DNA from: Acutalibacteraceae bacterium
Lineage (GTDB): Bacteria; Bacillota; Clostridia; Oscillospirales; Acutalibacteraceae
Direction: 5' to 3'
Length of the DNA: 50,901 bases
Assembly: GCA_045536515.1 (NCBI GenBank)
Contig: JAZSNQ010000152.1
Span: 1 to 50,901, forward strand
In this document: piece after piece, positions 1-50,901 of the stretch
Layout: every line of letters starts with the position of its first letter
Numbering within the stretch: position 1 is the first letter of the stretch
Notes under the pieces: generated by a model
What the model was told of the DNA's origin: nothing
The model's input: the letters and a program-made list of their open reading frames with translations, nothing else
Database searches by the model: none
Made by a program: the position numbers and the translations under genes

Positions 1-1
1 G

Positions 2-1006
2 CAAAACCTACCTCGTACATACACTGAACCTTTGGAGCTTGCAAGGGAATTTGTAAAGGATAAGAAAACAGACTGTCTGAAAGTAATTTACGGCAGTGTT
101 CCCGATACACTTTCACAGCTTATACGCACAGCATTTGTTGCAGCTCCCGGCAAAGTGTTAATAGATGCTGACTTTTCTGCTATCGAAGCAAGGGTAATAT
201 CTTGGCTCGCAAAAGAGGAATGGCGTTTAGAGGTATTCCGTACACACGGAAAGATTTACGAAGCATCTGCATCACAGATGTTTGGTGTTCCGATTGAACT
301 TATTAAAAAGGGCAATCCCGAATACGAACTCCGTCAAAGAGGAAAGGTTGCAGAACTTGCTCTCGGTTATCAGGGCGGCGTACCTGCTATGCGACAAATG
401 GATTCAGGTCATCAGCTTGACGACTTATCCGATGACGAGGTAAAAGATATTGTTACTCGTTGGCGTGGTACGAATAAGCGTATCAGGGACCTTTGGTATA
501 AGGTTGATAATGCAGCCGTGCAGGCTGTAAAGGACGGCGGCAGTGTTGGTGTAGAGGGACTTGTCATAGCTCGTGAGTACGATTACGCACAAAACAGAGA
601 TTATATGACAATTCTATTGCCGTCCGGCAGAAAACTATATTATATATCCCCTCAAATCGGTGTAAACAAATGGGATAACCCCTCAATCTCATATATGGGG
701 GTACAACAGTCTAACAAGCAAAAAGGCGGCGGCAAGTGGCAACGCATTGAAACATACGGCGGCAAACTTGTCGAGAACATTGTTCAGGCTATTGCTCGTG
801 ATTGCTTGGCTCTTTCCATTGAAAGATTAAAGGCCGCAGGTTATGAGGTTATATTCCACATTCACGATGAGGTTGTCATAGAGTGTAACGCCGACAGCGC
901 ATCACTTGACGATGTTGTGAGAATAATGTCAGAGCCTATACCTTGGGCGTTGGATTTGCCGCTTGGTGCTGACGGTTGGATAGGTGACTTTTTCAAAAAG
1001 GATTAA
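2..1006 (+). CDS. Phage DNA polymerase, family A (C-terminal part, truncated by window)
   Basis: Frame open from base 2 (QNLP); motif A DADFSAIEARV, motif B RQRGKVAELALGY, motif C HIHDE. Confidence 0.95.
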   Translation, partial: QNLPRTYTEPLELAREFVKDKKTDCLKVIYGSVPDTLSQLIRTAFVAAPGKVLIDADFSAIEARVISWLAKEEWRLEVFRTHGKIYEASASQMFGVPIELIKKGNPEYELRQRGKVAELALGYQGGVPAMRQMDSGHQLDDLSDDEVKDIVTRWRGTNKRIRDLWYKVDNAAVQAVKDGGSVGVEGLVIAREYDYAQNRDYMTILLPSGRKLYYISPQIGVNKWDNPSISYMGVQQSNKQKGGGKWQRIETYGGKLVENIVQAIARDCLALSIERLKAAGYEVIFHIHDEVVIECNADSASLDDVVRIMSEPIPWALDLPLGADGWIGDFFKKD

Positions 1007-1015
1007 GGTGCTTTT

Positions 1016-1291
1016 ATGGAATACTATGTTTTCTATTCAGGTGATAAAGAATTGTTGGCTATTTCGGTTTATGGCTCTTTTCAGGGTGAAATCGAAGATA
1101 CAAAGAAACTACTTGCCCACGAACACATACAGGCTCTTTTGATGTTTGAAATCAATAAAAAGTTAGAAGAATTACAACGCAGAGGTGTTGGATATATAGA
1201 TTGTGAATATATGGGCGGTATCAATTATAAGATTGACGATATCGTTTATGAAATCACTATCAAAGAGAAAGGCGGTGGATCTGATGCGTGA
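1016..1291 (+). CDS. Hypothetical phage protein
   Basis: AAGGTG RBS, tightly packed in operon. Confidence 0.6.
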   Translation: MEYYVFYSGDKELLAISVYGSFQGEIEDTKKLLAHEHIQALLMFEINKKLEELQRRGVGYIDCEYMGGINYKIDDIVYEITIKEKGGGSDA

Positions 1292-1712
1292 GATACTTTT
1301 TAGAGGAAAACGAGCAGATAACGGCGAATGGGTTCAAGGTGACTTCTGCTCTCCTTGCAACATAGTCTTTCTTGAAAATGGATATGATGCGGTTCTGGGA
1401 AAAGACGATTGTCCTATGTGCAATGATTTCGAGGTTCTCCCCGAAACCGTAGGACAATACACAGGCTTGACCGACAAGAACGGCAAGAAGATTTTTGAGG
1501 GGGATATTATAAAGCACATTCGCACATTATGGGGAAAAGACAATTCGGATATAGGTGTAATTTTATGGTGCGAGAATCTTTGCAAGTTTTATAGAACTTC
1601 AAAATTTGACACTATGGACAAAGTTGAAATATGGAAAGATACAGCGGTAGATTATGAAGTGATCGGCAACATACACGACAACCCCGAATTACTGAAAGGC
1701 GGTGCGGAGTAA
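1284..1712 (+). CDS. YopX family protein
   Basis: MREILFRGK start, GQYTGLTDKNGKKIFEGDI and EVIGNIHDNPELL signatures; start moved to ATG 1284. Confidence 0.92.
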   Translation: MREILFRGKRADNGEWVQGDFCSPCNIVFLENGYDAVLGKDDCPMCNDFEVLPETVGQYTGLTDKNGKKIFEGDIIKHIRTLWGKDNSDIGVILWCENLCKFYRTSKFDTMDKVEIWKDTAVDYEVIGNIHDNPELLKGGAE

Positions 1713-1996
1713 TGGCTGAATACATAGACAGAGAAACGCTGTTAAAAGCAGTAGAAAAAATGGATAGGCTTGATAAAGAAAGCACGCCGTATGAATACGA
1801 CAAACAAGGCTATATATTGCTAATCGAAAACGCTCCCACAGCTGATGTTGCGGAAGTGAAGCACGGAGAGTGGACAAAAGTCGGAAGATATTATCAGCAC
1901 AAAGGTTGTCCTGTGAGTCCTACAGAGTTGTTTTATTGCCCTTATGAATATTGTCCTCGATGCGGTGCAAAAATGAACGGAAGGAACGGTGCATAA
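1712..1996 (+). CDS. Phage protein with C-terminal zinc ribbon
   Basis: MAEYIDRE...APTADVAEVKHGEW...YCPRCGAKM pattern; overlaps previous stop. Confidence 0.8.
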   Translation: MAEYIDRETLLKAVEKMDRLDKESTPYEYDKQGYILLIENAPTADVAEVKHGEWTKVGRYYQHKGCPVSPTELFYCPYEYCPRCGAKMNGRNGA

Positions 1997-2047
1997 TGGG
2001 AACAGGAGACAAACCGATTTTATAAAGGAAAAGAGAGGAACAAAGAA

Positions 2048-2332
2048 ATGAGCAGAGAAGATTTCGAGGGTTTAAGACAGCTTGCAAAAGCAAACCACGA
2101 TGCAAGAGTTTCTAAAACTCCGCAGCGTTTGAAATATGCTACTGAACAGCTTGACCGAAACAATATTACATACAAAGTGTGTAACGAAACCACAGGACAG
2201 ATTAACTGCTACTTTGCCAATGGCACTGTCCTCACGTTCTATGCCGGAACGGGTAAAATAAAAGGTTATGAACGGCAGCGAGGTATTAAAGCATTTATCA
2301 GAATATGTATAGCGGAGCGTGGTAGAAAATGA
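2048..2332 (+). CDS. Hypothetical phage protein
   Basis: GAGGA RBS; FYAGTGKI...RGI motif. Confidence 0.7.
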   Translation: MSREDFEGLRQLAKANHDARVSKTPQRLKYATEQLDRNNITYKVCNETTGQINCYFANGTVLTFYAGTGKIKGYERQRGIKAFIRICIAERGRK

Positions 2333-2505
2333 AAGTCAGAGAGTGTAAAGGCTGCAAACATTGCGAAAGGCGAACCTTTTCCACCTATCACATTCCTAAA
2401 AACTATCACCCTGTCGGATTCTCTCACGCTTACGCATATTGTACTCTGCATCAGAAGAGAGTATCCGAGGTCAGAAAATGTAACAAGGAGCGTACAAAGA
2501 AATGA
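2329..2505 (+). CDS. Small Cys/His-rich protein (58 aa, not in ORF track)
   Basis: MKVRECKGCKHCERR...; ATGA overlaps with both neighbours; GGAG RBS. Confidence 0.7.
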   Translation: MKVRECKGCKHCERRTFSTYHIPKNYHPVGFSHAYAYCTLHQKRVSEVRKCNKERTKK

Positions 2506-3263
2506 AGGCTACATTGAAATATCCGGGTAGCAAGTGGCGAATTGCCGATTGGCTTATAGAACACTTTCCCGAACACAAAGTATATTGCGAACCGTTCTTT
2601 GGCAGCGGTGCGGTTTTCTTCAAAAAAAAGCCGTCTTACGTTGAAACAATAAACGATGTTGACGGAAATATAGTAAATCTATTTAAGGTCTGCCGTGAAC
2701 AGCCTGAAGCTCTTGCAAATGCTATGGAGTTTACACCTTTTTCAAGAGAGGAATTTGTTGATTGTTACGATATGACTGTCGGCGATGCAGTTGAAAGAGC
2801 AAGACGGACATTAGTGCGTTATCATCAATCTTTCGGAACAAGTAACAGCTCAAGAAACAGTTGGAAAAACACACAGACTGCAGGAGGTCCAAGATGCGCA
2901 ACAATGTGGAACTATCTTCCGGATTCTATTATGGAATGTTGCGAACGCCTGAAAAATGCACAGATTGAGAACATAGACGGCATTGAGCTTATTAAAAGGT
3001 ACAATCACCCGGACACACTTATTTATTGTGACCCACCATATCTGCAATCCCTACGGAAGAAAAATATGTACGCTCACGAGCTCGGCGATGAAAGACACCT
3101 TGAAATGCTTGAAATCCTGAAACAAAGCAAATCAAAAATTATTTTAAGCGGCTACGATAACGATCTTTACAATAAAATGCTCCCCGATTGGCGTACTGAT
3201 ACAAAGCAGACTACGGCTCAAAGGGGATTACATAGAACAGAAAAAATATGGATGAATTTTTAA
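2502..3263 (+). CDS. DNA adenine methyltransferase (Dam/D12 class)
   Basis: KYPGSK, EPFFGSGAV (motif I), DPPY (motif IV). Confidence 0.93.
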   Translation: MKATLKYPGSKWRIADWLIEHFPEHKVYCEPFFGSGAVFFKKKPSYVETINDVDGNIVNLFKVCREQPEALANAMEFTPFSREEFVDCYDMTVGDAVERARRTLVRYHQSFGTSNSSRNSWKNTQTAGGPRCATMWNYLPDSIMECCERLKNAQIENIDGIELIKRYNHPDTLIYCDPPYLQSLRKKNMYAHELGDERHLEMLEILKQSKSKIILSGYDNDLYNKMLPDWRTDTKQTTAQRGLHRTEKIWMNF

Positions 3264-3280
3264 TCAAGGAGCGTGCGACT

Positions 3281-3448
3281 ATGAATATAGACGAACAAAA
3301 AAAACTGTTTGAATTGTTGCAAAATGAAATACTCAACCTTGACATAAGAAACTGTGATGCAGAGGTAACAACAGTAAAAATTGCTGAACTTGCCGATAGG
3401 CTCATTAAGAATGGTGTTACAGTTGAAGAAATCATACCACAGTTTTAA
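3281..3448 (+). CDS. Hypothetical phage protein
   Basis: AAGGAG RBS before ATG 3281. Confidence 0.6.
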   Translation: MNIDEQKKLFELLQNEILNLDIRNCDAEVTTVKIAELADRLIKNGVTVEEIIPQF

Positions 3449-3462
3449 GGCGGGTGAAAGGT

Positions 3463-3645
3463 ATGGCAAGAGATTATAAACCTGAACCGCATACAGTATG
3501 TGTAGAGTGCGGAAAACCTATCAGCTTAAATGAAGGTTGCATTTGGACGAAGCAAAGAGGTTTTCCACCTACTTTTATACATAAGGAATGTTACGAAAAG
3601 TTATTACCGAAGAATCGAGGGAAAGCAGATGGAACGCCAACCTAA
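3463..3645 (+). CDS. Small zinc-finger-like protein
   Basis: CVECGK...HKEC; AAAGG upstream. Confidence 0.6.
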   Translation: MARDYKPEPHTVCVECGKPISLNEGCIWTKQRGFPPTFIHKECYEKLLPKNRGKADGTPT

Positions 3646-4563
3646 TACAGAATATGTGCTGTCAACCTCTTACGGCAAGGACAGTATGGCTTGTTTGAAA
3701 GCTATATATCAGATTAGCTTACCTCTTGACCGCATCGTACACGCAGAGGTTTGGGCAACAGACACTATTCCGGCGGACTTACCGCCTATGGTTGATTTCA
3801 AGAAATATGCAGACCAAGTAATTAAATTCAGATATGGTATTGATGTTGAACATATACACGCCGTTGATAAGAATGGCGAAAAACTAACTTACGAGAAGAT
3901 GTTTTACCATAAGCCTGTACGCAAGGCTAAACCGGGGGGGGATTCTCGGATTCCCCACAATCAGAATACCTTGGTGCAACAGCCGACTCAAACTATCTGC
4001 CATACAAAGGATTTCCACTCACAAGGGGAAGTTGGTGCAAGAAGCTCAAAACGACTTATGCAGTGTGGCAGCATTTACGGATTTCCAATATCGTCCCCAC
4101 GGGGGGAATTGGTGTACCGCAATCAAAACGAGAGTTTTCAACTCTGCCCCATTCACAGGGGGCAATTACAAATACTGTGAGTTATCTCGGCATTGCTGCC
4201 GATGAACCCCTCCGCATTGAAAGGCACAAAGACAAGGCGATAATGCCCTTAACCATTATAGGTTGGGACGAAGCGTATTGTCGGCAGTGGTGTGAAGAAA
4301 ATATGCTACTTGCTCCTACATACACAGATTCTCTGCGTGGTGGGTGTTGGTTCTGTCATAACCAAAGTGTAGGACAGCTCCGACTGTTAAGAAAGAAATA
4401 TCCCGAGTATTGGCAACTACTGTTGAAATGGGATAATGATTCGCCTGTTACCTTTAAGCCTGACGGACACACGGTACACGATTTTGAGATACGCTTTGCC
4501 GCAGAGGACAAAGGATTGGTAGTACCGGGTGATAGTCGTTTCAGGTGGAAACAGGTATTATAA
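3629..4563 (+). CDS. PAPS reductase / DndC-like PP-loop protein, frameshifted as sequenced
   Basis: N-part (3629-4180) has SYGKDS PP-loop; C-part in another frame has YLGIAADE and RGGCWFC; joined through G8 tract 3934-3941 and three motif cassettes. Confidence 0.85.
3934..4162 (+). repeat. Poly-G tracts (G8 3934-3941, G6 4101-4106, G5 4158-4162) with three degenerate GGATTYCC..TTGGTG..TCAAA cassettes
   Basis: GGATT at 3948, 4009, 4079; TGG-TGY at 3972, 4033, 4110. Confidence 0.85.
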
Positions 4564-4601
4564 ATAACCCTTTTTGTAAAGGGCATAAAGGAGCAACCGC
4601 T

Positions 4602-7010
4602 ATGCAATTACAAACAGATAGAAAAATAAAAATAGCAGTCGGAACTAACAGGCGTGCAACTCAATGGATTACAAACGAGCTGCTTGTTTCCGAACTGTGG
4701 GAAAAATTGAAAATACCTGCAAGGGGAACTGAAACCCTTGCTGCATATATGAGCCTTAAAAAAGCAGAGCAAGATGAACTTAAAGACATCGGCGGCTTTG
4801 TGGGTGGTACGCTTATCGGTACACGCCGTAAGGCAAACAATGTTGTAGGCAGAGATATTATCACGCTTGACCTTGACAATATTCCGGCAGGTGGTACAGA
4901 AGATATTGTCCGCAGAGTTGAAGCGTTAGGCTGTGGCTACTGCATATACAGCACAAGAAAACATCAACCTGCTGTACCGAGATTAAGAGTGCTATTTCCT
5001 ACTGACCGCACAATAACTGCGGAAGAATACGAACCTGTTGCACGCCGTATGGCAGAGTACATAGGCATAGAGTTTGCAGATCCGACAACATATCAACCGG
5101 GGCGACTTATGTACTGGCCGAGCTGTTGTGCAGACAGCGTGTATGTGTATTATGTGGGCGATAAAGGTTTTGTGTCTGCTGACGGCATACTTGCTACTTA
5201 TGCAGATTGGCACGATATGACACAGTGGCCGGCTCTACCGGGGCAAGCACAATTCACAAAGCTTGCGGTAAAACAGGGTGATCCTGAAACAAAAAACGGC
5301 GTTGTCGGTGCTTTCTGCCGTACTTATGACATTTACCGAGCTATGGACGAATTGATTCCCGGTATTTATGAAGCAGTTGACACAATGCCCGGAAGATATA
5401 CATATATTGACGGTTCTACAACAGGCGGTGCAGTGCTTTATGAGGACGGCAAATTCTTATATAGCCACCACGCAACAGACCCCTGCTCCGGTAGATTGGT
5501 AAACGCTTTCGACCTTGTAAGATTACATAAATTCGGCGATAAGGACGATTCTACACAACCTAATACACCTGCGAACAGACTTCCTTCCTATACCGCTATG
5601 TGCGAATTTGCCCTATCGCTTTCAGATGTTTCCTCTCTTATCGCACAGGAACGCTACGAATCTGCTGCAAAAGATTTTGAGGGCATCACTCCCGATACAA
5701 ATGGCGAAGTTACAAATTGGGCGACACTGTTAGAGGTAAATAATCAAACAGGTGCAGTCAAAGCAACTATAAACAATGTTCTTATTATCCTTGAACACGA
5801 CCCACTACTAAAAGGAAAATTCGCCCTGAATGAGTTTGCTTCTCGTGGTGAGGTTCTTGGCAGCTTGCCTTGGGACACACGCACAAAGCGTAGATTATGG
5901 GATGATAACGATAATCAGGGATTGTATTGGTATCTTGAAAAGGTTTATAAGATTACAGGCAATGGAAAGATTGACGGAGCTTTGTCGCTTCACTCCAATA
6001 AGTTTGCTTTTAATGATATACAAAACTATCTCAGGGGACTTAAAGGAAAATGGGACGGACAGCCACGCCTTGATACATTGTTCGTGGATTATCTCGGTGC
6101 AAAGGACACAGCATATAACAGAGCCGTAACAAGAAAAGCATTTGCGGCAGCAGTTGCAAGAGCCATGACACCCGGTTGCAAGTATGACAATATGGTTATT
6201 CTTGCAGGTCCGCAGGGTATCGGTAAAAGTACACTCTTGGATAAAATGAGCCGAGGTTGGTTCAACGATAGCATCAGAACCTTTGAGGGAAAAGAAGCAT
6301 CAGAGCTTTTGCAGGGCGTATGGCTTGTTGAGGTATCAGAGCTTGATGCGTTCCGTAAAACAGATGTAAGCCGTATAAAGCAGTTTTTGTCGCTGCGTGC
6401 TGACCGCTTTCGTGCTGCATACGGCAGAAATGTAAAAGAGATTCCACGCTCTTGCATATTCTTCGGCACAACAAATACGCCTGACTTTCTTCAGGACACA
6501 ACAGGTAACCGCCGCTTTTGGCCGATAGACACAGGTGAGGTCAGACACACCAAAAACGTATGGAACGACCTAACCGATGAAGAAATAGACCAACTGTGGG
6601 CAGAAGCCTTTGTGCGTTGGCAGCTTAACGAGCCTTTATTCCTGACAGGTGCTATTGAGGAAGAAGCAAAGCTCAAACAGGAAGAACACAGAGAGGTATC
6701 AAGCCGTGAGGGTGTTGTCCGTGAATTTCTTGAAAGACAAGTGCCTGAAGATTGGAACAAATGGACGCTTGACAAACGCAGAATGTTTTGGGCAGGTGGC
6801 GTACAGGATAGCGTAATACTTGTTGACCGTGACAGAGTTTGTGCGTTAGAGGTATGGTGCGAAGCTCTTGGCGGCAGTATGCGAGAAATGAAACCTGCGG
6901 ACACAAGAGAGCTGAATGCTATAATCGCTGCTATTCCTGAATGGCAAAAATCAGCAAGTGCGGTGCGTATGGGAACATACGGCGTACAGCGTGGATTTGT
7001 TAAAAAATAA
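4602..7010 (+). CDS. Primase-helicase, VirE/VapE family
   Basis: LDLD primase motif, Walker A GPQGIGKST, GTTN..FLQDTTGNRRFWP; AAGGAG RBS. Confidence 0.92.
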   Translation: MQLQTDRKIKIAVGTNRRATQWITNELLVSELWEKLKIPARGTETLAAYMSLKKAEQDELKDIGGFVGGTLIGTRRKANNVVGRDIITLDLDNIPAGGTEDIVRRVEALGCGYCIYSTRKHQPAVPRLRVLFPTDRTITAEEYEPVARRMAEYIGIEFADPTTYQPGRLMYWPSCCADSVYVYYVGDKGFVSADGILATYADWHDMTQWPALPGQAQFTKLAVKQGDPETKNGVVGAFCRTYDIYRAMDELIPGIYEAVDTMPGRYTYIDGSTTGGAVLYEDGKFLYSHHATDPCSGRLVNAFDLVRLHKFGDKDDSTQPNTPANRLPSYTAMCEFALSLSDVSSLIAQERYESAAKDFEGITPDTNGEVTNWATLLEVNNQTGAVKATINNVLIILEHDPLLKGKFALNEFASRGEVLGSLPWDTRTKRRLWDDNDNQGLYWYLEKVYKITGNGKIDGALSLHSNKFAFNDIQNYLRGLKGKWDGQPRLDTLFVDYLGAKDTAYNRAVTRKAFAAAVARAMTPGCKYDNMVILAGPQGIGKSTLLDKMSRGWFNDSIRTFEGKEASELLQGVWLVEVSELDAFRKTDVSRIKQFLSLRADRFRAAYGRNVKEIPRSCIFFGTTNTPDFLQDTTGNRRFWPIDTGEVRHTKNVWNDLTDEEIDQLWAEAFVRWQLNEPLFLTGAIEEEAKLKQEEHREVSSREGVVREFLERQVPEDWNKWTLDKRRMFWAGGVQDSVILVDRDRVCALEVWCEALGGSMREMKPADTRELNAIIAAIPEWQKSASAVRMGTYGVQRGFVKK

Positions 7011-7256
7011 GTGTAACAAATAGGTGTAACATTATAAAAACGATGTCAAATTGTTACTGTAACAAAAATACAAGTGTTACACCTTTTGTTACAGTTAATG
7101 TTACACTTGAAAATCGCATAAAATAAGGTTTTTTTTAGTTTTGTAACATTGTAACATTATTTTCCTATTAACTATAAAATAGGCAGTTTAGAGAGAAAAA
7201 TTGCGCCCTATACACCCACATACGCATATAGAGAAAATTTATGTAACATTGTTACA
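7011..7256. repeat. Putative phage replication origin (GTAAC/GTTAC iterons)
   Basis: Non-coding AT-rich gap after primase with about 11 TGTAAC/TGTTAC units in both orientations. Confidence 0.75.
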
Positions 7257-7280
7257 GGCGTTAATTTCGGAGGTAAAAAA

Positions 7281-7571
7281 ATGCTTGAATCAGAGGTTGA
7301 GAAAAAACTATGTAAAAGAGTTAAAGACGAATTACACGGCAGAGCTTTGAAATTTGTAAGTCCGGGTTTCAACGGAGTACCTGACCGCATTGTTTTAGTG
7401 CCATTGGGACGTATCTTCTTTGTAGAAACAAAAGCACCCGGAAAAAATCTACGGAAGCTGCAAAGGTGGGTTCGAGAATTGATACAGGGTTTAGGCTTTA
7501 TCGTTTTAAGGGTTGACACAGTAGAAAAGGTCAACGATTTCATAAGGCAGGTGCAAGAGAATGAAATATGA
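7281..7571 (+). CDS. VRR-NUC domain nuclease
   Basis: KFVSPG..GVPDR..FVETKAPG; GGAGGT RBS. Confidence 0.92.
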   Translation: MLESEVEKKLCKRVKDELHGRALKFVSPGFNGVPDRIVLVPLGRIFFVETKAPGKNLRKLQRWVRELIQGLGFIVLRVDTVEKVNDFIRQVQENEI

Positions 7572-8937
7572 GCCACACAATTATCAGGCGTATTGTATTC
7601 AGAGGATTGTGGAAGATGAGGCGATAGGGCTGTTTCTTCGTCCCGGTTTAGGTAAAACCTCTATTACGTTATCCGCAATAAACCTTTTGAAATATTATCG
7701 GTGGAGCATATCAAAAGCATTGGTTGTTGCACCGAAAAAGGTCGCAGAAGCTACTTGGAGCAAGGAAAGCAACAAATGGGATCACACAAAGCATTTAAGA
7801 GTTTCCACTATTCTTGGTACGCAAAAGCAAAGAATCAAAGCACTTAATACACCTGCTGACATTTATGTTATTAACAGAGAGAATATCCCTTGGCTTGTGG
7901 ATTATTATAAACAAGCGTGGCCGTTTGATATGGTAGTGCTTGATGAAAGTACAAGCTTTAAGAACTCACGCAGCAAAAGGTTTAAGGCGTTAAAGTTGGT
8001 ACGCAGGTTCATAAAAAAGATTGTACTTTTAACAGGTACACCGTCTGCAAAGGACATTATGGACTTGTGGGCACAGGTTTATTTGCTTGATGAGGGCAAA
8101 AGGCTCGGGCGTACAATTACACAGTTCCGGGAAATGTATTTTGATTGCAATACACACGGCGGCCATTTTACAGAGTACACGGCAAAGGACGGAGCTGAAG
8201 ATGCAGTATTAAACGCAATCAAAGATATTTGCATCAGCATGAAAGCAGAGGACTATTTGGAATTGCCTGACCTTATCACGCACGACATTCCTGTTGAATT
8301 AGATAGCAAAAGCCGCAAAGCCTACAATCAGTTTGAGCGTGAAATGCTGCTTGAGATTGATGAGGAAGTCGTTACAGCATCTATGGCAGGTGTTCTTACA
8401 GGAAAGTTGCAGCAGTTTTGCAGTGGTGCGATATACAACGAGGATAAAAAGGTTATTCCGCTTCACGAATGTAAAATTGATGCTTATATGGAGCTGCTTG
8501 AAAGAATTGACGGTGAACGGTGTATTACTTTTTACGGATTTCAACACGACAGGGACAGAATTTTGGAAGCATTATCAAGAACAAAATTGCGTGTGCGTGT
8601 TTATAAGAATACACAAGACGAGGACGACTGGAATGCCGGAAACATTGACGTACTTTTGGTACACCCTGCAAGCTGTGCATACGGTCTTAATCTTCAAGCA
8701 GGCGGTCAGCATATTATTTGGTTTACGCCTAATTGGAGTTTTGAACTTAACGACCAAGGCATCTGCCGTCTGTATCGGCAGGGTTCGCCGTATAACAAAG
8801 TATATGTGCATTACTTAATTGTTACCGATAGCGTTGACGAAGACGTAAAGGCTGCGATAGCAAATCGGGAGCAGACACATGAAAGTATCATGAATGTGCT
8901 GAAAGCACGAATCAAGAAAGTAAAAGGTCGGGAGTGA
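7561..8937 (+). CDS. SNF2-family helicase
   Basis: GLGKT, VLDES, LTGTP, GLNLQ, RLYRQG motifs. Confidence 0.92.
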   Translation: MKYEPHNYQAYCIQRIVEDEAIGLFLRPGLGKTSITLSAINLLKYYRWSISKALVVAPKKVAEATWSKESNKWDHTKHLRVSTILGTQKQRIKALNTPADIYVINRENIPWLVDYYKQAWPFDMVVLDESTSFKNSRSKRFKALKLVRRFIKKIVLLTGTPSAKDIMDLWAQVYLLDEGKRLGRTITQFREMYFDCNTHGGHFTEYTAKDGAEDAVLNAIKDICISMKAEDYLELPDLITHDIPVELDSKSRKAYNQFEREMLLEIDEEVVTASMAGVLTGKLQQFCSGAIYNEDKKVIPLHECKIDAYMELLERIDGERCITFYGFQHDRDRILEALSRTKLRVRVYKNTQDEDDWNAGNIDVLLVHPASCAYGLNLQAGGQHIIWFTPNWSFELNDQGICRLYRQGSPYNKVYVHYLIVTDSVDEDVKAAIANREQTHESIMNVLKARIKKVKGRE

Positions 8938-8942
8938 TTGAT

Positions 8943-9227
8943 ATGTTTAAAAAGCGCAAAGGAATACATATCCCGTACAACAAGCAAGGTCTTATCTACT
9001 TTATTTGTGTAAACGTGAAGGACATGCCGGAAGAAGTGCAGCAGAAGATATTGAATCTCTGCATTGAAGCCGGTAAGGAAGATTACAAAGCTTTGTACGA
9101 GGTTGTAACAAACGACAAGAAATCCATTTTAAGTATTTCACTTGAGTATTTTCTGAGTGAGAAGAAACTATATTCTCTCAGAAAAGAATTTTATGAAAAG
9201 TGGAACAACACAAAAGGCACGCCATAA
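8943..9227 (+). CDS. Putative late-gene transcriptional regulator
   Basis: Last gene of replication operon; C-terminal HTH-like segment (SEKKLYSLRKEFY). Confidence 0.5.
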   Translation: MFKKRKGIHIPYNKQGLIYFICVNVKDMPEEVQQKILNLCIEAGKEDYKALYEVVTNDKKSILSISLEYFLSEKKLYSLRKEFYEKWNNTKGTP

Positions 9228-9240
9228 CCGGCGTGCCTTT
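9213..9240. terminator. Bidirectional intrinsic terminator
   Basis: AAAGGCACGCC-ataacc-GGCGTGCCTTT between convergent genes. Confidence 0.8.
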
Positions 9241-9244
9241 CAGG

Positions 9245-9439
9245 TCAGAGCTGCAACAGTTTTTCCATTTGAGTACCGAGTGCCTGAGCTAACTTGTAAA
9301 GGGTTAGAGCTGAGGTTTTATTGATGTCCCTAAATCCCTGTTCATAATGCTGAATCGTGCGGACATTTATTTCTGCTTTGTTTGCAAGTTCTGATTGGCT
9401 CATACCTGTACCAAGACGAATTTGTTTGAGATTATTCAA
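9245..9439 (-). CDS. XRE-family HTH regulator
   Basis: LKQIR..GMSQSELA....RTIQHYEQG..LYKLAQAL. Confidence 0.88.
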   Translation of the reverse strand: MNNLKQIRLGTGMSQSELANKAEINVRTIQHYEQGFRDINKTSALTLYKLAQALGTQMEKLLQL

Positions 9440-9462
9440 TGTAACACCCCCGTTTGTTTTAT

Positions 9463-9491
9463 ATTATACACCTGCGGGTGTAAAAAATCAA
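9463..9491 (-). promoter_or_regulatory. Sigma-A promoter with overlapping operator TACACCTGCGGGTGTA
   Basis: TTGATT-17-TATAAT on minus strand; palindrome 9467-9482. Confidence 0.75.
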
Positions 9492-9919
9492 TACAGTTGC
9501 TTAAAGGCTGTTATTATGATGTCCCTGAGCGGTGTTTCGTCTGCCGATGTTTTGAATTCACCCCAATCGTTATTGCGACCGCAGTAGTTTGTAACCTCGT
9601 ATTCGGTTTCACCTATTTTGATTTTCATATAGATGCTTGCACCGTAGGTGTGTTCAGATGTTTTAGATGCCGTTTTGATGTCGCAGAATTTTGTAAATTC
9701 ATCGTAGCTATAAACCTCTAAGTATTTGTGCTTTGAATAATCGTATTTTTCTAAGGTTGCACCTTCGACCTCATCAGGTGTGATGATGTATCCGATTTTA
9801 CCACGAGTGTATATGTGGATACCGTAAGCGGTTGAATGTTTGTAGCCATTCACTCTGTCTTTTGGTATGGCTACTCTTAATTCATTGTTCATTATTGGTT
9901 GTAATCTCATAACTCTCAT
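9488..9919 (-). CDS. Hypothetical protein
   Basis: AAGGAG RBS; 143 aa. Confidence 0.7.
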   Translation of the reverse strand: MRVMRLQPIMNNELRVAIPKDRVNGYKHSTAYGIHIYTRGKIGYIITPDEVEGATLEKYDYSKHKYLEVYSYDEFTKFCDIKTASKTSEHTYGASIYMKIKIGETEYEVTNYCGRNNDWGEFKTSADETPLRDIIITAFKQLY

Positions 9920-10077
9920 ATTTTACACTCCTTTGCTTTAAGCATTGCCGGTCTGTTAAATTCATACCTTGTTGGGCAACCTGCGAAAACACACCTTTCA
10001 CAGATTTTGGTGCGTGTGTTCTTGCAGGTATCGCACCAAAGCTTTTGTCTATCTTCCTGAACCATCGTATTATTCAT
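9916..10077 (-). CDS. Small Cys-rich protein (53 aa, not in ORF track)
   Basis: AGAAAGGA RBS; MNNTMVQEDRQKLWCDTCK...CERC; stop overlaps next ATG. Confidence 0.65.
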   Translation of the reverse strand: MNNTMVQEDRQKLWCDTCKNTRTKICERCVFAGCPTRYEFNRPAMLKAKECKI

Positions 10078-10128
10078 TGGTATCGTCCTTTCTACCGGGA
10101 TTTAGCCGTCCCGGTGCGGCATTTTGTT

Positions 10129-10335
10129 TTATCGGAATATTCCACCTGTTGCGAAATCCCACTCGATTGTGCCATCTTCGTAAAACGTGATGCAGTGAGC
10201 AGTGAATTCGTAACCCTCTTCACTTGACATCAGGTACTTGTCACGGTTGTAGCATTTCAACACTGTGTACTTGAATCCGCTTCGATTGGTGTACTTAACA
10301 CCCTCTGTGAGTAGTGCGTGTCGTAAGCTTTTCAT
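10129..10335 (-). CDS. Hypothetical protein
   Basis: AAGGAGGT RBS; EDGTIEWDF motif. Confidence 0.75.
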   Translation of the reverse strand: MKSLRHALLTEGVKYTNRSGFKYTVLKCYNRDKYLMSSEEGYEFTAHCITFYEDGTIEWDFATGGIFR

Positions 10336-10360
10336 TCAGTTCACCTCCTTTTTTGTCCTA

Positions 10361-10417
10361 TACATCTGCCGGTGTAGTTCTTGGTGACATTATACACCCA
10401 CAGATGTATAATGTCAA
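10361..10417 (-). promoter_or_regulatory. Consensus sigma-A promoter with two operator palindromes
   Basis: TTGACA-17-TATAAT (10417-10389); operators 10361-10376 and 10393-10408. Confidence 0.8.
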
Positions 10418-10525
10418 TACTTTTTTTGCGAAATTTTGTTTATTTGTCCGATAACTGCACGATGAAATGTTTTATAATGACGTGTAAGATGAAATCAATA
10501 TATAAAAAAAGCGTGGTGAAATGTA

Positions 10526-11047
10526 ATGCCGAGAGGTAAGAAAACACCGCCTGAGGTGGTTTATCAGATAATGACCTCTTGGACGGTTACAAACAACTAT
10601 AAGGAAACGGCAAGGGATTTGGACCTGCCGTTTACGACAGTTAAAAGTATCGTTGATAAGAACAAAGATAAGCCTGAATTTGTAAAACTTCGTAGCGAAA
10701 AGATGTCGGAGTTTTCAATCCGGGCATCTGAAATTATACAAAAAGGTTTGACGCTTCTTAACAAACGACTTGACAGAGCTATCGCATCAGAGGAAGATTT
10801 AGACGTTTTGATTGATGAAATCTATGCAACCGATAAAGAGGAACTGTCACAGGATGAGAAAAACAGACTTGTTTCCAAAATCAGAACCCTGCAGATTCAG
10901 AACATGAAAGATATTACCACTGCGATAGGTACTCTCTACGACAAAAAGGCTTTAGCTGACGGTAAGCCTACTGAACGCACAGAGATTATTGGCGGCGAAA
11001 AGCTTAGTAAATTAGCGGAGTTGGCAGGATATGAGCGTAAACAATAA
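10526..11047 (+). CDS. Probable terminase small subunit
   Basis: N-terminal HTH; directly upstream of and overlapping large terminase. Confidence 0.7.
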   Translation: MPRGKKTPPEVVYQIMTSWTVTNNYKETARDLDLPFTTVKSIVDKNKDKPEFVKLRSEKMSEFSIRASEIIQKGLTLLNKRLDRAIASEEDLDVLIDEIYATDKEELSQDEKNRLVSKIRTLQIQNMKDITTAIGTLYDKKALADGKPTERTEIIGGEKLSKLAELAGYERKQ

Positions 11048-12482
11048 CGATTTTGCGATTGAGTTGATGCGTTCTTCCTATGCTGCTTATTGTTATTTCG
11101 TACATAAAGAAAAATGGATTGATACAAAGTTTCACAGGTTTTTGGCGGATAAGGTTCAAACTTTCGTTGAAACGGTAACGGGTAATCCTTACGACATATT
11201 GGTGCTGTCCACACCTCCGCAGCACGGTAAGAGTATGACCGTTACCGAAACCTTTCCGAGTTGGTATGAGGGCAAATATCCTGACAGACGATGTATCGTA
11301 GCTTGTTATAATGATGACTTTGCCGGAAAATTCGGCAGACGTAATAAATCAAAGATTGAAGAATACGGACAATTCATATTCAACATATCGCTTTCTAAAT
11401 CCTCTGACCGTGATATTGAGATAGCCGATCACAACGGCAGCATCATCACAAGAGGTATCATGTCGGGTATTACAGGTAACTCCGGCGATTTAATCATCAT
11501 TGATGACCCGGTAAAGAACAGACAAGAAGCCGACAGCGTGAATTACCGTGAAAGACTGTGGGAAGAATGGCAGAACTCAATTAAGACGAGAACACAGGCA
11601 GGTACAAAGATAATCATTATTCAGACAAGGTGGCACGAGGATGACCTTGCAGGGCGTGTAATCCGAGAGGAAAACAATGTTGAGGTTGTTAATATCCCGG
11701 TTGAAGCTGAGGAAAACGACATACTCGGCAGAAAAGTTGGCGATGCCCTTTGTCCTGAAATCGGAAAAGACAATAAATGGCTTCAAGCGTTCAAAGCAAG
11801 CTACACAGACGGCATGAGAGCTTGGAACGCACTGTTTCAGGGCAGACCAACATCTGAAGAAGGTAATATATTCAAGCGTGAGTGGTGGCGGTTTTATGAT
11901 GTGTTGCCGGAGCATCTTCCGCTTAAAGTCATTTCAGTAGATGCGACATTCAAAGATAATGCGGATTCAGACTTTGTTGCTATCGAGGTATGGGGCAAGC
12001 TTAACGCAGATTTTTACCTGATTGATATGTTAAAGCGGCGTATGGGTTTTCCTGATACGTTGAAAGCAATTAAGGCAATGAATGCGAAATACCCTGACAG
12101 GCATTCCATACTGATTGAGGACAAAGCCAACGGTCCCGCAATTATCGCAATGCTCAAGCACGAAATATCCGGCATTATCCCGGTAGAACCAAAAGGCTCA
12201 AAGGTTGCAAGAGCGAATGCAGTTACAGGCATAATCGAAAGCGGAAATGTTTATCTCCCCCGGTATGCCGATTTTACGAGTGAATTTATAGAGGAACACG
12301 CAGCATTCCCTAACGGCGTTAATGATGACTTGGTGGACAGCTGCACACAGTTCCTCGATAAATACAAATTCTTTGGTGCTGATTACAGAGAAGATAATCG
12401 GACACAGTTTGAAAAGGATTTGCAGAGATACAAAAATAAGCTACTGCGGAACAGCAGTAGGACAAAGAGAGGTTATTACTAA
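11031..12482 (+). CDS. terL: Terminase large subunit
   Basis: PPQHGKS Walker A, IIIDDP, QTRWHEDDL, IEDKANG, FPNGVNDDLVD. Confidence 0.95.
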   Translation: MSVNNNDFAIELMRSSYAAYCYFVHKEKWIDTKFHRFLADKVQTFVETVTGNPYDILVLSTPPQHGKSMTVTETFPSWYEGKYPDRRCIVACYNDDFAGKFGRRNKSKIEEYGQFIFNISLSKSSDRDIEIADHNGSIITRGIMSGITGNSGDLIIIDDPVKNRQEADSVNYRERLWEEWQNSIKTRTQAGTKIIIIQTRWHEDDLAGRVIREENNVEVVNIPVEAEENDILGRKVGDALCPEIGKDNKWLQAFKASYTDGMRAWNALFQGRPTSEEGNIFKREWWRFYDVLPEHLPLKVISVDATFKDNADSDFVAIEVWGKLNADFYLIDMLKRRMGFPDTLKAIKAMNAKYPDRHSILIEDKANGPAIIAMLKHEISGIIPVEPKGSKVARANAVTGIIESGNVYLPRYADFTSEFIEEHAAFPNGVNDDLVDSCTQFLDKYKFFGADYREDNRTQFEKDLQRYKNKLLRNSSRTKRGYY

Positions 12483-13048
12483 TGTATGTAAAACAGGTAA
12501 AAAGAAAATGCAGTGTAAGAGGATGCAAAAACACAGAATGTTTTGCTATCTCACGAACTCGTGAGGTTGGCAACACAGTTATCATTTGTAAAAGCTGTTT
12601 GGGAAAAGCTCTTGGAGCTATTGATGAAATAGACCCAAAAACAAAGAGCAATATCCCGGCACTTGATAACACATCAGCACCGTCTTTGTTCTTTAATGCA
12701 AAGGCACTTGGTACGGATGCAGCAGAAACAAAGGTTGATGATGTTCCCTCTGTGACGCCTGATAACGGACAGGAAAACACGACACCCCCTGCCGATGATA
12801 GCGACAAAGCGCCTGAACAGACTGGTGGTGTTGACCCTGCTGATGACACATCAGGTGCAGACGTTGTAACTCCACCTGCTAACACTGTTCCCCTCGCACC
12901 TGATGCGGAGAACGGCGCAAGCGATGATGTAATGCCCCCGGCAGATGTAACAGAGTTTAAATGTCCTATATGCGGCAGAGCATTTGACAGCGAAAAGGGA
13001 CTTAACACGCACCTCAGATACTGCAAACCGCAGACTGACGGTGAATAA
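12482..13048 (+). CDS. Protein with N-terminal Cys cluster, acidic Pro-rich linker and C-terminal C2H2-like finger
   Basis: CSVRGC..CKSC; FKCPICGRAFDSEKGLNTHLRYC. Confidence 0.75.
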   Translation: MYVKQVKRKCSVRGCKNTECFAISRTREVGNTVIICKSCLGKALGAIDEIDPKTKSNIPALDNTSAPSLFFNAKALGTDAAETKVDDVPSVTPDNGQENTTPPADDSDKAPEQTGGVDPADDTSGADVVTPPANTVPLAPDAENGASDDVMPPADVTEFKCPICGRAFDSEKGLNTHLRYCKPQTDGE

Positions 13049-13063
13049 AGGAGCTGAAACGGA

Positions 13064-13255
13064 ATGGTAAGCTACATTCTATGTGGCATTATTGTTCTTC
13101 AGTCCATCATCCACCACTTTGAGAGGAAAGACCTTTACAACCGCATCATGAGTAAAAATCTCGCGGAATATAAAGGCGAAAAGTGCACCTCAGCAAAGTC
13201 TGCACACGACAAAGTCATAAAGCGGTGGCGAGGAAAGGACGGTGAGAATGAATAG
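13064..13255 (+). CDS. Small protein with N-terminal hydrophobic helix
   Basis: AAGGAG RBS; abuts portal. Confidence 0.7.
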   Translation: MVSYILCGIIVLQSIIHHFERKDLYNRIMSKNLAEYKGEKCTSAKSAHDKVIKRWRGKDGENE

Positions 13256-15303
13256 TGCTTACACGATTTACACCACCTATATCAGGAATTACCGCTGCTA
13301 TTGGTAGCCTTTTCAGCAGTAAAGCCAACGACAAAGACGATGAAGCAAAGGTAATTGATGTTGACAAGGACGGTAATACGCTGTTCAAAGAGGACATCAT
13401 ACACAACATCTTGGAAGATTTGGAAAGCCGCAGAGGTCAGCGTTCTTCTTTGGAAAGACAATGGACACTCAATGCGAATTTCCTTGTAGGTAATCAATAT
13501 TGCGGTATTCGCCCATACACCGGGGATATTGAACAGTTAGAACCCGTGTATGGATGGCTAAACAGAGAAACTTTTAATAACATTGCACCTCTTATTCAGA
13601 CAAGAATCGCAAACCTTAAAAAAATCAATTACATGATGAAGGTCAATCCGGCAACAAATGAGCTTGATGACTACGCAAAGGCTGATGTTTCCACAAGTGT
13701 TTTACAGCATACGCAGAAATCAACCGATTTTGAATCGAAAAAGGACACGATGATTTATTGGAATGAGCTTTGCGGCAACTGCTTTTGGCTGTCTTGGTGG
13801 GATAAAGACAAGGGCGAGAAATTTGCTGTTGAAACTGTCATTGATGTAGGCGAAGACGGCATAGAGCATAAGAGGCAACAGGCTTTTTATCAGGGCGACA
13901 TTGATTATGGTCTTATTACACCTTATGAGGTATTCCCCGAAAGCGTATTCAAGCAGGGTGTTGAAAATCAGCGTTCTATTATTCTTGAACAGGTAAAAAG
14001 CGTTGAGGACATTTACGACCTGTACGGAATTGATGTTAAGGGTAGTGACATTGAAACCTTTGAGCTTACTCCTGTTACATCAGGCGGCGGCTTAGGTTAT
14101 GAAAACACTATTGTTTCTATCGGACACAGAACCGCAGAAAATGCGGAAAAGGTTATCACCTACTTTGAAAGACCATCAAAGTACAGACCAAACGGACTTA
14201 TGGTTATCATCGTTGGTGACGAGCATCTTGTTTATTACGGCGATATGCCATACAGCAAAATACCGCTTATTCAGTCGGTATGCCATGAAATGCCCGGACA
14301 ATTCTTTGGGAAATCTGTTATCGAGGACTTAATTCCTTTGCAGAGGACCTATAACGGATGTATCAACAGTATCCACGAGCATATCAAGCGTTTATCTCTC
14401 GGCAATATGCTAACCGAGGAAGGCAGCATTGATATTGAGGAATACGAAGAACACGGGTTAGAGCCGGGTGCGTTCCTTGTCTATAAAAGCGGCACAAATC
14501 CCCCTAAACCTGTTCAAAATGGCAATCTTCCGTCAGAGATTATACAGGAGCGATACAATTTAAGAAACGATATGGAATATGTTGCAGGTGTTTCACAGCT
14601 TATGGTTACAGGTAATGCACCACAAAGCAATATGTCAGGTAAAGCAATTAACAATCTTATGGAAATTGATAATACAAGACTATCGCTTACAGGTGATCAC
14701 ATTCGTAACTCTATCAGAAAGCTTGCTGTGTTATGGCTTGAAATCTATAAAATTTATGCAAAAACACACCGTATTGTTGAATGTGTCGGCTCAAATAACA
14801 TCGGCAAAGCTCTTGTTTGGTCTGCTGATGATATTAACAGCTATGATGTTGAATACACAACAGAAAATGAGCTGCTTATGAGTGAGGAAATGCAGAAACA
14901 ACGCTTTTTTGAAGCTTACAATCTCGGACTGTTCACAGATAGTGAGGGCAGAATCCCTGAAAGAGTTAAGCTAATGGCGTTAGAGTTTATGAAGATTGGC
15001 AACTACACTGCCATAATGAACTTAAATTCACTGCAAATTCAGGCAGCACAGAGAGAAAATGTGTTCTTTGAAAGTGGTGTGATGCCAAAAATCTCTGATT
15101 ATGACGAGCATGAAATACACATCGAAGAACATTTGAGGTACATTCTGCAAATGGATTTCCAAATCCTGAAACATAAAAAACCTGAATACGCTGCGGCTCT
15201 TGAAAATCACTTGAAAGAGCATAAGCAGATGATTGAACAGGAAGAGATGCAGGAAATGGCAAAACAGATGCAAATGCAGGGTGCTATTGCACCGCAAATG
15301 TAA
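13255..15303 (+). CDS. Portal protein (podovirus type)
   Basis: 682 aa between terL and scaffold; FFGKSVIEDLIPLQRTYN, SGKAI and Q/M-rich tail typical of P22-like portals. Confidence 0.82.
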   Translation: MLTRFTPPISGITAAIGSLFSSKANDKDDEAKVIDVDKDGNTLFKEDIIHNILEDLESRRGQRSSLERQWTLNANFLVGNQYCGIRPYTGDIEQLEPVYGWLNRETFNNIAPLIQTRIANLKKINYMMKVNPATNELDDYAKADVSTSVLQHTQKSTDFESKKDTMIYWNELCGNCFWLSWWDKDKGEKFAVETVIDVGEDGIEHKRQQAFYQGDIDYGLITPYEVFPESVFKQGVENQRSIILEQVKSVEDIYDLYGIDVKGSDIETFELTPVTSGGGLGYENTIVSIGHRTAENAEKVITYFERPSKYRPNGLMVIIVGDEHLVYYGDMPYSKIPLIQSVCHEMPGQFFGKSVIEDLIPLQRTYNGCINSIHEHIKRLSLGNMLTEEGSIDIEEYEEHGLEPGAFLVYKSGTNPPKPVQNGNLPSEIIQERYNLRNDMEYVAGVSQLMVTGNAPQSNMSGKAINNLMEIDNTRLSLTGDHIRNSIRKLAVLWLEIYKIYAKTHRIVECVGSNNIGKALVWSADDINSYDVEYTTENELLMSEEMQKQRFFEAYNLGLFTDSEGRIPERVKLMALEFMKIGNYTAIMNLNSLQIQAAQRENVFFESGVMPKISDYDEHEIHIEEHLRYILQMDFQILKHKKPEYAAALENHLKEHKQMIEQEEMQEMAKQMQMQGAIAPQM

Positions 15304-15329
15304 AAATTGATATAAGGAGCGTGTAAAAT

Positions 15330-16328
15330 ATGCCTAATCCAAACACTTTTGACGAAGCAAGTGCGGCAACTGAGGAAATGTTTGCTAATAGTGAGCAGTT
15401 ATCTCTTGGAGATGTCCCACCTGCTGAAAATCCCCCTGTCGGAAGTGAACAGGTCGTAGAAAATCCCCCTGCGGAAGAAGCACCTGCCACAACTCCACAG
15501 ACAGGAACAGAAGAACCCCCGACAGAACAACCGGGAACTGAAACACCCCCTTCTGCTATCGAACAGGCGGCGCAGACTGCCGAAGTTGCGGCACAGGTTG
15601 CGGTAGATAAAGACAGCCAGTTACAGCAAGCGTTGGCAGAAAACGAGGCTTTGAAACAGCAAAATCAACAGTTGCAGGGTACGATTGATGAGATGTCAAG
15701 GCAGAACACTGAAGAGATTATTGAAGATGCTTTGACACCGCCTACACTCGATATTAACGGTCTTGCATTTGCTGATGAAGAAACGCAGAGGGCAGCAATG
15801 GCTAAATACGCCGAGGATATGAGTGCTTTCAACCGTAAACAGATCATGAAAGAAATGTCCCCTGCTCTTGAATTTGCTAAAAAGGGTATGCGTGATGCAG
15901 AGAAAACAGAGGTTGTCGAAGCTCTTTCGCAGATTCCCGAGCTTGCAGGTATCAAAGATATATTGCCGCAGCTTGACAGAATCATTGCAAATAATAAATG
16001 GCTTTCTTCGGACGATATGCCGATGGACGAAAAATACATCAATGCTTTTGCTATGGCAAGGGGCATCAACAGTATAAATAATCCACCTGCGCCGCCTGAA
16101 CCTGCAAAAGAACCAACGCCGGAAGAACTGTTGGCAATGTATAATAACAACCCTGCTTTTCAGGAGCTTGTCGAGAAACAGCGCCTTGACACAATCAAAC
16201 AAAGTCAGCAAGTGCCACCGTTTTCTGCAAGTAGCGGTGCGGTAAATGCGGCACTCGATATAAAAGAAAAACCCCAAACACTTGAGGAAGCATCAAAGCG
16301 AACACGAGAAATGTTCCGTGATATGTAA
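15330..16328 (+). CDS. Scaffolding protein
   Basis: Acidic Pro-rich N-terminus, coiled coil, precedes capsid gene. Confidence 0.7.
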   Translation: MPNPNTFDEASAATEEMFANSEQLSLGDVPPAENPPVGSEQVVENPPAEEAPATTPQTGTEEPPTEQPGTETPPSAIEQAAQTAEVAAQVAVDKDSQLQQALAENEALKQQNQQLQGTIDEMSRQNTEEIIEDALTPPTLDINGLAFADEETQRAAMAKYAEDMSAFNRKQIMKEMSPALEFAKKGMRDAEKTEVVEALSQIPELAGIKDILPQLDRIIANNKWLSSDDMPMDEKYINAFAMARGINSINNPPAPPEPAKEPTPEELLAMYNNNPAFQELVEKQRLDTIKQSQQVPPFSASSGAVNAALDIKEKPQTLEEASKRTREMFRDM

Positions 16329-16364
16329 CCTCGACAGACAAATTTTATTAAGGAGATGATCTTA

Positions 16365-17543
16365 ATGTCACAGAATTTAATCACTTTTGAAAAAGCATTG
16401 AAAGAAAATTACTTACCTGCTTGGCGTAATCAGCTCGGTATTGAACCGTCTGCACTGCTCGGCAAGATTAAGAAGCCTAAGCTCACATCTAATAAGATCG
16501 TTGCTTCTGCTCCTATCGGTCTTTCCGGCGGCTTCGGTTACGGTGCCGAGGGTGCTGAAACACCTGCGGCCGGCGGCGTAAGAGTCGAGCGTTTTGAAAC
16601 AACCGCAAAGGATATGTACGTAAACATCGTAATTTCCGAAAAAGCGGTTAAGCTTACCGGTTCAAGCGGAGCTATGGCAAATGCGCTTGATACAGAGGTC
16701 AAGGGTGCATACGCAACTGCTAAGTGGAATGTCGGCCGTTCTCTCTTCGGTAATGGTACAGGTATTCTTACCACTACAAAGGCACTCGGCGAAGCAGGTA
16801 ACACTATTCAGGTTGACGATGTATCTTACCTTAAGGAAGGTCTCATCATTGATATTTACGCAACAGGCGGCACGTCTCCGCAGGCAAACGGTGCAGGTCG
16901 CAGACTTTTGAGCGTAAACCGTGCCAATAAGACAATCACTATCGGCGGCGAGGCTGCTACATTCTCAGCAGGTTTCATCACCGTGCAGAACTCTTACAAC
17001 AGAGAAATCACAGGTCTCGGTGCGATCTTTGATGATAGCATCACTTCCCTTTACGGTGTAAGCAAGGAACTCAACCCGTTCTTGAAGCCTGTGGTTCAGA
17101 GTGGCGGCGGCGACATTGATGACGGTCTTATCACAAAGGCACTTCGTCAGGCTAAAAACGACAAGAACTCCAACATTGATATGATTCTCTGCGGTGATGA
17201 TGCGTACGACCACTATGTAAACTACCTCAGAGTAAACAATATCCGTGTTGAGGAAATGTCACACACCATTCAGGGCGGCTTCAAAGCAATCAAGTTTGTT
17301 TTCGGCAACAAGGAAATCGACATTGTAAACGAAAGCTTTGTACCTGCAAAGGAAATGTGGGGCGTTGAAACAGGTTGCCTTGAACTCCATTCACTTGACT
17401 GGAACTTTGCAGAGCTTCAGAATGGCGGCATTTTCAATCTCATGGAAAAGCAGAGCTGTTACAGAGCATTGCTTGCAAACTACGGCGATTTGATTTGCAC
17501 AAATCCGGGCGGCTGCGTTCGTATTACAGATTGCTGTGCTTAA
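16365..17543 (+). CDS. Major capsid protein
   Basis: About 392 aa, LFGNGTG and EITGL motifs, position after scaffold. Confidence 0.85.
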   Translation: MSQNLITFEKALKENYLPAWRNQLGIEPSALLGKIKKPKLTSNKIVASAPIGLSGGFGYGAEGAETPAAGGVRVERFETTAKDMYVNIVISEKAVKLTGSSGAMANALDTEVKGAYATAKWNVGRSLFGNGTGILTTTKALGEAGNTIQVDDVSYLKEGLIIDIYATGGTSPQANGAGRRLLSVNRANKTITIGGEAATFSAGFITVQNSYNREITGLGAIFDDSITSLYGVSKELNPFLKPVVQSGGGDIDDGLITKALRQAKNDKNSNIDMILCGDDAYDHYVNYLRVNNIRVEEMSHTIQGGFKAIKFVFGNKEIDIVNESFVPAKEMWGVETGCLELHSLDWNFAELQNGGIFNLMEKQSCYRALLANYGDLICTNPGGCVRITDCCA

Positions 17544-17549
17544 TCCTTT

Positions 17550-17618
17550 TACTTGCGAATAGCAAGTAGTTGTCGGTTTTTCCCTGCGGCGGCTTTGTCC
17601 TTTCTCTGCCGCAGGGGA
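17550..17618 (+). terminator. Tandem hairpins after capsid gene
   Basis: TACTTGC-gaata-GCAAGTA and CCCTGCGGCGG...CTGCCGCAGGG. Confidence 0.5.
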
Positions 17619-17652
17619 GATTGGCACTTGCTGAACGACTAATAAAATACAG

Positions 17653-18000
17653 GTGGTGGAAAAAGTGTCTATACTTGAAATTTTTGAAAAGGTAAATCTC
17701 ATAATGCCGATTGAACAAAGACGGTTCTTTAACTACTTTGAAGATACGGTTACAGAATTACAGTCTATGTATAGCGGTTTTGTGTTTGAAAAAGACACCG
17801 AATATCAACCGCCGGAAGCTCTTTCGGATAAAAATGTTGTGTTACCGCTATACCACAACGCAATCGTTGACAATGTTGTTTTCTTGGCAGGTGGCGAAGA
17901 AACTCGCAAAAGCGAATTTATCAGAAAATCTCGTGATGCCTACCTGAAATATTGGAACGATAACGCAAAGGGCAGAAGAATGAAAAGATTGGAGTGGTAA
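17653..18000 (+). CDS. Putative head-tail adaptor
   Basis: Position after capsid; helical 115 aa. Confidence 0.55.
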   Translation: MVEKVSILEIFEKVNLIMPIEQRRFFNYFEDTVTELQSMYSGFVFEKDTEYQPPEALSDKNVVLPLYHNAIVDNVVFLAGGEETRKSEFIRKSRDAYLKYWNDNAKGRRMKRLEW

Positions 18001-18001
18001 T

Positions 18002-18604
18002 ATGTTCGACAGCGGAATTAAAGCATCTGCTTTGATTGAGCAGATAAAAGACGAAGCTGACATTGCAATTCCCATTGCAAACGAAAGCTATGTATCGTGG
18101 CTGAACGCTTTAGAACAGTTACTATATACAGAGCTTATTCAGGAACAGGGCAAAATTGAGCTTGACGGCGTTAATGGTTCTGTTATAGGTATTGATACCC
18201 TTAATGTACCAAACGGCGAAAATGCCGTAAGATTTGAGGATATACACACCATATACGCAGACCAAACACAGCTTATTGAATCAACTGTTGCAAGCGGCGT
18301 TATTTTCCCTGATACCTATTACAAAATCGGTAACGATATAGGTGTAAACCTTAAAAAACAGCCTGAAAAGCTGAAGATCATCTATTTTGTAAAACCTGAG
18401 CTTAAAACGACAGATAATATCAGTGCATTAAATGTGATGATACCTGTTGAATTTATTGACCTTGCAAAAGCAAAGCTCCGTGGTGAAGCCTACAAGGTAG
18501 CCAACGAGGACAGTATTGCCGCAAAGTGGATAAATGACTACAATGTATTACTTGAAACTTTCAAGGCGTGGCTTTCCGGGAAACAGCCTGAATTTGGAAT
18601 GTGA
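18002..18604 (+). CDS. Putative adaptor / tail tubular protein
   Basis: Position; WLNALE and IPVEF..L motifs resemble phage adaptors. Confidence 0.55.
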   Translation: MFDSGIKASALIEQIKDEADIAIPIANESYVSWLNALEQLLYTELIQEQGKIELDGVNGSVIGIDTLNVPNGENAVRFEDIHTIYADQTQLIESTVASGVIFPDTYYKIGNDIGVNLKKQPEKLKIIYFVKPELKTTDNISALNVMIPVEFIDLAKAKLRGEAYKVANEDSIAAKWINDYNVLLETFKAWLSGKQPEFGM

Positions 18605-18613
18605 GGTGCTTTT

Positions 18614-20254
18614 ATGGCAAAGAAGAATGAAAGCAAACTCTCATACTTACAGATGCCGCTTCCCGAGGGCAGAAAGCATTACAAAATGACAAAGCGTTCT
18701 TGGAGTGGCTTAAATTACAGACAGACCATAGATACAGGAGCGTTATCAATGGAAAAAAACATTTCCACCCTTGAAGCTCCGTATCTTGTGCCGTCGCAAA
18801 GGCGTATCAGCATTTTAGGCGATTACACACGTCCTATCAGTATGTTTGGGTTTGATGATTTCTTACTTGTCATATACCGAAGCGGCACATCAATCTATGT
18901 TGATTACATAACCTATGACGCTGACGAGGACGAATACACAACCTATACAGGCACGCTGCAGAATGGCGGTGCATCGAGTGCTGATGAATACCCCCGATGT
19001 GTAGTGCAGTTCAACGTGTATGACACGCCAACGGACCCGGTAAGCGGTAAATACGTTAAAAAGCTGCTCATCTTCCCTGATAAAAAATCAATGGACTTTG
19101 ATATTACAGAGGATGGATTCACAATAAGCGATATGTCGGTGCTTGTAAAAGAGTTTACGCCGACAGGCGATAAAAACACGCCGCCTAACACGGCAAGCCA
19201 TAACTATTATTACCGAAACAGTAAAACAAGTGATGTTTACAAGTGGGTTGATGATACGAGCGACAGCGAAAAATCGGGTTGGAAGGTCAGCGTTCCTCCG
19301 GCTATGCCTGATATAAAGTATGCAGCAGTACATTTATCAAGACTTTTCGGTGTTGATGATGACCGTGTATATGCAAGCGGCTATAATGACTACACGAATT
19401 GGAATTTAGATACCGTAGACGAATACAACGAGAGTAACGCTTGGTGTTCTCCGGCACAGTCAAACACAAAGGCCGGCGGCGTTTTTACCGGAATTACCAA
19501 TTTTCAGGGGCATATCGTGTGTTTTAAGCGTGATTATATGCACGAAATCTACAACACTAAAAATCCTTTCCGTATTCAGGATATATACGCAGAGGGTGCA
19601 ATAGACCACAGGACGATACAAGACGTTGACGGCAGATTGATATTTGTTTCCGAGGACGATGTGAAAATATATACGGGTTCTAATCCTCGCATTATTGGTT
19701 ATTACCTCAATATGCCTGAATATGTAAATGCTGTAAGCGGTACAGACGGCAGATGCTATTATCTATACTGCGAAGATGCAGACGGAAACAAAAGATTGTT
19801 TGTGTATGACACCATTGCGGAGCATTGGTCTGAACAGGCGATATACAATACAGTTTTGAGCTTTGCACACAATAAAAATGGTATGTATATGCTTTGTGCT
19901 GACGGATATATCTACAAAATGAATACAGGTGATTACAAACATTCTTGGAGCTTTGAAACAGACCTTATCACAAATGAAACGGTCAGCATTAAGCACATCA
20001 AGAAAATACAGATGTTTGCTGATATTGCTGCAGGCGCAAATATAAAAGCTTACATACTGTATGATGATGAGTCATTTGACGAAGATACATCGCATCTTGT
20101 GTATTCAAGCACAGGTTACGGTCAGAAACCTGTCAGAGTAAAACCCCGAAAAACAGCAAACTACGGCATAAAGCTCCACATCGAAGGTTATGGATATGTA
20201 AAACTTTACGAATTAGAACTGTTTATGGAAACAGGCGGTGATTTGTATGTTTGA
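18614..20254 (+). CDS. Tail nozzle / stabilisation protein (beta-propeller-like)
   Basis: WSGLN near start, beta-rich, LFVYDT..W; podovirus gene order. Confidence 0.65.
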   Translation: MAKKNESKLSYLQMPLPEGRKHYKMTKRSWSGLNYRQTIDTGALSMEKNISTLEAPYLVPSQRRISILGDYTRPISMFGFDDFLLVIYRSGTSIYVDYITYDADEDEYTTYTGTLQNGGASSADEYPRCVVQFNVYDTPTDPVSGKYVKKLLIFPDKKSMDFDITEDGFTISDMSVLVKEFTPTGDKNTPPNTASHNYYYRNSKTSDVYKWVDDTSDSEKSGWKVSVPPAMPDIKYAAVHLSRLFGVDDDRVYASGYNDYTNWNLDTVDEYNESNAWCSPAQSNTKAGGVFTGITNFQGHIVCFKRDYMHEIYNTKNPFRIQDIYAEGAIDHRTIQDVDGRLIFVSEDDVKIYTGSNPRIIGYYLNMPEYVNAVSGTDGRCYYLYCEDADGNKRLFVYDTIAEHWSEQAIYNTVLSFAHNKNGMYMLCADGYIYKMNTGDYKHSWSFETDLITNETVSIKHIKKIQMFADIAAGANIKAYILYDDESFDEDTSHLVYSSTGYGQKPVRVKPRKTANYGIKLHIEGYGYVKLYELELFMETGGDLYV

Positions 20255-21254
20255 TATCCCTGTAAGCAAAATGAATGATAAGCAGCTTCGTAATGCTGTT
20301 CAGTGGCTTTATGATGAACTGGCAATCTTCAAGCGTAAATACAATGATGCGATATACAATCTCGACAGTGAAAATCTCGGGAAGAGCTTTACAGTAACAC
20401 AAAACAACATGAAGACTCAACTGAAAATAGCGGCAGATGCAATTAAGTCTGCCGTTACAGAGGAAGATTTGGTGTCGGAGTTAACAAACTACTCTACTAT
20501 TTCGCAAACTGCACAGCAGATTGAGACTGCAGTAGAGAGCGTGAGTGATGATACCGATAACAAGCTGAGAAACTACTCTACTATTTCGCAAACTGCACAA
20601 CAGATCGAAACTGCAGTAGTGAGCATAAACAACGCCACTGATAACAAACTAAAAAATTATTCCACTGTCGAACAAACAGCACAGCAGATAGCATCTACGG
20701 TTACAAGTGAGTATGTCACTGAGTTAATCGGCGATGACCTTGTAACAAACGCCACGTTGCAGTCAAGTATAGCACAATCTGCAAGCGAGATATACGCAGA
20801 AGTTTCCAGTGTCTATGAAAAACAGGACGATGCTGAAGCGGCTTACGATAACTTGAACAGCAGTATATCTCGCATATCGGTTAAGGCTGATAGCGTGTCA
20901 TCAAGAGTTACAAATTTGGAAACATTCCAAGAAAGTACATTTACACAAACGGCGTATGGTTTCACGCTTGATGGTGAGCAGACTACATTTACAGGCGTTA
21001 TATATCTGACTGACGAGGACAACAATAAACGGTTTTCGTTTTTCTTTGACCCCGGCAGTCAGGGGTATGAACAAGTTTTTCTGCGTAACTGTGACGGTTC
21101 GATTGTACGACCGCTTGTGTTGGGAGACTCAGACGGGCAGGTTTACATTCAAAGTGCCGCAGACGGAAACCAAGTTGCAACACGGAACTGGGTGCTTGCA
21201 CAGGATTTCAGCACAGGTGGTACAGGCGGTACAGCGGTTGCCGTTTTCGGATAG
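20247..21254 (+). CDS. Tail needle/fibre-like coiled-coil protein with 28-aa repeats
   Basis: Repeated NYSTISQTAQQIETAV; C-terminal ATRNWV...AVFG. Confidence 0.7.
   Translation: MFDIPVSKMNDKQLRNAVQWLYDELAIFKRKYNDAIYNLDSENLGKSFTVTQNNMKTQLKIAADAIKSAVTEEDLVSELTNYSTISQTAQQIETAVESVSDDTDNKLRNYSTISQTAQQIETAVVSINNATDNKLKNYSTVEQTAQQIASTVTSEYVTELIGDDLVTNATLQSSIAQSASEIYAEVSSVYEKQDDAEAAYDNLNSSISRISVKADSVSSRVTNLETFQESTFTQTAYGFTLDGEQTTFTGVIYLTDEDNNKRFSFFFDPGSQGYEQVFLRNCDGSIVRPLVLGDSDGQVYIQSAADGNQVATRNWVLAQDFSTGGTGGTAVAVFG
20487..20700 (+). repeat. 84-bp tandem repeat, about 2.5 copies
   Basis: Units start at 20487, 20571, 20655. Confidence 0.85.
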
Positions 21255-21269
21255 GAGTGAGTTGCAGAC

Positions 21270-22643
21270 GTGGCGTACATAAATATTACAAACTCCAAGA
21301 ATTGTTTGCTATCCCTCGGCGGTTTATCTACGACCGGATGGGCTTACGGAGAACGAATATGTCGATGGTATTTGAAATCAGGCAACAGCCCCACAGAGAG
21401 TAGCTACGATTTTAAAGCGGAAGCAACAATTACAAGCAATTCGGCATCTTCAGGCGGCGCAGTCATATTCGGAAACTTGGCAGCAGGTGCTACATACTAC
21501 GTGCGTTGCTACGTTTATTGCGAAACGGACGCATGGATAGCGGCCGGAGGGAGTAAAAACACACCGATTTCTACGATTTCGACCCTATCAAACGGCGGCG
21601 TTGCGAAGTTCACAACAGAAGCAGCCGAGAGTGAAGCGTACATACAAGTTTCGGCATTGACTCTCACGAGCCAACGTGCCACTCTTTCGCTGCAAGGACT
21701 AAATACCCTGTGGTACGGAGGACAACGAACCTGCAACTGGTATATCAAAACAGGTGGATATCCGACAGAAAGCAATTATAGTTTCAAGAAAACAGCCACT
21801 ATTCAGGGTTCACCAAGCTCCGGCGGTGCTGTTGTATTTACCGGGCTTTCTCCGAACACGTTGTATTACTGTCGTTGTTATGTTTACTGCTACGCAAGTG
21901 ACTATTACGGTGACGATTTTCTCGCCATGTTACAAATCACTTTTACAACTCCTGCATCGTCTGCACCGGAAATCACGTACATATTCGCAGAACAGGATTC
22001 GCTGGGATCGCTTGATTTTTGGGTTGATATAGCAGGGAATAACCTTGACGGAGCAGAGTATCAGGTAATTGTAGGTGGCGTTGTTAAAAGCTCAGGCACT
22101 TTGACAGATGACTCTTGGTCTTTTTGGATTCGCGGTGGGGAATACACGACTTACACCATTACCGTTACTGTTACAGCTAACGGGTTGTCAGATACAGCAA
22201 ATACAACGATTACACTTGAAGAAAACAGCAACCCTGTAATACCTAAATGGAGTTGGTCCGTTTCAAATGGAGGTGCAACTGACAGGCAAACACAGGATGC
22301 ATATAATGCCCTCATTAAGCTCCCCGGTTATTCGGTCGATGATTTCAGCCATCTTGTGTGGAATGATATGGTAGATAAAGTTTGTGCCGCTTATGATGTA
22401 GACGGCCGCAGTTGGTATCAGAGCGGTACAAGTTATCCGCTTATATATGCAGCAACATTGATGAGTGCCAACGACAGAACGCTGACAGCAGATCGGTTTA
22501 ATGCACTTCGGCGCAACATCGTGCGTGGTTCCGGCTACGGTATGAGTAATCCGGGGGCTGTATCACCGGGAGAAACGGTGTTCGGTGACTTCTTTTTGAC
22601 CTTTGCGATTTACATAAATGACTGGATTAACGATATAAGCTAA
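21270..22643 (+). CDS. Putative tail/receptor-binding protein with duplicated Fn3-like domains
   Basis: Two copies of C.WY.K.G..PTES.Y.FK..ATI...SSGGAV.F..L....YY.RCYVYC. Confidence 0.7.
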   Translation: MAYINITNSKNCLLSLGGLSTTGWAYGERICRWYLKSGNSPTESSYDFKAEATITSNSASSGGAVIFGNLAAGATYYVRCYVYCETDAWIAAGGSKNTPISTISTLSNGGVAKFTTEAAESEAYIQVSALTLTSQRATLSLQGLNTLWYGGQRTCNWYIKTGGYPTESNYSFKKTATIQGSPSSGGAVVFTGLSPNTLYYCRCYVYCYASDYYGDDFLAMLQITFTTPASSAPEITYIFAEQDSLGSLDFWVDIAGNNLDGAEYQVIVGGVVKSSGTLTDDSWSFWIRGGEYTTYTITVTVTANGLSDTANTTITLEENSNPVIPKWSWSVSNGGATDRQTQDAYNALIKLPGYSVDDFSHLVWNDMVDKVCAAYDVDGRSWYQSGTSYPLIYAATLMSANDRTLTADRFNALRRNIVRGSGYGMSNPGAVSPGETVFGDFFLTFAIYINDWINDIS

Positions 22644-22675
22644 TAAAAACATAAAAAAAAGAGGAGAGATTTAAA

Positions 22676-22990
22676 ATGCTTGCAAGATTTAAAAACGGGC
22701 AGATCATGGCGTGTGCAGCGCCAACAGAACAGAGGTTGTTTAAGGCAGGTGAGCCGGCCGGCTGGATGCTTGTGCTTGTTCTTCTGGAGATGCTCACCTC
22801 GGCTGAGGTCGATGCTCTGCTTGAATCCGATAACTTCTCAATCGTTGAGTTTTCGGAAACAGACAACGCAGAAGCGTTCAGTGCTGCATTCAGCGTTGAG
22901 GGCTATGACAAAGTTACATCGGCGATAATCAGACACGCTTCCGGTGAAAGAGCAGGAAGAGTGGAAATCCAATTAACAAAAGGGGTGTAG
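22676..22990 (+). CDS. Hypothetical tail-region protein
   Basis: GAGGAG RBS. Confidence 0.7.
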   Translation: MLARFKNGQIMACAAPTEQRLFKAGEPAGWMLVLVLLEMLTSAEVDALLESDNFSIVEFSETDNAEAFSAAFSVEGYDKVTSAIIRHASGERAGRVEIQLTKGV

Positions 22991-22996
22991 AAATCA

Positions 22997-23302
22997 ATGG
23001 ATAAGTTTGAAAACGCAGCAAGAGGATTTAATTTCGTGTACGAAAAGGAGCTTGAAGCTAATGAGACTGTAATCGTAGCGATGCCCCCTGTTACGCCCAA
23101 CAAAATGGGTATAAACGACATCGGTTGGCAGACTGACGGCGATGCTACGCTTTACGGAACATTGTCAAGTGACCCGGAAAGCGAAAAAGCTCTTTGGCAG
23201 GAAATCAAAGAAAACGATACAGTCAACAAGACTGTTACTGCTATTAAAGTTGTAAATGGCGGTGCTGCTTGCAATATTGCAATCAGAGTAATTATGTGTT
23301 AG
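22997..23302 (+). CDS. Hypothetical tail-region protein
   Basis: Operonic, 101 aa. Confidence 0.7.
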   Translation: MDKFENAARGFNFVYEKELEANETVIVAMPPVTPNKMGINDIGWQTDGDATLYGTLSSDPESEKALWQEIKENDTVNKTVTAIKVVNGGAACNIAIRVIMC

Positions 23303-23314
23303 GCGGGGGTTTCA

Positions 23315-24640
23315 ATGAAAGGTAATGTTTCAAAAGTAAAGGGTGCTGCCGGGCAATCCTCTACGGTAGACGAGAGTAAGCTTATCCCTAAAACCGTATC
23401 GGGAAGCTTTATATCGGTAGACGATGTAAGCGAAATACCGCATAACGTGGAGTGCAAGGTTGAGAGCGTGAATTTGTGTCCCGAGGAGGTTTATTCAGGT
23501 TATTACCTTGATGCTAATGGCGTAACACAAGGTGCAAACGCAGGCTTTCTTCGTTTAGCACCGTTGAAAGTTGAACCGTCAACAGCATATACATTTTCTA
23601 CAAATTTGAAGATATATACAGCTTGGTTTTTCAATGAGGACGGTGGCATTGAGCGCGTTGGACTGCTAAGTAATAGGGCAGAGTATTCTTTCACTACGCC
23701 CGACAATTGTACGGAATTAAGAATAACACTTCATAACACAAGCGGGGCAGCTGATACAACAGCGTTTGAATATGCAATGCTCAACCGTGGCACCGAAGCA
23801 CTCCCCTACACGCCATACGTTGAACCCGAAAGCGTGAGCGTGACAAAACACGGAGTTGACGCAAGTGAAGGTTATCAGACACTCACGCCAAACGTAGACG
23901 GAACAGTTGAGGGAATGACAAGTGTATCACCGTATATGGATATATTTATCGATACTGAGGGCGTGAATATTGAGGCAACGTACAACAAGTCGTGGGGTAT
24001 GCAGACGGAATACGACAGGTTTTGGGACAGCTACCAGAGCAACGGAGAGAAAACGGCCTATAATTATGCTTTTTCTTATGCTCACTGGAACGATGAAACA
24101 TACAAGCCCAAATATAAACCGACACCTGTCAATGCAAGTTATATGTTCACCAATACGAGGATAACAGACACAAAGATAGATGTTGACTTCTCAAACGCAA
24201 CAAATATGAACTATTGCTTTTTAGGTGCATATTATGTTAAGCACATCGGCACGGTGGACACGAGAAAGGCGAAAAACTCAATAACACAGTTGTTTGCTTA
24301 TTGCAGAGCGTTGAAAACAATAGATAAATTGATACTACTTGACGATGGCTCGCAGACGTTCTCAAGTTTCTTTTTAGAGAACAACGCCTTACAGAACATC
24401 GTCATTGAGGGCGTTATCGGTAATAGCATAAGCTTTCAATATTCTCCGCTTTCAAAAGAAAGCATTACAAGTGTTGTAAATTCTCTTTCTTCTACCGCAA
24501 GTGGAAAAACCGCAACATTCAAACTTAGTGCTGTAAACACCGCCTTTGAAACGGCACCGGGCGTGGCGGACGGAAGCACGTCAGAAGAATTTGCAGCACT
24601 TGCCGCAACTAAAACAAACTGGACTATAACAATGGTATAA
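23315..24640 (+). CDS. Putative adhesin: carbohydrate-binding-like domain plus BspA/LRR-like repeats
   Basis: KVEPSTAYTFS..FTTPDNC..LRI..PYTPY, then SYMF/MNYCF/LFAYC repeats. Confidence 0.65.
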   Translation: MKGNVSKVKGAAGQSSTVDESKLIPKTVSGSFISVDDVSEIPHNVECKVESVNLCPEEVYSGYYLDANGVTQGANAGFLRLAPLKVEPSTAYTFSTNLKIYTAWFFNEDGGIERVGLLSNRAEYSFTTPDNCTELRITLHNTSGAADTTAFEYAMLNRGTEALPYTPYVEPESVSVTKHGVDASEGYQTLTPNVDGTVEGMTSVSPYMDIFIDTEGVNIEATYNKSWGMQTEYDRFWDSYQSNGEKTAYNYAFSYAHWNDETYKPKYKPTPVNASYMFTNTRITDTKIDVDFSNATNMNYCFLGAYYVKHIGTVDTRKAKNSITQLFAYCRALKTIDKLILLDDGSQTFSSFFLENNALQNIVIEGVIGNSISFQYSPLSKESITSVVNSLSSTASGKTATFKLSAVNTAFETAPGVADGSTSEEFAALAATKTNWTITMV

Positions 24641-24643
24641 GGA

Positions 24644-24916
24644 GTGATTACAATGGAGTATGTAATATTTGCAGTAGCAAGCGAAGGTCACTTTGCTAAC
24701 ATAGGCGATACACATGGTCGGTCAATCAAGATTGTCAATACCGATGAAATCAACGAATTTCTTGCTTCTGCGGTCGGTGCGAAGGAAATTACCGACGAGG
24801 AATATTATGAGCTGTTCCCTGATGAAAGACCTGTTGAAGTGACAGAGGAAACCGAAACGACTACCGAGAATGAGGAGAACAACTTACAGACGTTGCTTGG
24901 TGCAGAAAAGGAGTGA
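24644..24916 (+). CDS. Hypothetical acidic protein
   Basis: AAGGAG RBS. Confidence 0.65.
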   Translation: MITMEYVIFAVASEGHFANIGDTHGRSIKIVNTDEINEFLASAVGAKEITDEEYYELFPDERPVEVTEETETTTENEENNLQTLLGAEKE

Positions 24917-24923
24917 ACAAACA

Positions 24924-25208
24924 ATGCCGGATTTAACACCTGCTGCTACACTAATAACCGAGATAGGCATTTTAATAGCAGCACTCGCCCCTTGCATTGC
25001 GGTTATCATCTGCCTCGTAAACGGTATGCGTTGTTTACTCAGAGATGCAATGCACCGCATATACTACCGCAATAAAGACAATGAGAAAATCAGGCAGTAC
25101 GAAAAAGAAAACTTTGTATTCCTCTATAAAGCGTATAAAGCTCTCAAAGGCAATTCGTTTATAGATGACATTTACAAAGAGGTTAGAACTTGGGAAGTCG
25201 TAACATAA
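24924..25208 (+). CDS. Holin-like membrane protein
   Basis: One TM helix, YKALKGNSFID motif, upstream of endolysin. Confidence 0.65.
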   Translation: MPDLTPAATLITEIGILIAALAPCIAVIICLVNGMRCLLRDAMHRIYYRNKDNEKIRQYEKENFVFLYKAYKALKGNSFIDDIYKEVRTWEVVT

Positions 25209-25221
25209 AGGAGTTGGTATT

Positions 25222-25944
25222 GTGAATAACAAGGATTTTGTAAAAATAGCTAAAAACATAGCAGAAAATTATAAAACTGCTTATGTTTGGGGCGCATTCG
25301 GTTTGGTGGCAAATGCTTCAAATATGCAGCGGATGATAAACCAGTATTCCAAAAACAACAAATACCTTGCAAAAGCAAAACTGATTTACGGCAACGGTTA
25401 TTTTTTTGACTGCGTAGGTCTGATTAAGAGTATTTTGTGGGGGTGGTGCGGCAACGCCTCTAAAACCTATGGCGGTGCGATATATACATCTAACGGCGTT
25501 CCGGATGTGTCAGCAAATCAGATGATTAACTACTGCAAGGATATTTCAACTGATTTCAAAAATATTGAGCCCGGTGAGGTCGTTTGGCTTCCGGGGCATA
25601 TTGGTATTTACATCGGCAACGGCAAGGTTGTGGAAGCAACACCTGATTGGTCGGGCGGCGTTCAGATTTCAGACATCAGTGCAAACGGTAAACGCACAAA
25701 GAACGGCTCAGGTAGCGCTTGTTGGACAAAGCACGGCAAACTGCCATACATCACATACGATAAGGCGGCAGCAAAGAAGCTTGAATCGGGTAATGACATC
25801 GTGTGGGAGCTTATGAACGGCAAACACAAAATTGAGATTACCGAGGTTCAGAGGGCTGTCAAGGCTTTGGATAAGGCGAAAAGCAATCCTGAGTTTATGT
25901 CGCTCTACTGGATTCTGTATAAGTTGGTGAACGGCAATGGATAA
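25222..25944 (+). CDS. Endolysin, NlpC/P60-like peptidoglycan hydrolase
   Basis: YVWG, FDCVGLIK (Cys), GHIGIYIG (His), WTKHGKLPYI. Confidence 0.85.
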   Translation: MNNKDFVKIAKNIAENYKTAYVWGAFGLVANASNMQRMINQYSKNNKYLAKAKLIYGNGYFFDCVGLIKSILWGWCGNASKTYGGAIYTSNGVPDVSANQMINYCKDISTDFKNIEPGEVVWLPGHIGIYIGNGKVVEATPDWSGGVQISDISANGKRTKNGSGSACWTKHGKLPYITYDKAAAKKLESGNDIVWELMNGKHKIEITEVQRAVKALDKAKSNPEFMSLYWILYKLVNGNG

Positions 25945-26161
25945 AAAGAAGAAAACAAGCGTTTTTAGCAAGGTTATTGTGTCTGTGGTAATCGGTCTGA
26001 ATGTACTTTTTACCGTTGCAGTGTTGATAATCTTTCTTAAAACATCATGCGAACCGACAGGCTTAATCGCTGCTTGGTTCTCGTTCACAACGGTTGAGCT
26101 TTGGAGCTTAGCCGGAATCAAGAAGGCTAAAGAGAAAAAGGAGAATCATTATGATTGTTGA
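25937..26161 (+). CDS. Two-TM lysis-cassette protein
   Basis: FSK...EPTGLIAAWFSFTTVEL..LAGIK. Confidence 0.7.
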   Translation: MDKKKKTSVFSKVIVSVVIGLNVLFTVAVLIIFLKTSCEPTGLIAAWFSFTTVELWSLAGIKKAKEKKENHYDC

Positions 26162-26450
26162 TATTCTTTTAGGTGCTGTTGCACCTCTTATTCTACTCAT
26201 TGTGGCCGGCTACTTAATTAAGACTTTTCGCAACAACGAAGTTATTAAGTGGGTCGGTATCGCTGTAAAAGCTGCCGAACAGATTTATAAGGCATCAGGT
26301 CAGGGTAAAGAGAAATTCGCTTATGTTGCGGATTGGATTTCCTCAAAATTCAAAATCCCTAAAGAGGATTTGAAAAACCTGATTGAAAGTGCTGTTTATG
26401 AACTTAACAAGGCCGTAAAAGATACCGAACAGAAGGAGCGATTGAAATGA
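26151..26450 (+). CDS. Holin, LL-H-like
   Basis: TM then AVKAAEQIY..GQGKEK...LIESAV. Confidence 0.8.
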   Translation: MIVDILLGAVAPLILLIVAGYLIKTFRNNEVIKWVGIAVKAAEQIYKASGQGKEKFAYVADWISSKFKIPKEDLKNLIESAVYELNKAVKDTEQKERLK

Positions 26451-26517
26451 GAAATGCATAAATTACAGGAACGATTTCCTCGAAGTAAGAAAAAGTTAAA
26501 AAGGAGTGAAAACGGCT

Positions 26518-28146
26518 ATGGCGTATAATCCATATTCTGCGGTTAATGCGATATACAAGCTGAAAGGTCAGTGGGATAGTGCAAATAACGCAGGTGATAC
26601 GGCTACAAAAAATAGCGTTGCTGCGAAAGCACAGCAATACTATGCACAGTTAAGAAGCAACGGCTATGGTGATATTGCCGATCAACTCACCGCTTCTAAC
26701 TATACACAGGCGAAAGCCATAAATGATAAATGGGCGAAAATGGGAAAAACCTCAACACGAGATTACCTGTACTCTTTGGGACAGTCAAAAGGTATGTCAC
26801 AGAGTGATGTTGATAAGCTGATAAGTTGGGACAACCTTACAGGTGAGGTCTCTTTCGGCGGCAAGAAAATAGGTACTCCCGATTCAGTTGTTGACGGTGT
26901 TTCCTATTGGTCCGACACATCGGTTCTCGATAACGCTTTTAATGATTATCTCAACAGAAGCGGTACAGTCCGGTCGAGTTCTACAGCGGTTAATCAGGAG
27001 AATGAAAAACTGTTTGCAAAGTATAATCAGGAATATGAGGATCTGAAAAACACAAATCCTTTTGAAACTGAAACAGGCAAGGCAATTCTTGCAAAATATG
27101 ACCTCGCAGGGTTGCAAGGCAGAGATAATGAGGTAGCAAGCGGCGCAGGTTCTAACGGCGGGAACATAGACAGCTTTGCCGCTGCAAATGCACTTCGACA
27201 GCAGTCCTCACTTATCAATCAGGGACAAATGGTAGCACTCGAAGCGCATCAGCAGAAGTTGGATCACGCAAGGGCGTTGCTTTCTGATATGGGTGTGAAC
27301 ATCGACAGAGTGTTTAATCAGGATGAAACCTCTAAAAATAATGACGTTGCAAGAAAGTCAGAGATTGCATCTGTTACAGGCTATGCGCCTGCTGAATGGT
27401 CTGCATTAAGCAACCCTTATTTGAACGAGGATGGCACACTTAAGGACGAATACAAGGATGTTGACTTTGCTGCTGTTATGGCTAATGCAAAGGCCGCAGG
27501 TAATACCGAAGCATATAATGCGGCGGCAGTTGCACGATATTACAAAATTATGGGTAATTACGGAGCATACGGAAAGTATGATGACGGCAATTACATTGTG
27601 CCGGGACTAAAGCAGACCGAAGCTGCAAGACAGTTTGATGAACAGATTGCGGCATCTGACAGAGCATTAAACGCTGAAACAGCTATGAGTGCTACGAAGA
27701 ACTCTGCAAGCAAAACAAAATCAGGCGGTACAACAACTGCAAAACCTTCTTTGACCGCAAGCCAAGCGGCTACAGCCATTAAAAACGGCGAGATTTCACA
27801 GTCTGTTATTGACGCCTACAACTATCATTACGGCACAAGTTACACTGTCGCCAATCCCCCAAAATTGGGCGGTACGAATGCGCCATTGAGCGAAAGCGAA
27901 GTAACGTCTTGGGTTAATTATCTGAACAAAACAGTATCAGACAAATACGGCACAGAATACAAAGCTTTGAAAGAAGCAGGTAAAAACAAATATGAACGAG
28001 CCGATATTGATGCAGATTATATCATTATCAAGGTGTTTGAATCTGACGATTTAACACAGGAGCAAAAAGAGTATCTGTTGTATGATAAGTTCGGGATTAC
28101 CGAAGATCAGGTAAACACAGCAATGAAAGACCCACATTACAGATAA
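26518..28146 (+). CDS. Putative internal virion / ejection protein
   Basis: A/N/Q/S-rich helical 542 aa directly before giant protein. Confidence 0.6.
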   Translation: MAYNPYSAVNAIYKLKGQWDSANNAGDTATKNSVAAKAQQYYAQLRSNGYGDIADQLTASNYTQAKAINDKWAKMGKTSTRDYLYSLGQSKGMSQSDVDKLISWDNLTGEVSFGGKKIGTPDSVVDGVSYWSDTSVLDNAFNDYLNRSGTVRSSSTAVNQENEKLFAKYNQEYEDLKNTNPFETETGKAILAKYDLAGLQGRDNEVASGAGSNGGNIDSFAAANALRQQSSLINQGQMVALEAHQQKLDHARALLSDMGVNIDRVFNQDETSKNNDVARKSEIASVTGYAPAEWSALSNPYLNEDGTLKDEYKDVDFAAVMANAKAAGNTEAYNAAAVARYYKIMGNYGAYGKYDDGNYIVPGLKQTEAARQFDEQIAASDRALNAETAMSATKNSASKTKSGGTTTAKPSLTASQAATAIKNGEISQSVIDAYNYHYGTSYTVANPPKLGGTNAPLSESEVTSWVNYLNKTVSDKYGTEYKALKEAGKNKYERADIDADYIIIKVFESDDLTQEQKEYLLYDKFGITEDQVNTAMKDPHYR

Positions 28147-28161
28147 GGAGAGCGATACAAT

Positions 28162-31100
28162 ATGGCAAATTGGAAAGAAAGTGCGAAAAAAAGTCTTGAA
28201 AATAGAACTGCAAATAATTCTACGCCTACTGTATCTGCCCCGAGTACACCTGCGGATGCTTCAAAATCACCAACTACCGGGGTGACAAATCCCGGTAGTT
28301 GGCAAGACAGTGCCAAAAGTAGCCTTGAATCAAGGGGCTATATTGCACCTGAAAACCGTTTGTATGAATTGAAACTCAACAACGGTAAGAATTTCGGCAT
28401 AGTCAGCTATGGAGCTTACAACGCTGTTAAAAATAATAAGCTTGACGATTACACCCCTAAAAACGAGGAAGAGAGAAAAGCTCTTGACGATTTCAAGGTA
28501 TACGCAGCAGAAGTGACCAAAGAGGCGGAAGCGGCTGCAAAACAAAAAAGAATCGACAGCAACCCTGTGTTCAAGAGGTACAACATTGACCCTGCGAACT
28601 TTAACCAACAGGATTTTCTTGACTGGCTTGAAAATAACAACATGCAGTTATATGACGCAGACAATTCAGGGCTGCACTATGGCTCTAAAGTTAAGGGTGG
28701 TTTTTTAGGTTTTGGCGGTAAAAAGCTTGCTACTCAGCAGCAAATCGAGGATGCCGATGTTCTATACGAGCTTCAAGCAAATAACTACAGAACCGAATTA
28801 GCACAGAGCGACAAAGGTGCTTTTTGGTCGGCTGTGGGCGGCTTGGCAGACGGTTTGTTCTTCGGTGGCTTGACAGCCTTTGGCGACCATATGGCGAAAT
28901 CAGATTATGAAAAAGCAGGATTAGACCCTGAAAGCTACGTCAGTCCTACACAAGCTTGGGCTAAAACAAAATCGGAAAACGCTGTTGCACATTTTGCAGG
29001 CGATTTAGCAGGTTCGGTTGTTACATTAGGACCTTTAAGCAAGGGAGTCAGCGCAGCGACAAAGGGCGTAGGTTGGATTGCAAATAGTCCGCAGTGGGTA
29101 CAAAGTGCCATTAACAGTGGTATTACTTTTGCTGTTGCAGGTGGCGCGGAAACAGCTTTTGACGGTGGCGATCTGAAAGATGTACTGATAAGCACAGGTG
29201 TAAATTTTGTAGGCGGTGCGGTTGGCGGTTCTTTAAGTAGCAAAGTCGGCACGCTCGGGGAAAGAATCCTGTTCAACAAAGGTTTGCAGCATAAAATAAT
29301 TCCCGAGATGATACGCAACGGCTTTTCTTCTGCTGCCTTTGCAGGTGGTAAGGTTGCATCTACCTATTTCCTTTATCCTGAAGAATACAGACCTACTGCG
29401 GAAGAAATGGCAAAGGATATTGGCGTAGCCTTTGCGTTTGGCGCTATTTCATCAGGTATAAACACGATGAAAGCATCAGCACAAAACAAAAAATATCTTG
29501 ATGACCTATATCAGAAGATGGCATCAGATTATGAAAGTATGGCGAAAGCCAACATCAACGGTAAAAGCGATATATCCGGCATTCGTAAGTTTGCAAAAAA
29601 TGTTGTCGGTTACAGTAACGCTATGGAAGCGTACTTAACAGGCAAAGAATTTAATGCAGCAATAGACGGAAACACGTACACATTCACGCCGAACAAGGTT
29701 CGTTTGGTCGGTCAGGATAAGTATGTTAAGTCAATCCTTTCAGAATTACAGACTATCCGAAATAACGCAAATGCCGTATTAAATGGTGTTGGTACTCCTA
29801 CAACAGATTTGGCGACCACCACACCCGCAAGTGACAGTGCAACTACTCCGGCGGTTGTCCCCACTCTCCCGAGTGGTGGCGCTCCAACAGGCGATGCAAA
29901 CACTCCTGTACCGCCTATTGTTTCTGCGCCGCCTGTAAGCAGCACACCTATCATTGATACGAGCTCTCCGTCCGTCCCTGCTTCTGCATCAGGCGAATTA
30001 AGCGAGATAATGGGTGCAGGTGAAATCACAAAGTTTACACCTGAATCCGCAAGCGGTGAGATAAAGCGATTGGAAAATATCCTCATTGCAAAAGGTGCAG
30101 ACGATGTATCACGCCGAGAGATTGTTGATACAGCACTTGAAATTGAAAAAGCATTGGCCGGTAGCGATAAAACTATCCGAAGTGTTTTTAACAACATATC
30201 GAAAATCACAAGTGGCGCTGTTACGGAGATTAAAAACAAAGCAGGCATATCAACTGCATACTGGAAATTGTTCGGCGAAAACTTTAAGGCAATACCGTCA
30301 GGAAGCGTAACCGATAATGTTAAATTGATTACCGAGTATGTAAACGCCTACACAGAAGCTTTGAAAAACGGTAATCCCGAAAAATTTAAGGCCGCCGTTG
30401 TTTCCGCAGACGGTAAAGACCTGTCTGCAGAACTGCCGCAGACCATTATGCGGAATGTTATCCCTGCAAATGCTCAAAACGCAGGTGAATACAGGTTAGT
30501 TGCAACACAGACTAAAAACATTATCAGTGATGTCGATGTTCAGATCGCAAGTGAAAGAGCCGAGATATACGGTGCTGAATCCAATACAGGCGAAAAAACT
30601 GAAACAAGAGAAGTTACCAACAGTCAGGCAGATACCCTTGCTGCGAATGAGCAGGTGAAAGCCTCTGAAACCGATTCTGTGAAAGATGCACAGACGTACA
30701 ATGTTATAATATCCAACCTAAAAAGAAAAGGCGAAGAACTCGGGGTGTTGGATAGAGCTTTCTTCACACGTTTACAAGAGGTTGAGAACTTCTATAATCC
30801 TACCGCAAGCGACAGAGCTTTAATAAGTAGTGAATTTCAGAGAGTGTTTGCAGGTAACACAGACCCCCTCGTTGCGAATTGGCTTGACAGCATCAGTGTA
30901 GCTGCGCAGCCTGTAACGAGCATGAATGAGCAAAACATGCATGTTAGCACTGAAAATACCCCTGAAAATGCGGCGACCGTTGATGTGGATTCAGACGAGG
31001 GCGTTGCGGATGTTTATAAATTACTGGATGATCTCGGCTTGACGTACGCTGAGAAAGACGTTATACTTAAATATAAAGGTGTAGACAGTTATTTTATAAA

Positions 31101-34100
31101 CGGTCTTTTACGAAGTGGACTTCCTTTAAGCAAAGAACAGACTGATTTTGTGAAATTGGTGAATGCCGCACTTGATAAATTTCCTACATACGGCGGCGTT
31201 GTATACAGGAATATCGGCTTTGATTCTCGTGAAGATTTTGAGGACTTTATATCAAAGCATCAGGGTGTTGATACAATAAAGTACGAAGCCTTTACGTCTG
31301 CATCGAAAGAACCAGACGGGTATCCTGTGGAACTGCCGTACACAGTGCGCTACATTATACAAGGCTATAGCTGTAAAGACGTATCCAAAATAGGAATACT
31401 CGAAGAAAATGAGGTTCTTTTTAAGTCGGATACGGAATTTCGTATCAATTCATTTGAAGTCAATGGGAATGAGATACAAATACAGTGCGAGGAGTTGAAA
31501 ACAGATGGCGCAGAGTTACGCACATCTTTTGGCGAAAACAGAAACGAAGGAAAAAGTGATGTCACTGGTGAGCAAGATTCCTCTTTCCGAACAGGCGATC
31601 AAGCTAATCAAGGATTGGGTGATCTTCGAGAAGGAAGCGGAAGCGCTAATGAGTTATCTGACACAGAATCCGCAGGTGAGCGAAGAAACACTGGTGAAAA
31701 CAGTTCTTCAGATAGCGTGGAATTACGCGAAGACGATAGGTATGTCCCCGGCACACAGGGAGTGCTACAGCGTAAAGCGTTAGCAGAATCAGAAAGCCCA
31801 CGAGACGAAATTCTAAGTCTGAAGCGTACAAAAAATATTTATTCCTTATTCAAGGGTGCAGCAAGGGTTGTTGTCGGTAAAGATATTATTACTGACGGCT
31901 TTGTGGTGCTCCCTCTAACTAATGAGTCACTTGCAAATGTCAAAAAGGTTGCAGGTGATGTTGTACAGGAAAACCCGAACTTTGAGATGCATAAATTCTA
32001 CCATGCTGATAACGATGTTGTCATTCAGGGTAATCCTAAAGTCGGTGAAGCTACTGCAAGCAATAATAAAACCATAATGTCATACACATTCAAAATTGAT
32101 GATGCGTTCTATTCTTGCAAACAGGAATTTATTGATGCTTTTAATAACGGAAAGAACATAATCAAGGCAAACAGAGCTGTTAACATTCCTTGGACCGTTC
32201 ACAGCGAAAACGGCGACCTCGTTGCACTGTTTTTAGGGTTGAGGGCAAAGGTAACAGAAGAAAGCTATAATCAGATGTTGTCTGTCGCTGAAATCAAGGC
32301 CGCAGAGCAGCAGAAAAAAGCTGACAAATCCAAACAGGCTTTTAACCCATCAGAGGTAAAAACAATCGTTAAAGGCAGCGGCATACCTCGTGTGTTTGAA
32401 ATGGACGGCTCTAAATATGTTACAGAGGGTCATTTCGCTTTGAGAACCGATGATGCAGGTATTGCACAGTTAAATGGAACCGTCATACCTTATCATTCAA
32501 TGAAAGACGGTATGCAGACTATTCCGGCAGATACCGTTAAAAAGCTGTTGGATAGCTCATATTCGGTAGATGTTGGGGAGCTTGCTCCTTATACTCCCGA
32601 GAGTGAAAAAGGGGCAAAAACACCGCCTTATTATGCTTTTGTTGCAGACGGTATTGCTCATCAGTATAGCAAAAAGTTTGTCGATGCTCTTAAAAAGCGT
32701 AGCATATCAATGAAGCTTACAAGCGGTGGGACTCTTAATACTACTCTGCTTGTAGGGTACGATGCAGACGGACACATCACGGGTTTTGTTTTACCTGTCG
32801 ATACAAACGGCAATAGCTTCGTTGATAAAGACGGAAACAAAATACCCTTTGCTACAAACGACAATTTGAAAGCTCTTGTAAAAGAAACAGTAGCAAATGA
32901 AATAAGAGCAGGTAAAAATACACCTGTGGTATCTAAAAAAGTATCTTCTGAAGCTCCGACAGAGGTTGAAAAGAACGAAGATGTATCGGGAAGTGAGCCT
33001 GACAGTGCTGTAATAGCAACAAAGAGCAAAGGCACAAAAACCGTAGCTAAATTTGTTGCATCGAGATTAGCACACGGTAAAAAGATACCTGCTGCGGAAC
33101 TTGCAAAAGTGGCTAATGTTGCGTTCGGCGGCACTATGGCCGATAACGCATACTCCATAAAAGATGCGTATGATGCTATGGAGCTTGGTGTGAATCAGCA
33201 TATCCTTTCAACGGAAGACATGTCAGCAGAAAAAATGCTTGAGCTCTTGGAACTTCTTCCCACGCAAACTAAGAGAACCGAGGATATGATAAAGTATCAG
33301 CAGTTTTCTACTCCGCCGTCTATTGCTTATTTAGCAAACTATGTCGCAAATGTAAACGCAAATGACATTATGCTTGAACCGTCCGCAGGTATCGGTGGTA
33401 TCGCAGTATTTGCGAAAAAAGACGGTGCGGCAGTTTACGTTAATGAGCTTGACGAACGCAGATTGAGCATTCTGAAAAACCTACCTTTTGATGGTTTCTT
33501 TAATGAAAACGCAGAACAGCTCGACAACATTCTCGGCGGTCAGATTGAGCCTACTGTTATTGTTATGAATCCCCCGTTTTCTTCTTCGTCCGAAAGAAAT
33601 ATGCAGAATACAAAAATAGGGGCAAAACACATTGAACAGGCTCTTAAAATCCTTGCGCCAAATGGCAGACTTGTTGCTATTGTCGGTCACGGTATGGGTG
33701 ACGGAGCACCTGCTTTCCGTAATTGGTGGAAAGATATTAAATCACAATATAATGTTAGAGCCAACATCCGTATAAACGGCAAAAACTACAACAAGTACGG
33801 TACAAATTTTGATATTCAGATGCTTGTTATCGACAAAAACGGTGCTACGACATACACCGAAACAGGCTTTGTCGATACCCTGCAAGAGTTACAGGAGAAA
33901 TTAGGAGGTATAAGAGATGAAAGACCTGCTATTGACTATTCGGCAAATGAACAAAGAACCCCTGCAACTACACGCACAGAGGATGTTACAACAGGAAAAA
34001 CAACCGATGTCGGAAACAGAACTGTATCTGATGCAGGTAGCCTTGCAGATAAGAGAAAATCCGCAGACAATGCAAACCTTGAAAAACAGTCTGAGCGAAA

Positions 34101-37100
34101 AGGTATTCAATCAACTGATGCAGACAGTGGAAAACCTGCAATCTCTACGCCCGAAAGCACAGATGTTATGGCTAACAAGGACAGAGGAATGGGAACAGGG
34201 CAGCAAAGCAGACCTGTTGGAAACCAAAACCCTGTTGGAGTTAGTGACAGCGATAGCGGACAATCTGATATACAGACAAGACGAGCTGAACCTCGAAAGA
34301 GAGTAAAGCACAAAGAACTGACTGACAGTATATTTGAGCATTACCAAACACAGCCGCTTCGTCTGAAGAACACACAGCCGCACCCTGCAAAAGTAAGCGA
34401 GAGTGCCGCCATGAGTGCCATTGAACCGCCCGTTGTTACATACAGACCCAACATTCCGCAGAGCATTGTTGAAAACGGCGTATTATCAGACGTACAGTTG
34501 GAAGCAATATCCTATGCCGGACAAAGCCATTCACAAACCTTGCCTAACGGGAACACAAGAGGGTTCTTCTTAGGTGACGGTACCGGTATCGGTAAAGGTA
34601 GAACAATCGCCGGAATGATGCTTGATAACTATAATCAGGGTAGAAAAAAATCATTGTGGGTAACGCTTAATTCAAGCCTTGTAAACGATGCAAAGCGTGA
34701 TGTAAAAGCTCTCTTCGGTGATTCTGATTTAGTTACACAGTTTGTAGGCGGTAATAAAGCGGACAGCGTATTAAACACTGATGAAGCTATTATGGTGATC
34801 AGTTACAGTGCTTTATCAAAAGGTTTTGACAGCGGCAATTCAAACTTTGAAAAAATTGTCAAATGGCTTGGTAAAGACTTTGACGGCTTAATTGTATTCG
34901 ATGAAGCCCATAAAATGGGTAATGCGACAGCTACAAAGGGTACAAGAGGCGTTAAAAAGGCAAGTCAGACAGGCCTTGCAGGTATCGCGCTGCAAGAAGC
35001 GTTACCAAAAGCAAAGATTGTTTATTCTTCTGCAACAGGTGCGACAGAGGTTGAGAACCTGCGTTATGCTGAAAGACTCGGCTTGTGGGGCGATGGCACA
35101 GCTTTTGTAACAGGTGATGATTTCGTAAGTAAAATTAAAGCAGGGGGACTTGCGGCAATGGAGCTTATTGCAAGAGATATGAAAGCAATGGGCGTGTACT
35201 TATCCCGAAACATCAGCTATGAAGATGTACGCTATGACAAGATTACCCATAAGCTCACAGGACAGCAGAAAAAAATATATGATGAACTTGCACGCAGTTG
35301 GCAAATCGTTCTTAACAATATCAACAAGGCTTTGGACACAACAAACCAAAGCAAAGACGGCACTGCGAGAGGTCGTGCGTTAGGCGCTTTTTGGAGTTCA
35401 CAGCAGCGATTCTTTAATCAGATATTAACCTCTATGCAAGTACCGAGCGTTATAGCAGATATTGAAAAGCAATTAGCTGACGGAAAATCTTGCGTGATTC
35501 AGTTGGTAAGTACCAATGAAGCGGCGCAGAATGAAGAATTCGCAAGGCTCAAAGCAGAAGATTTAGAGCTTGATGAATTTGACCTGACACCAAAACAGAT
35601 GCTTATGTCTTACATTGAAAACTCATTCCCGGTACAGCAGTTTGAGGAATACCGAGACGATGAGGGCAATGTTAGAAGCAAACCTGTTTACGATAGCAAG
35701 GGCAACCCTGTTATGAATCGTGAAGCTGTTAGACAGCGTGAGGACTTGCTTGCTAAACTTGGCAGCATTAAAGTACCATCCTCACCGATTGATATGATTA
35801 TCAATCATTTCGGGACAGATATGGTCGCTGAAAATACAGGCCGTGCAAGACGAGTTGTTCAGAAAGACGGTAAATTCATTGAGGAAAAAATCGGCAGTAA
35901 AAAAGATGCCGATGTAGATGCTTTCCAAAATGGCAACAAGCGAATTATTATATTCTCAAAAGCAGGTGGCACGGGTAAATCGTATCACGCTGACAGAGCT
36001 GCAAAGAATCAGCAGCAGAGAGTTCACTATTTGCTTGAAGCAGGTTGGCAAGCTGATAATGCGGTACAGGGTTTTGGTCGTTCACATCGAAGCAATCAGG
36101 CATCAGCACCAATATTCAAACTTGTTACAACAGATTTGAAAGGTCAAATGCGTTTTATATCAACAATCGCAAAAAGACTTGACCAACTTGGCGCAATGAC
36201 AAAAGGACAAAGACAAGCAGGTGGACAGGGTATGTTCTCTGCGAACGATAACCTTGAAAACAGTTTTGCGGCAGATGTGTTGGCTGTATTCTACAAGGAC
36301 TTAATTGCAAACAGAGTTGATGGCATCAGTGACGGTCTTGCCATTGTCGAAAAACTTGGACTGAGAGAAAAAATCCTTGATGATTATAACCGTATTATTG
36401 TTACAGCTCCCGAGCTTCGTGAGGTAAACAAATTCTTAAATAGAATTTTATCACTGGAAAGCTCCGAACAGAATACCGTGTTTGACGGATATTCAGAGCG
36501 TTTGCAGGATGCAACCGAAAAGGCAATGCAAGCAGGGACTCTTGATAAAGGTCTTGAAAACTATAAGGCGGATAAAATCACGCTGAATGAGGTTCAGGAC
36601 ATCAGAGAAGATGAAAGAAGCGGCGCTAAAACAAAGTATTATAATCTTACAGCAGAACACAAAATCAAACCTGTTAGATTTGAGGACGTAGCAACTGATA
36701 GTAAATCGTTTGTGGGGTTCTATCAGAACAAAACAACAGGCGCTGTCAGGGCAGTTATGCAGACATCTTCTACGACTGACCAATACGGAAATGTAACAAA
36801 CAATTATAAGCTTGTAGGTCAAGTTAAAAATGATTATGTAGCACAAAACCGTTTTTACGGTAATTGGACTAAACTCGAACCTGCAGAAGCAGCAAAACTT
36901 TGGAATGAAGAATTGTCAAGGCTTCCGGAATTCAGAAAAGAAAGTCTGCACTTGATAAGCGGCGTTGTTCTTCCTGTGTGGGATAAACTCCCGACAGAGA
37001 ATGTGCGAATATATCGTGTTCTTACCTCTGACGGTGAAATGCTTATCGGTAGAGTTGTCTCGGAAGATATGATTGACGGAACATTAAAACGTCTTGGATC

Positions 37101-40100
37101 TTCGAGGGCAAAAGAAAAAATTGCTACGACAGATTTAGTTACAGGTATTAAAAACGGTGATGTTGTACATCTTGAAAACGACTGGAGAATCGTTCAGAGA
37201 AAAGTATCGGGTGAAAATAGAATTGAGCTTGTGGGTCCTTCCTATGAACACTATGACCTACTTACCAAAAAAGGCGTGTTCACGGAAAGAATACAGTACA
37301 ACACAAGATATTTTATCCCTGCAGATACTAACACCGTAAAAATAATTGATGATATACTCAAACTTTCCCCGGTTATGCGTGTGGAAAATGCACGGTATTC
37401 CATCATTGAAAGTGAGGATTTTGCGTATGAGCAAACAGGAAACGATTTATTACCTCGAAACGGAAGATGGGGGCTTGATGAGAGTGCCGGAAAGCAAGCT
37501 GAAGGAATTTTCGGAAATGCAGAAAGCTCAAAAGCTCTCAGCACAGAAGAAAGAAACGCCTACGCAGCACAGCTCCGCAAAGACGGAAAAGTAGAAAGCA
37601 AACGTATTTGGACTATTGAAGCTGACTTCATCAAAGAGGATGCCTACAATGAAGAAATGAAAGAGATTATCGAAATGAATAAAAATTTCGGTATGAAGAT
37701 CACAGGCTTTTTCCTCGATGCAGGACGTTTAGCTTTCAGCCCCAATACCAAGGTCGGCGGTGTTATCTTCAATGGTGATGAGATATACATCTGCTACAAC
37801 CACCCGGAAAAATCGCCTTGGGCGATAGACCGTCACGAATTAGCGCACAGGTTATATAAATCATCCGAAATGCAAAAAGTAAAGCAACGCATATTGGGTA
37901 CAATCCCGGAAGATGTTAAGAGAAAAATACTTAGCCACCCTCGATATAAAAAATACGTTGCTCTTTTAAAAGACGATGACAAAGTTATGGAAGAAGTTAT
38001 CTGTGATGTAATGGCGGGTATGTCATATTACGATTTCGATTATGACTACACCGATTTAGTCAAAGCATATTGGAATAAAGACACAGCATTTATTGATTCC
38101 TACAAGGCGGCAGACTATATCAAAACAGCCGATACAGGTACAAATGATGCTTTTCTGTCAGAGGTCGGGTTCGGTAATGATGAACTGCTGCTCGCATCAG
38201 ACGATGCACCTACGGCTCAATACTTTGTATATGATACCGATGCAGAAGAATTAACCCCGGAACGCAGAAAAGAAATCTTTGAACAGTTTGACAAAGACCA
38301 TGCCGGAGTTGATAAACCTACACAAAAACAGTTGTGGGGTGAGCGTGCGGCGTGGGTAGCTCATAATATGACAAGAGTTTTTCCGAATATCCCAGAACGT
38401 GGTGAAAAAGGTACATTTTTTGCAGCGTTCCGCAAAAGTATGATACAGTGGAAAAACCTGCCTACCACTGCTTCCTTTATGGTTCAGGATAAGCTTAACA
38501 AAATGACAGAGGGATTAACTCCTGAAGAATTTAAGACGTTTTCGGAGCTTGTTTATTTCCTTGACTTACAGGAAGAAGCTCAAATTCAAAAAGAGCGTGG
38601 CTACACTGAAATACTGTTACCGAATGAGATAACCCCGAGTGAGGTTGATGCCATTGTAAAAGTGCTGAATGAAGAAGCAACCGAGAATGTTCAGCAAGCA
38701 CTTATAAAGAGGCAGAATATTTGGGATGCTCTCAAATCGCAGTACATAGAGCTTAACCGTTATATCGGTTTTGACACTGACGGAAAATTCAAGCGTAAAA
38801 ACTACTACCATCATCAGGTGATAGAGTATATGAACAATGGCGGCAAAGGTACAGGCAGCAGAGAAATTGGTATAAAGGCCGGACGTGGTTGGCTTAAAGA
38901 AAGACAGGGTTCTACCAAAGCAATCAACACTGACTTTTTGGCTGTTGAATACAAAGCTATGCTGCAAATGCAGTACGATGTATATATCGCTGAAACTCTT
39001 GGCAAAATTAAACAGCAGTATGACATCAAGCCGCAGCTTGAAAATGAAGCGTTTAAGAATAATAAAGAGGCTATAAATGCAATAATCCGTAAAGAAGCAA
39101 CAGGTAAAGACGGTAATATTATTCTTGATAGCAAGGGAAAACCTGATAGCGAAACGTATCGTCAGCAGCAGTGGTACAATTCACGCATTATGTTTGGTTT
39201 CAATGGCCTGTTTGATTTAGCTGATCGTAACGAGCTTCCTACCTATGACGGTGAATACATAAGAGTTGTCGAAGCATTAAAACGCCACGATTTGAATGTG
39301 CCGGGGCTGTATAAATATGTTGGCATAGTTGCAAGTACAAACCTGCCTGATAACGCAACCGATGCACAGGAACAGGCTGTGTTAAACGCAAGAACCGTTT
39401 TGAAATACACATCGCAAAAAAGAGAGTGGATAAAAAATGTTCTTGCTGATGATTATCAGACTTGGGAAACTCTTGCAAAGTCGATGAGTGATACACATAC
39501 CATTCATCAGCCAAGACGAGGTAATTATTTCTACACAAAAACCGTAATTGATGAAGATGCTTTCAACAAAGCTCATAATGATATGGTTTTAGCTTTAGCA
39601 TCAGGCGAAATTGATTTAGGTAATGTTGACATCACTAAGTTATTTACACAATATGCTGATACAGTACGGCTCACAGGTGCAGCCTACGAACAGTGGGTGT
39701 TACCAAATGAGATAGTCACCACAATGGATGAAATCGCAAATCCGAAAGCAGTAAATGTAGGTAGCAAAATTGCACGCAGTATGGTTTCGGCTTGGAAAGG
39801 TTGGGCAACAAGCATAAATCCTTTGAGGACTATAAAATTTGGTTTGCGTAATCTGTTCGGTGACTTAGATGCTGTTATTGCCGGAAATCCTAAAGTGACA
39901 ATGTATTCTAAAAAAGCTGTTCAGGACATCTATCAGGCAATGAGGTACAAAAAGTATTCTCCTGAATATATGGAATGGATTGAACGAGGTGGATACACAT
40001 CAATGATATTTGCAAATGAAATGGATTCGGAAATGCAAGACAAACTGTTTTCACATCTGAAAGACAAACAGGGTGTAAGCATTTTCAAAATCCCGGTTAA

Positions 40101-41367
40101 ACTGTTTGAAAAATATTATAACGGTGTAGAGAATGTTCATAATTTCCGTGAAGCAATACTCCGCTACTCTGCATATCTGTACTATAAAGAAGCGATTAAG
40201 CGTAACGGTGGAACTGTTAAAGACTTTGTTGCTTCTAACAGATACATTGTTAAGGGACTGAATACTGTTGAGGACAAAGCATATCAGCTTTCAAAGGATT
40301 TGCTTGGTGCGTATGATGAAGTCGGCAAAATGGGACAAACGCTCCGAAGATATTGGATTCCATTCTACTCCTTTACGGAAACTAACTTAAAGCGTTATTA
40401 CAGATTGTTTGAAAACATCATAGCTTCAGATGATAAAATACCGAAAAAAGCAGGTAAACTTTTACTCAAGGCGTTGATGGTAAATATGCTCGGTCTGCTT
40501 ATGGTTGCTTGGAATAAACTCGTTATGAAAGAGGAAGATGATAAGCTCCCTCCGTCTGTGAGAAATATTCCGCACCTTACATTAGGACAAATCGGTGAAG
40601 ATATTTACGCATTTAGACAGCTTGGCAGTTTTTCAGAATTACTTGAATGGTTTGGACTTGATGATTATAAATGGTCATCAGAGGACATTACCGCTCCGCT
40701 TGATAAAGCGTGGGGAATGATAACGCCTTTCCTGAAAATGCCGATTGAGTTAGCAAGTGGATTAAATTTATATCCATCACTTACACAACCCCGTGCGATT
40801 CGGGATAAATGGCAGCATTTCTTTAATTCTTTTGGCGTGGACGATTTATACAACGAAATCACAGGAAAGCCAACAAAGGGTATGGGTGAAATTCTTAAAG
40901 GCTCTGTTGTTTACAGTTACGATTACAAGGAAAGTGCCTACTATGAAATTCTTGACATCAAGCGTGAATATCAGGGTAAGACAGATAACACCATATATGG
41001 TACAGATGTAAAATCCAACGCTTTGTATTATATGAAAACGGCAGTTAGATACAAAGATAAAGAAGCTGCATTAAAATATCTTGATGAATACTTTGAAAAC
41101 GGCGGTACTGTTAAGGGCATTAAACAGTCATTCGCAACGCTTAATCCTATGTACGGATTCACAAGCAAGGATACAGCGGAAAAGGGTGAAGCCTTTATCG
41201 CATCGCTTACAGAGGATCAGAAAGAAAAATTGAAAATTGCACAGGACTATTACGAAAATGATTTAATGTTACCTGAAAATGTATTGGATAGGCTCGGTAA
41301 AAAAGGTATTACCGATGAAGAAGCTAAAAATGTTTTAAGGGGATACATTAAAGCGAAGTGCAAGTAA
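28162..41367 (+). CDS. Giant polyvalent (DarB-like) protein: membrane-like N-terminus, ADP-ribosyltransferase, N6-methyltransferase, strawberry-notch helicase, zincin peptidase, helical C-terminus
   Basis: ART R-S-E motifs (YR ~31204, TSAS ~31294, ENE 31405); EPSAGIGG ~33376 and NPPF ~33568; GDGTGIGKGR ~34573, DEAH ~34900, GRSHRSNQ ~36076; HELAH 37834. Confidence 0.9.
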   Translation: MANWKESAKKSLENRTANNSTPTVSAPSTPADASKSPTTGVTNPGSWQDSAKSSLESRGYIAPENRLYELKLNNGKNFGIVSYGAYNAVKNNKLDDYTPKNEEERKALDDFKVYAAEVTKEAEAAAKQKRIDSNPVFKRYNIDPANFNQQDFLDWLENNNMQLYDADNSGLHYGSKVKGGFLGFGGKKLATQQQIEDADVLYELQANNYRTELAQSDKGAFWSAVGGLADGLFFGGLTAFGDHMAKSDYEKAGLDPESYVSPTQAWAKTKSENAVAHFAGDLAGSVVTLGPLSKGVSAATKGVGWIANSPQWVQSAINSGITFAVAGGAETAFDGGDLKDVLISTGVNFVGGAVGGSLSSKVGTLGERILFNKGLQHKIIPEMIRNGFSSAAFAGGKVASTYFLYPEEYRPTAEEMAKDIGVAFAFGAISSGINTMKASAQNKKYLDDLYQKMASDYESMAKANINGKSDISGIRKFAKNVVGYSNAMEAYLTGKEFNAAIDGNTYTFTPNKVRLVGQDKYVKSILSELQTIRNNANAVLNGVGTPTTDLATTTPASDSATTPAVVPTLPSGGAPTGDANTPVPPIVSAPPVSSTPIIDTSSPSVPASASGELSEIMGAGEITKFTPESASGEIKRLENILIAKGADDVSRREIVDTALEIEKALAGSDKTIRSVFNNISKITSGAVTEIKNKAGISTAYWKLFGENFKAIPSGSVTDNVKLITEYVNAYTEALKNGNPEKFKAAVVSADGKDLSAELPQTIMRNVIPANAQNAGEYRLVATQTKNIISDVDVQIASERAEIYGAESNTGEKTETREVTNSQADTLAANEQVKASETDSVKDAQTYNVIISNLKRKGEELGVLDRAFFTRLQEVENFYNPTASDRALISSEFQRVFAGNTDPLVANWLDSISVAAQPVTSMNEQNMHVSTENTPENAATVDVDSDEGVADVYKLLDDLGLTYAEKDVILKYKGVDSYFINGLLRSGLPLSKEQTDFVKLVNAALDKFPTYGGVVYRNIGFDSREDFEDFISKHQGVDTIKYEAFTSASKEPDGYPVELPYTVRYIIQGYSCKDVSKIGILEENEVLFKSDTEFRINSFEVNGNEIQIQCEELKTDGAELRTSFGENRNEGKSDVTGEQDSSFRTGDQANQGLGDLREGSGSANELSDTESAGERRNTGENSSSDSVELREDDRYVPGTQGVLQRKALAESESPRDEILSLKRTKNIYSLFKGAARVVVGKDIITDGFVVLPLTNESLANVKKVAGDVVQENPNFEMHKFYHADNDVVIQGNPKVGEATASNNKTIMSYTFKIDDAFYSCKQEFIDAFNNGKNIIKANRAVNIPWTVHSENGDLVALFLGLRAKVTEESYNQMLSVAEIKAAEQQKKADKSKQAFNPSEVKTIVKGSGIPRVFEMDGSKYVTEGHFALRTDDAGIAQLNGTVIPYHSMKDGMQTIPADTVKKLLDSSYSVDVGELAPYTPESEKGAKTPPYYAFVADGIAHQYSKKFVDALKKRSISMKLTSGGTLNTTLLVGYDADGHITGFVLPVDTNGNSFVDKDGNKIPFATNDNLKALVKETVANEIRAGKNTPVVSKKVSSEAPTEVEKNEDVSGSEPDSAVIATKSKGTKTVAKFVASRLAHGKKIPAAELAKVANVAFGGTMADNAYSIKDAYDAMELGVNQHILSTEDMSAEKMLELLELLPTQTKRTEDMIKYQQFSTPPSIAYLANYVANVNANDIMLEPSAGIGGIAVFAKKDGAAVYVNELDERRLSILKNLPFDGFFNENAEQLDNILGGQIEPTVIVMNPPFSSSSERNMQNTKIGAKHIEQALKILAPNGRLVAIVGHGMGDGAPAFRNWWKDIKSQYNVRANIRINGKNYNKYGTNFDIQMLVIDKNGATTYTETGFVDTLQELQEKLGGIRDERPAIDYSANEQRTPATTRTEDVTTGKTTDVGNRTVSDAGSLADKRKSADNANLEKQSERKGIQSTDADSGKPAISTPESTDVMANKDRGMGTGQQSRPVGNQNPVGVSDSDSGQSDIQTRRAEPRKRVKHKELTDSIFEHYQTQPLRLKNTQPHPAKVSESAAMSAIEPPVVTYRPNIPQSIVENGVLSDVQLEAISYAGQSHSQTLPNGNTRGFFLGDGTGIGKGRTIAGMMLDNYNQGRKKSLWVTLNSSLVNDAKRDVKALFGDSDLVTQFVGGNKADSVLNTDEAIMVISYSALSKGFDSGNSNFEKIVKWLGKDFDGLIVFDEAHKMGNATATKGTRGVKKASQTGLAGIALQEALPKAKIVYSSATGATEVENLRYAERLGLWGDGTAFVTGDDFVSKIKAGGLAAMELIARDMKAMGVYLSRNISYEDVRYDKITHKLTGQQKKIYDELARSWQIVLNNINKALDTTNQSKDGTARGRALGAFWSSQQRFFNQILTSMQVPSVIADIEKQLADGKSCVIQLVSTNEAAQNEEFARLKAEDLELDEFDLTPKQMLMSYIENSFPVQQFEEYRDDEGNVRSKPVYDSKGNPVMNREAVRQREDLLAKLGSIKVPSSPIDMIINHFGTDMVAENTGRARRVVQKDGKFIEEKIGSKKDADVDAFQNGNKRIIIFSKAGGTGKSYHADRAAKNQQQRVHYLLEAGWQADNAVQGFGRSHRSNQASAPIFKLVTTDLKGQMRFISTIAKRLDQLGAMTKGQRQAGGQGMFSANDNLENSFAADVLAVFYKDLIANRVDGISDGLAIVEKLGLREKILDDYNRIIVTAPELREVNKFLNRILSLESSEQNTVFDGYSERLQDATEKAMQAGTLDKGLENYKADKITLNEVQDIREDERSGAKTKYYNLTAEHKIKPVRFEDVATDSKSFVGFYQNKTTGAVRAVMQTSSTTDQYGNVTNNYKLVGQVKNDYVAQNRFYGNWTKLEPAEAAKLWNEELSRLPEFRKESLHLISGVVLPVWDKLPTENVRIYRVLTSDGEMLIGRVVSEDMIDGTLKRLGSSRAKEKIATTDLVTGIKNGDVVHLENDWRIVQRKVSGENRIELVGPSYEHYDLLTKKGVFTERIQYNTRYFIPADTNTVKIIDDILKLSPVMRVENARYSIIESEDFAYEQTGNDLLPRNGRWGLDESAGKQAEGIFGNAESSKALSTEERNAYAAQLRKDGKVESKRIWTIEADFIKEDAYNEEMKEIIEMNKNFGMKITGFFLDAGRLAFSPNTKVGGVIFNGDEIYICYNHPEKSPWAIDRHELAHRLYKSSEMQKVKQRILGTIPEDVKRKILSHPRYKKYVALLKDDDKVMEEVICDVMAGMSYYDFDYDYTDLVKAYWNKDTAFIDSYKAADYIKTADTGTNDAFLSEVGFGNDELLLASDDAPTAQYFVYDTDAEELTPERRKEIFEQFDKDHAGVDKPTQKQLWGERAAWVAHNMTRVFPNIPERGEKGTFFAAFRKSMIQWKNLPTTASFMVQDKLNKMTEGLTPEEFKTFSELVYFLDLQEEAQIQKERGYTEILLPNEITPSEVDAIVKVLNEEATENVQQALIKRQNIWDALKSQYIELNRYIGFDTDGKFKRKNYYHHQVIEYMNNGGKGTGSREIGIKAGRGWLKERQGSTKAINTDFLAVEYKAMLQMQYDVYIAETLGKIKQQYDIKPQLENEAFKNNKEAINAIIRKEATGKDGNIILDSKGKPDSETYRQQQWYNSRIMFGFNGLFDLADRNELPTYDGEYIRVVEALKRHDLNVPGLYKYVGIVASTNLPDNATDAQEQAVLNARTVLKYTSQKREWIKNVLADDYQTWETLAKSMSDTHTIHQPRRGNYFYTKTVIDEDAFNKAHNDMVLALASGEIDLGNVDITKLFTQYADTVRLTGAAYEQWVLPNEIVTTMDEIANPKAVNVGSKIARSMVSAWKGWATSINPLRTIKFGLRNLFGDLDAVIAGNPKVTMYSKKAVQDIYQAMRYKKYSPEYMEWIERGGYTSMIFANEMDSEMQDKLFSHLKDKQGVSIFKIPVKLFEKYYNGVENVHNFREAILRYSAYLYYKEAIKRNGGTVKDFVASNRYIVKGLNTVEDKAYQLSKDLLGAYDEVGKMGQTLRRYWIPFYSFTETNLKRYYRLFENIIASDDKIPKKAGKLLLKALMVNMLGLLMVAWNKLVMKEEDDKLPPSVRNIPHLTLGQIGEDIYAFRQLGSFSELLEWFGLDDYKWSSEDITAPLDKAWGMITPFLKMPIELASGLNLYPSLTQPRAIRDKWQHFFNSFGVDDLYNEITGKPTKGMGEILKGSVVYSYDYKESAYYEILDIKREYQGKTDNTIYGTDVKSNALYYMKTAVRYKDKEAALKYLDEYFENGGTVKGIKQSFATLNPMYGFTSKDTAEKGEAFIASLTEDQKEKLKIAQDYYENDLMLPENVLDRLGKKGITDEEAKNVLRGYIKAKCK
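31505..31783 (+). CDS. Nested +1-frame gene A (92 aa), candidate ART immunity protein
   Basis: GAGGAG 31489-31494, ATG 10 nt later; helical product; host frame here is linker-like. Confidence 0.6.
   Translation: MAQSYAHLLAKTETKEKVMSLVSKIPLSEQAIKLIKDWVIFEKEAEALMSYLTQNPQVSEETLVKTVLQIAWNYAKTIGMSPAHRECYSVKR
33917..34306 (+). CDS. Nested +1-frame gene B (129 aa)
   Basis: AGGAGGT 33903-33909, ATG 7 nt later; spans methyltransferase-helicase linker. Confidence 0.68.
   Translation: MKDLLLTIRQMNKEPLQLHAQRMLQQEKQPMSETELYLMQVALQIRENPQTMQTLKNSLSEKVFNQLMQTVENLQSLRPKAQMLWLTRTEEWEQGSKADLLETKTLLELVTAIADNLIYRQDELNLERE
37427..37594 (+). CDS. Nested +1-frame gene C (55 aa)
   Basis: GTGAGGA 37412-37418, ATG 8 nt later; MSKQETIYYLETEDGGLMRVPESKLKEF. 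Confidence 0.58.
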   Translation: MSKQETIYYLETEDGGLMRVPESKLKEFSEMQKAQKLSAQKKETPTQHSSAKTEK

Positions 41368-41372
41368 GAATT

Positions 41373-41407
41373 AAAGCTCCGGAGCGTTCAAATGCTTCGG
41401 AGCTTTT
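41373..41407 (+). terminator. Intrinsic terminator of late operon
   Basis: AAAGCTCCGGAGC..GCTTCGGAGCTTTT. Confidence 0.8.
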
Positions 41408-41410
41408 CTG

Positions 41411-41656
41411 CGTAACAGTTAAATGTAACATTATAAAAACGGTGTCAAATTGTTACTGTAACAAAAATACAAATGTTACGCTGTGCGTTACACACTTTGT
41501 TACATACTTTGTTCGCATAAAATAAAGGTTTACAACAATTTTGTAACATTGTAACATTCTTTTTCTATTAACTTCAAATTAGGGAGTTTAGAGAGAAATA
41601 TTACGCCCTGCACGCCCCCATACACACATATAGGGTTTTATGTTACTTTGTTACAA
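41411..41656. repeat. Diverged direct copy of the 7011-7256 iteron region
   Basis: Shared blocks such as TGTAACATTATAAAAACGRTGTCAAATTGTTACTGTAACAAAAATACAA and TTTTGTAACATTGTAACATT. Confidence 0.88.
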
Positions 41657-41661
41657 AAGCG

Positions 41662-41697
41662 AAACTCCGCAGCAGGTTTTACCTACTACGGAGCTTT
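41662..41697 (-). terminator. Hairpin downstream of tRNA
   Basis: CTCCGCAGCAGGT-tt-ACCTACTACGGAG; stem closes with G-U pairs on the minus strand. Confidence 0.6.
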
Positions 41698-41737
41698 ACT
41701 ATTACCGCAAACATAAAAAGTTCGGATAATATTGTTA

Positions 41738-41814
41738 TGGTGGGCCTTCGGGGACTCGAACCCAGGACCATCCGGTTATGAGCCGGGAGCTCTAGCCAAC
41801 TGAGCTAAAGGCCC
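41738..41814 (-). tRNA. tRNA-Ile2 (CAT anticodon); probable integration site of prophage 1
   Basis: GGGCCTTTAGCTCAGTTGG...CTCATAA...GTTCGAGTCCC..GGCCCACCA, 77 nt; acceptor stem resembles Firmicute Ile2 rather than Met. Confidence 0.9.
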
Positions 41815-41831
41815 AAATATCAAGCTTGTAT

Positions 41832-41860
41832 ATTATACAAAAATTTTGCCTTATTGTCAA
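41832..41860 (-). promoter_or_regulatory. tRNA promoter
   Basis: TTGACA-17-TATAAT. Confidence 0.8.
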
Positions 41861-41872
41861 TAGTTTTTTGCA

Positions 41873-42409
41873 TTAATTTCGGTCAGTGAAAATCGATGTG
41901 AGGAACTCGTTGTATATCTTTTCGGCGTGTTTGTAGAATGAGGCTGTGATTTTTTTTGCATCCTCACGGTTTGACGCTGTCATTGAAAAAGAGAAGATTT
42001 CGCCCGACTCATCAGCGAGTGAAGCGATTGCACGAAAGCCGTCCTTTTCCTCAACAACCTTTACGTTTACGAGATTTTTCCTGATAATTTCATCCTTGAC
42101 CTTGTCGGTTTCCTTTTCCGCCTTGCGAAGGATATAGCTTGGGACGGAAGAACGTATTGCGTTAAGGTCGCGAACACCCTTGGCGGTAATCAAATATCTG
42201 TCAACACCCGTATCAGAGCAGATTTCCACATGACCGGTTTTCAGCATACCGTTGAGATGCTCTGCAAAATCAAAGTAGTTTATGGCACCGTCAACAAAAA
42301 CCATGCTCATAAGCTCTTCAAAGGTTACGGAAATCTTGATGTAATCGAGAACATGGAGTGTTAATGTTTTAATTTCAAGTTCTGTTCTGACAAAACCGTA
42401 TCCCGGCAT
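41873..42409 (-). CDS. DUF4364-like winged-helix protein
   Basis: INYFDF..L..M...G, YLITAKG; GAGGT RBS. Confidence 0.7.
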   Translation of the reverse strand: MPGYGFVRTELEIKTLTLHVLDYIKISVTFEELMSMVFVDGAINYFDFAEHLNGMLKTGHVEICSDTGVDRYLITAKGVRDLNAIRSSVPSYILRKAEKETDKVKDEIIRKNLVNVKVVEEKDGFRAIASLADESGEIFSFSMTASNREDAKKITASFYKHAEKIYNEFLTSIFTDRN

Positions 42410-42574
42410 AACTATACCTCGCTGTAAAAATGTAGTTTGAAAATTTACTATAGCATTATATCACAGTTTTGATTTTTTAACAAGGTAAAATAAGTAATAA
42501 ATTGTTTACTGGACTTATGTGAAAAAATAGTGTAAAATATTATCAGTGAAAATTGAGAACAAGGAGAAAAAACG

Positions 42575-43900
42575 ATGAACAAAAAATGCTTATTTGCCGG
42601 GGTGCTTTGTGTACTTATGATATTTGCGATATTTATGCTTGCCACCTTCGGAAACAAGAATACTTCTTCCCAAGAGGAAGTAGCTGCGGGTGATAAAATG
42701 CTTTCAGAAGAAGAGAAAAGGGCACTCACAGCGGAAACTCAAGAATATATAGAGGCTCTTGAAAAAGACGCCACAGATACAGAGGCATCAAAGGAGCTTA
42801 GCCGTATATATGCAAAGTATGGTTTGTATTTCGATGCGGCAAATACAATAAAGAATGCAATTCTGTATGCACCGGCAGACACAGAGCTTTATGACGAGCT
42901 TTTGTGGATTTACAGGCAGAGTGGAAACACGCTCGAAGCCCTGTCCTACATAGACACCATATCAGACGAGAAAATCCGCCGTGAGTGCATAGATAAAGCA
43001 TACGACAGAAATGCTCCCAATTCGCTCAGGATGGGAAATACTATGGGTAACTTCACGACAGGCGGTATGATAGCAGTTGACGGTGACGTGATATATTACT
43101 GTGATGCAGCAAACGGCGATGCTCTTTCATGCCTCCGTGACGGAAAAACAGAAGTTCTTGTCCAAAGCGGTGCGTCATATCTCAATATTGTGGACGAATA
43201 TATATACTTTGTAGGAAGAACGGATTACAGGATATATAAGATGAATAAGGACGGCTCAGGGCTTTCGATGGTCAGTGATACTGCAGCCTCAAATCTCATC
43301 ATAATCGGAAATAATATGTATTTTATCAACTGGGATGATGAGTGCAAGGTATACAGCATGAATATAGATGGTTCGAACAAACAGAAGATAACTGATATTT
43401 CCTCGGATTTTCTTTATGCATACGGAACGCATATCTATATAAACGACCGTGACAGTATGCGTGATCTCTATTGCGTTTCTCTTATAGACGGAAGCGGACA
43501 ATTGATCTCTATGAACGAAACATACTTTGTTACGGGTTATGATAATAACATCTATTTCCGCCTGCAAATAATGCAACAGAATGATGCCTTGTATAGTCAG
43601 GAGAATGGTGCAAACCTTTCAGTGTGGCGTATGACCACTGACGGAAGTGTGTACGAGAAGATAAACAACTCTCGCTCAGGTTACATCAATGCAGACAAAG
43701 GAGAGGTGTTCTTCACAGACTTTGAAGAGGAAGCCCTCTATAAAGTGCAGGCAGACGGCACAGGACTTACAAAACTCTGCGATGATGACCCGATAAACAT
43801 AGCGATAAACGGAGACTGTGTATACTACTTCAGCGATAATAACGGCAAAAAGCTTTATAGAATAAGGAAGGACGGAACGGGCAGGGAGTGCCTTAACTGA
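42575..43900 (+). CDS. Membrane-anchored TPR plus DUF5050-like beta-propeller protein
   Basis: N-terminal TM, TPR-like helices, repeated IYKMNKDGS-type blades. Confidence 0.8.
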   Translation: MNKKCLFAGVLCVLMIFAIFMLATFGNKNTSSQEEVAAGDKMLSEEEKRALTAETQEYIEALEKDATDTEASKELSRIYAKYGLYFDAANTIKNAILYAPADTELYDELLWIYRQSGNTLEALSYIDTISDEKIRRECIDKAYDRNAPNSLRMGNTMGNFTTGGMIAVDGDVIYYCDAANGDALSCLRDGKTEVLVQSGASYLNIVDEYIYFVGRTDYRIYKMNKDGSGLSMVSDTAASNLIIIGNNMYFINWDDECKVYSMNIDGSNKQKITDISSDFLYAYGTHIYINDRDSMRDLYCVSLIDGSGQLISMNETYFVTGYDNNIYFRLQIMQQNDALYSQENGANLSVWRMTTDGSVYEKINNSRSGYINADKGEVFFTDFEEEALYKVQADGTGLTKLCDDDPINIAINGDCVYYFSDNNGKKLYRIRKDGTGRECLN

Positions 43901-43902
43901 TT

Positions 43903-44247
43903 ATGATTAAACGTAATTCGTCGCAGAGAAAAGAAATAAAAGAGAACCTTCGCGGTGGCGTTGGCGCGCTTGATTTCAAGCACATCTTTGAAAAGAGCGA
44001 GCTTTCGGATAAGGCAAATATGTTTGCGGAGGTAATTCTCCTTCCCGGACAGTCCATAGGCGAGCATCCTCACGGCACAGAGGGTGAGCTTTATATTGTA
44101 AAAGAAGGCATCGCAACGGTCACCGATTGCGGAGAGGTTTATGAGTTGTATGCAGGTGATGCTATGTGGACAACGGCAGGAGAAACTCATTCTATAGAAA
44201 ACAAGACCGACGACCTTCTTGTCATATATGCGATAATTCTTCCGTGA
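43903..44247 (+). CDS. Cupin domain protein
   Basis: PGQSIGEHPH..E.ELY....G, GETHSIEN. Confidence 0.88.
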   Translation: MIKRNSSQRKEIKENLRGGVGALDFKHIFEKSELSDKANMFAEVILLPGQSIGEHPHGTEGELYIVKEGIATVTDCGEVYELYAGDAMWTTAGETHSIENKTDDLLVIYAIILP

Positions 44248-44290
44248 TGTATTGACACGGCAGAGCATATAGTGTATTATAATACTGCAA

Positions 44291-44410
44291 ATATTCTTTG
44301 GGGCGAGGTGAAATTCCTCACCGGCAGTTATAGTCTGCGAAGGAAAGTGCAAGCTTTCCCTGAATCGGTGTAATTCCGATACCGACGGTATAGTCCGGAT
44401 GAAAAAAGAA
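44291..44410 (+). ncRNA. FMN riboswitch
   Basis: GGGGCGAGGTGAAATTCCTCACCGGCAGT...GGTGTAATTCCGATACCGACGGTATAGTCCGGATGAAA; TTGACA at 44252. Confidence 0.92.
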
Positions 44411-44446
44411 ATGTAGCATACTGTATTTTGCAGAATATGTTATCTT

Positions 44447-44474
44447 ACCGCCCTGATTTTCAGGGCGGTTTTTT
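44447..44474 (+). terminator. Riboswitch terminator
   Basis: ACCGCCCTGA-tt-TCAGGGCGGT followed by T run. Confidence 0.85.
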
Positions 44475-44514
44475 CATTGAAGAGTATTGCAAATATTTTT
44501 TTGAGGTGGTAAAT

Positions 44515-45069
44515 ATGCCCGATTTAAAAAAAATCCATTCCGACCTTTCAACCAGAAACCTTGTAGTTCTCGCAATGCTCGTGTCACTCAGCTATGTCGT
44601 GAGCCTCTTTGAATTTCCCATATTTCCTGCAACTCCGTATTTAAAGCTTGATTTCGGGAACGTGTTGCTTCTTCTTTCGGGCTTCATTTTCGGACCGGTT
44701 GCGGGCGTGCTTGCCTGTATCGCGAAAGAGCTTTTAAGCCTTATAGGTACATCCAGCGGCGGTGCGGGTCAGGTCGCAAATATGATTATGTCCATAGCCT
44801 ATATAATAGTTCCGAGCATTGTATATTGCTACAAAAAAGGGCTTAAGACAGTCATCATAACGCTTTGTATCGCGTGCCTTCTCGGCACCGTAACAGCCCT
44901 TCTTGCAAACCGATTTATTGTCTTCCCACTGTATATGAAGGATGCGGCACCTGCAGTGTTCCGTGATGCGTTCTGGTATGTTTTGGCTTTCAACCTCATC
45001 AAAACCCTTTCCGTAAGCATTATAACAATCCCGCTTTATAAAAAACTCAAATTTATAAAGCAGATATAG
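44515..45069 (+). CDS. ribU: ECF transporter S component (riboflavin)
   Basis: EFPIFPATPYLKLDF, GP..G, FNLIK; under FMN riboswitch; GAGGTG RBS. Confidence 0.85.
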   Translation: MPDLKKIHSDLSTRNLVVLAMLVSLSYVVSLFEFPIFPATPYLKLDFGNVLLLLSGFIFGPVAGVLACIAKELLSLIGTSSGGAGQVANMIMSIAYIIVPSIVYCYKKGLKTVIITLCIACLLGTVTALLANRFIVFPLYMKDAAPAVFRDAFWYVLAFNLIKTLSVSIITIPLYKKLKFIKQI

Positions 45070-45192
45070 AGTAAAGATTAAACGAATAAGAGGCGATGCA
45101 TATAATTTAATGCATTTGCCTCTTTCTTTTTTTAAATAAAAATGCTATAATATGCCTCGTGATATATTTTTATACTATAATGAGGTGTTAAA

Positions 45193-45936
45193 ATGTTAAA
45201 AGGTAAAATCGCCGTCGTCACGGGCGGCACTCGTGGTATCGGTTATGCAATAGTAAAAAAGTTTCTTGAAAACGGCGCAACAGTAGTTCTCTTCGGCTCA
45301 AGAGAGGAGACTGTAGATAAAGCACTTTCTTCGCTTCGCGCTGAAAATGCGGAGTGGAACGTAAGCGGAGACTTCCCCAATCTCTCCGACCCTGCTTCCG
45401 TTGCGTCGGCAATAGAAAAGGTGCATGAGGAGTTTGGCAGAATAGATATTCTCGTAAATAACGCAGGAATTTCCGACAGCACACCGATTGACAACTACAC
45501 AGCCGCACAGTTTAATAAGGTTATGGACCTTAACGTAAACGCGATTATGAATACTGTGATGCCCACAGTAAAGATAATGAAAGAGCAGGGAAGCGGCAAC
45601 ATCATAAACACAAGCTCAATGGTAAGTATTTGTGGACAGAGAAGCGGTGTTGCATATCCCACAAGTAAGTATGCGGTAAACGGTATGACATGGTCGCTTG
45701 CCCGCGAGCTTGCCCCCTTTAATATCCGCGTGAATGCAGTCGCCCCCGGCATCACAAAAACGGATATGGTAGCGGCGCTTCCTGATGAGATGATAAACCC
45801 CCTTATAAATTCCATACCCCTTCGCCGTATCGGCACACCTGAGGAAATGGCAAACGCATTTCTGTTCCTTGCAAGCGAGATGTCAAGCTACGTAACGGGT
45901 GAAATCCTGTCAGTCGACGGTGCAATGAGAACATAA
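45193..45936 (+). CDS. SDR oxidoreductase, 3alpha-hydroxysteroid dehydrogenase-like
   Basis: TGGTRGIG, NNAG, YPTSK; FGSREETV and SGVAYPTSK resemble gut bile-acid 3alpha-HSDHs as recalled. Confidence 0.75.
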   Translation: MLKGKIAVVTGGTRGIGYAIVKKFLENGATVVLFGSREETVDKALSSLRAENAEWNVSGDFPNLSDPASVASAIEKVHEEFGRIDILVNNAGISDSTPIDNYTAAQFNKVMDLNVNAIMNTVMPTVKIMKEQGSGNIINTSSMVSICGQRSGVAYPTSKYAVNGMTWSLARELAPFNIRVNAVAPGITKTDMVAALPDEMINPLINSIPLRRIGTPEEMANAFLFLASEMSSYVTGEILSVDGAMRT

Positions 45937-45952
45937 TCTGATAAAAACAACA

Positions 45953-45986
45953 AAAAGCCTTGAAAACATAACGTTTTCAAGGCTTT

Positions 45987-45987
<1 letters not shown>
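45953..45987. terminator. Bidirectional terminator (SDR / displaced tRNA terminator)
   Basis: AAAAGCCTTGAAAAC-ataac-GTTTTCAAGGCTTTT. Confidence 0.85.
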
Positions 45988-46035
<48 letters not shown>

Positions 46036-46070
46036 TTGGAAAGTGTTTGTTTTCAATGGGTTTGGGGGTT

Positions 46071-46092
46071 TTGACTACTTTTGGACTACTTT
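46071..46092. repeat. Putative integrase arm sites
   Basis: Tandem GACTACTTT twice between att core and integrase stop. Confidence 0.55.
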
Positions 46093-47120
46093 CATAAGAT
46101 GTCTCGTATGTAGGCATCTATTTTTGTCATTTGTTTTTGCTGGCGAGACTGCCAGATGTGAGTGTAGATGTCCTGAGTGGTTGAGGCTCTGGCGTGGCCG
46201 AGTTGAGCTTGAGCCGTCTTAACGTCAACTTCTGCATCGTAGAGCATGGTTGCGTAAGAGTGGCGAAGCTGATGAGAGGTGACGGTCAGTCCGGTCTCTT
46301 TCTGATATCGGGCGTAAGCTCGACGGAATTGAGTCTGACTCATAGGTTTATCGCCGTCTCCGAAGATGTAACCGTTTTTATTGGAAAGATAAGGAATGAG
46401 ATGCTCAGGAAGATATATCTCTCGGGTGCTACTTTCGGTTTTGGTATTGACAATCTTAGGCTGATTGGGAGTCCATATGACAGCTTTATCAATCTTTATA
46501 GTTTGCGATTTAAAATCAATGTCATCGGAGGTTAAAGCAAGGAGTTCTTCTCTTCTCATTCCGGTGAGGACTGCTGTGAACGCATACAGTCCGAAATGCT
46601 TATCAACAGACTTCAGGATTATCTGAATATCTTCCGGGGAAGCGGGCTCTCTTTTTTCTTGATGTAAACCTTTCGGGATATCCACAGCAGAGCAGGGGTT
46701 AGTCTTGAGTATACGATTATATATTGCGAAGTCAAAAATCTGAGAGAGAACAGATTTATTTATGGAGACGGTATCTTTTGCAAGACCTTTCTTTTTCAGA
46801 GACTTGAGGAAAGCATCGACATCGGAAGCCTCAATTTGAGAAATTGGCATTCCACTGAAGAAGTCTTTTATTTTATTAAGGCATCTGGTATATTTTGCGG
46901 CCGTGTTATATCCGATATCAGGGAAGTGTTCACGTTCCCAGGCATCGGCCACAGCTTCGAGCAATTCGCCATCTTCTTTTTTTGCAGAAAAAGCAAGAAG
47001 CTGTTTCTCAAAATCCCGAAGAGCTTTCTTTTCGGTATCCGCTTTTGAATAGAAAAGCTTTGATGTTCCGTCGGGTAGCTTGATTCGCTTTTGCCATCTG
47101 CCGTCGGGGCGTGTTTTCAT
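46092..47120 (-). CDS. int: Tyrosine integrase
   Basis: TGMRREE, HQLRH, LGH, IYTH. Confidence 0.95.
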   Translation of the reverse strand: MKTRPDGRWQKRIKLPDGTSKLFYSKADTEKKALRDFEKQLLAFSAKKEDGELLEAVADAWEREHFPDIGYNTAAKYTRCLNKIKDFFSGMPISQIEASDVDAFLKSLKKKGLAKDTVSINKSVLSQIFDFAIYNRILKTNPCSAVDIPKGLHQEKREPASPEDIQIILKSVDKHFGLYAFTAVLTGMRREELLALTSDDIDFKSQTIKIDKAVIWTPNQPKIVNTKTESSTREIYLPEHLIPYLSNKNGYIFGDGDKPMSQTQFRRAYARYQKETGLTVTSHQLRHSYATMLYDAEVDVKTAQAQLGHARASTTQDIYTHIWQSRQQKQMTKIDAYIRDIL

Positions 47121-47150
47121 AAAAAATCACATCCGTAAAAAATTTAAGTC

Positions 47151-47179
47151 AAGAGGAGAGCGAAAAGCTCTCCTTTTTT
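47151..47179. terminator. Intrinsic terminator upstream of integrase
   Basis: AGGAGAGC-gaaaa-GCTCTCCTTTTTT. Confidence 0.7.
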
Positions 47180-47228
47180 ATTGGTCGGGGACGAGGTTGT
47201 TTTTGTAGCATCTTGCCGCAAGGTTACG

Positions 47229-47798
47229 CTATTGGGAAATACATACAGGGCAGGGCGAGTATTTCATTTCTATTGCTCTCTGCTCGGTAGTTGAAATATA
47301 CGGCGTGGAAATAGTTTTAAAATCTTTGGTGAAATGTGGAGCACAAGCTTCGTTTGTATGGTGATACAACTTTGTGACCGGGTCTACCAAGCGTATATTA
47401 TATTCAGAGGCATCGCAGTCGGCACATATTTCTAATGTAGAATACAGGTAAATATCAACAATTTGCAAATTTGAGGAATTTGCTTTTTTGCAATAGAAAT
47501 CAGTATGATAAATCAAAGAACCGGGCTCAACATAATAATAATCACTGTCGTACGCCTGCTCGTAAGTTAAAAATCCGTATTCTTTGCAAATCAATTCATA
47601 ATATTCGATTATGCCGGAATAATACTCTTGGTTCTCTTCAAGACGTGCTTCTTTATTTAGACATTCTTCTTCTAATTCATAATAGTCTTCCTCTAATTCG
47701 TGATAAAGCGTCTCGTAGTTACTATCGGATGCACAAGAGGATAAGGAAAGACAAATGATTAGCAACAGAAAAGAACTAATAAGTTTGAAAGTTTTCAT
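47229..47798 (-). CDS. Putative lipoprotein with two YH..C..CxxC metal-binding modules
   Basis: Signal peptide with LSSC lipobox-like motif; IYHTDFYC..CADC and LYHH..C..CPVC. Confidence 0.75.
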   Translation of the reverse strand: MKTFKLISSFLLLIICLSLSSCASDSNYETLYHELEEDYYELEEECLNKEARLEENQEYYSGIIEYYELICKEYGFLTYEQAYDSDYYYVEPGSLIYHTDFYCKKANSSNLQIVDIYLYSTLEICADCDASEYNIRLVDPVTKLYHHTNEACAPHFTKDFKTISTPYISTTEQRAIEMKYSPCPVCISQ

Positions 47799-47864
47799 GG
47801 TGGAACTCCTTTAACTTATGATGATCCTTTTGTATTTGTCCGGAGAGCGACGTGATAAATGGGA

Positions 47865-48332
47865 TCAAGGTCTTATCACATAGCAAATAATGAATATGAC
47901 AAAATTTGCATATGAATGGACAAGAAGCCAAAAACACGCAGACTTGACGGGCTTTAAACAGAATTTATACGAATGGGTTCTTTGTAGTGCATTTTTATAG
48001 TCTGATCGTCTTGAAAGGTATAGATTAAGGCCTATGCTTGCGTATAGGCAAGAAAACAAAAAACATAGAGTATTTAACCACTTGAGGTTGACAAACCACA
48101 CTGAAGTTGAGAGGAGTAAAGGAATTACAGTATGCCTAAGAGCACTGAATTTAAGACTCCAAAACTTAGGGTCATCAGGCCAAATGGTAGAAAGCACATT
48201 GTAAGAACATAAAGCGTGAAAAGCCATTGATCCGGAAAGACCGGAGTAGTTTTTTCTCCAAACTATATTGATATAGATATAGAAGAATAAGAAAGAAAAG
48301 AGATGTAGTAAGCCTATGTGCACAAATGTCAT
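47865..48332 (-). CDS. Multi-TM membrane protein
   Basis: AGGAGG RBS; hydrophobic segments; AT-rich. Confidence 0.65.
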   Translation of the reverse strand: MTFVHIGLLHLFSFLFFYIYINIVWRKNYSGLSGSMAFHALCSYNVLSTIWPDDPKFWSLKFSALRHTVIPLLLSTSVWFVNLKWLNTLCFLFSCLYASIGLNLYLSRRSDYKNALQRTHSYKFCLKPVKSACFWLLVHSYANFVIFIICYVIRP

Positions 48333-48378
48333 TATAAGTGCCTCCTATTAAGAGAAATACTCTGATGCAAGGTTCCCG

Positions 48379-48780
48379 TTATAATGTATATAAAATGTAA
48401 AAGGTGGCAATAGCAATATTTGCAAGAATACCGATTTCTGCGATTACGGTTGATGATATATCGCATTCCCAATTGTAGGTACAAACGAAGGACTCATCGG
48501 TGGGAGCATAGACCTCCTTTATAAGCCGCATGAGGGCAATTTTGGAAATTATAGTATTCAAAATAGAGTTTGCGAGGATAACGCACATAATTGACAAGGG
48601 TGCAAACCAAAAAGATGTGCATATAGTGTGGTAAACAACGAAAGCGATTTCCAATAAAATGTTGAGACTTGAAAGTATTAAAAGGATGACAGGCATTGTT
48701 TTGTTTGATCCTGTAAAGTGACCGGCAGCATAGAATTGCTTATGGGTGAAAATAGAAAAAACGAGAAAAAGAAAAAACAT
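48379..48780 (-). CDS. Multi-TM membrane protein
   Basis: GAAGGTG RBS before ATG 48780; 3-4 hydrophobic segments. Confidence 0.65.
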   Translation of the reverse strand: MFFLFLVFSIFTHKQFYAAGHFTGSNKTMPVILLILSSLNILLEIAFVVYHTICTSFWFAPLSIMCVILANSILNTIISKIALMRLIKEVYAPTDESFVCTYNWECDISSTVIAEIGILANIAIATFYILYTL

Positions 48781-48865
48781 AAAAGCACCTTCTTTTATAT
48801 TTTCAACATGGCGGCAAACCGCGACTTGTTGAGATTTTAGGTTGATGTGCAACTAATTGCACATA

Positions 48866-49522
48866 TTACGGTTTGCAAATCCTGCACGGTTTGTGAGTAT
48901 ATTGAATTTCACCATAGTAAACAGGTGTTGCATCAGAGGTTACGTATTGGCAACTCCTTAAATGGTACTTAGTTCCGTTTTCTGTTATATAAAAGATTTG
49001 CCCGGTTTTTTGTTTGTAGGTAGTTTCAACATCTGCGACTCCTCCCTGAGCGAGGGAGGGCGATTGCTTGATCGGAACAAAAGAGAACAAGAGACCGATG
49101 AGGAAAGCGGTTATGGCTGTTGCACAGAGTGCAAAAACAGAAAAGCTTCTGCGATGAGGAGATAATACTTTATACGCAAAAACAGAGGCTTCCATTTCTG
49201 CAACATAAGAATCCTTTTTTGAAAGTTCATCGGTGTGGCCAAGCTCGATGTGACCGATCTCGTGCAGAATAAGAAAAAGCATTTTGTTCTCATCAACATT
49301 TGGGGTAATAAAAATAGCCTTTATTTCAGCGTCGAGAGTAAAAGCTTCTCGCGTCTGAACAAGACTACTAAGCTCGTATGCTTTAATGGCTGCTACTCCT
49401 GCGGATGAATTATAGAACAAAATAGAATAACCGAGCTGTTGGGCATAATCTTTGAGGACTTCAAAGGTTATGTCTTTTCGCTTTAATTTTCTTGAGAGTT
49501 TTCCGGCTTTTTTTAAGACCAT
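48866..49522 (-). CDS. ImmA/IrrE-like metallopeptidase with TM and C-terminal metal-binding module
   Basis: HEIGHIELGH..EMEA; TM; YITENGTKYH..C..PCRICKP. Confidence 0.8.
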   Translation of the reverse strand: MVLKKAGKLSRKLKRKDITFEVLKDYAQQLGYSILFYNSSAGVAAIKAYELSSLVQTREAFTLDAEIKAIFITPNVDENKMLFLILHEIGHIELGHTDELSKKDSYVAEMEASVFAYKVLSPHRRSFSVFALCATAITAFLIGLLFSFVPIKQSPSLAQGGVADVETTYKQKTGQIFYITENGTKYHLRSCQYVTSDATPVYYGEIQYTHKPCRICKP

Positions 49523-49574
49523 ATCATTTATCCCTTTCTTTTTTTGATGGTCGCGGAATGCCGGCATGTCTTTT

Positions 49575-49979
49575 TTAATCCGGGATTTTGGGTTTTTTAA
49601 GAGGTTCATTTTCAACAATATCTCCTCCGTAAGCAATAGCTTTAAAGCGGGGAAGCTCGTGGACGGAAACATTATCTACGTCAGAGCGGGAGCGCTTGTA
49701 ACTCTTTTCTATAATTGAAGAGACAAGCTCGTGGTCGCGCTCATCGAGAAAGGAGAACTTATCTATATGAGATTCGGGGTCATCGGTTCTGCCGAGGAGA
49801 TAATCAACGGAACAGCCGAGGTAGTCAGCTAACATGACAAGCTTTAATGCAGTTGGCATACTCCTTCCGCTTTTCCAGTCGCTTATATTACCTGACGAAA
49901 TACCGGTATCGTCAGAAAGTTTTTTTGCGGTTAAGTTTAATTCTTTTATCCGCAAAAACAAATTATCTAAATTAACCAA
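49575..49979 (-). CDS. CI/ImmR-like repressor
   Basis: HTH ISDWKSGRSMP..LADYLGCSVDYLLGRTD. Confidence 0.88.
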   Translation of the reverse strand: MVNLDNLFLRIKELNLTAKKLSDDTGISSGNISDWKSGRSMPTALKLVMLADYLGCSVDYLLGRTDDPESHIDKFSFLDERDHELVSSIIEKSYKRSRSDVDNVSVHELPRFKAIAYGGDIVENEPLKKPKIPD

Positions 49980-50015
49980 ATATTACAACTCCTTTTTGTG
50001 TAAATTGCTATTTTC

Positions 50016-50057
50016 TCGTATTTACGAAAATAGTAGCTGACTATTTCGTAAATACGA
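50016..50057. promoter_or_regulatory. Two operator palindromes
   Basis: TCGTATTTACGA (50016-50027) and TCGTAAATACGA (50046-50057) between repressor and Cro. Confidence 0.7.
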
Positions 50058-50139
50058 GATACAATACACTCACAAGGTTGATTACAACCCAAGTATAACA
50101 CAGAAGCAGTCGAAAAGCAATGAAAAAGGAGATGACGAC

Positions 50140-50343
50140 ATGAGCATAGGAGAAAAGCTGAGAGAGTTGCGAGAGGCACGGGGGCTTACGCAGAGAGAGG
50201 TTGCGAACAAGGTTTTTATAACGGTTTCAATGTACAGCGGAATTGAAACGGGAGTAAAGCAACCGTCCCTTAATGTGGCACTGGCTCTGGCACACTTTTT
50301 TGGGACAGACGTGGAAACCCTTGCGGGAGTTAATAAGGAGTGA
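50140..50343 (+). CDS. Cro-like XRE regulator
   Basis: LRELREARGLTQREVA..IETG..PSL; divergent from repressor. Confidence 0.88.
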   Translation: MSIGEKLRELREARGLTQREVANKVFITVSMYSGIETGVKQPSLNVALALAHFFGTDVETLAGVNKE

Positions 50344-50348
50344 TAACA

Positions 50349-50534
50349 ATGTCAAGAGAACAACCGTATTACCGTGAGGTGGTGGCTGATATTATTGAGA
50401 GGACAGGGAAGACGATACTGGGAGTGAATGATCTTCGAAAGTATCTGGGTGTGGGCCACAACAAGGCGGTCAGTTATCTGGAGAGGGGCGAAAAGAAGAT
50501 TACGGTATATCAGCTTGCCCGGAAGCTTATTTAA
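50349..50534 (+). CDS. Small HTH / excisionase-like protein
   Basis: AAGGAG RBS; DLRKYLGVG helix-turn-helix. Confidence 0.6.
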   Translation: MSREQPYYREVVADIIERTGKTILGVNDLRKYLGVGHNKAVSYLERGEKKITVYQLARKLI

Positions 50535-50559
50535 GGATAAAAGTGACAAGGAAAAGAGA

Positions 50560-50844
50560 ATGGAAAAACGGATACATAAAGTTAATTCCGAGCTTTGTGC
50601 CGGATGCCAATACCGTGCACGTGAGAGTGCGTTTGATGTATATCACTGCGATTATGCAAGTATTAAAATGAAGTGCAGATTGGACCCGCCGGGGAAGTGC
50701 ACGCATTACGAGAAGGACAAGCTCTACAATCCCGTCGAGGCAAAACGGAAGGAAGAAGATAAAAGGGAAAGACAGAGGGCATATAAAAAGGAGCACAGGG
50801 TAAAGAGCATGCGGCCGGTGGGAAGGCCGAGAAAGGGAGAGTGA
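50560..50844 (+). CDS. Cys-rich hypothetical phage protein
   Basis: CAGCQY..CDY..C..C. Confidence 0.65.
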   Translation: MEKRIHKVNSELCAGCQYRARESAFDVYHCDYASIKMKCRLDPPGKCTHYEKDKLYNPVEAKRKEEDKRERQRAYKKEHRVKSMRPVGRPRKGE

Positions 50845-50901
50845 AAAAATGGCGATACCGAAACCAAAGAAAAAGGATTACCGTGTCTGCGAGTTTTGCA
50901 A

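What the first reader, a model, noticed from the sequence alone, without database searches (positions are those of the whole stretch)
3629..4563. PAPS-reductase/DndC-like gene with three alternative motif cassettes, one per reading frame, gated by poly-G tracts
Seen: after G8 (3934-3941) there are three diverged copies of one motif: ILGFPTIRIPWCNSRLK (Gly codon 3948), YKGFPLTRGSWCKKLK (4009) and IYGFPISSPRG/NWCTAIK (4079, split by G6 4101-4106). Offsets of 61 and 70 nt put each start in a different frame, and all three frames are stop-free from 3931 to 4177. As sequenced (G8,G6,G5) translation stops at 4180. G9 alone gives a full-length protein using cassette 2. G7 plus G6->G5 gives cassette 1. 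G8 plus G6->G5 plus G5(4158)->G4 gives cassette 3. Known: the motif corresponds to the GYP..RWC..LK segment of DndC/PAPS-reductase family proteins, whose Cys acts with the C-terminal GCxxC. Inference: slippage or inter-cassette deletion selects among enzyme variants rather than just ON/OFF, perhaps switching specificity of a phage DNA-modification enzyme.
Basis: partly seen in the sequence, partly recalled or inferred. Interest (0 to 1): 0.88.

Follow-up and report, generated by a model that had tools for sequence, protein, structure and literature searches.

The report
Three-frame enzyme cassette switch in prophage
A gut-phage enzyme gene that looks broken holds three different copies of its key cysteine segment, one per reading frame; slippery G-runs set which copy is read, and a conserved U-run plus RNA pseudoknot likely pulls ribosomes back into the common frame, so one gene would yield several enzyme versions, probably DNA-modifying ones.

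Summary
Of 195 distinct homologous regions, 81 are multi-frame. These carry 1-4 diverged GFP..WC..LK cassettes, nearly always behind a G, C or GA repeat. Repeat length and frame vary among near-identical copies, including relatives of this window. Cassettes evolve as protein in their own frame (pN/pS 0.19-0.35). The 'third G tract' is not a switch. It is a stem of an H-type pseudoknot (98% paired, 8 of 12 pairs compensatory) lying 5-6 nt behind a TTTT(C) run fixed in the C-terminal frame. This signal is in 75 of 81 multi-frame and 1 of 114 single-frame regions. TTTTC gives a Phe codon in all three frames, so -1 and -2 ribosomal slips would both reach the C-terminal frame (inferred, untested). 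One natural allele deleted exactly this signal and hard-wired a cassette. As sequenced (G8/G6) the window reads no complete cassette. The enzyme has a PAPS-reductase fold but is neither CysH nor DndC; DNA modification is inferred. I found no paper describing this. Earlier scan notes saw it in other genomes and supplied the pseudoknot lead.

The parts
3629..4563 (+). PAPS-reductase-like (PP-loop, three-Cys) prophage gene, interrupted as sequenced
   Evidence: both halves hit phrog_424; intact homologues fold like PAPS/APS reductase
3668..3685 (+). PP-loop SYGKDS
   Evidence: invariant in 68 intact homologues
3934..3941 (+). Selector repeat 1 (G8): G7 reads cassette 1, G9 cassette 2, G8 cassette 3
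   Evidence: G7, G8 and G9 seen in related contigs
3948..3992 (+). Cassette 1, GFPTIRIPWCNSRLK
   Evidence: 8 of 16 substitutions in run X7's contig fall in its variable codons 3956-3971
4009..4050 (+). Cassette 2, GFPLTRGSWCKKLK
4079..4127 (+). Cassette 3, GFPISSPRG(G)NWCTAIK, complete only when repeat 2 is G5 or G8
   Evidence: intact in relative L001
4101..4106 (+). Selector repeat 2 (G6) inside cassette 3
   Evidence: G6, G7, G8 (3 runs), G9, G10 (2 runs) in 8 related runs
4134..4139 (+). Predicted slippery site G-TTTTC: a Phe codon in each frame (TTT 4135, TTT 4136, TTC 4137)
   Evidence: TTTT in phase with the C-terminal frame in all 76 pseudoknot regions (71 exactly, 5 as a T5 run starting one base earlier)
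4146..4181 (+).
   Evidence: coordinates; covariation; stem 1 in the MFE fold, z -2.64
4183..4563 (+). Common C-terminal half (YLGIAADE ... GCWFC at 4342-4356)
   Evidence: matches phrog_28782 and phrog_424
2502..3263 (+). Upstream Dam-type DNA methyltransferase (context only)
   Evidence: PF02086, TIGR00571 below its cut-off

Best explanation
The gene is a multi-state switch: repeat length in the DNA sets which of three alternative cysteine cassettes is read in frame, and a conserved G-TTTTC site with a 3' pseudoknot likely makes ribosomes slip -1 or -2 back into the C-terminal frame, so each state would give a full-length enzyme with a different cassette. Shown: cassettes in different frames, repeat-length variation between samples, purifying selection on each cassette in its own frame, a covarying pseudoknot, and the fixed phase of the T-run. 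Inferred: slipped-strand switching within a population; -1 slippage from frame C+1 (well supported, about 0.85); -2 slippage from C+2 (about 0.7; +1 is the alternative). Also inferred: the cassette Cys is one of three [4Fe-4S] ligands, the enzyme adenylates and modifies phage DNA, most likely by sulfur transfer (about 0.6), and the variable residues set target specificity (about 0.5). In this lineage 7 of 9 frame combinations of the two repeats read a complete cassette; the window's own state (G8/G6) reads none and is predicted OFF.
For: Architecture: 81 of 195 regions are multi-frame; the T-run plus pseudoknot is in 75 of 81 versus 1 of 114, and that one (L025) has a second, degenerate cassette. 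A repeat is present in 72 of 75 pseudoknot loci versus 2 of 113 single loci. Neighbouring cassettes without a repeat between them are out of frame in 106 of 107 cases. Pseudoknot: 98.1% of 513 cells paired, 8 of 12 pairs with compensatory changes in both stems, 0 of 500 shuffles, slid controls 29-56%. Selection: pN/pS is 0.19-0.35 in the cassette's own frame versus 1.25-2.63 in the other two, for cassettes in C+0, C+1 and C+2. Open frames end at the signal: stops in the 90 nt before versus after it are 2 versus 51 of 73 (C+1) and 1 versus 46 of 51 (C+2). A G precedes TTTT (GTT TTC in C+2) in 24 of 25 lineages with a C+2 cassette versus 7 of 16 without. Switching: 12 of 14 near-identical clusters show more than one frame. 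Assembled states with a complete cassette arrive in C+0 16, C+1 20 and C+2 14 times of 76. Five of 7 relatives read across both tracts arrive in C+2 with a complete cassette. Natural controls: L274 lost exactly 17 nt (T-run, spacer, 5' strand of stem 1), fusing a C+1 cassette to the C-half. L266/L267 keep in-phase TTTTC with a different stem-loop 5 nt downstream. L045 lacks the signal and has a second repeat there. A fused state folds with the unused cassettes as a low-confidence loop. One site driving both -1 and -2 shifts, and short spacers favouring -2, are described for eukaryotic viruses (PMC5009743, passages).
Against: No frameshift was measured, and no raw reads, ribosome profiling or proteomics were available; both read lay-ons were contigs. 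The window's site (GAG TTT TC) offers re-pairing only for the Phe tRNA, not a full X_XXY_YYZ heptamer. A pseudoknot-driven -2 shift in Firmicutes has no precedent that I found. Pseudoknot loci are mostly one clade, so counts are not independent. The open-frame test for C+2 is partly circular because the cassette lies inside the window tested, and cassettes were found by a motif pattern. 26 of 76 assembled states read no complete cassette up to the signal. No enzyme activity is shown; the only solved sequence relative is PDB 21FY 'PptA' (E 8.5e-5), whose function I could not find.
Confidence: 0.74

Rival explanations
1. DNA-only switching: coordinated indels in several tracts, or deletions between cassettes, create each fused protein; no recoding.
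For: Two tracts vary in this lineage; L274 is a deletion-fused allele; L045 uses a second repeat.
Against: Tract 3 is invariant and usually not a homopolymer. 181 cassette copies have no repeat between them and the T-run, 122 of them outside the C frame. Only 1 deletion remnant among 119 regions without the pseudoknot. Does not explain the pseudoknot or the phased T-run.
Confidence: 0.07
2. ON/OFF phase variation of the first cassette only; later cassettes are silent donors copied in by recombination.
For: Only the C+0 state is a plain ORF; cassettes are swapped between lineages (87 distinct peptides); some neighbours encode RecE-like exonucleases.
Against: Silent donors need no open frames, yet 181 of 181 cassette frames are open to the T-run and close after it. 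Off-frame cassettes are under purifying selection. The pseudoknot is left unexplained.
Confidence: 0.07
3. Split enzyme: off-frame states end near a GTG (4177) and the C-half is made by translational coupling, with the pseudoknot gating that start.
For: GTG at this place in 50 of 59 multi versus 0 of 20 single regions in the first set; the window has a GTGA overlap; PHROGs lists separate half families.
Against: GTG is replaced by GTT or GTA with compensating stem-2 changes; 9 of 76 pseudoknot loci have no start codon there. The SD-like motif is 14 nt away. Stops fall within 12 nt of it in only 15 of 73 (C+1) and 0 of 51 (C+2) cases. The overlapping TGA is TGG in relatives X1 and X2. The phased T-run is not needed.
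Confidence: 0.06
4. Transcriptional slippage at the T-run makes mRNAs with 1-2 extra U.
For: Would serve both off-frames with one site.
Against: The run is only 4-5 T, and a 3' pseudoknot is not yet transcribed when polymerase is on the run (reasoning).
Confidence: 0.04
5. Homopolymer assembly error in a decaying duplicated gene.
For: The window is a MAG contig with G-runs.
Against: Conserved across 41-45 lineages with G, C or GA repeats, plus covariation and selection.
Confidence: 0.01

Closest known systems
Simple-sequence-repeat contingency loci, including phage T2 agt and T4 rIIA (bioRxiv 10.1101/2025.10.21.683753; abstract, outline and passages seen) and phase-variable methyltransferases
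   Same: A hypermutable repeat inside a coding sequence changes the reading frame; population-level bet-hedging.
   Different: Those switch ON/OFF by truncation. Here each frame encodes an alternative functional segment and a downstream signal is predicted to rescue all frames.
Programmed ribosomal frameshifting: IS3-family -1 shifts, phage Mu -2, arterivirus nsp2TF -1/-2 site (PMC5009743; passages seen)
   Same: Slippery run, 5-6 nt spacer and 3' structure; one site serving -1 and -2.
   Different: Known sites split ribosomes from one entry frame into several products. Here up to three entry frames, set by a DNA repeat, would be merged into one exit frame.
Specificity switching by DNA inversion or recombination (type I hsdS shufflons, invertible tail fibres; recalled, not searched)
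   Same: One locus stores several alternative specificity segments.
   Different: The cassettes are direct, same-strand and stacked in different frames; no rearrangement is needed.
DndC/SspD and other PP-loop [4Fe-4S] sulfur transferases such as TtuA and LarE (PMC10853773, PMC8175902; passages seen); PDB 21FY 'PptA'
   Same: PP-loop, three conserved cysteines, PAPS-reductase fold; cassette Cys and GCxxC align with PptA.
   Different: No DndC model hit and no dnd genes among the commonest neighbours. It is a 257-aa stand-alone phage protein, and its activity is unknown.
Phage 'cysH' auxiliary metabolic genes (phrog_424; PMC13369170, passages seen)
   Same: Same PHROG family label.
   Different: Lacks the CysH C-terminal catalytic motif (0 of 176 alignment rows) and sits among DNA methyltransferase and replication genes.
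Helicobacter pylori futC (lead from an earlier AI note)
   Same: Poly-C phase variation confirmed in PMC2806470 (passages).
   Different: The -1 frameshift attributed to futC was not in the passages I read, so it is recalled only; no alternative cassettes are reported there.

Membership tests
PAPS/APS-reductase-like PP-loop superfamily | PP-loop SxGKDS and Rossmann-like fold | tested here: met
   SYGKDS invariant; homologue model pLDDT 94.7; best match 7RGE PAPS reductase Z 11.8, rmsd 3.4, 157 aligned; phrog_424 E 1.6e-30
CysH PAPS/APS reductase (sulfate assimilation) | C-terminal catalytic cysteine (PMC8175902); motif ECG[LI]H recalled | tested here: not met
   0 of 176 alignment rows, which overlap between alignments; no cysH model hit in NCBIfam
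DndC | Three cysteines for a [4Fe-4S] cluster (PMC10853773) | tested here: inconclusive
   C104 (90% or more), C178 and C181 (invariant) are conserved; cluster binding and geometry not examined
DndC | Sequence match to DndC models and dnd operon context | tested here: not met
   No DndC model at E<=0.1; 12 common neighbour clusters scanned of the 40 listed are methyltransferases, polymerase, exonuclease, SSB, terminase or unknown
DndC / PptA-like DNA modification enzymes | Modifies DNA (e.g. phosphorothioate) | not testable with these tools
   Only homology to 21FY PptA (E 8.5e-5) and methyltransferase neighbours
SSR contingency locus | Coding repeat whose length and frame differ among near-identical copies | tested here: met
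   12 of 14 clusters; tracts 1 and 2 in 8 runs
SSR contingency locus | High-frequency reversible switching within one population | not testable with these tools
   Only contigs were offered, no raw reads
Programmed ribosomal frameshift | Phase-fixed slippery run with a 3' structure at 5-9 nt | tested here: met
   no Rfam family reaches its threshold
Programmed ribosomal frameshift | Measured trans-frame product | not testable with these tools
   needs reporter or mass spectrometry
Inversion shufflon | Alternative segments in opposite orientation | tested here: not met
   All cassettes lie on the gene's strand; inverted repeats were not searched

The most novel reading that the evidence does not exclude
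A new kind of diversification device: a heritable repeat picks one of up to four active-site cassettes stored in overlapping frames, and a single ribosomal -1/-2 funnel merges all frames into a common C-terminus, letting gut phages switch the sequence specificity of a one-protein DNA-backbone (phosphorothioate-like) modification to evade changing restriction systems.
Probability: 0.4. Interest if true: 0.96.

Novelty: categorically new. Interest (0 to 1): 0.9.

Why it matters
It would be a way to encode several enzyme variants in one short gene without rearranging DNA, joining phase variation with ribosomal recoding. It would also be a bacterial site that merges three entry frames into one. 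Many gut-phage 'cysH' genes counted as metabolic genes or pseudogenes would need re-annotation. The 87 natural cassette sequences give a ready library for asking what this common phage enzyme does and what sets its specificity.

Tried and rejected
Reinitiation at GTG 4177 was my first model and was dropped. Tract 3 as a switch: invariant. Pfam gives no hit for either window half or for intact L134; more distant relatives hit PF01507. Rfam: nothing above threshold. Foldseek returned only moderate PP-loop matches (TM about 0.4); neither fold search listed DndC or 21FY, which is inconclusive. The gene was not found in 60 related genomes searched, only in the window's own. Raw reads were unavailable, so within-sample tract variation is untested; small-share runs are no habitat evidence. 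The genome-contig scan ranked single-cassette genes first, so it served as control and says little about host range of the switch. The tree is a quick search only; the pseudoknot label needs 8 changes, but strong branches force only 2, so the number of origins is open (55 of 109 single rows kept). Ten literature searches found no description of this architecture or of PptA; subscription papers are not covered, and PMC3491471 was not held. Atlas look-alikes were unnamed or PAPS-reductase clusters. No complex was predicted.

Full report
Context. The window is contig C58 of a 2.5-Mb assembly. Bases 1 to about 41,400 are phage: DNA polymerase A, Dam-type methyltransferase, primase-helicase, terminase, P22-like portal and major head protein. 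Host-type genes follow a tRNA-Met at 41738-41814. The flagged gene lies between the methyltransferase and the primase-helicase. It was not found in 60 related genomes. Named homologues are mostly from gut Clostridia.

Observation. G/C runs of 8 or more occur 3 times in the whole genome.

Homologues. Four collection scans returned 320 loci, giving 195 distinct regions spanning both conserved anchors, the window included; loci lacking an anchor were dropped. 114 are single-frame and 81 multi-frame. Multi-frame regions carry 1-4 recognisable cassettes, nearly always behind a G6-10, C8-10 or (GA)n repeat; two repeats can be nested (L016, L063). A repeat is present in 72 of 75 pseudoknot loci and 2 of 113 single loci. 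Successive cassettes with no repeat between them are offset by 1 (97) or 2 (9) modulo 3, and by 0 once. A separate class has two in-frame cassettes and no repeat (L156, L176, phage nd4).

Switching. Among 14 clusters of near-identical loci, 12 show more than one frame state. Contigs about 95% identical to the window from 8 runs in 7 studies read tract 1/tract 2 as G8/G8 (X1, X2), G9/G10 (X4, X5), G7/G9 (X6), G9/G6 (X7), G8/G7 (X8) and not covered/G8 (X3). Gap counts show no other indel between the tracts and the T-run. Tract 3 never changed where covered. By simulation these states read cassette 3, 2, 1, 2 and none, and five of the seven arrive at the C-terminal half two bases out of frame.

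Selection. In pairwise comparisons of cassettes of equal length and at least 70% DNA identity, pN/pS is 0.19 (C+0), 0.31 and 0.35 (C+1), 0.22 and 0.32 (C+2) in the cassette's own frame. It is 1.25-2.63 in the other two frames. Off-frame cassettes are therefore maintained as protein. Pairs are not independent and cassettes were picked by motif.

How off-frame cassettes reach the C-terminus. I first suspected reinitiation at a conserved GTG. Earlier AI notes of this scan suggested a U-run with a pseudoknot, which I tested. In 43 distinct sequences the named pseudoknot is paired in 98.1% of 513 cells, with compensatory changes at 3 of 5 stem-1 and 5 of 7 stem-2 pairs; no shuffle of 500 and no slid control came close. 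A structural pattern search found TTTT plus pseudoknot in 75 of 81 multi-frame and 1 of 114 single-frame regions, with the T-run in phase with the C-terminal frame in all 76. The six exceptions are informative. L265 and L297 keep in-phase TTTTC with variant stems. L266 and L267 keep it with a different stem-loop 5 nt downstream. L045 has a second repeat instead. L270 has one cassette and plain ON/OFF. All 181 cassette frames with no repeat in between are open to the T-run, and most close within 90 nt after it (51 of 73; 46 of 51). At lineage level, C+2 is open over the last 120 nt in 23 of 25 lineages with a cassette there and 0 of 16 without (partly circular). Stops do not cluster at the GTG (15 of 73 and 0 of 51 within 12 nt).

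Mechanism of the slip (inferred). G-TTT-TC offers tRNA-Phe a codon at 4135 (C), 4136 (C+1) and 4137 (C+2). A -1 slip from C+1 and a -2 slip from C+2 both re-pair on 4135, while a ribosome already in C has no cognate codon behind it. The commonest context, GGG TTT TC, is G_GGU_UUU in C+1, listed among strong -1 heptamers for mammalian ribosomes. The same review reports -2 shifts in phage Mu, a dual -1/-2 site in arteriviruses, and more -2 with shorter spacers in the HIV cassette (PMC5009743, passages). The window's own context lacks the P-site re-pairing, so efficiency may be low. L274 shows the intended product: against three relatives it lacks exactly 17 nt covering the T-run, spacer and 5' strand of stem 1, has lost its first cassette, and reads the former C+1 cassette straight into the C-half.

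The enzyme. An intact single-cassette homologue models confidently and matches PAPS/APS reductases best (Z 11.8-10.1) and [4Fe-4S] thiolation enzymes in Foldseek. A fused three-cassette state keeps the core and leaves the unused cassettes as a low-confidence loop at about residues 131-180. The cassette Cys and GCWFC give three conserved cysteines. The residues between GFP and WC vary, though not more than the neighbouring loops, so their role in specificity is inference. The CysH catalytic motif is absent, no DndC model matches, and the commonest neighbour cluster (36 of 127 loci) is a DNA methyltransferase. The one solved sequence relative is PDB 21FY 'PptA'; I saw only its name, and reading it as phage phosphorothioation is a guess. 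My best reading is a phage DNA-modifying sulfur transferase used against restriction, about 0.6.

Novelty. The parts are known: phage contingency loci (10.1101/2025.10.21.683753; abstract, outline and passages), frameshift pseudoknots, and cassette-based specificity switching. A survey of prokaryotic frame transitions does not mention this family (PMC3711429, passages). Ten searches found no report of the combination; subscription papers and all supplements were not seen. Five earlier AI notes describe the same architecture in other genomes; they are leads, not support.

Verdict. A real and conserved multi-state switch. Cassette selection by repeat length is well supported, frame funnelling by ribosomal slippage is strongly indicated but unmeasured, and the enzyme's chemistry is open. 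Interest 0.9.

Noticed in passing
L206:4004-5875 (similar 624-aa ORFs in L214, L215, L217, L219, L222-L224, L230, L233): A single-cassette homologue is fused to a complete S-adenosylmethionine synthetase (Pfam N, M and C domains; only L206 scanned), near DNA methyltransferases. This may link the enzyme to SAM supply.
   Followed up: partly
window 3956-3971: Close relatives differ from the window mainly in the variable codons of cassette 1 (8 of 16 substitutions in run X7's contig), suggesting cassette replacement or diversifying selection.
   Followed up: no
L156, L176, L195, L196, L199, L241 (phage nd4): Homologues with an extra in-frame stretch of about 135 nt, holding a recognisable second cassette in L156, L176 and L241, with no repeat or pseudoknot; both segments would be in one protein.
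   Followed up: no
L266, L267: In-phase TTTTC followed by a long stem-loop built from the conserved YLGIAADE codons: a second, possibly independent frameshift stimulator.
   Followed up: partly
window 28162-41367: A 4401-aa virion-region protein with strawberry-notch-type helicase domains and a weak methyltransferase match, resembling DarB-type anti-restriction proteins (name recalled).
   Followed up: no
window 12482-13048: A 188-aa protein between terminase and portal with a weak C2H2 zinc-finger match below cut-off.
   Followed up: no
window 41738-41814 and 46092-49672: tRNA-Met just past the phage genes (possible attachment site); a separate integrase and IrrE-like peptidase module on the minus strand.
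   Followed up: no
L168 (cassette followed by C8): A single-cassette homologue out of frame at a C8 run, apparently plain ON/OFF phase variation.
   Followed up: no

What the first reader, a model, noticed from the sequence alone, without database searches (positions are those of the whole stretch)
31489..37594. Three RBS-bearing genes overprinted in the +1 frame of the giant protein's linkers
Seen: ORFs 31505-31783, 33917-34306 and 37427-37594 share the +1 frame and each has a well-spaced Shine-Dalgarno (GAGGAG, AGGAGGT, GTGAGGA). Each starts where a folded domain of the 4401-aa protein ends (after ART, methyltransferase and helicase). The main frame there reads as G/S/D/R/T-rich linker while the +1 products look like ordinary amphipathic proteins. 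Inference: modules were captured as enzyme plus partner gene pairs and fused by read-through, keeping the partners as hidden genes. They could be inhibitors or chaperones that silence the domains during virion assembly and are left behind on injection.
Basis: partly seen in the sequence, partly recalled or inferred. Interest (0 to 1): 0.85.

Follow-up and report, generated by a model that had tools for sequence, protein, structure and literature searches.

The report
Hidden partner genes inside giant gene
A 4,401-codon phage gene carries three small reading frames, each with its own ribosome-binding site, shifted by one base inside its spacers; relatives conserve two of these hidden proteins better than the spacers, so they are very likely real unannotated genes, probably captured together with neighbouring enzyme modules, and one of them would plausibly act as the antidote to the ADP-ribosylating module just before it.

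Summary
Observation confirmed. The three +1 ORFs are the three longest of 210 stop-free +1 stretches and have SD ranks 4, 1 and 2 of 180 ATGs (shuffle P about 0.005).

ORF2 is a real gene: present at the same spot in 26 of 26 methylase-helicase giants, with selection switching to the +1 frame. ORF1 belongs to a ~91-aa family. It is lost together with the ART domain in two relatives and sits behind the ART in an unrelated giant. Five free-standing ART toxin genes show the same +1 start geometry. ORF3 is weaker and tracks the downstream peptidase, not the helicase.

The linker, not the small gene, looks like the overprinted frame. Five of six plasmid methylase-helicases lack ORF2, and an ORF1-like gene also follows a non-ART domain. 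I found no paper on this in 10 searches. This scan has noted the same phenomenon on other DNA (13 notes).

The parts
28162..41367 (+). Giant polyvalent gene, 4401 aa, at the end of the virion/lysis module of a P22-portal temperate phage
   Evidence: portal, terminase, holin and NlpC/P60 upstream
31039..31503 (+). ADP-ribosyltransferase domain (main frame; R, S-x-S and E-x-E motifs visible)
   Evidence: Pfam PF03496 E 1.2e-6; 43% identical to the ART in G312
31039..31067 (+). Possible internal sigma-70-type promoter TTGACG-17-TATACT in the first ART codons, 440 nt before ORF1 (tentative)
   Evidence: same register TTGACA-17-TATACT in G312; chance given the peptide 0.085 and 0.06
31489..31494 (+). 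Shine-Dalgarno of ORF1, inside the last ART codons
31505..31783 (+). Hidden ORF1, 92 aa, predicted five-helix protein; candidate ART inhibitor
   Evidence: family of 18 sequences; nested behind an ART in G312; AF2 pLDDT 90.8
33001..33915 (+). N6-adenine-type methyltransferase region (main frame, NPPF motif)
   Evidence: weak Pfam MTS/Eco57I/N6_Mtase hits
33903..33909 (+). Shine-Dalgarno of ORF2
33917..34306 (+). Hidden ORF2, 129 aa, predicted all-helical; conserved in the methylase-helicase linker of phages and some plasmids
   Evidence: AF2 pLDDT 90.5
34378..37416 (+). Strawberry-notch-type helicase with its conserved C-terminal extension (main frame)
   Evidence: Pfam AAA_34, Helicase_C_4; extension found in all full-length relatives
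37412..37418 (+). Shine-Dalgarno of ORF3
37427..37594 (+). Hidden ORF3, 55 aa; probable gene, weaker support
   Evidence: intact in L002 and in the covered parts of 4 laid runs; close homologues 72-91%; positional counterpart in L039, similarity not significant
37597..38121 (+). HExxH (HELAH) metallopeptidase-like domain whose presence tracks ORF3; the label comes from the motif and PMC5512222, with no Pfam hit

Best explanation
The three shifted frames are very likely real small genes that were probably captured together with neighbouring enzyme modules when these were fused into the giant gene, and ORF1 would most likely act as an inhibitor of the ADP-ribosyltransferase domain just before it. 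SHOWN: own SDs; conservation of ORF1 and ORF2 as protein families; selection on the +1 frame in ORF2; joint presence or absence of ART and ORF1. INFERRED origin: an enzyme gene with its translationally coupled small partner (SD in the enzyme's last codons, ATG in +1, stop a few codons later, as in free-standing ART toxin genes) lost its stop, and the giant's frame now reads through the partner as a disordered linker. INFERRED function: the giant is made late, packaged and injected. The small proteins are made from the same mRNA, ORF1 possibly also from an internal promoter, and stay in the producing cell or lysogen. There ORF1 would bind the ART and prevent self-intoxication, ORF2 would serve the methylase-helicase module as a dispensable accessory (folding, packaging or damping), and ORF3 would go with the downstream peptidase. 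My odds: ORF2 a gene 0.95, ORF1 0.9, ORF3 0.7; capture with read-through 0.65; ORF1 inhibits the ART 0.45.
For: Gene status. In ORF2, substitutions versus L002 fall 15/2/3 on main codon positions 1/2/3, against 8/5/103 in the helicase; synonymous/non-synonymous codons are 12/5 in +1 and 2/15 in the main frame. 26 of 26 loci with both motifs (29 examined, 3 lacked the motifs; two pairs are duplicates) have a 113-171-codon +1 stretch with an SD-led start 108-133 codons after NPPF, versus 18-87 codons in +2. Two blind profile hits among 300 genomes are both nested at that spot. Cassette: L002 and L039 lack ART and ORF1 together; G312 has ART plus a nested ORF1 homologue among other domains. Geometry: in 5 of 5 ART-terminated genes of this type (L064-66, L069, L071) the next small gene starts in +1 within -5 to +1 nt of the ART end. 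[quoted passage not shown] TnpV is free-standing in 24 of 30 loci and nested +1 in long frames in 5 (one more doubtful), so free genes do get engulfed. Both proteins fold confidently in AF2.
Against: No expression, proteomic or binding data. Only two ART-ORF1 loci have DNA context; contexts of the other 16 family members could not be fetched. No free-standing ART followed by an ORF1 homologue was found; the partners of free ART genes do not match the ORF1 profile (best E 0.012). A second ART family (L072-77) has its next gene in frame 0 or +2. A shorter ORF1-like gene follows a non-ART domain in L039 (E 1.1e-6). No free-standing ORF2 was seen, and 5 of 6 plasmid methylase-helicases lack it. 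ORF3 shows no clean frame switch: 5 synonymous and 8 non-synonymous of 13 sites in +1, though only 3 of 13 are at main position 3. Promoter-like sites overall are no more frequent than chance (27 versus 29.1).
Confidence: 0.5

Rival explanations
1. Real genes, but passengers: small late or assembly proteins unrelated to the adjacent domain, engulfed because the linkers of a late-expressed giant gene tolerate a second frame.
For: ORF1-like gene after a non-ART domain. ORF3 not tied to the helicase. Other giants nest short basic ORFs elsewhere (L050, L052, L053, L058). TnpV occurs both free and nested. BS-TP4 has an unrelated +1 stretch in its linker.
Against: ORF2 keeps one position across 43-97% helicase identity and 34-70% GC. 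ART and ORF1 move together.
Confidence: 0.27
2. Real genes acting as chaperones or packaging factors that load the giant protein into the head, like P1 Ulx for DarB (Ulx role recalled; papers seen only as a search listing).
For: ORF2 is present in all phage giants examined and absent from most plasmid versions, which need no capsid loading. All-helical predicted fold.
Against: No similarity to P1 Ulx (hhalign probability 0.1%). One plasmid giant (Methylomonas) has ORF2. Does not explain ORF1's link to the ART.
Confidence: 0.15
3. True de novo overprinting: the small genes arose later from pre-existing linker sequence.
For: No free-standing ORF2 found. Linkers are more hydrophilic than a -1 reading of ordinary genes would give (0.63 versus 0.43), so the linker is under selection of its own.
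Against: Without ORF2 the linker is shorter (274-301 versus 325-388 aa from NPPF to Walker A) and Pro/Ala-rich. Hidden frames are more conserved. Start geometry matches free gene pairs.
Confidence: 0.06
4. Chance open frames produced by biased linker codons.
For: A +1 stretch of 130 codons occurs in 17% of shuffles; ORF3's frame is open in 39%.
Against: Joint occurrence with top-ranked SDs, frame switch of selection, conserved families and confident folds. Still tenable for ORF3 alone.
Confidence: 0.02

Closest known systems
Polyvalent proteins of phages and conjugative elements (Iyer et al. 2017, PMC5512222; passages read)
   Same: Giant multi-domain late protein with ART, methyltransferase, strawberry-notch helicase and HExxH peptidase-like domains beside virion genes.
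   Different: The main text has no occurrence of 'overlap', 'linker' or 'TnpV', and its hits for 'nested' and 'reading frame' are unrelated to nested genes. Its supplementary files were not read.
traH inside traI of plasmid RP4 (PMC7314908 passage)
   Same: A small accessory protein encoded in another frame within a large DNA-processing gene, stabilising its complex.
   Different: A single case in a relaxase. Here several hidden genes lie in one gene, one per module junction. No sequence comparison was made.
MuF polymorphic toxins with downstream small ORFs (PMC5576092 passages)
   Same: Virion-borne ART domain followed by a small, tightly coupled gene; identical +1 start geometry in 5 of 5 related loci.
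   Different: There the toxin gene stops; here it reads on through the partner. The partners are not ORF1 homologues. No MuF domain was detected in the giant.
Rpn intragenic antitoxins RpnS/RpnL (PMC10327210 abstract and introduction); Rhs toxins with internal promoters (PMC7043789 passages)
   Same: An inhibitor or toxin-immunity unit expressed from within a larger coding sequence.
   Different: RpnS is in frame and is the protein's own C-terminus; ORF1 is out of frame and unrelated in sequence. Inhibition is untested here.
Lambda Rz1 in Rz; comS in srfAB (recalled; named in the scan's notes)
   Same: Same-strand gene nested in a shifted frame.
   Different: Different functions; single genes; not repeated at module junctions.

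Membership tests
Polyvalent proteins (Iyer 2017) | Several disparate conflict-related domains in one polypeptide | tested here: met
   ART, methyltransferase, Sno helicase; HExxH motif seen in the sequence
Polyvalent proteins (Iyer 2017) | Encoded among late/virion genes of a phage | tested here: met
   terminase, portal, holin, NlpC/P60 upstream
Polyvalent proteins (Iyer 2017) | Packaged and delivered with the DNA | not testable with these tools
   needs virion proteomics
Nested same-strand genes | ORF wholly inside another gene in a shifted frame with its own RBS | tested here: met
Nested same-strand genes | Purifying selection on the shifted frame | tested here: met
   ORF2 clear; ORF1 at protein level; ORF3 inconclusive
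Nested same-strand genes | Translation demonstrated | not testable with these tools
   no RNA or ribosome data available
Toxin-immunity pair (ART + ORF1) | Small gene directly downstream of, and co-inherited with, the toxin domain | tested here: met
   2 loci with both, 2 close relatives with neither; small sample
Toxin-immunity pair (ART + ORF1) | Partner family specific to that toxin family | tested here: inconclusive
   shorter ORF1-like gene after a non-ART domain; contexts of 16 homologues unknown
Toxin-immunity pair (ART + ORF1) | Toxicity, binding and rescue | not tested
MuF toxins | N-terminal MuF domain, gene next to portal, C-terminal toxin | tested here: not met
   no MuF hit; ART is internal; gene lies about 13 kb from the portal
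P1 Ulx-like accessory protein (ORF2) | Sequence similarity to Ulx | tested here: not met
   hhalign probability 0.1%, E 0.59
Known protein folds (ORF1, ORF2) | Structural match to a solved family | tested here: inconclusive
   best Z 6.8 (rmsd 3.2, 76 aligned) and 4.2 (rmsd 2.8, 48 aligned)

The most novel reading that the evidence does not exclude
Giant injected phage proteins are fused operons. They grow by swallowing whole enzyme-plus-partner cassettes and reading through the partner gene as a linker, so their 'disordered spacers' are a systematic, unannotated layer of genes. ART-ORF1 is then an injected toxin carrying its own out-of-frame antitoxin, with its own promoter, inside the same gene, which keeps the weapon silent in the producer and live in the next host.
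Probability: 0.4. Interest if true: 0.85.

Novelty: new variant of a known kind. Interest (0 to 1): 0.72.

Why it matters
It suggests how 2,000-6,000-residue polyvalent proteins are built and how a cell could make them without harm, and it makes both questions testable: each hidden ORF predicts a partner for a named domain. It also exposes a blind spot in annotation. ORF1 and ORF2 are conserved families with confident predicted folds, but they have no significant hit in PHROGs, ORF2 none among PDB sequences, and no Pfam hit for the members scanned. The annotated plasmid record carrying an ORF2 homologue lists only the giant gene there.

Tried and rejected
No match for ORF1-3 in 50,697 annotated phage records, nor for the G312 ORF1 homologue. 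ORF1-family scans gave little: viral contigs one spurious in-frame hit and nothing; metagenome contigs nothing. Genome searches with ORF1 profiles found 1 of 400 class genomes, 0 of 400 order and 0 of 400 phylum genomes besides G000. P0017 (a 1105-aa repeat protein) was dropped from the ORF1 alignment as a chance hit. The ART scan of viral contigs found nothing; L070 was a false ART hit and L078 a distant one.

ORF1 and ORF2 are not related to each other. Fold searches gave no clear match; the best for ORF1 is a 64-aa uncharacterised phage protein, E 0.08. My idea that linker composition is merely the -1 reading of an ordinary gene was rejected.

No RNA holder was listed, which is no evidence either way. 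Two laid runs had no cover over the ART region; I did not use this as evidence. Complex prediction and the protein atlas were not available, so ART-ORF1 binding has no prediction. The promoter before ORF2 seen in 5 of 25 relatives is absent in this window, and its register was chosen after seeing the data. Ten literature searches listed no paper on nested genes in polyvalent or DarB-like proteins; subscription papers and supplements were not covered.
Full report
Setting. The window is all of contig C58 of G000. It holds replication genes, terminase, a P22-like portal, lysis genes and then the 4401-aa gene, followed by host-like genes and an integrase. Close relatives lie in viral contigs and in genomes titled Lachnospiraceae and Clostridia. 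The giant has an ART domain, a methyltransferase region, a strawberry-notch helicase and an HExxH motif, the architecture of polyvalent proteins described in PMC5512222 (passages).

Observation. The three ORFs, their frame and their SDs are as reported. They occupy the three longest of 210 stop-free +1 stretches and have SD ranks 4, 1 and 2 of 180 +1 ATGs. Three such ORFs arose in 5 of 1000 synonymous shuffles, with thresholds set after the fact. Length alone is unremarkable, and ORF3's frame stays open in 39% of shuffles.

ORF2 (33917-34306). Against L002, substitutions in this stretch fall 15/2/3 on main codon positions 1/2/3, while the helicase shows 8/5/103. Against L038 they are 43/23/15 versus 37/20/288; against L039, 72/49/54 versus 113/60/340. 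Main position 1 is the wobble position of the +1 frame, so selection switches frame. Of 29 loci examined, 26 had both the NPPF motif (estimated for L038) and the Walker A motif in frame. All 26 have a 113-171-codon +1 stretch in the linker with an SD-led start 108-133 codons after NPPF; it is the longest +1 stretch of the gene in 13 of them; the +2 control is 18-87 codons. These 26 include the window and two duplicate pairs, and kin are not independent. The products align on an N-x-x-P-L-N-x-x-A-x-x-L-L motif and resemble the window's ORF2 more than the linkers resemble its linker in 22 of 25 cases. A profile search of 300 genomes gave two new hits, both nested at the same place. AF2 gives pLDDT 90.5 and pTM 0.85, with no clear fold match. 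Against an essential role: of 6 plasmid loci fetched from 585 matching records, only Methylomonas has ORF2; the other 5 have shorter linkers and no homologue.

ORF1 (31505-31783). Searches found 17 further proteins; 16 of them, with the window's ORF1 and the G312 copy, make an 18-sequence family, mostly about 91 aa long, at 18-89% identity. AF2 gives pLDDT 90.8. The close relatives L002 and L039 lack both ART and ORF1. Genome G312 has a 43%-identical ART in a giant with different neighbouring domains, followed at once by an SD-led +1 ORF1 homologue. There the hidden proteins align (z 10.7) and the linkers do not (z -0.4). In 5 of 5 ART-terminated genes of this type (two annotated as minor head proteins) the next small gene begins in +1 within -5 to +1 nt of the ART end, with its SD in the last ART codons and the toxin stop a few codons later. 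That is the window's arrangement with a stop codon. PMC5576092 proposes such small ORFs as immunity genes (passages). Limits: those five partners are not ORF1 homologues; a second ART family (6 near-identical loci) uses frame 0 or +2; a 65-aa ORF1-like gene is nested after a non-ART domain in L039; and I have DNA context for only two ART-ORF1 pairs. A sigma-70-like site lies in the first ART codons in both pairs, in the same register. Its chance given the peptide is 0.085 and 0.06, and such sites are not enriched overall, so it is only a lead; PMC7043789 reports internal promoters in rhs toxin genes (passages).

ORF3 (37427-37594). SD, start and frame are unchanged in L002 and in the covered parts of four laid runs, and three close homologues were called as genes. 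Main-frame third positions vary little (1 of 54 versus 39 of 234 and 53 of 160 in the flanks; 3 of 13 variant sites), but the +1 frame has 8 non-synonymous against 5 synonymous sites. A strong-SD ORF follows the helicase extension in 3 of 23 giants, and these are the only 3 with the downstream HExxH domain. The L039 counterpart is not significantly similar (E 0.39). ORF3 is probably a gene, and it goes with the downstream module.

Generality. TnpV (a recalled lead, tested here) is nested in +1 inside long frames in 5 of the 30 best loci examined, with one more doubtful and 24 free-standing; two hosts carry MutS_I domains. So established free genes do get engulfed in this way. The scan's earlier notes report nested genes in other giants (13 notes; 2 near ART domains; none for the ORF1 sequence). 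They are unchecked and not independent support; I took the traH lead from them and checked it in PMC7314908.

Mechanism. Shown: dual coding of ORF2, family status of ORF1, co-inheritance of ART and ORF1 in four loci. Inferred: capture of enzyme-partner pairs and read-through, so that the linker is the newer reading; late co-expression with the giant; ORF1 as ART inhibitor left behind when the giant is injected; ORF2 as dispensable accessory or packaging factor. No binding prediction or expression data could be obtained. Passenger genes (0.27) and packaging chaperones (0.15) remain live rivals.

Verdict. Real and well supported as hidden genes, with function open. Nested genes are a known kind (traH, RpnS, and from recall Rz1 and comS), but their recurrent placement at module junctions of polyvalent proteins did not appear in my ten searches. 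New variant of a known kind, interest 0.72.

Noticed in passing
window 7013-7256 and 41412-41655: A 247-bp direct repeat (79% identity), one copy just after the VapE-like gene and one just after the giant gene; nature unknown.
   Followed up: no
window 41873-47120: Host-like genes (DUF4364, DUF5050, cupin, ECF S component, SDR) lie between the giant gene and an integrase at 46092-47120; 45984-46035 matches two other contigs at 94-96%, possibly an attachment site.
   Followed up: partly
L039:14900-15452: Perfect TTGACA-17-TATAAT inside the giant gene about 110 codons upstream of a nested 65-aa ORF1-like gene.
   Followed up: partly
L050, L052, L053, L057, L061 at NPPF+87 to +89: Promoter-like sites (10-11 of 12) about 30 codons before the ORF2 homologue: 5 of 25 versus 0.79 expected; register chosen after the fact, loci related, absent in the window.
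   Followed up: partly
L050 aa 492, L052 aa 790, L053 aa 809, L058 aa 373 of their giants: Further SD-led nested +1 ORFs of 46-58 aa, strongly basic; those of L050 and L052 resemble each other.
   Followed up: no
L018, L024, L025, L031, L032: TnpV (PF14198) nested in the +1 frame of long ORFs, two with a MutS_I domain.
   Followed up: partly
L086 (Bacteroides phage BS-TP4, PQ571277): A cultured phage whose giant gene has an unannotated 121-codon +1 stretch in the methylase-helicase linker, not matching the ORF2 profile; a possible test system.
   Followed up: partly
P0021: An ORF3 homologue whose C-terminus resembles main-frame sequence about 190 residues downstream, suggesting a deletion of the peptidase domain in that contig.
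   Followed up: no
L064:1931-2800 (phage phiCD24-1): The ART gene is followed by a small gene, an orphan ART fragment and two more related small genes, like a cassette array.
   Followed up: no
window 30771-30798: Promoter-like TTTACA-16-TATAAT (11 of 12) inside the giant, just upstream of the ART module.
   Followed up: no
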